Shown here piece by piece: positions 1 through 53,241 of a stretch of 53,241 bases of DNA. The first letter of the stretch is position 1, and each line of letters begins with the position of its first letter. This stretch comes from Catajapyx aquilonaris. Its lineage: Eukaryota. A program made the position numbers and the translations under genes. The stretch lies in contig KZ538695.1 of assembly GCA_000934665.2 (NCBI GenBank), positions 1 through 53,241 of the forward strand. Reading direction: 5' to 3'. The notes under the pieces were generated by a model. It did not search any database. It was not told the DNA's origin and was given only the letters and a program-made list of their open reading frames with translations.

Positions 1-1066
1 GGTCAAAAATATTATATATACTGACACATCCAGTTGTGAGAAAAAGTAGTGCACAGTAATGAGTACCTTCCTATAAAATCCTCCAGCATCTTGCATCAAT
101 ATGCGCCATACATATTATACAAGTACCTTATAGTGTGGACTCCATACTGTAGTATCACTCACTCTCCCTCCATTATTCCTTACCCCAATTTTTTAGCATT
201 ATAGTAGTACATGCCTCAATGACCGCCAACAAGAGATAATAATAAGTTATTACCTCTTGTATAGCCAATCAATTGATCGCCAATCAGATGATCGATTTGC
301 AGCTGTGCACAATAATTTTCAGACAAGTTTTAGCTAGTAATATCAGAAGCAGAAGGGAAACACCATTTTCTCCTGTCTGGTCATGGCATTGATAAATTCA
401 AGGTTTCGAACCAGAATCTTTCACATTCTTTAAACATTCAAATCAAAGCAAGAGAAAATAATTGGAAGATGCAAAAATTTAAGGAATTTTTTTGCAGCTA
501 CAGGTTAGGTCATGCTCGATTATTAGGGTCACATATTTATTACTCACTAAAACTGACGTTTTTAATGACACTGATGATTGGGAAATACTCGAGTTAGTTT
601 CAGCCAAGAAAAACACAGGCTCGGCTTCATGGCTTGTTAGCTCCTGCCTCCCTCGTAACGGTACCAATGCTATTCTGTGCATGAGTCTCTCTGCTTAGCC
701 GTGCCTGTTGCCTTGGGCTGCCACAGAAATAGGTTCTCCCTCCCTTCCAAACTATATAAAGTTGGTAAAAGTGCCTTCTCCACCCCTTCCCCTGAGCTCT
801 AGACTGACTTTCCTGCCTGGGCCTTCCTCCTCCCCACCAAAACTACCACCTGACATGAAGACAGAGCAAGAAATGCCCATGCTTTCCTGGGCAAATCTCT
901 CCATATGCCATAGTGACAGTAAGTAATATCATTGCATACAGCTGACTGGGTCCTGCTCTTCTCATTGTTCTTCCCTCAAATAATAGACTTGTACTACAAT
1001 TTGACAAGCTTTCAAGTGGAGTATTTCAAATGCCCAGCATCACTGCACCTTCAGAATCTGAATTAA

Positions 1067-1346
1067 CCATGAAACCGTGACGTGGGGTCTTTTAGGACCC
1101 CAAAGGAATTAAAATGCATTAAAATGATAATTACAATGAACTTTTGCCATTTAAAAAAGTATATAACAGGAAGTGCATGTTTATTTTGCATTAGCGATCA
1201 TTTTAGGCATTGTTCAAAGAATGATTGCATACACTGAAAATACACTGAAAAGTATTATATAAAAATTGATAAATATTAAAATATGGAAGGGGTCCTAAAA
1301 GACGGTCACGGTTGCCGTAACTTTCAGGCATGTCATGGTTCCAGGG
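1067..1346. mobile_element. piggyBac-type non-autonomous element (MITE)
   Basis: TTAA at 1063-1066 and 1347-1350. Imperfect TIRs ccatgaaaccgtgacgtg / ccctggaaccatgacatg (rc), plus a subterminal IR gtcttttaggacccc / ggggtcctaaaagac. Confidence 0.7.
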
Positions 1347-1519
1347 TTAATATCAGTTTAGTGAATAATTGTATGTGAGTAACAGTGATTTTCTCACATC
1401 TCCTGAACCTGACAGGAAGCAGGCTTCCGGTCTTATTAGCTACAATGACCAATAAAAACTACTCTGAAAACGACAGAATTCATCCTGGCAGGGGTCCTTT
1501 CAAATACAATAATAACCTT

Positions 1520-2365
1520 TCAGTTCTGACTGAAAGGAAGATTCATAACTAAACTCACTATTTCCTAATATTCCAAGCATATTACAAACAGCGTGTTAGT
1601 ACATACAGAAACATCCTATGAGCCCCTAACCGTGCTGGGGCGGTGGGGTTGGGGTGAACAAGCAGGTCCTGCAGGTGAAGAAGAATGTGCTTCACTCCAA
1701 GTATGGGCCTCCAGTTCTTCTCCATCACCGATATGCACACGGTTCCTGATGGGTACACGTTGGGATGGAAGACGGGGGGATCGAAAGTGCACTTGGGAGG
1801 AGTATATGGATAACTCTCCTTGAAGGTTAAGCGGAGTTTGTACAACCCACGTTCCCAAATCGACTGCAAGGTGGAAAGAAAGAAAAAAACTATGAATGAT
1901 ATCTTTTTCTTACACATAAAAATCCACTTGGTGAAACTCAACAAAGTGTGTGGGATATTATGTTCGATTTTTAAAAGCTCAGCTTGTCGATCAAGTTCAG
2001 TGTCCCTGTAAGGGTAACCGCTACCTCAGTTATATTGAACTTGATCCACCCCTCTGAACTAAAAGAGTTTCAACAATCCATCAAGTGATGACGATTGTGT
2101 CCATGGCTTTCCAGATATAACACTTACATCCTTCTTCCCGGGGATAGCGCACTCCCAGTTCATCAAGTTCCAAGTACCGTCGGGGTTCTTGGTTAGACGG
2201 GCCACGAAACCCTGTGAAGGATTAATTACTATTAATGCTAGTTGCTAAGAGGTTAACTAAAATGGCACAGAAACAAAAACACCTTACAAAAGGATGCTCC
2301 CTCCTCCACACAATCCTCTCTTGCGCTAGACATGCGAGAGCTGTTATAGAACTTATAGATGACAT
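1520..2365 (-). CDS. UBE2I: Divergent UBC9-like (SUMO E2 family) conjugating enzyme, 142 aa, C-terminally truncated; possibly a pseudogene
   Basis: Exons 2365-2288, 2211-2128, 1863-1607, 1529-1520, all GT-AG and phase-compatible. Translation [64 protein letters not shown]...[15 protein letters not shown]...RMFL|QN*. UBC9 signatures NWECAIPGK and [11 protein letters not shown] present. A 5'UTR acceptor lies at about 2378. Confidence 0.85.
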
Positions 2366-4553
2366 CTTGTGGAAAGCCTACAAAAGAATTTATGCAAGGT
2401 GAACCAACAAGAAGGGATACAGTTAAGCTCTTTCAATAGTTGTGCATTACATAGCTATACAGGAGACAGAAAACAGTTTGGTTACTGTCAGTTAAAGTAA
2501 ATGCTGCATTTCTCACATCTTGATGGTTGTCTCCAACTACTGCGTTGCAATTAAACCAATTTTGGTTGCTCTCCACAGCTGTCCAATTTCAGGACAGGGG
2601 CACATTTTTCCATAATAAACATCTGTTTTTGTCCACATAATATGGTCACTGGTGAGGACACTGGACTTTAACATTAAAAGTGCAGGCTAGAAATTATTAG
2701 GTTCTGATTCTAGAAACAATATTCCCATTATATACTGTACTTGCTTGCATGTCTGTGCTCTCCCCAGGTTGTAATCTGGCTGCCAACATGCACTTGTTAG
2801 TTGTCAAAATAATAAGTGGTCCCCCCTGACCAATGTTAATGTCATCATCATCATCATCTTTGCACCTAATCACTCCTTCCATTCATGTGGAACCAAATCA
2901 ACCCTACTGAACTGTCAAGGGTCTCTTATTTGACAATACATTTCTTATTACTCACATATATTAATCAAACTCCCACATGAATTGTATATCTCTAACTCTC
3001 TGCCTAGAAACTAATAATAATAATAATGGTCTGAGCATGGAGCATGTAACTTGGTACTGTTGAAGCCATGTTCACACTGATGAAGCCTCCCTCTTTCCTT
3101 GCATCATAATTATCCACTAACTGTTTGTCAGACTGAGCAATGAGCATGTTGGCTACACTATTTATATGAAATACTGGTCCGGTACAGCTTTGTTCAGGCC
3201 AAAATAGGCTAATGCTCATGTGTTCGAAGCTATCCCTCCCTCGAGCACATGGAATCTTCATATACTCTCAGACATAGAACCTCAGCGTACTACATGTATG
3301 CCCAATGAATATGCATAATTATTCACAAAATACAGTAATGTTTCATTAATTCAAATTGGATTTCTTTGTAAGTTCCAATGTGGAGAATGAGTATTCAGCT
3401 TGTACAAAATGAATAACTTACTGTCCAAAAAATGAAATATATGATATTTGGCTGCACAAAACAGGAGCTTTGAAAAAAGAGTACAATGTTTGAGCATGCA
3501 GCAAAAGTGACATCTGTCCTGGAACACCCATGTGGATTCCCATTATATTACCTTTCACACATTCCTATTTCTCTTGTTATTGTCATTTATTTTATCTCAT
3601 GTTCTTTCTTGTTATTCACCTGCATGTTCATCAAGAGTCTTCTGGGCTCTGGAGCATTATAGTTCAACCAAGCCATGGATTACTATAGTTGTCCCCCTTT
3701 TACATTGCCAACCATTACTGAATGCATCACAGTCATGATCTGGCAGTACACAGTCAAAGCCAAGGAATATGCATGTGGGAAAATAGTAAATGCCACAAAA
3801 GCTTGAGAAACCTTGAATATGGAAAGCAATGCTGTGATTATGTCCCATACATACATGGAAATCATACCTTTGTCTTAATGTGCATATTTAATTGGATTGC
3901 TGCAGAGTACTTTTCACTGCCACCTATGGCTGTTGACTCTGCAATTGCTGCGTGCAGAAAAGGTACCTGACATCATGAGCAGCCTTAATTTGTCAATTAC
4001 ATTGTAGGTATTGAAGTATTGTTGAAAGTCATTGTTGCCATTGTGGCATCAATAATACCCTCCTTTGTTTGCAACAACTTTAGTATCAGCTTTTTAAAAC
4101 AAAATTTTGAGTATGCACCCACAGTGGTATGTGAGATTATAACAACAAGACCATTATACTGTATACACTGCAACAGAGTGAAAAATACTAATGACCAGCT
4201 CAGGATCTGGTGTAAACCTGTCTGTTGCAGGGGGCACTAACTTATCAATTTATGCTGAAGGTGTTAAAGCGAGGCAGTTATTCTTTTAAAAAGGGGCACC
4301 TTTATGTTTAACATACAGCGCATGTAAATAATGCATTTACATGCTCATCTTTTTCATAAACTGTGGTAAAACCTCCCGGAACATTTTACCCAACTTCCGG
4401 AACAGCACTTCGCAATATACACGACAGGCTGCCGGATTTACTTTCCCGTTTAGTCTCGAAAGCTTTGAAAATGGAACAATCCTATTTTTTGAGCAGAAAT
4501 GAATTCGGAAATTGCCGACCCCTTTTTCAACACCGTACCCTATAAATTCTCAC

Positions 4554-4880
4554 CCTCGTACCTTATCCAACAAGTACGATCTCAGGTCGGCGATAATCTG
4601 CCTCCGATTCTGGGCAGGTGATACGATTCTGAATGCCGGGAACGGCGTACGGAGACCTTCCTTTCTAAGCGAAACCTCCTCCGTGTGAAGGTAAGAAGAA
4701 AAAAAAGGCAAAGATGCCGGGTCAAAATCGAACACAACCTGGTTGGTTGAACGCTCGGCCAATGAGGTAGAAGCTTTCAGCAGATAAGAATGAAACTCCG
4801 CTTCTCATTGGCCGAGAGTCATTACGTCACCAATTCTTCCAGAAATATCGATACATCGATACATCGATACATCGATATAT
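4554..4880 (-). promoter_or_regulatory. Putative promoter and non-coding first exon of the UBC9-like gene
   Basis: CpG-rich relative to flanks. Minus-strand donor AGG|GTGAGA at 4554/4553. Inverted CCAAT pair (4754-4766 / 4804-4816), CRE-like TTACGTCA (4822-4829), DRE TATCGATA followed by 3x CATCGATA (4846-4877). Confidence 0.55.
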
Positions 4881-5372
4881 TTAGACTATCTGTATATATA
4901 TTTCACTTTTTTTGCGGATCGTAATTACTAGAGGTGGTGCAGGGAGGGGAGAAGTGGAGGAGAGTGTTAAGTTATTAAATATAATTATTACAAATAAAAT
5001 ATCAGATACAGATGAGATACAGAGTCTGACAACAGTGTGTGCTAGTTGCCAGATTTACGGTGACCATATTTTGAAAGCCATCAGGACACCCCCTTCCCGC
5101 ACCATCCCTTCACGAAAAGCAAGTTATACTGTCTTGGGTTTATCACTTTATGACTTTTTATGTTCATAGACAGTTTATCTTTATGAATAATTATGTGACA
5201 TTAATTTTGTTCGTTCAACAGGCTCGGAAAGTAATGGAGGAAGATAGGTTCGCATTGTGATTGGTCAAGCAGGGTTAGAAATAAAAAATCCCGAAAATAT
5301 GAATTACCTCATTTTGCCGATTTTCGAGCTCAAATTTCTCGAGGTACGACTGGACCGATTTTGACATTTGGT

Positions 5373-6351
5373 ATGTCAATCTGTTTCTTGGATCATCCCC
5401 TATTCAGAAATGCATAAACCATTCTTTACCCATGAGGGATAATTGATCAGTGAACTTTCAAACGTATGGGTGCACCGCCTTATGCACCCATACGTTTGAA
5501 AATTCGCTGATCAGTTATCCCTCATGGAGAGACAGTAGAAATTGTCATAATGACAATCCGACAATTTTGCAAAAGTGATGCGATTGTCGCGAAATTGATA
5601 TAGTCACATCATATGCTGAAGTTATGCCTAAATTCGGCATTGTCGATATCGACAATATGGACATAAATGGCTTCATTCCGACATTTTCAAGTCTTTCCAA
5701 CATTTTGAGGATTTTCCCCCATACTTTTTTTAAAAAAAAGAACTTACTGACTCAGTCGTTGATGAAAAGAGTCCCGAGTTTTCAAGACGCAAGTGTAGAA
5801 GACGCTGTCCTTGGATTCAGAGAACTTGTAGACGTGGTCTGGTAATGTACAGGGATGTGCCTATGTTGGATGCAAGGTTGGATGCCCTTTTGGCAATGAA
5901 GGAAGAGCATCCTGATTTTTGTGCACAAAGCCTTAAAGCTGTTTGGTTCCCCACATCCAATGTGGTCTGTGAAAGGTTTTTTTCTACATTTTCAATGGTC
6001 CTGACCGGTAAGCGGACAAATTTAACTCTGACTAACTTAGAAAAATAATCCTTTCTGCTCTTGCATATGAAAATCCAAAATAAGGAAATAATTTATTTCC
6101 TTATATTGGATTTTCATACAAATAAATACTTTTGTACCAAGAATTCATCTGTTCATTCCAACAATTTGACCATTTCATTCCAACAATTTGACCATTTCAT
6201 TCCAACAATTTGACCATTTCATTCCAACAATTTGGGTATTTCATTCCAACAATTTGAGCATTTCATTCCACAATTCCTACTGTCCCTACCATGGGTAAAG
6301 AATGGTTTATGCACTTCTGAATAGGGGATGCTCCAAGAAGTAGATTGACAT
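5373..6351 (+). mobile_element. Degenerate DNA transposon segment with a hAT transposase C-terminal (dimerisation domain) remnant
   Basis: About 62-bp inverted arms 5373-5434 / 6289-6351. ORF 5845-6048 carries PTSNVVCERFFSTFSMVLTGKRTNL, matching the hAT dimerisation motif (S..CER.FS......R..L). Confidence 0.65.
6152..6275. repeat. 22-bp minisatellite, about 5.6 copies
   Basis: Unit ttcattccaacaatttgaccat repeated head-to-tail with no spacers. Confidence 0.95.
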
Positions 6352-6727
6352 GGACGTCATTGTTGAACTTTCCATTGTTATATCTCCGTGAGATTTGACT
6401 CCAGCGGCTTCAAATTGAGGATTTCGCAATTAGGTGTGGATACCTACCTACTTGATTTTTTCAGTTACATCGGAAGGGGTCAAGCCACAACTTTTCAGAA
6501 ACAGAATTGAGATGGAATGACCCAATTATCATTATTTTCCTCACATGAATGAAATTCCATCTTCGGATGACAGCATAGAGATCCCACACTGAAATTATCA
6601 CTAGACCTTCAGTAGATGTGTACCAATATGTGTGAATTTTAGGAACATTTTAAATCATACCTATTTTTGGAAAATGCAAAAAGAAATTTTGAAAAGTCCC
6701 GAAAAACGTATGTGTCCTGAATAACAT

Positions 6728-6953
6728 TGCAACATAGTCCTATGCCACATCTGGTTCATTTCGAGATAATGAAAGATTTAGATTTAGATTTCTGCAGCTA
6801 GACAGCAGATCCGATAAGACTACTTCCCGTATACCCACACCATCTGTTGATGGACCGGGAAAATTTTAACTCAGATGCTGTAGCATGTCTTTGGGGATCT
6901 ATATATGGCCTTAACTCATTTCGTCGGAAAATGTGGCATAGGACTATGTTGCA
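6728..6953. mobile_element. MITE-like element
   Basis: Perfect 23-bp inverted repeat tgcaacatagtcctatgccacat (6728-6750 / 6931-6953). No clear TSD. Confidence 0.55.
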
Positions 6954-7573
6954 CAGAGCCCCTCTTATTATATATCATATGACAGCCCTATTCATTGGCT
7001 TTAAAATGAGATCATTGCCAGCTTGTATCTGGAACGGTTCTCTGGGAAATCGTATTTAAAGATTTGTCGGTGAGCGGTTTTTGGAAGGTTTTGCAATATA
7101 TTATTGAACATTCCAAAACTCAAAAATCGATGACAGGAAAAAAAAAATTTAAATATATTTTTGTCCATGTCAGATGGGAAGGAACAGGTCTCCCAAAAAT
7201 TAGCCAAATCCATGGCATCAAAATCCAAAACTTATTATTTATTTGATTTGACATGGAATGACTCTCTTGTTTTTTGTTTTACAAGTACGTTTTGTCCAGT
7301 ATTTGACATCATTTTGTTTGTGTCAAACACTGCTTTATTGACATAAATATGTCCTGAGAAAATGTCATTCTTTATAAATCCAACCAATACACCGAATTTC
7401 ATGAAAATCGGTGATGTTTGAATTTTACGAGTTGACCTTTGGCCCCCTCAAAAATGAGTCACAGGATCATTTTGAGCAGGTAACTTTAGGTGCGTTTTTC
7501 ATCCCTTGGCGTGGGCTACCAGCAATGCACCGAATTTCATGAAAATAGGCGAGTGACACTTGGATAGTGTTCC

Positions 7574-10500
7574 TTGTCAGTCTTAGTCAAATCCAAAGGA
7601 GCAGTACTGATGGGAACACCCTTTCGCATCGCTGAAGATTATTCGATGAAGACACGTGCCAAGAGAAGACTTTTAGTCCCATTCCTAAAAGAAGCTCGGG
7701 ACCAAGGTAAAACAGCACACCTCCGGCAAGACAAAATCCTCATTGAAGGGCAGCTACTGGATATAGCAACAGATGGTACCGAATTAATACCAATTCATTC
7801 AAAGTATCCTCATCCATATACAGTAACTAATTCCCAAACTGCAATCCCATATATCAAACCAAAAGAGACTCCATTCACCGTTTGACATTGACAGGAGATA
7901 AGATCAATTATCAGGTCAGTGGGAAGGTTACAAGTGAAACGCTAGGCAACAAACCACAATCTCGGCAAAAAATCAGAGGTTCCAAGTTACAGCATACCCA
8001 AACTAATCATTACCCCCTTCAAGTGTCCTTCTGGAATATAGCAGGTAAATATAACCAGTGCATGGCAAAAAACACAATCACAATTAAGAACAGCTAAAAT
8101 AGTGGGCTTCACAGAAACCTGGCTTGAAGAGGAGATAAAACCGGCAGATAGTGATAAGAACTATTTAGCATGGCACTCCTTAGCCATTTTGGTCATGCAT
8201 CAGGTGGACTATGGTTAGCAGCTGACAAGACTCTAAAACCTGTATTAATTCCGAAATCTGAATATTATATTTGTGTTACAATAGTAGATGTGTGAACGAT
8301 ATGAAGTATATGTTACAACTGGTGTATCTCCCCCATTAATGAATGCAAACACATTTCGACAGATATTGGAAGTTCAAGCAACCAGTATGGTTGAATTAGG
8401 AATCCCAATAATTATTGTGGGTGACTTTAATGCGCGAATTGCGGAGTACCCAGGCTATCAAATTGAAGAAACAACTTCACAGTTGAAAAACGATTTAAGA
8501 TCTTCAAGAGATAAAAAGAAAAAGAAAAATAGTAGAGTTTTGATAGATTATTTAAAAACATATTCTTTTTTTATAATGAATGGTAATATGCCGTCAGATA
8601 CCCCAGGTTCATATACATTCATTGGAAGCCAAGGACAGAGCGTAGTTGATTTTTGTCTTTTATCACAAAATATTGCGGAAATAGCAAGAGATTTGATAAT
8701 CACATTAAGCTATTACTCAGATCATGTCCTGTTAACAGCTTTACTGGACTTCCCACAACAGGAGGCACCTAAAACAAAAATATTGAGGCATGTATTAACA
8801 TACCCAGAACAAGGTATAGATTTTTTGAAGGATGATATGAATGTTTCATTTAAAAATATTGTGAATAATGGCCAAATAATGGACATTTCAAAAATAAATA
8901 TGAAAGCAAGATTATTATTAACCGATTATGGCATTTTACATAAGACAAACATAAGTAACAAAAATCACGTCAGGAAGCGTTCAACCCCATGGTACGATAT
9001 TGATTTAATATGCAAAAGAGAGGAAGTAACGATCTTACTCAAACAGTGGGAAAGGGATGCGTCAGATGAAGCGAGGGTTGATTATATTAGGAGAGAAAAA
9101 TTTATACAAAATTAGCCGCTGCAAAGATAAAAAAGTACTAGGCCCTACTCAGAGACATTAAGAATAAAGCTCCTGGATACAAAAGACCCAAAATTATTTT
9201 GGGAGGTGGTAAAGCAATCAAAGAAGTATATAGTTCAAATAAACATAGATAAAGATGTATGGTGGAAATATATAAGTGAAGTATACAAAAATACTTTACA
9301 AGAAGAATTACACCCAGTAGAAATTAATTATCACCTAAATGTCCCACTTTTGGATCATCCGTTAACAAGAGAAGAGTATGAGGTAGTGATAAAAGAATTA
9401 AGACTGAAGTCATCGCCGGGCCCAGATATGATCCCAAATTCCCTAATCTCAGTGCAATCAGAAAATTTTCACGAAGCGCTCTATAAATTAATAGAACACA
9501 GCTTAGAATCTAATTCCTTTCCAGATGGATGGGCTCAAGCCAAACTTTGCCCCATATATAAATCAGAAAACAAGGATGACCCAGCAAATTTTAGGCCCAC
9601 AGCACTTTTTAATAATACCTTTAAAATATTTACTAAGATATTAAATAATAGAATAAAAAACTGGGCAGAGAAAAACAAGATATTACCAGAATGGCAAGCA
9701 GCATTCAGAAAAGGTAGGAGTTGTGCAGACCATTTAACTTACTAGCCTTACATATTCTAATTAAAAATACACAAACAAACCTAAGGGAAAATTATACGCT
9801 GCATTCATAGACTTAACGAAAGCATTTGATTCCATCGGACATAATTTGTTGCTACAAAAATTAAAATCACTAGGATTTAGTCACAAACTACTACAGATTA
9901 TTAAAGAGATGTATTCCAAAATGGAAATAGTGGAAGATTTCCAGACCAATCTCTCGATTAAAATAACGAAAGGAGTGCCACAAGGAGAATCTTTGAGTCC
10001 TACACTTTTTAACTTGTTTTTGGCAGATCTGGATTCCTTTATGCTGATGATCTCGTTCTTTTGACAGATAATTCGTTATATTTGCAACAAAATTTAAGCG
10101 TATTAAGATTATTTTTCGAACTCCACGAACTACAAATTAACGGGCCTAAAAAAGACAAAAATCATATGCTTCCGGAAAGGTGGTAAACAACCATATAAGA
10201 ATCTATATTGGAACCTGGACAAGATAGAACTGGTATCGTCGTACGCATACCTAGGAATCCCCTTCAAAAGCTCTGGAAAGTTTAATTTGGCTGCGGAACA
10301 AATAAAAAAGAAAGCTCTAGGGGCAATAAATGGACTTTGGCCAACTTTGATCAATTTAAAATTACGGGACCTGAAGGTAGCTATGCAACTGTTCCAGGCG
10401 CATATCACCCCAATAATAATGTACAATGCCCACATTTGGGGCCCAAACCAATTAGACACAATAAACCAGATTCAAATTATTTTTATTAAAAGGTTTCTTG

Positions 10501-11485
10501 GACTCCCAAAAAACACTGGCAAACTATTTTTATTTACTTAGAAACAGGAATAATACCACTGACAGTAACATTAATAAAAACGATTATCAGGAATATTGAA
10601 AAGTTAATTAATACTGAAAATAACAGACTAGTGAAGGAAGCTTACACATATTCACAAAAAACAAACGAAGATAACCCACAGACCAGAGATAATTGGTTAT
10701 TCGCATGTAAACACCTAGTTCAAATGTATGATCTAAGCTGGGATGAACTTTTTATAAATTTACCCTCAACAATTGAAACTTTACAGTCAAACGTTAAAAA
10801 CAAAACCCTTATGATGTTACAACATACTACGAGATATTTGTCTTACAAAGAAATTAAATTCAGTTATGACCAGGAAGAATATTTAACATATGGTCTCCCA
10901 ATTATACAGTTAAGAATGATAGCAAATTTAAGAAACAACTCAAAGTATGTACGTTTGAAAGCAGATTCAATTATGCTTTTTAATGAAGATTTTTGTGAAT
11001 GGTGTAACATGCGAAGGAACCACTGACAGCATATCACTTAATTTACGAATGCAGATACTTTTCGACTCCGAGAACAATCTTCCCAGATATCCACCCTCAC
11101 ATTACCATCTGCTCTACCATGACTTCACAAAAAAAAAACACATTTTTGCCTTATTTAAGTTCTTTCAGAATGTTAACAAACGAATTAAATTTTCTGCATA
11201 CTAAAGCAATTTTTGTAGTCCCGTAAAAGTAACTCATATGAGATGTTCCCCAATACTCAAATTTCCTGTCCTCTTTTCTTCTTTTCTTTTCTTTTTCTTC
11301 TTTTATCTCTTTTTTTACTACAAAGTGAACAAAGGCCAGTGTTGTTAATGAATAAACTAAGAATGAAATAGAGATATAAGGAATTTTGTAATTTTGTAAT
11401 ATGGAAACTGGAAATGTGTGTCCCCCGAAACAGGGCTACAGCCCTGAGCAAGGGGTAGAATAAATTTTAAAAAATTAAAAAAATT
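7574..11485 (+). mobile_element. Inactive, 5'-truncated APE-type non-LTR retrotransposon (ORF1 remnant plus disrupted ORF2 endonuclease-RT)
   Basis: ORF1-like tail RIAEDYS..TRAKRRLL. APE motifs FWNIAG, ETWL, GDFNAR, YTFIG...VDF, SDH. RT motifs SPGPD, FRKGRSC, DLTKAFD, GVPQGESLSPTLF and YADD (about 10040). C-terminal CxxC...HLIYEC. Several stops and frameshifts. AATAAA and A-rich tail at 11459-11485. Confidence 0.92.
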
Positions 11486-13613
11486 ACTGTACATTACGAA
11501 ATTCTGAAGGATGTCTCCATATCAAAAAATTTAATTGCCAATTTTTGCTGACTTGAAATGAGATTTAAGAATAATATTTTACAATGACACTGCACTCTAA
11601 CCTTCTTTTATTACTGTAAAATTTCACAAAATATTTCGTTAGACGACTTCTTATTACCTTACAAAAGAACGTCGCTATTCCGTGGTATTCTAAAATCGTC
11701 TCTGTGCAAATATACAAATACCAGTTTTAATACTACCAACCCACTTCAACAAGGTTATTACATGAATATATTATAACGTTAACCAGAGTCTGCATGTTGA
11801 GCCAACCTCTGTCTGATTTTATTCTTTATGTAGGCTTGTTTAATGTCGATGTGATGTTAGTCACGGAGGCCTCTGTCACCTTTGGCGGAGGAACAGTCGG
11901 GAGCCCTCATTCTAGAGGAGTAATCCCTCAAAAAAACTGGTGAAGGAATAATTTGATTAAAGAGTACCGGTAAATAAATGCTTGCAAATAATTATATTGA
12001 ACACCAATATATATTTTGTTTCAAATCACACTCGCTCATATTTATGTACGATTCAGTGGAATATCGCAACCCTATACCCAGTGGTATATAAGCACATTTT
12101 TTCCGACTGGTATGTAGGTCAAAGACATACAAAACAAAAAAGGGTTCGCATTATTACTCACAATGATTTTTACACAATAAGTAATAAATACCAGTCCTAT
12201 AAATGCTCTTTGTCTTCTTCTATGTAAGATGCATCTCTGATTTGTCCCAATTTCGTTTGAGAATTGTCCATGTTGAGTGACAGGTTGTTAGTGTGGCTCA
12301 AAGCATTGGACTTAGCCTCTCATGGTAGTCTACCCTAATCTTCTCTTCGTGTTATTTGCTCCGAACAGAATGATGGGATGAGAACAAACCATTCAAATAA
12401 ACTTTTGATTAGATTCACAGGATAATTACGGTACCGGTATTTTGGTTCACGTCTTGTGGTTATGAAATTATTATACAAGTATAATATTGTAATGTCCTGG
12501 CAACAGACTGTTGAGTGTTGCCTTGTAAACCGCTTTGTTGTTATTGGATCGGAATTATTATTGGAAGGAATAAATTTCTCCATAGACCATCCTCCTCTTG
12601 TAGCTTTTGTCCCTAATAGAGTGGGCTACAGTATGTTTCTGAGTTATTGTTATTCCTGGGGGCCCTCCCCCGTGTTCCATTATTCTTTGTGGTGTCTCTT
12701 CCGTCTGGATCGAGGGACACTACAGTATGATATAGGCCTACACTATACAGGGTGATCCAAAAGTCTAGACACAATAAATAATAAGTTTATATTGAATTGC
12801 ATTGTTGGTTGCCAGGTTGCCAATATTGTCAACCAACAATGCAATGCAATTAATTTATATGCATATCTCCTTTTGTGTAAGTTCTAGCATGTAGTATATC
12901 CCAAGTGTATATTCGGGATGAAAAATTCCACACAAAATGGCTCATTACACATTGTCGTTGCCATACCACGCATGTGGTAGCCTAGTCATCTAACCGCAAT
13001 AATAGACACATCAAACAATAAAAATAGCCTATAAGGTATATCGACTCAAAACTTCTAATTTTACATCCATTCGGTAATACACATCAATATTAGGTGATAT
13101 GTGACCAAAAAACCCACTACTCAGCCTGAAACTTTTCACGAATACAATTTTTAAAAACTCCTCCAGATCATGTTCACAACCTTACTTCGCGGCAAATGAG
13201 ATTTTACAATTATGTAACATGATCCTAGGACGCGCATCTTTCTAATATTAGGCTACTACAGATGCTGCGTCACAAAGAAAAATTGCATGCTGCTGGGTGA
13301 AATCAAGGAGCTGTAGATGTGTCTGATTATTAGCGCGGCAGAACAGAAGAGAATATACCGTTATGCCATAGTCACGACCCCAGACGCCTACTGAATACTG
13401 TATATTGTATACAGTATTTCATGTCGAAGCAATTCATATTTTACAAATCATCAAGAAAATTACGATCAATGAACTTTGAAAATGCACTGCAGTTGTGGAA
13501 AGTTACACAAAGTTTTGTGTTATTAGCAAGCAAGCTGAATATCTGCGGGAAAGGGAAGGAATATGCTACCGTATATACCTGACCCCAGATTATCTGATCC
13601 CAGTTCTTATGCT

Positions 13614-13850
13614 AATTGAACGATGTTATGCAATAATGGGTCAACCCACAAAAATGTCATAATTGAGTCAAGCCCAGGAACATATCGTACCTAAATGATA
13701 CTACTTCATTCAGTTAAAATCACGCTGGTGAAATCTGTGTAGTTCTGCCATAAATGACCGAAAAGAACACCGAATTAACTTCACATGTATGACCTTCAAA
13801 GCTCTTTTTCTCATGTGGGTTGACTCATTACTGCATAACACCGTCCAATT
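13614..13850. mobile_element. AATT-flanked MITE
   Basis: About 33-bp TIRs gaacgatgttatgcaataatgggtcaacccaca / ggacggtgttatgcagtaatgagtcaacccaca (rc), with AATT on both sides. Confidence 0.7.
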
Positions 13851-14382
13851 ACGGGTGGCTTAATTAGAAATTTGAGAATGAGCGACCTCATCCTCAGTCC
13901 CCTTATAGACATAGCTGCTCAATATTTCTAGATTCTAGATTACCTATAATTACCTATAATTACACCAACATTCTCGTAACCAAGGTAACAGTGTGTAAGG
14001 ACTTGAAAATGGAACAACGTATGCAGCCAATGTGAGTACAAAACACTGACCAAAGTACAGCCACCACGTAGAAATGCAATGACACTGCTGATGTGCTGCT
14101 GGAGGAGGTGGAAGGGGGGAGGAGGGAGGAGGAGGAGGGAAGGAATATGGTTTCCCGGGCAACTGAACAGCATTATTGGAACACAGGGGGCCAACTTCCA
14201 AAGTTCTTTTCGCCTCCTGTGGCCAAGGATGACCTCGGAGGTCAATTCCAATGCGCTAAGATCCTTCCCGGTAAAAAACTACCCCTGGTGATACCCCTGG
14301 GGCATATGTGGAGGCCTCCGTATGGATCTGTTTAGGTGACAGACAGAAAGACAGACAGATATAGGTCTTGAAATATGTATTA

Positions 14383-15300
14383 GATTCTCCAAAAACTTAC
14401 CAATACCATGTCCCTGCATAATAACTCGAAAATGGCTTGACTGAGAGAGTTGATTTTTTAAACATTTGGAGAAGCAGTTGACACCTAGCCATCCCCATGA
14501 AAACAAAGAAAAATATTAAATTAAGTTTCACTGCAAAAAATGTCAAAGGGCCTAAAATCACTATTCTTGTCATGTCCCGATCTGATTTTAAAGCATGCTA
14601 TATTTTCTTACAATTTAATTATTAACATTAGACAAGTTTCAATACGATGACTAAATTGTACTTAGTTGCAGGTATAAAACAACATTTTTAAAACGATTTA
14701 TTCATTTGACATGACCTTGCTGCATCAGTTTTCCCGGAAATAAAAAGTTCACACTCCTGCCTCATTTTTCTATGTCACAAAATAGCTTAAATATTTTGAA
14801 ATAACCGTGATTCCATGGCATGAAGGGTCTTCTTGAACCCACAGAAATTTCCAGAGTCAACGTTTGTTCTGGACCGTGATATTAATCCTAATCGATCCTA
14901 ATGCATCCAAAGGTCAATTCTTCTGGCTCCCAAACTCCTGGAAATAAAAGGTTCACACTCCTGGCTCATTTTTCTATGTCACATAATAGCTTAAATGTTT
15001 TGAAATAACTGTGATTCCATGGAATGAAGGGTCTTCTTGAACCCACCGAAATCTCCATAGACAACGTTTGTTCTGGGCCGCGATATTAATCCTATTGCAT
15101 GCATAGGTCATTCTTCTGGCTCCCGAACTCCTGGAAATATTCACTCTCCTGGCATTAGAATATCGGAATTAGTTCTCCATATTTTTCCCTGATTTGTGAC
15201 CTCATATAGAGTAAGTGAGAATTTTTCCAGATTTTTAAAACAAGTTTTGAAATTCATTAATTCTTGCTTTGAAAATGGTAAGTTTTTGGAGAATCACCCA
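14383..15300. mobile_element. Tc1/mariner-like non-autonomous element with an internal tandem duplication of about 200 bp
   Basis: Perfect 20-bp IR gattctccaaaaacttacca (14383-14402 / 15276-15295). Right end ...cacccatata. Tandem units about 14733-14935 and 14936-15128. Confidence 0.55.
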
Positions 15301-15432
15301 TATATAAAATAAAAATAAATCAGAGATGCTGCACCAGTGTGATTTATTTCACCACAAAGGGGTACAAATTAAAATAAAAATCGTTCTAATATTTATTCCC
15401 CTCAAAAATTAGAACAAATCGGGCTGCTGCCA

Positions 15433-17582
15433 CTAAAAATGCTCCTGTGGATCAGGCAGGAAGTTATCCACCAAGTCTTCCAAGCCATTGCCACGTTTGG
15501 TTTCCTCTTTAGCGTGAATACGCTTCTCAGCTCGCTGGGGCTCGTCTCCGCTGAACGGGTCATTACGGGAAGGCCTGTCGGATATGAAGTGTCTGCCTAC
15601 ACCAATTCCTCCATGATTCCTGCAACAAAAAAGGTAATTGAAAATACTATTACGCAACAAAACAGCTGATGAATCAACAAAACCTGTCGTGGAACATCCG
15701 AGCAAGACCATCGTGGGCCACCAGTTGGTCACCTCTGAATAGAGGAGACACGGAAAGATGAGCTTGCTGGCCGGATGTCGGGCCATTCTCTGGTGACAGG
15801 GTCCGGTAGATGGAATTGACCGAGTTGTGTTCCATGTCGGTTAATCTTCCTACGGAGGGTTCCGGATTGGAGTTGGTAGAACGCTTGCTGACATGAGGGC
15901 CATCGCTGTGCATGTTGGACGACCAAGTCATCAGGTTCATTGGATTCCAGCCCCTGGAGGCCAGCAGGTCGGTGGTGGACATGAAGTTGTCGTGGATCAT
16001 TGGTTTTGGGTCTTTGGACACCAGATTAGTTTCGTGAATCAGTGGGTAGTCGTCACGGACATCTGGGTACTGGTCGAAGGTCATAGAGTAAGAGGTGAAG
16101 GGCGCAGGAGCCACGTTGAAGGGCATTCGGTTGAAGTTCTTCGTCACCAGAGAATTGCGAGCCATCCTGTTGGAGGCGTGGGTTTCTATTCTTGATCCAT
16201 CGCGTTCCGAAGCAGGTAAGTCATGGCCGTCGGCGTAACCCTCCATATTTAGGTCGTGGGCAGCAGCGTTTGACGTGTAGGCAATGACGTTCATCTCCTT
16301 AGACACCAGCGTATCGCGGGGAGTCGGGTCGTAACCATGCGACTCCACCTCCGAGCCGTAGGCCATCAACTTCGAGTTTTTAGCGTACTCACCCCGAGTG
16401 TTCAATCCATAAGCTCCTGCGTTTGAATAGTGAGCAGCCGTGTTGGAACCGTAGGATCCCATGTTGGTCTCATGGTCAACCTGGCCAGGGTGAGCAGCGG
16501 GTGTATTCGAGCGATAGTTGTTCTGTGTCCCCACGTTGGTCTGGGCCATGTTCAATTCTAAGGCAGCCATATCGGCCTCACGATCGGCCAAGTTTGCGCC
16601 GTCGGCAGTCTGAATTGGTCCATAGGGCCTAGAGCTGTAAGGAACCAGGTTTGAATCATATGGCGGTACGTTTGAAGCAGCATCGTTTGAGCGGTACCCC
16701 CTGCTGGCACTGAAGGCAGCAGTGTTGACGTCACGGGCCAATGTGAACCAAGAAGTGAAAGGTATCAAACGCGTGCTCTTAGGTGGAATTGAGTCACGCC
16801 TTTGATTCCTGCCTTTGGGACTGCTTTGGTTTCCGCCTGACAGTAGCAGAGAAAGGGCATTCATTTCACGGGCCACCATCTTAGAATCGTGATCTTCTGA
16901 GCTGCCTCCTTCATTGCCTTGGATGGTAACGACATCTTGGGCAACGAAGATCGCTTCTGGAGTTACGCTTTGGTTCTCCACCTCAAAACTCACAACATCC
17001 ATGTCTGGAGCAGAAGAGTTCTTCTCCTGGAATTTCGAAGCTGCCAGTGTACTTACTTCTTGGAGATCGGAGTCTGAGTTCCCAACCAAGTTACCGCCAG
17101 GTGTAAACTGAACCAGGGACTGATAGGCATCTGTTGCTGGCAAGGTCACATCGGCAGAACTCCCTGTCTCTGTCTTCGGTTGTTTGTCTTCAGTAACTAC
17201 CTGCAGCTCATCCTCCAGTGGAGGTGAAACAATTTCCTGCATAGGCCAACCTCTCTTGAAGAAGAAGTCGACGACATCTTCGTTGACCGTAGAGTTTTCC
17301 GGTGTGGTGGTCACAGACACATCACTTGTGATGGGAGATACGCCATTGGTGATTGTCGAATCCAAGGGCATCAAGTAGGGAGATGTCAGCTCGGTTGACG
17401 ACGGTCTAGGCTGCTGGTCAGCCACGTTGTTCGGCTCCTCTGTCAACTCCCAGACAAGGCAGACAAAAGAGTTAGCACTCAGCGTGCAGAAGGCGAGGAA
17501 GCACACAAGCACCTGAAAGACAAAGACACTTCACCATGTGATCTGCCACAACAATGCACAGTCTTACTTGGCCCACAGCCAT
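15433..17582 (-). CDS. Uncharacterised secreted, low-complexity heptad-repeat protein, 676 aa
   Basis: Exons 17582-17568 (CACC ATG G, MAVGQ, donor GTAAGA), 17512-15684 and 15619-15433. Introns of 55 and 64 nt with matching phases. Hydrophobic N-terminus MAVGQVLVCFLAFCTLSANS. One 1.8-kb open exon. Minus-strand AATAAA at about 15392-15397. The last intron donor (AG|GTTTTG) is weak; unspliced, the ORF ends at 15674. Confidence 0.8.
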
Positions 17583-18039
17583 GGTGATTGTGGAGAAGAC
17601 AAACTTCAGCTGCTACTCTGGCCACTGTCAGCGAGAAAATGACTGGAGGTGGAACTATTTCCTTCTGACGTGAACGTCATGAACAGCAGGCCACGTGACA
17701 CAGCCGTAGTTTCATTGGAAAACAACAAATAACACGCATACAAGCACACAATGGTGCCTGCTGGAGATGGTCTGCATTCTAGTGATGCCCAGGATGGTAC
17801 AAATTCGAAGAAGGCAAACCATTGTTTTGCACTGGTACTACACAGATCCTTGACACCACGATGTATCCCAGTATCACAAATATTTTGTTAGGAAAACAAG
17901 ATGACATTTCAAGTATGCGCCAAGGCCAAATTCTCCGCCGACAGAAACTCTGCTTATTTGTTTACGGAATGCACTAATTAGTTATTGTGGCAAGACAAGT
18001 ACGCGTGAAAAAATGTGGGGAAATGACCGGGGGGGGGGN

Positions 18040-18045
18040 AGAGAG

Positions 18046-18077
<32 letters not shown>
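18040..18077. repeat. (GA)n microsatellite next to a single-N join
   Basis: Direct reading. Confidence 0.95.
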
Positions 18078-18201
18078 AAGGAAATAAAGAGAATATAATT
18101 TTTAAGTATGATCAAGGGTGAAAATATCTCTGGAGTAGATCTAAGACAAAAGCTAACATCTCGAATCTGTTCCTCTACTCAAGTTGATGACCCACACCGA
18201 A

Positions 18202-18385
18202 GCAGGTTGGTGTAGTGGATATGGAGTCCGCCTGCTAATCGGGAGGTCCTGGGTTCGAATCCCGGGGCCAGCGACCCTGACCGTCGCTTTCCGTGGTTTC
18301 CCACGGTCCCCCCAGGATAATTCTGGGGTCGTGTCCGTAAAAATAGGCCACAGCGGCTTCCTTCCGTCCATATCCTTGACCCCAC
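18202..18385 (+). mobile_element. tRNA-derived SINE
   Basis: A box TGGTGTAGTGG (18208-18218) and B box GGTTCGAATCC (18252-18262), followed by a non-tRNA body tttccgtggtttccc...aataggccac...cttcc typical of arthropod SINEs. Confidence 0.75.
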
Positions 18386-18756
18386 CCAAAAATTTTCCTC
18401 ACATATATATCTACAATCCAACATTCAACCTGAACAATGTGATCCAAACATTATGATTCCACACGATTAGGCATGGCTCCTGTCCCTTCAAATTGTGCAT
18501 AATGATACCATATCCACCATGTCCAAATCTCTCTGAATCTGAAGCCATAAGCCCTAGATCGCCCATTTTGCACAGATGTTGGGCGTCTGGTCTCATGAGG
18601 AATATGACGAATCCTCCCTTCCTCCCCCTTTTTTTGGCACCCAGGGCCATTGCCTACCTTCCTACACTTCATTCTATACTGGGTCTTTAATAATATTATC
18701 ACAGATAACACGGTAGGGTCAACTCATGGGGACCAGAGGATCACCTTATGTATGTA

Positions 18757-19614
18757 CAGTCCTGCTCATAAAGAATGGTACGACTCAGGGCCGGTGAAAG
18801 ACCTGGTGTGGGTGTGGAGCACTCCCCACCCGAATGATTCCGCATGGAGAAATTCCCCACCCGAAATCGGGGAGCAAATGGTCAAATGAAAAGAAATATC
18901 AACAGAAAAAAATTGTCATGCTCGTTTTTCGGTCCTGAAACGTCTGAAAAATTATCTTCTTACAACGATGTCCCAAAATCGGTTGAATGGCGTAACAATG
19001 TTGCATATTTATTCCGAAGAGGTCGACATACTTGATGATTAACAGTTAATGGACGAATTCATATCGAAAAATTCGCACTTTCTCGCAAAAAAATGAAAAT
19101 CATTTTTGGTAATATTGCTCTTACTAATTTATCCCGTACCGTAATAATTGCACTTGTTTTGAATTTCGAAAATGAGTTCCCCCCCCCCCTCTGCCCCTCC
19201 CCTACTTATTACTCACCACCCGGGCTGAATCTGTTTCACCGGCACTGGTACGACTCTATGGACAACATGTTTCTTCTGACTATCCAGCATTATTCCCAAC
19301 CTGATTTGGTCGCGACACTATGGACAACTTGTCCTAGATCTCTGGTGACCCATATGACCCCCTCCCGACTTTTTCCGAAATTTTGTATACCAAAATGTTC
19401 AACCTGGTCCAATGCTTACATAAATTTGAGATGAATTTCCCCCCTTAGATTTTCTTACTTTGCCTTGTTTTTTTTCTTCTCTTTTTTTTCTTGATTTTAA
19501 TTGCCTTTTCCCAGCCTTCCTCATGACCCCTAAAAACATGCTGGTGACCCAGAGGTTGGGAACAGAATAAACATTTTGTCCATAGAGTCGTACCATTCTT
19601 TATGAGCGGTACTG
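18757..19614. mobile_element. Tc1/mariner-type MITE interrupted by a hAT MITE
   Basis: TA-flanked TIRs cagtcctgctcataaagaatggtacgactc / cagtaccgctcataaagaatggtacgactc (rc). The left TIR resumes at 19248 after the insertion. Confidence 0.8.
18786..19247. mobile_element. hAT-type MITE
   Basis: TIRs cagggccggtgaaa / cagtgccggtgaaa (rc). Perfect 8-bp TSD GTACGACT at 18778-18785 and 19248-19255. Confidence 0.85.
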
Positions 19615-19999
19615 TACACCTGGTGCCAATATATGATCTGTTTCAGATAATGGGCTTCAAACACAGCCTGTTAAATATCCTGGCAGATGTGCATCGCTCT
19701 GCATAACCTTGCCTTTTTCATTTAAGTACATGCTACCCTGCAATTCTAAATTAAGCTATGACCTCCTTAGGTGTAGCATGCATTGAGAAAGACAATGGAA
19801 GTGTTGCAGGCTGTATATGTGGCAGAGATGTTCAATGCAGTCTTTCATTAATACCAATGATCTTTGTTAATGAGGCTATGAAAACCAAATGACACTTCTT
19901 CATAAATGATTCTGTGGTGCCCAGGAGTTCACCCTAGAACCCTGTAAATATTATTATGGGGCATCCTCCATACATGCTTCAAGGAATTCATGCCACTAA

Positions 20000-22900
20000 T
20001 TATTTTGTGGCAACCAATGCCAAGCTCCTAGGAGATATTGAATCGTTAAAAATCTTCACTAGTTTCACTTCACACTTCTGTTCTTGCAAGTAAACTAAAG
20101 CATCTGCAAGAATCAAATGCTCACAAAGGGGTTGGATGAGTGCTTGAAGTGCACTCAGTCCTTCCACAACACGTAAAGATGGCATGTGATGCAAAAACAA
20201 TTGCAGAAGAGGTTCCTTGTGTCTTTCATTAATACCATAACACTTGGAAGCTGCCTCCACATATGATTTAGGACAGCCAAGGTGTGTTTTATGTATCCCT
20301 CGTCGTTTTTTTCCAAGCACAAGACCTCCTAAAATAAACGATAATATTAGTATCATGTTTTAAAAGTTCTGTACAGGACAACTGATAATATAAGATTTAC
20401 CACTAGTCAGACCTGTGAGGCATACGCTTCTCACTGACAACAACATAAAAACTAGTTGACAGTTTCAAAGCAGGGACAGGGGGAGAGGTGTTGAATTAGT
20501 CTCCCCTGCTGTGTCCTTAACCCTGTACCGCGCATTATTGCAGGCCCGTGGAGAGCCGAGGCAGGCCCCATGGGTAACCTTCAAGGCCCCCCCCCCCCTC
20601 CCCTTCTTTCCAACCTAACCCACCCTAACCTTCTACAAACGGCATGAGCAGATCAGATTATTTAAATTATTTTATTTTATTTTATTCTTTATTATTTCGG
20701 CATTACAGGCCGTCCGGGCTCCCTGGCTCCAGCCATACCTACCACCCCCTCTCATCGGGCCTGCATTATTGTGACTTGAGGACAACAATATAAATTTGCG
20801 CAGGCGCCATAAGCTTCAACGTTGGTCCTGGAAACCACAGTGTGGCTTGATGTCACAGTTAGTTTGTTAGCTTCCACTAGATGACAAGCAATGTCCACAA
20901 ATGAAGCGGAGAGAATCCAAGGTCCTTGAAAATGGCGCGAAATTTGAATTTGCTGAAGCAGCAATATATTGTTTCTGGAGCTGATTAGATATAGGTACAG
21001 ATATTAAATATCCAATTACATGTGTAAAGTGCAAAGAGTAGCTCTCTCGCCACCATTTTCAGCCATTCTAATTTTGCCAGCACAATTTCATCACAATTTT
21101 TTGGCGGTGCAGGCTTGAGGTTTGAGTCCTAAGTCATTGTTCGTATTTTTTTCCAAAAACGGTAACATGTACAAATATGCCCATTACTACGTTTTTAAGG
21201 TCCGGCGATTATAATTTGGACTGGAATATAGATGGCCCAGAGATCTCAAGGAGAGCCGGCAAACGAAAGGGGATCGTGACCCCCACCCCGAGCTGCATGC
21301 GATGGTGGAATGGTGGGGGTTATGACCACCTTTAGTTTTCTGGCCCCCCCCCCTTGCGATATGGATGCCATCTGTATATCAGATCAAATTGTAATCGCCA
21401 GACCTTCAAAACTTAGCAAAGGTCATCTCTGTATGTGTTACTGTTTTTGAATTTAAAAAATACTTGCCATGACTTTTGACTCAGTCCGTTTAACTTCAAA
21501 GTCATTGGGTCAGAGATGACCAAAACATAATAAAAACCCTCAGTCGCCTATGGTGAGAAAAAGGTGTTAGAATTAGGGCAACACGGTGGCCGAGTGGTTA
21601 GTGCCGCAGCCTTCCACGTCTATGGTCCAGAGTTCGATACCCGGATCGGACAGGGGATACTTAGGTGGATGGAGTCTCGATGCGTTCTCTCCGTGTTCGC
21701 GTGGGTTTTCTCGGGGTTCTCCCGTTTCCTCCCCTATCAAAATCCATCACATTACAGGCAAATGATTAAAGTCGGTTATTCAAAAGATGATCCCCTACGA
21801 GGCCCAAGGAGGCCTATCACGGGGTATCCATTAATATATACTGTATATTATTATTAAAAAGGCGTTAGAATTTTTTTCTTCCCGAAATCCTAAATGTGTG
21901 CAGTACAGGGTTAAAAACGTGGATTACTGTCATAAATCATTTTCTGGCTGTTTACTTTTTCCTAATGCTTTTTTGGGAAAAGTACATTTTATTGAAAACT
22001 GTCAAACTTCTCCAGATATTCTTTGCCTTTTGATGTCCATTATCAAGTTATTACTGACTTTGCCTGTTAAAATTCATAATTTTATTAGTAACAAGACTAA
22101 CAACTTAATGTCTAGGAAATGACCTTGTCACTGTTGGTCATGCCTGTTTTCTGGGGAATCCCCATATAATCAATACCGACAGTATTTAAGGACCCATCAT
22201 TGCAACAACCCTGTTCTGCAATGATTCCCTCAGTGAATGTGTCAGAGACAACGTCAGAGTGCTCTGACACTGAGGGCACATTCACTGGTGGGCAGGGGTT
22301 CCGCTAAACCACGAACCACTAATAGCGGAACTAACTTTTCCGTTAGCTGATTAGCGTTTTCGCTAACTTTGTAAACAGTTAGCGGACCAATAATTAGCTT
22401 CCTCTAAGTTTTGTTTTGCTAAATGTCAGTTTGCTAACAGATGTATTGAGGGCCACGAGAGCCACCCTCTCAGATCACAACTTTTAGAGGCTGACGTTTT
22501 TGAAGGCTAACCGCCATCACTGCGAAACTATGGAGTCGGAGATGGTGCAGCCCACGGGTCCAGCCAAAGTGAATTACATTTTCCGATTGTACGAGGGCCA
22601 GTCAAAACAAATTGAGACTGATTTTTTTGTGATAAAGACAATAATATTAGTTTATGACTTGCAGTGAATGATATCATGTGCAGAATGCGAATGGATTGAA
22701 GTATTATAACATCAATTTTTGTTCACATATTCTACGATCCCAGGCAACTGTGACACCGGATGTAGAGCTAGGTTGATATTTGCCTCCTCTCTGCCAGGAG
22801 GTCAGCAGTGAGGACCAATACTCTGCATTGAGGTTTTGCTTCAGTTTGAAGACAACAGCGATGAAGGCGTACGACATGCTAGGAGAGGGGTATGATGAAG

Positions 22901-25900
22901 AAGTGTTCCGCAGCATTTAGATGGTACAAATCATTCAGCGAGGGTCGGTAGTCAGCTTTCCAAGAGACAGGTTTTCAGACTCATATCTGAGATCTTTAAC
23001 ATCTCCTGTACAGTGATTTTCCAGGAAGATCGCCTCAGAACAGTCGATGACTTAGCCAGAATATGTGGTATCTCCTGTGGTAGTGCCAACACAATTTTGC
23101 ATCGACAGTTTAACCATTTTCACATGCGACGCGTTTGTGCCCGATGCGATGGGCCCCAGGCTGTTAAGGCAGAGGAGGCCAGAGGAGAGGCAGATGTGGG
23201 TGGAGATTTGCAAAGAGTTGCAATGTCTTGTGGCTGCACATGGTTACCGGTGTCTGCTACTCATATTCTTAGCATGTCGCACACCTCCCTGGCTGGGATG
23301 GGGGGCATGTGGGTGGCCTAGTGGCTATGCTACTGGCCAGCCAAGCGGGAGGTCCGGGGTTCAAATCCCGTCCCCGTCACCTTCACTTGGTCGGGTCTTT
23401 TTCCGCTTTTCACCCAACATGTCCGGGCAGAATTGCACTCCCTTCTCTGCCCAGGGCCAAGAGAAAAGGTCTGGTGTTTAAGAGGGTCTGAAATTACTAC
23501 TTAAGAGTGCCTCCCTTGGGAACCTTTCCCACCCCCCCCCCCCCTAAAAGGGCCCCTGGCCCTATCACTTGGTAATACAAACANTTCCCCCCCCCCCCCC
23601 CCCTAAAAGGGCCCCTGGCCCTATCACTTGGTAATACAAACAAACAAACGTGGCTGGCTGGTTTTTTGTTTTTGTTTTTTGTTTTTGTTTTTCAATGGAA
23701 ACAAAACCTCAACACTGAATATTGGTCCTCACTGCCGACCTCCTGGAGCAGGGGCGAATGTGAACCTACTATTTCCGGTGTCAGAATTGCCTAGGATCGT
23801 GGAAGATTCGAACAAGAATTGGTGTGTGAATACTTCAATTCTGGACAAGATGTCATTCACCGCGATTAATGAACAAAGTCTCTTTGTCACATAAAAAATT
23901 AGTCTCAATTTGTTTTGACTCGCCATCCTGGGCCTGAAGGAGGTGCCATCGCAATGGGTACCCTGAATGTTGGTGCCAGGGCAGAGGGGTTTGATGCTCG
24001 CTTCTCATTCCTCAGGATGAGAGTAGGTTCTTACTTCCATTCTGAATATGAAGAAACACCTTTGTGGTCTGCTCCATGGGAGTGATGAAGAGTGCAAGTC
24101 AGCAATAATAAAGGATATCTTGAAGTGGTGGGACTCTTCTTTCCACCACTCTGGTTTGGGCAAAGTGGACCAAAGATTGAACAAATTGTACCAAAGATTG
24201 AACAAATTGTTTGACCTTTGTGGATTGTGGGGCCTACATAGAGAAATTTTAAAAAATATCATTGCTATATCTCTGGCCTTTTTGCTTTTGCAGACTTGTA
24301 TAATCCCCTCGTTTATCCTACCTGACATTTCAGCTAACATCCAAAATTGCATTCTACCCACCTTGTTCAGCATACACCTGAAGCAAGGACCGGTATGCAA
24401 CTCGCTGACTGTGATACAAGTGTTGCTTTTCTGAGGTGCGCCACTTGCTGGGAGCTTCTTGTGCAGCCAACCTCAAGAGGTGGGTATTCAACCACTTGTT
24501 CCCAGGAGTCACACATGCATGAAGCTTTAAACTCATAGGAAAATGTTCCAAGTGGGCATGGCCTGCATCAGTGACTCTCTTGTGGTAGCAACATGGCACC
24601 AGGACAAGCAAAGAAAATTGTGGATACTGAGAAAAAAGTTCCAGTATTGTAGATGAAAGGTCACCACAGCAGTGCAGCCCCACAAGGCAGACTGGAGGTA
24701 GTTGCTCATCTAATATATCCACTGTCCTGAAATTGCATATGTTGTTGCACTTTTTTTTTAAATACAGCACTCGACGCAATATTTATACCTGGTAGGTTTT
24801 GTCTTATTGTGTGTAGAGTTGCAGTGACATGTGCCCAATTCTAAAAGTGTGCTCAACATTGGAATAATAGCTTTCAATGCTTCGTCTGGGTCTTCCAATA
24901 CCAAATGCTTTTGTTGTATGCCATCACATGCAGGTGTGAAATTCTTTGTGGACAGGAGGCGCTTGGCAGCTTCCACATGTGCCGTTTGGGAATCAAGCCC
25001 CAACACTTGAATATTTCCACACAAATGCAATACATTATCCAAATATCCCTGAAACAGATAGTTCAGTTTAACAATAAATGAAATTAAATGTCCCAATAGA
25101 GAATAGAACAAAGGCAGATGAACAAGGTAGTGAAACTGGTAATAAGTTTGGAATAGAATTTGCATTGCAATATTTACTGCTTATTGTTGGGATGGCCCTT
25201 TCAAGCATATTAGTGTGGAGTATCAGTAAGGAAATTTAGAAACTGGAATAATTTAAAGAAACTGGAATGTGCACCCCACCATTTTTCTTCTCTGCTGAAC
25301 ATCATTCTTGCTCTATTTGGTCATTAAATTATGCCAATAAAGAGGAATACAAGAATACAGCAATACAGAGGAAATACAATGCAAATTAAAATGTTCTCAC
25401 CAGACCAGCTCCTATGTCAATCACATGCCCACATTTGTGTGTTTGACACTGTTGCAAAATTAAGTGTGCCAGGCGGTTTACTTCATGTTGCTTCTTAAGG
25501 CTCATATGTTTCTTTATGTTATGCGGAATATTTAGCTCCATTTCACTTTCCAATGAATATTCCCTCAAATGAAGGTAAAGCTGGCAACACTTGTTAACAA
25601 AGCATTGCAATGAAGATGGCCATTCTAACTGCAAGATAAGGAATAATTTAATTTATAAAATACTAATGTGATGTCTATGAGGAACTTATTTAAATTCTTT
25701 TTAAAGCAAGGTTATCTCATTGTGAAAGCATTAAGGGATGGTTGTCCTCACGGCCGAGGAGTGTTGTATACATATACAGGTCTAGAAAGTAGCCCCCTTA
25801 TCACGTGGATCTCCCGAGTCCCACCCGCCAGCTTCTACGCCGTAGTACATGGAGCAACACCCCTCACTGCGATGAAAATTATTACTATTAATTGAGAACG

Positions 25901-27503
25901 AAAGGGGGAACGGAGAGGGGAACGAATGGACCATGCCAAGACCATGCCTACTAGATTTGAATTACCGGTTTGGGAGTCATCGCGTTCCCCCACCAGGTTT
26001 GCTGTATGTGGTCCGGCATAGAGCACTAAAAAAACGAGACAAAAGCGCCTCGAACTCACGTGATGTGGCACCCTACCTAACTACTGATAAGCCTGGGGAG
26101 ATGAAGTGGCGCCGCGGTAACGCGCGCACCCACGGATATTAAGGTCCCGGGTTCAATCCCCACCCGGGGTTCCCACCTTTATCTGTGCAGAGTTGGACCA
26201 TCTCTGGCTTCATTTCGGGTGGCAATTTCCGATAGACTAAGCCACCCGGGGGAGTTCACAAAATAACCGCTAGAGACATTGCACATGCACTTTGCACATC
26301 CCCTCCTACCTACCCTTGGAACAAACTAAATACTATCTTAGTATACCGGTTCCACCCAGATGGTGGTATGCCACCCCCGTAAAGGAGATGTAACTCTCAA
26401 TGGAATAATGCAAAAAAAAATAATAATAAAATAAAAAATGATAAGCCTCTTCTTGCCTCTCAAAAGTCACAGGGGTCAGAGGGGGACACCTATGGGAAAA
26501 AAACGAGTTCCACTGGGGTGGTTGTGCTACTGAAGGTATACTTTCAACCAATGAGGATCAGATGAGAGCATGCCATGTTTGAATGCTTGATTGATGGGTC
26601 AATATGATGTAATATTGTGTCAACAGAAAGGCCACATTTTATTCAGCCCATTCCATTCCCATGCTATCCATTCCATTCCAGGACCAATCTTGCAGGTTCT
26701 TGGTCACATGGTTAATTCGAATTGTTTTGAAAGCACCCTCTACCTTCCACCATGCACTCTCACCCTACATTTACTGTAAACATAATGCAATATCATCCTG
26801 CCATTTCTGACCACCCATGCTGTAGTCCATGATATGGCCAGTCACAGCCAGAATTCCCTCCATAGATCTCTCTTCCCTGCCTTTGACCAAAAGTTGATCA
26901 TAGTTGTAATAGCTGGCAACATTTAACCAATAATAATTAATAACAAAGATAAACCTTCAGGCAAAAGTACACCTTCAGCAGTGCAACCGGGCCTAAGAGT
27001 AATCTAGCATAACCACACCTCTTAATATTACAACCCCCCCTTGCCACAACCGAAAGTAACAAGACTCCACACAATACGGGAGAAGAGGGAAAAGTTATGC
27101 ATTGTTTCTTCCAGGCAGAATCAATAATCAAGTCTCCCTCAATGGCAAGTTACAAAATTAATTTACAAAGTAGTACCATCATTTGCCTCAACTTTTCCAA
27201 TTCAACTGTCTTAGGTAAGTTAATGCTAACCTACTCACTTGATTTTTAATAAACTTGATATAATTATTACTTGTCTCACTAGAATGTAAGTACCTTGGTT
27301 ATTCCATTGACTATCCCATTAAGGTCATCTAGGGTGAATTGTTCAAATGTTGACACCCAAGAGGATGGAATCTTCTCAAGTGTATCTGTCAATAACAAAT
27401 GAGTACCTTTATAGGAATACACCCAGTAATATTCTTCCAGAAAAGTAGTCACTTCTTGGAAGAACAAGTCATAATTGGATAATTCACGAGGAAGATGCTC
27501 CAT
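20000..27503 (-). CDS. METTL25/METTL25B(RRNAD1)-family SAM-dependent methyltransferase, 463 aa
   Basis: Exons 27503-27294, 25628-25401, 25048-24789, 24726-24362, 20328-20000, all GT-AG and phase-compatible (1392 nt). Motifs KKQHEV, VIDIGAGLGYL, VGLHCCGDL, VPCCYHK, YRSLLQ, EHLILAD...YLQE, SPRSLALVATK. The paralogue cannot be resolved by eye. Confidence 0.9.
20521..21910. mobile_element. piggyBac-type non-autonomous element in the last intron of the methyltransferase gene
   Basis: TTAA|ccctgtaccgcgcatt ... aatgtgtgcagtacaggg|TTAA. Contains imperfect inverted arms of about 120 bp (21121-21237 / 21365-21486) and a SINE. Confidence 0.7.
21578..21857 (+). mobile_element. tRNA-derived SINE with a V-domain-like core
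   Basis: A box TGGCCGAGTGG (21587-21597), B box GAGTTCGATACC (21630-21641), core gttctctccgtgttcgcgtgggttttctcggggttctcccgtttcctccc, and a (TAT)n tail. Confidence 0.75.
22592..23928 (+). mobile_element. Defective mariner transposon
   Basis: TA|cgagggccagtcaaaacaaattgagact TIR with an inverted copy at about 23880-23928. Transposase N-terminal remnants (ALRFCFSLKTTAMKAYDML; EDRLRTVDDLARICGISCGSANTILH...MRRVCAR). No catalytic domain seen. Confidence 0.85.
23305..23480 (+). mobile_element. tRNA-derived SINE inserted in the mariner
   Basis: A box TGGCCTAGTGG and B box GGTTCAAATCC. It interrupts the transposase remnant. Confidence 0.65.
26100..26260 (+). mobile_element. Degenerate tRNA-derived SINE head
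   Basis: A-box-like TGGCGCCGCGG and B box GGTTCAATCCC at tRNA-like spacing. The 3' boundary is uncertain. Confidence 0.45.
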
Positions 27504-28000
27504 TATTCAGTTCTCTGCACCTGAAATAAGAAACAATTATTCTTATAAATATCTTGACGCTCATGGGTCTGCATCATATAAAATTTATTTCATTTTTAGT
27601 TACACACATTGTATTCGTTTAAACTAATCACTGCTGCATGACATTTTAACATGTATTTTTCAGTCATTTCCCTGACACACTGCTGAAGATTGACAAATTA
27701 CAGTCCATTGCTTACATTTGTTTCAAAAAATTGTGGATTTCGTCGGCTGTATTTTTTTAACATCTTAAATTACTATGAGCACATAAACTAGACTCCAGAA
27801 GAAATTATTTAACATAAAGCATACTGGGTGTACTATATCGTAATGTAAACTTGCATTGTTAGTGTGAAGTAACTAGTGTCTGGTTCAAAAAATAATTTTC
27901 CATTAGAAAAAAATCCCACCTTTAATAATAATAATGTCAGTAAATAATATAATGCAGCAGTATATAACCATAACAAAAACACTTTTATATTTTGTCAGAT

Positions 28001-31000
28001 TTACAAAGATACAGCGTTCCAACCGTCACTCTTATTTCCATTGTCACTAGGTCCCATACAAACTCTTCCCACATGTTCCGCATGCTTCAAATATTTGTTG
28101 CCTACATGCAGTAAATCCTGCTTATCAACATTGAACAGTTCACGGCGATGAGCCTGAAGCATGTCATCACTGATCCCATTCAAAAACAGGTTCATTCCTC
28201 TATTACCAGGTGCAATGGGAGAATCAACTTGTTGAAAAACACCCAACTTGGCTTCTTCTACATGCTGATCTGTGAAGTTCAATTGGTGCAGCCAATCTAC
28301 GGCCTTGTCAAATGTAGAAAAGGTGGAACTGCGATTGGGGTCTCGATAAGAAAAAAATGAAAGAACACCACCTGAACCAACATGTGCACCTGAACCATAT
28401 GCACCTCCTTTCTCACGAATTTCCCTGTGCAAGAACTGTGATGTGAGCAACTTGGACAGTATTCGCAGTCGGGCAAAGTCAGGATTTGAAAACGGAACTG
28501 CTGGAAGGGCACATGATGTGAAATGCACATTGAGAGGAAGTACAAAATGAATTTTCTCTGACATTGGTTTAAAGCCCGAGGCCACAGTGTGAATGGAACT
28601 GCCTCGGGAATCCCCAGGCAGGGTCTGAACAAACTTTTCCAGCGATTTCAAGGTATCTAATTCACTACCTGGGGACAAGTTCAGAGAGCAACGCAGGTGA
28701 TGCTTGTTGAACACCCTTTTACATATGTCTTGCATTTTTTGTACAATGTCACTAAGGTCTGACATTTGCGCAATTTCTTTTAAACGATTAATATATGTCA
28801 GTCCACCAAACAGTTCCTTAAGCTCATCTGCTGGACTAAGCAGCCCAGCAGCTTTGGTCATGCAGTAGTGATGGCCTATGTGAGTCAATCCATTCACCAT
28901 GTCTGTTGCAGTTTCCTTAACAAGAGTTTCAAATCGGTTCATGTCATGGAAAGTGACATCCATTAGCAACTCCTGGAACAGTTCAAACATGTCTGACACA
29001 TTTCTGTTCAAGCAGTATGACGAGAACAATATCCCCTGTTCAAATCTGTTTACATCATCTACACTTGCTGCAACATGGGGTTTAAATTGTAATCCTCCTG
29101 TTTTCAGTGACACCAGCTGGTCAAACTCCCTAAAACTGTATCGTTTAGTGCCCATTTGTGTAACCACAGTGCAAAAAAGAGGCAATAATGCTTTATGTTC
29201 AACTGGTAAGTCACTGATGTTAAGTATGCCTCTAAAATATGCTATTCCATTTGTAGGCTGAATGGATAACTGCAAAGGTACATTGTTTATTTTCGATTCA
29301 GTCACTGCTGTCCTCTCTACATCAGATTTCAGATCTGAAATGTGCAACATTGGAAGGCACGATGTGTCTACCATCTTACTCTGCTCATCCAGCAATTCCT
29401 GTCCCTGCTTAATGATTTCTGACTTGTGAGCTTCTGACAACCTACTAAGTTTGGTTTGTAAAACAGCTTCCTCAGAAGTTTTCAAATCTGTCTCAAATTT
29501 TTCACTTGGTAACATGGTCAACACCAGTTGGTGAGTGTTGTCAAGAAAGTATTCTTGAATTTTCTTTGATAAGAACAGAGGTTCTTCCCTACGAAAGGCA
29601 TCCAATATTTTGGCAATTTTCAATGCACCTATGACATCTCCATCATGATTCCACAATGGAGTAAGATTGAAGAGCAGCCCAAGTCCAAAATTAGGTGACT
29701 GATGCTTAATTGCCAGCTCAACTCGGTGCAAAATTGCTTCCACTCTATCTTTTGGAAATCCTTCCTTAGCAACGCTCTCAAGTGTGCTACGAACAATTGA
29801 AATCGCCCTATCAAAATCCTGCTCACTCACTCCCTGTAGGCCTACTGTGAATGTTGTGTCTCTGGTATGAGCGTCAAATCCCGAAACTGGAGAAAAACCA
29901 CATGCAATGTTAGGCTCAATCAAGCTCTTGTAAAAGGGTGCATTAGGACCGTCAATCAATAGTTCTGACAACATCTGAAGGACAAAAGATTCATATGTAT
30001 TGGTAATGTCGGACATCAAAAAGCTAACAGATAAGGTTCCCTGCTTTTGTGGATCTGGACTCATGGGATCAAATCGGCTTTCAACATGCTTTCGTCGTGG
30101 TTCAGTCCATTTCGGCTGACATGGAACAGAGGTGTCAATAGCTTTGTAGTCATAATGAGTCAAGTAATTATCATCCACAAATTTCAGATGCTTCTCAAGA
30201 TCAAAGTTCCCATAACTGTAAAACCTAGCATTAGAAGGATGATAATGGTGGGAATGGAAATTTTTCAAATCTCTCCACGTCAGCTCTGGAATTTTGGTTG
30301 GATCTCCACCAGAAACAACACCATATGTATGCGATGGAAGAAGATTGTTTATCAAGTGTTGCCCAAAGAGTTGCTGTGGATCACTGAAAACGCCTTTCAT
30401 TTCATTGAACACTACTCCCTTGATAATTATAGGGCTCTTCTCATTCTTAACATCAGAATGCTCCAAACGCCACCCTTCCTGCATAAAGTCCAACTCACGC
30501 AGTTTAGGCCTGAAGACTGCATCCAGATACACTGACATGAGGTTTTCGTAATCCTGTTCATTCTGTGATGAAAATGGATATATTGTATAATCAGGTCCTG
30601 TCATAGCATTCATAAATGTAGACATAGAACGGTTTAGCATCTTGAAGAAGGGATCCCGGCATGGATACTTCTGACTACCACACAACGTGGTATGTTCAAG
30701 TATGTGAGGAACACCTGTTGAGTCCATAGGTGTAGTTCGAAATCCAATAGAAAACACATTATTAGAATCGTCTCGTGCAATGTGCAAGTACTTTGCCTTG
30801 GTTTTCTTGTGAGTTAATTTTACAGCTGACAGGAACAGTTCTGGAACATCTTCTACAGCATCCACTACAAAACCTTCAACCTCAGTTCCCTTTCTGATAT
30901 TGCTTGCGTGCACATGAGTGTACCTTGTGCTACTAGTTACACTATGACACCATATGTTATGCCATCTGCACAGCTTGTTTATGCTTCTTACTTTCAGCAT
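28001..31000 (-). CDS. PITRM1: Mitochondrial presequence protease (pitrilysin metallopeptidase 1, M16C), 999 aa, single coding exon
   Basis: Uninterrupted 3000-nt ORF. Inverted zinc motif HILEH, RDPFFKMLNRS, FMNAMT, GVVFNEMKG, IREKGGAYG, FSYRDP. Basic, acid-free N-terminus consistent with a mitochondrial presequence. Confidence 0.97.
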   Translation of the reverse strand: MLKVRSINKLCRWHNIWCHSVTSSTRYTHVHASNIRKGTEVEGFVVDAVEDVPELFLSAVKLTHKKTKAKYLHIARDDSNNVFSIGFRTTPMDSTGVPHILEHTTLCGSQKYPCRDPFFKMLNRSMSTFMNAMTGPDYTIYPFSSQNEQDYENLMSVYLDAVFRPKLRELDFMQEGWRLEHSDVKNEKSPIIIKGVVFNEMKGVFSDPQQLFGQHLINNLLPSHTYGVVSGGDPTKIPELTWRDLKNFHSHHYHPSNARFYSYGNFDLEKHLKFVDDNYLTHYDYKAIDTSVPCQPKWTEPRRKHVESRFDPMSPDPQKQGTLSVSFLMSDITNTYESFVLQMLSELLIDGPNAPFYKSLIEPNIACGFSPVSGFDAHTRDTTFTVGLQGVSEQDFDRAISIVRSTLESVAKEGFPKDRVEAILHRVELAIKHQSPNFGLGLLFNLTPLWNHDGDVIGALKIAKILDAFRREEPLFLSKKIQEYFLDNTHQLVLTMLPSEKFETDLKTSEEAVLQTKLSRLSEAHKSEIIKQGQELLDEQSKMVDTSCLPMLHISDLKSDVERTAVTESKINNVPLQLSIQPTNGIAYFRGILNISDLPVEHKALLPLFCTVVTQMGTKRYSFREFDQLVSLKTGGLQFKPHVAASVDDVNRFEQGILFSSYCLNRNVSDMFELFQELLMDVTFHDMNRFETLVKETATDMVNGLTHIGHHYCMTKAAGLLSPADELKELFGGLTYINRLKEIAQMSDLSDIVQKMQDICKRVFNKHHLRCSLNLSPGSELDTLKSLEKFVQTLPGDSRGSSIHTVASGFKPMSEKIHFVLPLNVHFTSCALPAVPFSNPDFARLRILSKLLTSQFLHREIREKGGAYGSGAHVGSGGVLSFFSYRDPNRSSTFSTFDKAVDWLHQLNFTDQHVEEAKLGVFQQVDSPIAPGNRGMNLFLNGISDDMLQAHRRELFNVDKQDLLHVGNKYLKHAEHVGRVCMGPSDNGNKSDGWNAVSL

Positions 31001-31504
31001 GTTGCTTGTTGAGGCAGCTACTGTGTCAGCAACTCTGCAAAATAATAGTTTGGATTATAACTACATGGATGATATTTCAAGGATTTCAATAACAAGTTTG
31101 TTATAGGGTAGCAAGATTCCCCACTGCATAGAAGACAAAGCAACACTAGTGAGATTCTTTGCACATTGACGATGAATAAGTTCAATAATAAAATAATTCT
31201 CCTTAATGGAACGAGCATTTATAAATTTATTATCCTTACAGTAAGCATTGCACTGTATACAGTAGTTCATAGCACAAGTTGAGCCATACTTGCTAACTGC
31301 ATGGCATGTGAATGCCATCATAGCCACAATTCTTATGGGAATGAAAAGACAGCATCCACAATGCACCAGCAAGTATGGCTCAAGCTCAGGCTCACATCCT
31401 GCCTCAACAAGCACTTGTGAACTACACTTAGATCTCAAATGTTAAGATGTGTTCCCAAGTTCACGAGAATTGGTGTTTCCAAGAAATTGAGACTTTTTTT
31501 GACT

Positions 31505-32245
31505 CCTTTAAAATCGGTACTCGGGGTCATGCACGATAAGTCGAGCCTGACAAAAATGGGTGATAGTGTTTCGTCTCATAATTACAAAACTAAAAGCAAC
31601 ATACAAACGATACATATAGCGTCGAGTAGACCAAGGTTGTTCATACTTGCATGACCTTTAACCCGAGTGCTCAGGGTCAGGGCGCATGCGTGGGGGGGTC
31701 AGCAAAATGACCCAATTCTACGGTGAGTGGCGGGCTTCGGGCCGGTAACTTCAGATTGCGTCGACTGAGGACTGGGAAAGTGGGTGTCATTTGAAAGCTA
31801 ACAAACTACACTACAATTCACATTGGCCAACAATCATCGTGAATGATGAGGATTCTGTGAAAAGTGAGCTTGAAGTTGGTGAAAAGTGAAAATTTCATAA
31901 TGTCGTCAAAATAGCATTCGAAAACTCAACAGCATAGATGCATAGAGAAATGCATAGATGAAAGAGCAGCTCGTAAGTAACACAAGGAGCCCAAGAAGTC
32001 AAATGTCGAACGACAAAGAGAGTACAGACAACGAAAGAAAGATGTGGCGGCCAAGTGTATGGATGAGTCACTGAGTACTAGTACAATGCATGACCCATAC
32101 AACATTATGCGCAAGATGCTATAAGACAGACAGTATATGAAGGATTACTTACAAAAGAATCATTGTAATGGTAACGAAACATTATCACCAATTTTTGTAA
32201 CAGTTGACTTTTCGTGCATGCCCCCCAGCACTGTTCTGATTTTAA
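31505..32245. mobile_element. Degenerate inverted-repeat element upstream of PITRM1
   Basis: Imperfect arms of about 80 bp at about 31505-31590 and 32160-32245 (catgcacgataagtc...caaaaatgggtgatagtgtttcgt vs catgcacgaaaagtc...caaaaattggtgataatgtttcgt, rc). Confidence 0.6.
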
Positions 32246-32599
32246 AGACACACATCAAAAACCTGCGGCTTGTGTCCCAACACAACCTAATGCATACAGA
32301 CCAGTCAATGGACAACCAGGGTCTAATTATTGCAAGCTTTGAACACATCTTTAGGCTTTCACTGCACAACTATGAATGTGGTTCAGTATCAAATGCTCTA
32401 CACCTTTTCTGAGTGACCATATATTATGCACATACTGTGCTCATACCTCAACACATGGCCTCACTGTGCTGTTTTTGAACCCTTCGGTATTTTCAACTGG
32501 ATCACTTGAAGATTCTTTTTAAACCAGTCTCTGTACGTCCATGAACTTAAGATGCCGAAAAAGTAATCCATTAATACCCCGAAAGTACAACAAAATTAC

Positions 32600-32965
32600 C
32601 AAATCTTCTGAAGGAACCGGCAGTCAGAATATCCTGGCTCAGTGAATCACTTGGAAGGCAACAACAGTGCAGCTCTGTAGTAACCACACTTCAACAGCAA
32701 CCATTGACCGCGCCAACCAAGGTCTACGTAGTCAGGAGTGCACCATATCATCTATCCTGACGACCTGACGCAAGAGGCTGGTCCTGTTGCCGTACGCACG
32801 AGTCGCGTGGTTTCCTCAAGCATCAGGCTGTGTGTATCATGCGTAGTATCGACTATCGAGTGTGCAAGACTGCAACCGACCGAAAGTCTGCTGCCTGCTG
32901 CCAACCCGATATTATCGTATTTGGGACTAAACGTGTTTCAGATATTAAAACCAGGTAAACCGAGG
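32600..32965. promoter_or_regulatory. Putative bidirectional promoter between PITRM1/METTL25-like (-) and MESH1 (+)
   Basis: Local CpG enrichment at 32700-32920 between head-to-head genes. Outward-facing donors on minus (TTG|GTAATT at 32600, GAG|GTATGA at 32447) and plus (CAG|GTAAAC at 32954, GAG|GTAAAC at 32964). Confidence 0.55.
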
Positions 32966-33187
32966 TAAACAGTACACTCCACGGTACACTGCATCAGTTA
33001 TTCATTCTGGGGTTTCACCAGGTTTCACAAATAAGCTCAATATATATTGGTCTGGCAACATCTGGGCAGCATTGCCACATGTACCAAAGAGCTTGATATG
33101 TTATGATGCCTTGTCATGCAGTCACATGGTATTTGCAATTAGCACTTGTTGCACTTGTATTGTGGTCACAGCTCTCATTAATTTAAA

Positions 33188-34016
33188 ATGGTGAATTCAT
33201 GCTGTGAGGCTGTTGCAAAGGCAATTATACAGTGTACGCAATTTGCAGCTCTCAAGCATGCTAATCAGCGTCGAAAGGACAAGGAACAAACACCATACAT
33301 TAATCATCCTATAGGTAACACAGCAAATTTTATGTGCAGCCCTGCACAAATGTTACTTATTGAAGGTGTGTTCACAAGCTCATGAGAATCTGGCATTGCA
33401 TGTAAGCGCAAGAAGCCAATCCTCAAGACGTGTAGGCTATTTGTCTGTTTACTTCTAGTTCTCACTAAAATGTCTTGAGAGTGCTCAGATACACCAGTTC
33501 TCATGAGCTTGTGAACATGCCTTAAACACTGGGACTGCACTGATCTTTCTATGTTGTAATTACTAAAATAATGTTAGAATTGCTTTTTCAGGTGTTGCAT
33601 ACATCTTGATTAACGAAGCCAACGTGTGTGACATCTCAGTTATACAAGCGGCTCTCCTGCATGATACCGTAGAAGATACAGACACTACATTTGATGAGAT
33701 TGAATTGAATTTTGGGAGCGAAGTTCGAAAGCTTGTAGAAGAAGTGACGGATGACAAAAGCTTGCCCAAATTGGAGAGGAAACGTCTTCAAATCATCCAC
33801 GCAAAAAACGCAAGCCAGAAAGCAAAGTTGGTCAAATTGGCTGACAAATTATACAATCTACGAGACCTAAACAGAGGCACTCCAGTTGGCTGGTCCCAAC
33901 AGCGTGTTACCGAGTATTTTGTATGGGCAAAAAAGGTTGTTGATGGATTGTGCGGCACAAACAGCATCATGGAAAATCTCTTGGATGAAATATTTCAGGC
34001 AAGAAATGTAGTATGA
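33188..34016 (+). CDS. HDDC3: MESH1 HD-domain ppGpp hydrolase / NADPH phosphatase, 183 aa
   Basis: Exons 33188-33314 and 33592-34016 (phase 1, GT-AG). Motifs FAALKHANQRRKD, PYINHPIG|V, AALLHDTVEDTDT, EVTDDKSLPK, VKLADKLYNLRDL. Confidence 0.96.
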
Positions 34017-34423
34017 TAGAATTTCTTCTTTGTTCAAACGTAGAAGCTCATGGTTTGAAAAATGTGGAAGTATACAAGGTATTTCAAAATGACAAATGGT
34101 GTCATGTGGTAGTAGCCGAAGAGCTCAGCCATCATGTAGCTATGTTGGTTTTGGGGTTTAAAAATTTAACATTTTTAAATGCCCAAGCACAACTTACTTT
34201 TGACATGAGGTAATACGTGGTGTGGCTAAAAAGTTTGGTGAATGTTCATCTCATGAATATCTCAAATACAATGCATGTGACAAGTTTGAGAATGAACACA
34301 GACATTCAGGGACATGTCTAGAAGCACCGCCTAGCGTGGAGTACGCATGGCTGAAAGTGCACTGCTGCCGCAATCATTCGAGTGCAGTCTGTGTGAGAGG
34401 TAGCATCACACAGCAATGCTTAA

Positions 34424-35476
34424 CTCTTAGTGCAGTGGAAAAATTCACTTAACTAGTGCGGTGGGGGGCAAATGACCCCCAGACTAAAATTATTTTTTTC
34501 TAGCTTTGCATTCCAGGATAATCAATTTTTAAAAATACCATCAGATGCAACACTTCATTAGAAATGTCATTTTCTACTCTCCCACATTGTATCTCATGTT
34601 TTTATGTAGTTAAAAAAATCCAGAAAAACATGCTGCATATTCCTTCAAAAGCAGTCCTCATGTCCACTCTGGTAACATTGTAATAATCCGAAAAAAAAGG
34701 TTCCCTAAGTACCCTCCATGCCCTTATCTACTGATAGGACGCCAGTTCCCCTAGCCTTCTTGCCCATGGGGCCTTGAGTCATCCTGCTTGGATGATTCAA
34801 GACTACGTGTTCTTGCCCACCGCAGATAAGACTAATCAGATGGAGTAAGGTACGGGAAGTGCAGAATTTCACATATTTTCCCTACACTCATATTTCGGCA
34901 AACTTTGAAAATATTTCCGATGCAGAAATCTTGATTCATTAATTTTTATAGGGCTGCATCCCAGTCAGTAGCCTATTACTGTTAGATTGGCTGTTGCGTA
35001 AGAATGCATTTGCACATTTTTCTCTTGCAAAACTGATGCTCATTTTTCTAGTGTTTATAATAAAATTATCCCTGTCTTGATAGGCCTATTCAGAAATCCT
35101 CCGTCTACAATTCAAAGCAAGAGCCTTTTCTTCAACTCCCGTGGTTTGCATACCAGACAGGATTATAGACGATAACAGAACTGATAATAGCACTGGGGGA
35201 GTGTGGGGCCAGCCCCTGTCAGGGTTCCTGCGGAGACCCGCCCTCTTTCTAGCCTGTAGCCGCGTTGCCGAATTTTCGGAAAATTCAGCTTCTTAGGTTT
35301 TTTGATTATTACAATTTTACTAACATAGATTAAAATACGTTAATAATACTAAAGTTGCAGAAATATTTGATTGACAATTAGAAAAATTCCCAAGGAGATG
35401 GGACTGTTTTAAATGCCTTTTATATCCAAAAATGAGGCCTTGGGGGTCAGTTGCCCCCCACCGCACTAACTAAGAG
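34424..35476. mobile_element. piggyBac-like non-autonomous element
   Basis: TTAA at 34420-34423 and 35477-35480. IR ctcttag..tagtgcggtggggggcaaatgaccccca / tgggggtcagttgccccccaccgcacta..ctaagag. Confidence 0.7.
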
Positions 35477-36460
35477 TTAAATAGGGGGGAAACCAGTCAC
35501 ACACACATTTTCTGGTCACAGTATCTTTCCCATACACTTTACTCAACATTGTGCTTCTCTGTCACCTTTTTCCCCAATATGAAGCAGAACAATGTTGTGT
35601 TGTTGCTCTGTTGCTGTGTGATGCCACCTCACACAGAGACTGCATTCAAATGACTGCAGTAGCACTGCACTTTCAGCCGTGTGTATCACAGCCATGATTG
35701 GTATAATACAGGTATGATGAGTGAACGCACCATTCAATTTCTCTTTTATTACTACAGTGCCAAAAGCAGCAATGGCTACTTGTATAATGTATTGCATGAT
35801 GCTCAAAAGTGAAAATATTTGTGAAAAGCATAAAATTTTGTGGGATAAAATTTACTATGGTTTAAATTTTATGATATAAAATGTCTGATATAAAAATATG
35901 TGGTGCAAAATATCGTAGCATTTGTGTGTGAGGAGTACTTCAAAAGGTGGCTTTCAAGTGAAGTGAGACTACCTGCTCCCTGCATTAGAACTGGTGGTTT
36001 TATAGAACTGCCCGATTGCCAGTGAAACTCTTGGTACTACTGAATCTCCTCTCCATACCTCCTGCCTGGTTCTACTCCTACTTGACAGGTTTTGGACACT
36101 CCTGCTCCTCCTGCTTCTCTATTTATAGCATGAAATTTTTCCTCCATTCAAATGTCATTTTTCTGCACCATTCCACTCTATTTTTTAGACCAAGAATTTT
36201 CCTGATCAAGATTTTTGGCACCACATATTTTTATAACAAAAAAACTTATTCATAAAAAATTGTGAACCAAGAAAATGCACTCAAGTTGTTTTTTACCACT
36301 AATTTTTTGGTTTTTCACTAAGGTGAAGTGGAGAAAATTCATACACCATTGATATCTCAGTTTTAAAATGGTTGCTATTCATCTAGTAGACATGACATGT
36401 TGAACCAGATCACCGTCTTATCATATACAGGTCTGGTCACCCCTCTTATCCCATTCAGCT

Positions 36461-36634
36461 AGATGCCGTGGGCGGTAGTGCATAGGATAACCTCTACAGC
36501 ACTGCTCAGGGCAAGTGAGGGGCGAGTGATTGTTGCGATCCTATTGGGCGATTCTGCATTTAGTAGAAGCACTGCGCATCGTCCTGAGCAGTGCTGTAGT
36601 GGCTATCCCACCCACTACCACCCACAGCAGCTAT
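36461..36634. repeat. Imperfect fold-back element of about 170 bp (probable small MITE)
   Basis: Arms ...ggataacctctacagcactgctcagg / cctgagcagtgctgtagtggctatcc... extending about 55 bp. Confidence 0.6.
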
Positions 36635-36928
36635 CTGAACTGGGATTTCCATAGAGCTGGGGTAGGAGTGCCAGGGCGCTGCACCAGATCATCCTGTAGT
36701 TGACCAAGGTGGAGCATGATAGACAGCCTACAAATTTTATCACTGTGTTCTTACATGCACTGAATCTTTTTTGGTTGTGCAGATATATGTGATTGCAGTA
36801 TGGTAGCAATTGAGAGGTAAAGATGTGGCAGTTACACTTCTAACCCATGAATGACTCCAATGTACTAGTAATTGGCTGTAAACTACATTGGGGTAGAAGT
36901 CCAGGGATAACTGACCTGCGGGAAGACC

Positions 36929-37123
36929 CAGTGACGCTGACGTAGCTNNNNNNNNNNNNNNNNNNNNNNNNNNNNNNNNNNNNNNNNNNNNNNNNNNNNN
37001 NNNNNNNNNNNNNNNNNNNNNNNNNNNNNNNNNNNNNNNNNNNNNNNNNNNNNNNNNNNNNNNNNNNNNNNNNNNNNNNNNNNNNNNNNNNNNNNNNCCC
37101 CCCCCCCCCCGGCTACGTCACTG
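36929..37123. mobile_element. hAT-type MITE spanning the assembly gap
   Basis: Ends cagtgacg..gtagc / gctacgtcactg. Perfect 8-bp TSD GGAAGACC at 36921-36928 and 37124-37131. The N-gap 36948-37097 lies inside, so the true length is unknown. Confidence 0.8.
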
Positions 37124-37727
37124 GGAAGACCACACAGGCAACATGTTAAGATGTAATTATAGTACTCATATTTTCTGTAATAAACCGCATTTGACATAAT
37201 ATCTCCCTCACTCTGAAATCGTTCCCATTATGCATTAAAAAACTTTATCAAAGCTCATTTTTAATGTCATCTCACACCCAGCCACACAAAAAAGTTGATG
37301 ACTCCTGGCACTGTTGATCAATTTAGATGTATCTTGAAAGGTCCAGAAGAGGAAGAGTTAATGGTGAATGGCCTCTTATCAAAATTTTTGTTCAAGGTCT
37401 CCCAGGGGAAAAAAGGTCACTGCAGAATTTCCCCAGTGTGCTGGAGGAATACGTAGACACTGACATTGATTATGTCAGTGTATGTGAACTGTAGGCTATG
37501 TGATAAATGTGCCTATATTGTGGAAAAGTCAGGGAATATATAAATGATTCACTGGACATGTATTTTGAACATGTTTTACAAACCAATACTTTTCCAGTTA
37601 AGTGAACATAACTAGTTCATCTGCTGTATACACATACTTTAAAAAGTGGATGGTCTTGTCACTTTACGTACATATTTTTCTTTCCATGACATTCCCCTTT
37701 TGAACACATTAGTACTGACATTAACTA

Positions 37728-38053
37728 CAGTAGAACCCCGATTATCCGACTCCTTGGTTTATCCGACGGTCCTGCACTGGCAATAAATCAACGTTTTCTC
37801 ATGAAATACTGTAATGTTATGCGCATTTGTTTGTTTTGCCTTAATTAAATTGTAAATACTCGTACAGTACAGCAGAGTGTGTATGCAAAAGAAAAATACT
37901 TCACTGTTTCTTAGAAAACCATAATATTGTACTTTATTTCATGTTATGTTTTTTGTTGTGTTTTATGGAAGTTTTTTACTCCTCAGATTATGAGACATTT
38001 TCGGTTATCCGACGATGCCCTAGTCCCGTGGGTGGATAATCGGGGTTCTACTG
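37728..38053. mobile_element. Tigger/pogo-type MITE
   Basis: TA|cagtagaaccccgattatcc ... ggataatcggggttctactg|TA. Confidence 0.88.
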
Positions 38054-38575
38054 TATTGTTATCTTGCGTTTTGTAATAAAATTATAGGATTGATTACATG
38101 GGTAATTACCAAAGTTCGTAGTTCCAGAGAGAGAGAGAGTATTTGAGGAAGTTTGAAGAGGAGAAGCCTGCTAGCAGTAACAGTCAGGGCCATAGGAATT
38201 GTTCTCTCTCTTTGACTTGGTTGCTAGAGTAAACAATCCATAAATTTTTAACCTACACCCTGTACCTAGTTTAACTAGGGGTGTGAGCAGTTCACCACCC
38301 TTTTAATGACATGTGTTGACTCTATAGGCTGTTTACCTCGATCTGAAATACAGTATATAGGCCTACTATATTACTGCTAATCGTCCTTTATTAGGAATCC
38401 TAGCCTTTGTGACCTATGTCACCTTACCTAATGGCCTATTTAAGAAATTATTTTTAAATTTTGATTATTCTAATGTTTGTTTCCAGAGGAGAGGTTAAAT
38501 AAACATTGATTGATTGATCTTTACTTGGATTTTGAAAATTCTAGCAGTACTGCATACACCCTGATCAAGGTGCAC

Positions 38576-38831
38576 AATTGAGGGCTGTGGGGGGAAAACA
38601 TGATAACTGACATTTTTGTCAGTTTTTACCTAAACACCTAGCAACTATGTATAAGACATGACAAACAGTTTGGTATACTCCAAGTTCATGTATCATGCAT
38701 GAGACGGCCACACGGACTAGCTCAAAACCAGCATTCCCTATGATTTGTTAAGCAAATTCAAACTTCAATTCGCTCTCCTGAAAAATTACTCTTTTTTCAG
38801 TTATCATGTTTTTCCCCCACACCCCTCAATT
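38576..38831. mobile_element. AATT-flanked MITE with GAG...CTC termini
   Basis: aatt|gagggctgtggggggaaaacatgataactga ... tcagttatcatgtttttcccccacacccctc|aatt. Confidence 0.8.
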
Positions 38832-39208
38832 GTTCGCAGATGTGGTCAAATACAGAAGCTGCAATTTGGCACTTCAATTGAGGTGCAACAAGCTACACAA
38901 AAATAACATGTTCGGGTGAAAATTGCGATACCTATAAGGTCTCGGATACTTGGTATACACTGTGTACAAGGGTAGCATAAAAAAATCGAGAGCAGTAGAT
39001 GGTGGTCAATGGCACATTGCATGTTGAGACTCTGCTGAGGACTATTCATCCAACCAGATCCCAAGGAAATGGTCTGTCTAACATGGTGGTCACAACCTGT
39101 CCTTATGTAACTACCAGTATGAGTACTCTTGTTCTTCAATATCAGTCTTCCTGACAGGCTTGCAAATATAAAGTTGTCGTTCACTCCTGCATACCAGCTT
39201 ACTGATAT

Positions 39209-39463
39209 AATTGAGGCGTTGATAGGAAAAACAACAGATGTCCAAAAATTTCACACGAGCAATCATGTGTCAGAGCCCGAGATTATCGGTCGCAGCCTGT
39301 GTCATTTTTCCAAGTAATATTTTAAAAAGATTCCAAGTGTCATAAAGAAGTCACTGTAATCCTTGAAAACCTAGTAATAAAATCCAACAAGGAGTGTTTT
39401 TTGTCTTTTTCTCTAAATCATGCTTTTGTGATATCTGTTGTTTTTCCTATCAACGCGTCAATT
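39209..39463. mobile_element. AATT-flanked MITE
   Basis: aatt|gaggcgttgataggaaaaacaacagat ... atctgttgtttttcctatcaacgcgtc|aatt. Confidence 0.8.
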
Positions 39464-39626
39464 GCTCACGTGAAAACGTTTTTAAGTAAGAATGTCTTGG
39501 TTAATTCACCAACACAGTTGCTTAAGACATTTGATACTCCCTGTGATTGCTGGGAAACTGCCTTCTAATACAGTGTTTTTATTTTGGCCATCCCTTTTGT
39601 GCACTGCTGGCATACCAGCTCCATAA

Positions 39627-39846
39627 AGGTGCATTCACATATCGGCGACTGCGACTCCGTGCCCGAGCGACGGTGCGGCCATGGTGTTGCCCAGCTGCTA
39701 GAGGCCCGGTAGCAGAGCTGTTTGGAGCACTACATTGTGACAGCATCCACTGGACGGGAACTCCGTCGCTGGGGGCACCGCGTCGTGGATCTGCGGGGCA
39801 CAGAATCGGTCGCTGGGCACAGAATCGCGGATATGTGAATGCACCT
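39627..39846. mobile_element. PIF/Harbinger-type MITE
   Basis: TAA|aggtgcattcacatatc ... gatatgtgaatgcacct|TAA, with a GC-rich interior. Confidence 0.85.
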
Positions 39847-40079
39847 TAAAGATCCATAAATCCATCCATAAAGATACATGGTGTTTTTCAACGTTCTTTA
39901 TTTATTTTGCTGGCATGAGTAGGATTCATAGTACAGAATTATTGCTACTGAGTGTGTTATAAAAAAGGTATTGTTTCAGCCTTTTTTTTGTCCAGTGCCT
40001 AGCATCAAGGTTCAACTTTACTCAATTCCAATGGCCTTTTGAAATGTAAAAATAATATATCAATATCCTTAAAGAATAC

Positions 40080-43000
40080 TTAATGCTTTTTTTCATAAAA
40101 TTCTTTCATGAAAGCTGCCAATGTCTTGACATTATCCACGGTGATAGCATTGTACAAAGAGGCACGCATACCGCCAACAGTCCTGGAATTAGGAATATCA
40201 TAAGATTTTATATTCCAAACTGCATGTCATAACATTACCTATGGCCAGCTAGTTGCAGCATCCCATGCTTTTCTGCCTCAGCTAAGAACTCCTTTTCAAG
40301 ATTTGCATCACCGTCTGTACCACCAACTCGGAATGGGACGGTAACACGACTGCAATATTTCTTTTCAACTGGGCAGTGATAGAACTTGTTGGATGACTCA
40401 ATTGCATTGCTGAGTATTTTGCTCTTCATTTCAGAATTTTTCTCCATGGCTGCCAAGCCGCCATTCCTTTTAATCCACTTGAGTACTAGACCCAGAATGT
40501 AAATGCTGAAATATCCATAAACAAAATTATTGCATTTCCACCAAGAGCCCTGGGAGAATGGTAACACAAAGGAATTTCATATCATGCATACTCTTAGGAC
40601 CTGAGTACACTACTGAAGGAACAAGGTTGGGTCAGCCCTTATTGCTTCCTCAACAGTCCAAAAGGAATTGTGGGAAGAGAAGGGGTAGTCGTGGTGGAGA
40701 AAGGGGCAAATTAAAGTGATTGCGACAGGTTCTTCTTTTGGTGTGCTCATGCTATGGACCTTGATAGCATCTCAGTCAGTATGACATGCTAATAATACAG
40801 AAAATTTCATTACACCCTACAAAGGCAAACAAATTACCCCTGCCATGCAAATAAAAATACTGTAGGCCTATCCTAGAAACCTCAGTTCCAGTGTACTAAA
40901 TTTCATAAGGTGAAAATTTTGTAACTTAATTTATTTCAAGTGAATCTGAAATCCCATTGTTTTCCTGGAGTCTCCAGTATTGGTTTATTAATACAGTACT
41001 TACTTATATGTTGGTGGTGTGTTCAACAGGGAATTTTCCTTTGCTGTGGGAGCATAATCCAGGATGGCTGGGCACAGAGGCAAAGCATTTCCAATGAGAT
41101 CATCTCTCACAATTACCACACTGATCCCTGCGCACCCAATATTCTTTTGAGCACCAGCAAAAATTATTCCAAACTGGGGGAAAAATATATACAAGTACAA
41201 TACATAAGTTATTTCATTTGACCAGCTGGAGGGGGGGAAGGGAAACTTATTGCCATGCATAGAGAGTGCATTCCAATTGAAGTGACATTTTGAAAGCAAG
41301 CATGTACTCACTGCATTTAAGTTGCCACATAGGTATATGATTGTAAGCTTGTAAGCACACAGCATCCTATATTCACCACTGTATGCACCTCTTGGTTTTT
41401 AGGACTAACTACACACAATAAGCACAATGAAATCTGGACATGTCATGTTCAGTATGTGGGAAGCTAGGAGTACTGTGCTGAGTACATATCAGTGAAATGG
41501 TAGGGTAATTCCAGGGTATACAGGGTGAAGGGAAACTCGCGCCCAATCGCCATGTAGACTGATAGTACTCGCAAAACTAATATAGGGATGTGCAATTAGT
41601 TTTTGGCGCAGTTGCATAGTTAATGTGTACAGTGCCTTTAAAGTGTAGAGGGCCGGATTGTAAAATATGAGGCAAAAATGACAAGTGCACGGATGTCGTA
41701 CCCGGATTTTTACTTTGACGGGATTTGATCACCTATTGCACATGGACGATGTGTTACGGACCCAAGGCTGGATTGTTCAGAGGCCCTTGAGATGGCTTTT
41801 TCTTCTTTATAGCTGGCGGAATGGATGTGACGTCATGAAAGTTTGACGGCACCATACACATTAATTATGCAACGGCGCCCAAAACTAATTGCACATCCCT
41901 ATATTAGATTTACAAATACTATAAGTCTACCTGGCGCTGACGATTGGGCGCGAGTTTCCCTTTACCTTGTATAGTGGGGGCATTGGGTCTGCCCATTGAA
42001 TATGTCATGGTCTTTTTAGTGTTTTTTTTACTCTTTTGCCATTACTTCATGTCACGATTGATTAAATGATTGGGCTTTTAATGGCACAAAAGCAGCAATA
42101 CTCTCTTGTATTCAGCTCACAGAGGGCATCATGTCCTTTCCCCTTTTAGACTTTTTTTTATAATGGCATTTATGTATTTACATGGGGTTATTAAAAGTCA
42201 ACATGTTTACAAAGTAACATGCCATTACTGAAGCTAGCAGGCCCAATTTTATACAGAGCCTTATACACAATTTCACTATAACATGGCAAATCATTACATT
42301 CACAACTGCAAGTACCCAAGTATCATATATGTACTTGCTTGCATGTCCTCACAGCTGGGCAAACACATCTTAATCCCCATAATGATCCTTCATGCTACCA
42401 TCAATGCCTTGTATCCCTCACTCCCAACAGAAACTTGGCTTACTTTATGGATGGGCCCTTTGCCTAGCACAGCAGTAGCAACATTTATAGTGATTGATGT
42501 ACTGTAGCTTGCAATTATGCAGTTGTTAATTATTTTACTGTGCATTATTTACAAACCTTGGAGACATCAACTTTCTTAGTCATGATGTTAGATGACATGT
42601 CAGCTACAATTGGCACATTACCAGTGCAAGGAACCTCTGGGAACTCCACACCTAGAATAAGAAACACATTCCGAAATATTAGAACTTAAGTAGCCTACAT
42701 AGCCTGGGTTACTACACAGCACCAGAGTATTGACTTCTCATAAAGGATCAACATCAGTAACTGATCTGACTTTATTTTATGAAGGCAGATATACTCTTAA
42801 TGTGCAGATATACTCTTAATGTACAAATATACAGTTTACACTGATATAGGCTATTCTTTCTTTTAATAAGTCTTCCTTATTGTCCTATGACAATTTTGAA
42901 AGATAAATGCAGCATCACTCATTGTGTATATTGCCTAATTTTCCCATCCCCTTATGGCTCAATTATAGGCATGATTAGTATGTTCTGTCTTGTATCATAC

Positions 43001-43924
43001 ATGTGATGGTTCTTGGCGAATTATTACTATAGGATTGCCTGTGAATATTATTTATATTTTGTATCTCATACTGATGTATGTAATTCTCAAAGGAAGATTC
43101 CCTCATCTAGACCTGCTTTTTTTTTCTTATTTCATCATCATTGTGAGGAGACAAGTAGATACTTCCACAACTGCAGGAAACTGAAGAATCATTCACGAGG
43201 AATGTATTTGTTAACCCAGATATGTCTTATCATGTCATCCAATAAGAAGGACAGCATGCACTGCTGCCAACTAAGTTGTATTTCCTCAGTAGGCTACTAT
43301 TTAAGATATTGAGATGGGAGTTTGTGTTGTTTTCTATAGAGGATTGTTCATTCCACACACACACAAATGTATGCTGGCATGGAAGAATGTTGCAAATGAT
43401 TTTTGGCAACTTTTCAGGAGATGTGTTTTTCTGCCGAGGCTCCCATGCAAAGTGAATGCACTCTTGCTGGAATGTCCGGCTTTTTCTCGGCTAAATGAAC
43501 AGATAGCTTTGGGTGGACTATACCGTTCGAACCAGCTGGTCATTTGCTACATTTCTACAGTGTCAACTCAAAACAGCCAAAATGACACTTACAACGTTGT
43601 TCCATGCCAGCATTCAAATATACAATATCTGGGTGGGGTTAACTCTGCCCTATAAGATGTCCATCTCCAGGCCATTCAGTATTTGAAGCTTCTGAGATGA
43701 CATTGGTTGAAAGTTAAGCTAAGCGCTTAATTTTGAGAATACTATATATTTCACACGTGTAACTTTGACCAACTTCATCCATTTGTTATACTGTACTTAT
43801 CAATTAAAAAGTCAGTGCAGCAGGTAGTTTAGGTAAGATCTACCATCATTTTATCATTTCATTGAGATATTTACATAATGATTAACAAAGCGCTACATAG
43901 GGATTATTATTATTAATGTTATTA

Positions 43925-43985
<61 letters not shown>

Positions 43986-45154
43986 GCTTCACTCACCATG
44001 CACAGTTTCATTGTCACAATAGTACACATATGATGCATTTGGATCCAATTTCCAAGTTGACTTGTCTGGAATGGTCGTGTACTTGCTGGCCTTTGGAATG
44101 ACAAGGTTTACTTTCCCAAATTTGGCTGCTTCCTTAGCTGCCTTATCAGACCAGTTGCCTGTGGCAAGAATAAAAAATGTATCATCACATGCTCTAATAA
44201 TGTCACCAATGCAAAAACAAACAAAAAATCGCACATGCCTGTGACAAAATAATCAGCAGTTCCTGTCCTCCACATTAAGTTTAGTGGCACTGCTGCAAAC
44301 TGTCCAGTAGCTCCTCCATGCATAAACATAATTTTGTAGTTGTCTGGGACATTGCTAAAAACAACATTAGGTCAAAATAAGTAGCTTTCCAGCACAAAAT
44401 ATAATTATTAAGGGTAGTTAAAGACTACACAAGTGCACAGATGGCTTATTTGCGTTACTTATTTACTCACAGTAGATCTTTAATGTGTTGCTGGGCTTCA
44501 GTCAAGATTTTTTTGAAGTCTCCTGAACGATGACTTATTTCCATGGCAGAGACGTACGTGTTTCCATAATTCAGAAATTCTTTCTGGGCCTCTTCTAGGA
44601 TCTATAATTGGATTATTTTAGGTTAAAGATTCAATGCTTCAAATAACGCATTTTTACAATCAATTTTTTAAATCATTGAATTCATCATTCTTATCCTGAC
44701 GATGTTACCACATTATACTCGAAAGAAAAATAAACTTGCATATCGATAGGCCCACATAATTATGATCGGTAGTACACGGATAGAAACTCGAGAGCTCAAC
44801 TGGGAAGCATATGAAACAACCTTGAACTTTTAAGGTTATGCCAAATCAGAATGTACTGTACATTTATTATGCATTAAGTATGACCGATAAGCAATGAAGA
44901 TATCCATTGCATTTTAGCAGCTAAATGGCTGAGACATTACATTATTTTGAGTCTGTTCTTATCAAACACCCTCATTGGAAGGCTTCAAAGTAGCCTTGGC
45001 CCTGCTGAACGAGGACGAATTCTCAAGGGCAAGTCCATCATCACGCATTCCATTGCTTGTATTTCTGTTGATATGCACTTATAAAAGTGAAATTACTGAC
45101 CTCATTTGGCAACTTGGCCGGACCTGCTCCGAAGTAGATGATATTGTCTGCCAT
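40080..45154 (-). CDS. PSAT1: Phosphoserine aminotransferase, 365 aa
   Basis: Eight exons: 45154-45101, 44601-44471, 44354-44239, 44158-43997, 42651-42557, 41173-41004, 40505-40239, 40182-40080 (1098 nt). Motifs [52 protein letters not shown] (PLP lysine), [19 protein letters not shown]. Intron 3 has a GC donor. Confidence 0.97.
41521..41969. mobile_element. Tc1/mariner-type MITE with long TIRs in a PSAT1 intron
   Basis: TA|cagggtgaagggaaactcgcgcccaatcg ... cgattgggcgcgagtttccctttaccttg|TA. Imperfect arms extend about 115 bp. Confidence 0.88.
43903..43983. repeat. (ATT)n microsatellite in a PSAT1 intron
   Basis: Direct reading. Confidence 0.97.
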
Positions 45155-48100
45155 CCTGGACTGTGATACTTTTCTCCTGCACTACGGAAGGATCCTCCCT
45201 CGTTAGTGTTCCGAAGAGGTCTGAGGCCCCTTCTAAGCTGCAGATGCGAGATATATACCCCGGCTCCCAGTCAGCCGGATTGATAGCACATCGGAGGAGG
45301 CCTAAATGAGCCCGTTAAAAAATGCGTGCCCGAGGGGCAGGGTGGAGGGATGATGGTCAACGAAAATGACCTTCGATAGCTTGGAAAAGCTGATGGAACA
45401 TCTACAGAAGAACCGGCTCTACCTGGCTTCAAAATAGTATACCATTCATTTTTATCAACCAAAATACATACGGTATTTTAGGGAGAAAAATTATATATTG
45501 CTCCTATCAATGTTGAAGGTTATATATAAGGTTCATCATGATCTGGTCATAACTGGTCTCTTGAGGTAATTTCCAACCGGTTCGACGTGATATCCCCGCC
45601 ACTACGCCTCTTCCCCAACATTCCCTCTACCAGTCTACCTTCTTCACTTTATTATTCCTTCACCTGAAGCAAGCCTGAAGCTATTTGTCACCTCCAGACT
45701 CCCGGTCTCTTGCCTCAGACGGGCCAATTATTCTTCCAGATTCTCACACGATCACAAATATTGCCAAGTATTTAATGCAATGGCTGGGTATTATAGCTTC
45801 AGTTCGGTTCATGATGCATTTCAAAGTTGAAGGTCAGGTGTCTACAAATGGGTTAGAAACCGTCAACTTTATAAGAATCTTTTCTTGTGAAAGTTGGAGG
45901 GTATAGCTGTAGAGCTTAATGTTGTTTTCAGGCACTTTTGTGAGTTACGACATGTGAAAAGGAAAATGAAAGGTCAAACTCGTCAGTATATTGACGCCGC
46001 TTTGTACCCTCCTGAGACCCGAGAAAAACTGGGTGACACAATGTCAGTTCCTGTTGCATTTTCTGAACATTTTGCCAATAAGAAACGAGAAAAAAAATTA
46101 TAGTTCTAAAATATTGACCAAAACAATGACAAAAAAATGTCCTCCTACGATGACATTATGACTCAATTGCTGCCACAAAAGCAGAACGGAAGAATGCTGA
46201 AAGTTAAATGCCACTTGATGGATTAGTCACAAAGTGCTCTATCCTCCAAACAATGTTTTTTTAAACATTCATTTGTGTAATTCGTGGTAGCAATTCCTCT
46301 CAGAAGGCAGTTAAAGATAAATATGAAGATTATATTTCAAGGCCAAAACTCTAGGTATGGGACTTGCTTCTTCCCTTCTCACCTCATAACATGGTACCTC
46401 GCTATTCTAGATTTCAAAACTGAACTGTAGTGCAAAGCACACTTCCTTATGGGTGTATAGGTATAGGCACAAAGGTCACAACCCATTCAGCGAAAAAAAA
46501 AAAATCCCCACTCTGGCTACTTTCATCCTGTAAGAAAATATATCATATTCATGACATAGACACTCCACCAGTCCTGACTATCTCATTTAGGTCCGAGAGC
46601 TGGTGTGATATGTGAGTCTGGAGTGTGTCATGTTTCGTCTGAACTCTAATAATTTGAACCCTCTAATGAGACGTTTCTCAGGCAGCTGACACTGTTCGAT
46701 CCTTCTTAAGGTCTTTAGGATGCGTTTTCATGTAGGCTCCTCTGTTACCTTGGCACCTTTTATGATGGCCTAACATGTTGTCTCATTGGGCAGGAGAGGC
46801 TCAGCCTCCTTCGCTTCCTGTATATACTAACATGACCATGCATGTGGAGCACATGCCAATTTACTCCAGATCCGATTACATATTATCACCCGTGAATATC
46901 CTCGTTCTGGATTATGTCTTTTGCATGGCAGGCTTTATCTATGACTTGTAGCATGACCTCTGTGATAATAGTTATCAGCGAAGTCAAGGCTAAAATAGTA
47001 GAAATACTAAAGAATTCTTTCCGTCATATGTCTTACAACACTATCGTATCTCATGAAACGAATCATGAAAAAAATGGTGGGTCTGAAAAGGTTACATTGT
47101 ATTCTGCAGCATTTAGACCTATTTGCATAGTTTGAGATTTCAGGGCGCAAAGCAGAAAATCCGATTGTCATGTTTAGTAGTAGAGTGACACACTGCACCT
47201 GTACTCTACTTCATTTGTAACTTGCGTGTAATAAATATACCTAATCAGCAAGATATACGAGTACTCCTGTTCCAGATATTGCAATCATTTCCGATTGTTA
47301 CTTGGCAGTAGTTTCTCACCACTAAATATTGACCCCTACATATTTCCCCCTGCATGATGGTCCAGAATATTCATATTATAATGTATTATATTTTTCATGT
47401 CGTGTTATTAATAACTAAGAGCCGCAATATAAAACCTTCCAGGGTCATCAATAAGCGTTATCAGCACGTTATAAATCGGAGGAAAATTTGGTTGTAAAGT
47501 ACACGTGTACAGTACGTATAGAGTCTCGTTTCCCTCTTCTTTATCGAATATCATATACCGGTACCGGTATCCTGTATCATTGTATGTTACAAGGGGTCGT
47601 AAAAGTTAATGGAGCTGCCCATACATATATGTATGGGCAGCTCTATGTATACATCCACATCGGCCCATGGTCTATAATTAGACCTGAGGCCAATTTAGGC
47701 CAGTTTTGGAAACTCGGTTTCTTGCATACTTGCTGCTCATTTAAAAGACTGCTTTTCCAGTAAATCCCTCACACATTGTCGGTTTCACGCCTGGGTAATT
47801 CCATGTGAGATCACCCCCCCAAAAAAAAAACTAAGATTCACCCCCTCTATTTTTTAATAAAACTGAAAATTGGAATATAAACTTACACCATAACAATGAA
47901 ATATAACATATACATTCTTGAATCTTGGGGTCAATCGTTCACAAGTTACAAGCAAATGAAAAATTCCAAAAACCGAATACACGTGTTTCAAAATGGATTT
48001 ATTTCTGAGTAGTTATTTATCTTACCTTAATTATTTTAGTATCAAATTTTTAGGAAAGGGAACTACTTTGCAATCTAGCCTATATTTGAAATTTTTTTAA

Positions 48101-48419
48101 AGCTATGCTTCAAAACATTTTTATGGGGGTCAAAATCCATGACCTTTGACATTTCAAAACATGTATTTTTTGAAAATTACGTAAAAATGTACAATGACAC
48201 TACAGACATATATCTAACTTGCCCATAAATTTAAACGAACAATTTTGCTTCGTTTTTGAGAAAAAAAAAAACCGATAATGATGTACTGCCAGGCTACCGA
48301 CTGACCTCCAGTATTGAGTGCTTCTGCTTCTGCATGTCACTTACCCATAACTGTTCAAATACTTCTAATGTCAATTAAAGCCGTGGAATACAGAGCTCTT
48401 CCTGAGAGAAGGCGTTTCA

Positions 48420-48475
48420 CACGTAGTGTAGTTCCAGCAAAAAGGCGAGCCTTTTGGCTGGAACTACACTACGTG
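48420..48475. repeat. Near-perfect 56-bp palindrome
   Basis: 27-bp arms cacgtagtgtagttccagcaaaaaggc / gccttttggctggaactacactacgtg with one mismatch and a 2-nt loop. Confidence 0.9.
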
Positions 48476-51400
48476 CTGTGAAACCGGAAATTTAATTCGA
48501 ACTTCTTAGAAAAGACCTATACTGTACGTGGAGTAGGCACAATATTTATCATGCGTTAATAGTTCCCTATAGTAACACTGTTTACGCTGGTGAGTTAGGT
48601 ATAATAATTTATTTCGTCGATTTTATTTGTAAAAGAGCACACAATGACGTCGTTGTCACCAAAATCTCACTTGTCAGTGTAACTTTCAGGACCTAATATT
48701 AATATCCGTATATACCGGCTCCCAATGTGTTTGAACCGGTTTGAACTCTTCCAGTTTCCCGCATCGAGCCCTCTATTACTCATCATTGCCGATAAAGGCG
48801 CTGTAAACAGCATCTCACACTTGCGTCTCCCTGCTTGCGTCTCGAAGCCGTGCTCGTAGCTGTAGACTTGCCAGAGCCTTGCTCCTTGCTCGTTGCCCGC
48901 GCGCCACCAACGGTCATTTCCAGAACTACCCGCGAGCAAGGCGCGGGACTGTTTCAACTACGTACGGGATGATTTAGTGTTGCACTATATGAGATTATAA
49001 TGTGTTTTTTTTTATTGTACCGGCGCCTGCCAAACATAACTTGTGCGTCGATGTAACCCTCCGAGACTGGCCCCAATTATTTTGGATAAAGGATTCTCAA
49101 CCAGTACTTCATATGGTAGCTTTAATTGCGGGCACATTACATCTGTTGTGACGTGGCTTGCTATTAAAACGTCATATCCATTAATGGTTCGATTTAAGTG
49201 TATGTACAGTACTGGGAAGCAATTATTTGCCACTAATCAGATTAATTATTATGAAGTACCAACTTTAGAACAATAACTTCAAGGAGCTGTGCAAAATGTT
49301 ACAGAGTGTATGTGGATATTTCTTGAAATATGAATAATTTTTCTTAACATGTTGAGGGAGGAGGTGAGGCCTGGAATGAACAGGGATTCAGCCTGTGATC
49401 TTGGGTAGGTCCATGGGTCATGCAAATAGATGCTGCTAGGATTCAGGGCAATATTTTACTATTACACCAATAAAGAAGATAAAAATCAATTGGCACTTTC
49501 ACTGATGTTGGCTGCTGCAATTACAGTGTATCCATTTGGAAGATCTGCTGTGAATAATATTGCTAGTTTTTCACTGAATTTAAGAGAATAAGGTCAGGGC
49601 ATCTCAGATGCAGTTTGTAGAAATATATTCCAAGAGCATGTAAACATCTGTGTTCCCCATTCCATTGAGATAGGTGTTTAATTATTTCTAGAGTCTTTAA
49701 TAGTTATGGTGAGGTACTGGTATATATTTTTTTAATGCAGACTTCTCTCTTGGATTTAAAAAAAGTTGCTAATCACCAGACACTGAAACTCATAATTTCT
49801 ATACAATGATCATGTGTTATTATGATGCCAGTTTGTAAAATGTAGTAAAATGCATTTGATTGTTATACACTGTTCCTGGCTTGGTGCATGGCCGCCGCTG
49901 AAAGGCGTGTATGTACCGGCTAAAAAGAGGTTCTTCCCCTTCAATAATAAATACACGGTGGTATCCTCTCATATCCGGACCAGGTAGAGGCAGGCGACCG
50001 GCTTTGTCGACATGGAGCAGGTTTTGTTCACAAGAATGGTAATAGCTTGCTCATAATAGAGTAAGTGTTAAGAAATAAGTGGTTACCCTAGACTTGGCGC
50101 ATTTAATTGTGTTACAGTTGGCACCGGATATAACAGCCTCGGCTATAAGAGACACTTGGTTATAGCAGACTGATTTCCGCGGTGCCTTGAAGTAAGTTTA
50201 TTTTATATCAGGAGTCTACTCGCGTTATTATTGTCATTATTATCATTATTAATAATATTAATAAAGTATGGGGCAAATGAATTATAAATATTGACGACAC
50301 TACAGCATCAATGGCACTTGTATTTATTTGATTGAGAGAGTGACATTTTTTCAATACTTTGGTGAAATTGATTGTAACTTTATTAAAGGGAAATTTGCAC
50401 AGAGAGTACACTGCCTGTTTTTTGGCCCTACCTGTAAGAAACACCATGTATGTACAGAGTACCTGCTACGAATCAGTACCAATCAATCATTAAATAATGA
50501 CAACTCACTGCACAGATGAATTAGTCACACATTTTCACAAGTTATGGTCAGAGATGCTGTGCTGCAATCTCCTTTCTGGCCCACATTTAAAGGATGCCAT
50601 GTACGGCAGCTCAATGTGGTTTTCACTGATACAGGGTCATCATGGACTGGGTTTTTCTATCCTAAGAAGTGCATTGATTGTTGTTTTTTTTGCAATGAAC
50701 TGCAGCACTTTTAATGGCAGTTCATGAAAACACTGGTCAGCGGGATAACTGATGGTGTCCCCTATAGACAACCTTTTATAGGCCTAGTCTACTGAATTCA
50801 CTTGTGGTATGAAAATCTGAAACTTTTTCTACAGCCCCTAGGTTGTCGGTGAAGGTGCATTTTATGCATTCATGTGACATTTTGTTATCAATCATGACGC
50901 TCTGTAAACATATCAAACTGTAGTTCATTGTATTTTATTCAACATTATTCATCTCCATTATCATGTAATTATTTTTTAAACCTTCTAAAAAGAGGTGACT
51001 TTGGGTAGGCCCATTGGTCATATGAAATAATAGATGCTGCCAATGCCAGGATGTATGACAGCTCTTCCCATGCAGTGTGTGGAGATTCCGAAAGCAGGCA
51101 GGTATAAGCTCTCCGTTCAATTGAGATTGGCATTCAATAATTTCAAAAATCTTTAATAGTAATTGGAGATATTTGCTTGCTAAAAATAAGTATGCTTAGA
51201 ACCAAAAAGTTGCTAATCATAAGTCACTTATGATGAAACTCATTGTAAAATTAATGATGTGGTCATTTGATGCCAGTTTGTAAATAAGTGTATATTTGAG
51301 AGTTACACATGGGTTTATTTTCCTCTCTCCCCATCCAATATTTAGCTCCATTTAGTAATACCGTACAGTATATGGATTGTACCGTACAGTACAAGGACTA

Positions 51401-51786
51401 AATAAGAGGAGCCCGAAAGTAAAAGCAGCAGTCGTAATAAGAAATTGTACAGGGGAGGAGAAAAACCTGTCATTTGGAAACTGTTCCAAATTGAAAGTAG
51501 CTGATATGGGGAGTCATGAGATGTCATTTTTTCTGCATTTTAAAATGCAAGTTTTGAAAATCATGGATTGGTACTTTAGCCACAAAGGAGGTCGGTTTGG
51601 ATTTAGACTGGTTTTGCTTCGAATCCTCTGGATCTACCTGGTTTTGCTTGAAAAAAAATGTATTTTTTCCACATATATTATTTTTTAACAATAATTTGGA
51701 GACTCCTGAGACAGTCTCATGTATGTTTCATAGATACGAAAAAAAAATAAAACCACATTTAACTTTATGAAAATATTTAACGCATT

Positions 51787-51905
51787 TTGGAGCTGCTTGA
51801 TATGCACGCACACTTGGATCTAGCTGCTTGATATATGTACACAAACTGGGATCTAGCTGCTTTTGCATGAACACACTAATTTCACGGCTTGGATTTAGCT
51901 GTTTT
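51787..51905. repeat. Degenerate tandem repeat of about 30-40 bp
   Basis: 3-4 copies of ttggatctagctgcttgatat..g.ac.cac. Confidence 0.6.
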
Positions 51906-52545
51906 GGCTTAGGACACTCGGATTTGTAGCCATTTAATACCCATTCCTATGTGGCTGTGCTACACCATATTTTGGTACTAGGTCGTATAGAGGACAACAT
52001 GGAGAATCCAATACTACTTCAAACTCATTTTTTCCCACGCTCCGATATAGCTGATTGTGCTTGGGAGCTCCTTATCTTAATACCCACACTTTCTCTTGTT
52101 GCTCAGGCTGAAAAGTGTATGGAAATGTGCCCTAATTAATTTTAAAATGATTTTTAAAAAATCTGGGCACTCTACTTTGAATTTCAGTTTTCCATAATTA
52201 TATTGATGGAATTGTAAGTGCTACCAAGGTGCTACCAGGCATGTAGAGGGATTATATTGAAATCAAGCAATAGAACAAGGGCCCATGTCCAGGGTGAAAC
52301 AGGATAGACATGGGCCTGCTTATATTATAGGCAATTAAATGGTATTCTGCTGGGATTGAAAACTTTTGGTGAATAACATTGCTGTCCCATGATCCAAATG
52401 GTCTATTCCTATCAATCCTAGGCCCAAGGCGAAACCTATTGACGTACAGATGGTACAGTACAAACTATGAACACAGTTTATTCAACCTCAGTACATCTCA
52501 ACATGGATGAATTGTGCTGGATCCATCAGCAACAGGAACCGGGGA

Positions 52546-53067
52546 TCAGCCACCACCCTTGATCCCCAGGCTCTCTGCGATCAGTGCTCTTTCCATGACG
52601 TACTTTCCCTCCTTGTAACGCTGCTCCTCATTTTTGACGAACTCGTAGAACCACCCCAATCTGGCGTCGCATCTCTTGCAGGCAATGTCTCGGACCCAGT
52701 GCCGTCCTGAGATCATCTGACGAGCTTCCATCTTACTGGAAATGAGCTGCCATTATTAGTGTGTTTGAGCCCCAAGATGGCATATATATCCAGTATGATT
52801 ATTGTAGTGTCTAGATAACCTTATTAACAACACCCCACTTGCTACCTCATATACACAGCCCAGCTAAAGCCATTTTTACATTTTTGCAGTGTGTAGTGCA
52901 ACATACCCGAACGTGACGTTGACCACTTTGTTGAAGAGGTAGGCTGGTCCGGTAGCCCCAGTGAAATGAGCGCTGATGATCTGACTCTTGTTGCTCAGGT
53001 TGGCCTTGCAGGAGGCACACGAGTACAGCACATCCCCACCCATGTGTTCCAAGAAAATGACGCCCAT
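52546..53067 (-). CDS. YPEL5: Yippee-like protein (YPEL5/Yippee subfamily), 116 aa
   Basis: Exons 53067-52907 and 52735-52546 (phase 2, GT-AG). MGVIFLEHMGG, two CxxC zinc pairs (CASC, CKRC), FTGATG, GRHWVRD, LGWFYEF, QRYKEG. A 5'UTR acceptor lies at 53086. Confidence 0.92.
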
Positions 53068-53164
53068 ACTTCTGTCTCTCTCTGCCTACAAAATGCTGGA
53101 GCAATCGACAATGTAATCCGGATTAGAACGTCCCATGCAACAGAGATGCTTCCAGAATGTTCGA

Positions 53165-53241
53165 AAAGGAAGTGACGTCACCTATTCGCAAGCGCAGCGG
53201 CCTATAGGGGCGCTGATGCTAATTCCAAGATGGCCGCCACT
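53165..53241 (-). promoter_or_regulatory. Probable 5' non-coding exon / promoter-proximal region of the YPEL gene
   Basis: CpG-rich. YY1-like GCGGCCATCTTG on minus (53226-53237), ETS-CRE composite GGAAGTGACGTCA (53168-53180), and a possible donor TAG|GTGACG at 53182/53181. Confidence 0.45.

Follow-up and report, generated by a model that had tools for sequence, protein, structure and literature searches.

The genes for two unrelated enzymes, the presequence protease PITRM1 and a METTL25B/RRNAD1-like methyltransferase, lie in tandem on the minus strand of the Catajapyx aquilonaris contig, and the same pairing recurs in every arthropod-like locus in which it can be tested. This linkage (3/3 testable loci) is a solid result whatever the RNA mechanism behind it. 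The PITRM1 mRNA comes from an upstream promoter and carries a leader, 32743–32600, that is spliced to 31034. We give an even chance to the explanation that both genes use this promoter and leader exon, with the PITRM1 exon either serving as the terminal exon or being skipped in favor of the METTL25B-like gene. All positions refer to the window, the whole stretch of 53,241 nt that was analyzed.

The coding part of PITRM1/PreP is a single intact open frame of 999 amino acids on the minus strand (31000–28001, with the stop codon TAA at 28003–28001). It has no intron in 3,000 nt of coding sequence, as against four introns in 1,392 nt for the METTL25B-like gene. The four-domain M16C architecture of PreP is complete: Peptidase_M16 (1.1e-08), Peptidase_M16_C (8e-34), M16C_assoc (9.2e-76) and PreP_C (4.2e-19) all beat their Pfam cut-offs. 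Identity with named presequence proteases is 48–54% across 94–100% of the length. The inverted zinc motif HxxEH reads HILEH, and His99, Glu102 and His103 are invariant in the homologue alignment. The N-terminus, as read from the translation, is basic and lacks acidic residues. The start ATG at 31000 lies 34 nt past the acceptor ttttgcag/A (31035/31034), and upstream of it the frame is closed by a TGA that forms across the exon 1/2 junction.

The structure of the transcript is given by X1, a set of assembled contigs from one small public run of unrecorded kind. We take X1 to be transcript-derived because its contigs skip GT..AG introns; rare isoforms and true transcript ends are beyond such contigs. 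Record 5 (548 nt, 0 mismatches) joins 32743–32600 to 31034–30631, and the joint is CT..AC on the plus strand, that is GT..AG on the minus strand. The junction from 32600 to 31034 that the earlier note had proposed is thus seen directly. The non-coding leader, PITRM1 exon 1, spans at least 32600–32743, ends in the donor TTG/GTAATT at 32600/32599 and contains a 21-codon uORF at 32704–32639. It is separated by a 5'UTR intron of 1,565 nt (31035–32599) from exon 2 (27568–31034), which comprises a 34-nt 5'UTR, the coding sequence and a 433-nt 3'UTR and is covered by X1 records 2–5 with 0 mismatches. Record 2 is colinear from 28756 to 27568 without any splice. It reads through the proximal ATTAAA poly(A) signal (27921–27926), crosses 27715 and stops at 27568, 16 nt downstream of the distal AATAAA signal (27584–27589). 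This contig end, which has no loose end, is a weak hint that the PITRM1 mRNA ends at about 27568. METTL25B-like exons 1–4 and 27294–27567 lack X1 cover, and no joint at 27520 appears in X1, an absence that speaks neither for nor against one.

A bidirectional, CpG-island-like promoter region occupies 32744–32913, between the outer ends of divergent X1 contigs (32743 and 32914). Across it, on the plus strand, lies a divergent neighbor that encodes an HD domain (Pfam HD_4). The CpG observed/expected ratio is 0.52 for the whole window and rises to 1.11 at 32750–32999 (GC content 0.50), the sole CpG island in the 5 kb that precede the METTL25B-like ATG in the window. The ratio is 0.63 at 27500–27749 and 0.24 at 27750–27999.

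The METTL25B-like gene is modeled on the minus strand as five exons encoding an intact protein of 463 amino acids. Its ATG (27503–27501) lies 497 nt past the PITRM1 end and 17 nt after the acceptor cttatttcag/G (27521/27520), with an in-frame TGA at 27509–27507 between the two; the acceptor itself is 480 nt from the PITRM1 stop. The first coding exon (27294–27520, 70 codons) ends in the donor AAG/GTACTT at 27294/27293. It is matched by tblastn from 44 of 79 homologues, 35 of them with E < 0.001, and homologue residues 2–39 align at its start. Exon 2 (25401–25628, 76 codons, with the SAM motif VIDIGAGL at its end) and exon 3 (24789–25048) were placed by tblastn and splice sites, and the donor at 24789 is the probable choice for the latter. 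Exon 4 (24362–24726) encodes the C-terminal part of the Methyltransf_32 domain (PF13679). Its frame scores 41.8 bits for this family, above the cut-off of 27; none of the 52 minus-strand pieces searched matched any other. A phmmer search with the frame finds 640 relatives at E ≤ 0.001; a word-based homologue search with the same frame, set to longer proteins, returned nothing. The last exon with its 3'UTR (19809–20328, TAA at 20002–20000) was placed by tblastn and sequence. X1 record 1 covers 19809–20216 of it with 0 mismatches, and its presence in the same run counts for the shared-unit reading. Residues 10–463 of the 463 align with residues 7–452 of the 456 in the Bacillus rossius 'methyltransferase-like protein 25B' (34% identity, E 1e-77), and the Methyltransf_32 domain is assigned to METTL25B, not METTL25, in PMC8662637.

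The PITRM1 contig end is separated from the METTL25B-like exon by a putative spacer of just 47 nt (27521–27567), which leaves no room for a separate METTL25B-like first exon. It contains the T-rich tract ttgtttcttatttcag and a TATAAG located 26 nt upstream of the TCAGG at the acceptor. The tract is a possible polypyrimidine tract, poly(A) downstream element or both. The minus strand of the 53,241 nt holds 63 acceptors as strong as that of the METTL25B-like gene (YAG, pyrimidines at 12 or more of 15 positions), about one per 845 nt, and the probability that one falls within 18 nt of the ATG is about 0.02. The METTL25B-like acceptor is richer in pyrimidines than the RNA-verified one of PITRM1, which has 9/15. 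Donors were scored with a rough matrix not trained on C. aquilonaris, and a GT of at least 5 bits was called donor-like. Three sites in the PITRM1 3'UTR of the window, 27919, 27715 and 27607, qualify by this measure. The candidate AAT/GTAAGC (27710–27718, cut at 27716/27715) scores 7.6 bits, within the 5.4–9.3 bits of five supported donors on the same matrix, and bears on the rival models only. All the acceptors, ATGs, in-frame TGA, stop codon, poly(A) signals and donor that the earlier note had read from the sequence are where it put them. No repeat touches 27000–33000 in the repeat search, and Rfam gives no match in the whole window at the gathering level and none in 27000–33100 at E ≤ 1. 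One tRNA-Ser-like match occurs in the window, outside the PITRM1–METTL25B region.

The earlier note had also suggested synteny in relatives as a check, and this check favors it. Of the PITRM1 relatives in a metagenome scan, 472 were confirmed and 80 loci were kept. Three of these are arthropod-like with at least 2.9 kb of downstream sequence, and all three have a METTL25B-like gene downstream of PITRM1 on the same strand. Judged by PITRM1, one is ant-like (90.6% to Pseudoatta), one Daphnia-like (68%) and one termite-like (76% to Zootermopsis). The HD-domain neighbor was found in none of the 80 loci. In the Daphnia-like locus PITRM1, METTL25B and uricase are colinear, with no introns in the three genes, and the sequence ends 6 nt after an AATAAA, so this locus may be cDNA-derived rather than genomic; no uricase gene was found in the window. 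Among the neighbors looked at, the PITRM1–METTL25B linkage appears to be the only one that is conserved, and the pairing appears ancient. In a quick tree of PITRM1 proteins, the window is the sister group of 16 neopteran insects and stands away from crustaceans (SH-aLRT 100).

An acceptor-like YAG stands 3–17 nt before the METTL25B ATG in all four lineages, the window included. The chance of finding one so close is about 0.021 for the 17 nt of the window and about 0.002, 0.047 and 0.070 for the distances of 11, 7 and 3 nt in the other three, figures that rest on thresholds set after looking. The ant-like locus has about 108 nt from the PITRM1 3' signals to the METTL25B acceptor. In it and in the Daphnia-like locus, the stretch from the PITRM1 stop codon to the METTL25B acceptor lacks a donor-like GT (at least 5 bits on the same rough matrix), so the donor must sit further upstream there. 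In the termite-like locus the genes are 6.6 kb apart, and the nearest poly(A) signal is 6.3 kb away from the METTL25B acceptor. CpG is depleted in this locus as well, with an overall ratio of 0.28; only the PITRM1 5' end (1–2100) is CpG-rich, while ratios of 0–0.4 prevail in the 6.3-kb spacer and at the METTL25B 5' end. The ant-like and termite-like loci also repeat the uninterrupted PITRM1 coding sequence with an acceptor 34–46 nt before its ATG, and the Daphnia-like locus is intron-free in PITRM1 too. Of the marks of a processed retrogene, PITRM1 has the intron-free state, but the poly(A) remnant and the target-site duplication are absent: no A-run follows 27568, and no word of at least 8 nt is shared between 31020–31120 and 27500–27620. 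As the intron-free state is common to the three other loci, any retroposition would have been ancient.

Taken together, the acceptor in four of four lineages, the length of the spacers and the ant-like and Daphnia-like spacers without a donor suggest that the METTL25B-like ATG exon opens at a real 3' splice site, 27520, that has been conserved. PITRM1 and the METTL25B-like gene would then form one conserved two-gene transcription unit driven from about 32744–32913, and the METTL25B-like gene would have no promoter of its own. In both CpG-depleted genomes, that of the window and that of the termite-like locus, a CpG island is found only upstream of PITRM1, which supports co-transcription, although a promoter can do without a CpG island. 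The most likely partner of site 27520 is the leader donor at 32600. In this predicted junction the PITRM1 exon would be skipped within an intron of 5,079 nt, of which the PITRM1 5'UTR intron would be the first part. Protease output would result from use of acceptor 31034 with cleavage at 27568, and methyltransferase output from skipping to 27520; the two would probably be mutually exclusive per transcript. The T-rich tract may double as poly(A) downstream element and acceptor tract, so that the two outcomes compete. Several features count against a shared leader. The canonical AATAAA just upstream would need to be bypassed, the TATAAG before the TCAGG could be a minimal promoter, the donor-like sites at 27919, 27715 and 27607 could serve read-through or a mini-exon, and the 6.6-kb gap in the termite-like locus leaves room for an unrecognized promoter. 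Linkage, acceptors, CpG distribution and the lack of spacer donors in the ant-like and Daphnia-like loci nevertheless favor the shared exon proposed in the earlier note over the alternatives it listed.

One such alternative is a read-through dicistronic unit, which we find doubtful. Here the PITRM1 exon would be kept, its poly(A) site ignored or spliced out, and the METTL25B-like frame carried as second cistron on an mRNA of about 5 kb. The conserved acceptor does need some upstream donor, and the three donor-like sites of the window all precede the AATAAA; an intron from 27715 to 27521 would hold this signal and hence remove it. Tandem linkage and a single CpG island suit any model of co-transcription, and the intronless PITRM1–METTL25B–uricase array with its AATAAA end resembles a polycistronic cDNA contig. 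That array, however, keeps acceptor tracts that a spliced mRNA would have lost, and the contig in X1 runs over 27715 without splicing. With the ant-like and Daphnia-like spacers and 3'UTRs free of donor-like sites, read-through would not be the conserved route, and a second cistron behind a 3-kb open frame is in general poorly translated. It is likewise improbable, in our view, that the METTL25B-like gene has its own promoter, formed by the TATAAG and the initiator-like TCAGG with a 5'UTR of about 19 nt, or that it starts from a mini-exon in the PITRM1 3' region. Animal genes normally have a promoter each, a CpG island is dispensable for AT-rich promoters of the TATA type, the 26-nt distance from TATAAG to TCAGG fits, donor 27715 could close a mini-exon, and the wide gap of the termite-like locus suits independent genes. 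With a start at TATAAG/TCAGG, acceptor 27520 would be a chance look-alike or a poly(A) downstream element. Against this, the acceptor is present in all four lineages, and that of the termite-like locus, so far from poly(A) signals, is no downstream element. The 47 nt of the window and the roughly 108 nt of the ant-like locus are too short for promoter, exon and intron, and the donor-free spacers of the ant-like and Daphnia-like loci leave a mini-exon without its donor. Neither methylated genome (window or termite-like locus) shows a CpG island for METTL25B, and tight same-strand linkage across branchiopod-like and insect-like lineages is unexpected for independent genes. We keep the TATAAG/TCAGG promoter as a rival only, because it leaves the conserved acceptor unexplained.

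A true operon, in which a polycistronic precursor is cleaved at the poly(A) site of PITRM1 and trans-splicing of a spliced leader at 27520 caps the METTL25B-like mRNA, would suit the geometry of AATAAA, 47–160 nt, acceptor and ATG within 3–17 nt. The three tandem genes of the Daphnia-like locus each have an acceptor, including uricase (13/15 pyrimidines, 9 nt before the ATG). Even so, we consider an operon highly improbable, as is the trans-spliced unit that the earlier note had allowed for. The PITRM1 tree sets the window beside neopteran insects, a group from which spliced-leader trans-splicing is described as absent in PMC7986045, and a locus of the same design exists in an ant-like genome. 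The acceptor of PITRM1 itself is cis-spliced to a local exon, and no SL-RNA-like or other Rfam match was found in the window. If true, the operon would place trans-splicing in branchiopod- and insect-related lineages where it is held to be absent.

The shared promoter and leader exon would have a close parallel in the cholinergic locus, where VAChT/unc-17 lies within the first intron of ChAT/cha-1 and the two have a common 5' non-coding exon. In both arrangements a gene with unbroken coding sequence separates the leader exon from the first coding exon that belongs to the second gene on the same strand, and the arrangement is long conserved; alternative splicing and polyadenylation choose the output there and would probably do so here. 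The cholinergic genes belong to one pathway and their shared-exon transcripts are proven, whereas no functional link between PITRM1 and METTL25B is known and the second junction here is predicted. In the dicistronic Adh/Adhr unit of Drosophila, the second gene depends on the promoter of the first, having none itself, and the mRNA keeps both cistrons. The METTL25B-like gene would similarly rely on the upstream promoter and on RNA processing near the poly(A) site of the first gene, but the conserved route here is probably without a 3'UTR donor, since the ant-like and Daphnia-like loci have none. According to PMC4528330, the Drosophila genes in FlyBase with a shared promoter and shared 5' non-coding exons number 130, Ip259 and RpS27A among them. 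These are likewise arthropod genes with a common promoter and leader exon and separate coding parts (the METTL25B-like leader being predicted), but the PITRM1–METTL25B pairing differs in spanning branchiopod-like to insect-like lineages. We take CG3107 to be the fly PITRM1 orthologue, and a literature search for it together with 'dicistronic' gave unrelated papers only. CG3107 is absent from the main text and 12 of the 13 supplementary files of PMC4528330, so within these the pair is not among the listed cases. Papers naming at least two of PITRM1, METTL25B, RRNAD1 and METTL25 make no mention of the linkage in the titles and abstract beginnings of the matches listed. The amphioxus SYCP1 retrogene, with a single coding exon of about 3.2 kb, a co-opted bidirectional promoter and de novo 5'UTR exons, and the rodent Utp14b retrogene in the first intron of Acsl3 are described in PMC5803294 and PMC5750009. 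PITRM1 resembles them in its 3-kb coding exon, in its leader from a bidirectional CpG-rich promoter and in its position upstream of the 5' region of another gene or inside it, but it has no poly(A) remnant or target-site duplication. The short gap from upstream poly(A) signal to acceptor and the acceptor close to the ATG recall nematode and tunicate spliced-leader operons, but the lineage is not known to trans-splice, as far as the insect statement in PMC7986045 extends, and the first gene is cis-spliced.

If the shared-leader explanation is true, one promoter has driven both a mitochondrial presequence protease and a little-understood methyltransferase since before the branchiopod-like and insect-like lineages split, with output set by terminal-exon use versus exon skipping. 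It would be a second deeply conserved case in the style of the cholinergic locus, for two housekeeping enzymes without a known functional link, and it would hint at a hidden one, such as some part played by METTL25B in mitochondria. Gene-prediction programs that assume a promoter for every gene would mis-model or merge the pair, and knock-outs of or insertions in PITRM1 may also silence METTL25B.

The minus strand of the window contains a stop-to-stop frame at 28001–31054, in which the ATG at 31000 opens a 999-aa protein carrying the complete four-domain Pfam set of the PreP/PITRM1 presequence protease. Its identity to named presequence proteases is 48–54% among the matches listed, and 4,425 of 8,000 candidates are relatives at E ≤ 1e-50. 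The coding sequence has no introns and ends in TAA at 28003–28001. An acceptor, ttttgcag|A at 31035/31034, precedes the ATG, and ATTAAA (27926–27921), a donor-like AAT|GTAAGC (27716/27715) and AATAAA (27589–27584) follow the stop. RNA evidence comes from X1, a public sequencing run of unrecorded kind whose contigs were aligned to 17000–36500; we read it as transcript-derived solely because these contigs skip introns. X1 record 5 (548 nt, no mismatches) joins 30631–31034 to 32600–32743 across a gap of 1,565 nt with GT..AG ends on the minus strand, which is the 32600→31034 junction predicted in an earlier note. X1 record 2 (1,189 nt, no mismatches) is continuous from 28756 across the proximal ATTAAA to 27568, where it stops without a loose end 16 nt past AATAAA. 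This hints weakly that 27568 is the 3′ end of PITRM1 mRNA, which would leave 47 nt to the METTL25B-like acceptor downstream.

The Pfam domain Methyltransf_32 is matched by one of the 52 minus-strand open pieces at 18.9–27.5 kb (41.8 bits, cut-off 27). A full phmmer search with this piece yields 640 relatives at E ≤ 0.001, with identities of 40–45% for the best of them. Six of the ten looked up carry names, including a stick-insect 'methyltransferase-like protein 25B', and the ten also include proteins of unnamed function from molluscs, an annelid and a damselfly. The earlier label 'METTL25-like' is right at the family level, but METTL25B/RRNAD1 fits more closely, since PMC8662637 assigns Methyltransf_32 to METTL25B. 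By tblastn with 79 of the 150 relatives listed, each at least 380 aa, five exons were placed on the minus strand at 27503–27294, 25628–25401, 25048–24789, 24726–24362 and 20328–20000. Joined, they encode an intact 463-aa protein whose residues 10–463 align colinearly with residues 7–452 of the 456-aa stick-insect METTL25B (E 1e-77). X1 record 1 (19809–20216) covers the last exon and 3′UTR; no X1 contig is informative about how the gene begins. Of these 79 relatives, 44 align with coding exon 1 (35 at E < 0.001); their alignments start at residues 2–39 of the relatives, so ATG 27503 is the orthologous start. An in-frame TGA at 27509–27507 rules out coding sequence further upstream, and the acceptor cttatttcag|G lies at 27521/27520. 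These acceptors, the stop, both poly(A) signals, the donor-like site, the TGA and the ATG had all been named correctly in the earlier note.

Summed X1 contig depth is very high (up to 2,447) and mismatches are numerous at 17651–18301, 21557–22207, 22859–23509 and 26114–26764; these stretches are probably copies of a SINE or another transposon that is expressed elsewhere. The first stretch holds a tRNA-Ser-like element (18202–18273), and the last two lie in METTL25B-like introns. A 618-aa open frame at 15677–17566 (minus strand), in GC-rich DNA (0.53) and of low-complexity look, has no Pfam match; X1 shows a 55-nt GT..AG intron (17511–17565) at its 5′ end. The window also holds a broken LINE-type retrotransposon at 8288–11023 (plus strand), with endonuclease and reverse-transcriptase Pfam matches over several frames, and minus-strand exons of other genes at 1585–2025 and 41003–44252, matching the UQ_con ubiquitin-conjugating enzyme (4.7e-29) and, weakly, a class-V aminotransferase.

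The PITRM1–METTL25B pair is conserved. The window PITRM1 was aligned with four relatives, and a metagenome contig scan gave 590 pattern matches, 472 confirmed PITRM1 relatives and 80 loci kept. With the METTL25B model plus eight homologues as tblastn queries, only three of the 80 match, in each case on the strand of PITRM1 and downstream of it: ant-like L001 (PITRM1 90.6% identical to Pseudoatta), Daphnia-like L002 (68%) and termite-like L005 (76% to Zootermopsis, as for termite-like L004). With L004 left out of the count, since it covers only 1.5 kb downstream of PITRM1, the pair is present in 3/3 arthropod-like loci that extend 2.9 kb or more past PITRM1. The remaining 76 loci (partial or at most 46% identical) have no METTL25B within the sequence covered. 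From PITRM1 stop to METTL25B ATG the distance is 497 nt in the window, 360 nt in L001, 225 nt in L002 and about 6.6 kb in L005. The PITRM1 coding sequence is uninterrupted in L001, L002, L004 and L005, an intron-free state common to 4/4 lineages. L001 and L005 have a strong acceptor 44–46 nt before the PITRM1 ATG (12/15 and 14/15 pyrimidines), in agreement with the RNA-verified structure of the window. L002 (1–6074) has PITRM1 (153–3199), METTL25B-like (3425–4768) and uricase (5101–5985) in tandem on one strand, all three without introns. Both downstream ATGs follow an acceptor-like pyrimidine tract (uricase 13/15, 9 nt before the ATG), and the contig ends 6 nt past AATAAA; it may be genomic, from an intron-poor organism, or derive from polycistronic cDNA.

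An acceptor-like site ahead of METTL25B is conserved as well. The window minus strand has 63 YAG sites with 12 or more pyrimidines among the 15 preceding nucleotides. At this density of one per 845 nt, such a site would fall within 18 nt of the ATG by chance with a probability of about 0.02. The 27520 site is stronger than the verified PITRM1 acceptor (9/15) and the internal METTL25B-like acceptors 25049 (10/15) and 24727 (8/15). An acceptor-like YAG stands 17, 11, 7 and 3 nt before the METTL25B ATG in the window, L001, L002 and L005 (chance 0.021, 0.002, 0.047 and 0.070); the product of these values overstates significance because thresholds were set after looking. In L005 no PITRM1 poly(A) signal comes closer to this site than 6.3 kb, which rules out a mere poly(A) downstream element.

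A single CpG island accompanies the pair. Two divergent X1 contigs end, by depth arithmetic, at 32743 and 32914, and the segment between has CpG o/e 1.11 vs 0.52 for the CpG-depleted window. The termite-like loci are also depleted (0.28 and 0.34); L004 has a CpG island directly upstream of PITRM1, and L005 is CpG-rich only in the first 2.1 kb (0.65–1.14), the PITRM1 promoter and 5′ end. L001 (1.2) is not depleted and is uninformative on promoters. The PITRM1 5′ intron has a short CpG-rich patch (31500–31749; o/e 1.04, GC 0.48) that matches nothing in Rfam, is not repeated elsewhere in the window and lies outside the X1 contigs; it may have inserted recently or act as an alternative promoter. 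The plus-strand divergent gene (32914–34013; Pfam HD_4), presumably MESH1/HDDC3-like, has X1 GT..AG joints 32951→33246 and 33312→33590. The former skips ATG 33189, which would supply the conserved N-terminus, and leaves exon 1 open without an in-frame ATG, which points to alternative 5′ ends or else to a non-productive isoform.

We give an even chance to METTL25B-like transcription starting at the promoter upstream of PITRM1, with exon 1 spliced to the leader donor at 32600; PITRM1 would therefore be nested in the METTL25B-like 5′UTR intron. The tandem anatomy and the 32600→31034 junction of the earlier nested-gene reading stand, whereas leader splicing to METTL25B-like we only infer. A promoter of its own or an internal one seems unlikely for METTL25B-like: its 5′ end in the window has no CpG island (o/e 0.63 and 0.24), and in L005 the ratio is 0–0.4 from 2.1 kb onwards, across the spacer and on into METTL25B. 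Read-through or dicistronic processing via a 3′UTR donor is likewise doubtful. Scored with a rough donor matrix (cut-off at least 5 bits; five supported window donors score 5.4–9.3), the interval from PITRM1 stop to METTL25B acceptor has three donor candidates in the window (27919, 27715 and 27607) and 47 in L005, one before AATAAA and 46 after it in the 6-kb spacer. L001 and L002 have none in this interval, so the acceptor's partner must be sought further upstream in these loci, and the PITRM1 leader exon would be the obvious candidate. A trans-spliced operon is highly improbable. A quick maximum-likelihood tree of the window PITRM1 and 22 named proteins chosen among 120 matches listed, sampled without chelicerates, myriapods or lophotrochozoans, groups it with 16 neopteran insects, as their sister (SH-aLRT 100), with branchiopods, malacostracans and hemichordates falling elsewhere; insects lack spliced-leader trans-splicing, as stated in PMC7986045.

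The cholinergic locus works in the way proposed for the PITRM1–METTL25B unit. The design also fits the FlyBase class with a common promoter and 5′ non-coding exons, put at 130 genes in PMC4528330. PITRM1, which lacks introns and draws its leader exon from a bidirectional promoter, resembles the SYCP1 retrogene of amphioxus (PMC5803294) and Utp14b inside Acsl3 (PMC5750009); retroposition scars were looked for in the window PITRM1 and none is left. Our literature search, with one supplementary file outside it, found no publication on PITRM1–METTL25B linkage. The leader exon contains a 21-codon upstream open frame (32639–32704, minus strand), which, were the exon shared, would stand before both coding sequences. 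The apparent antiquity of the pairing, together with direct testability, is the chief interest of the unit.
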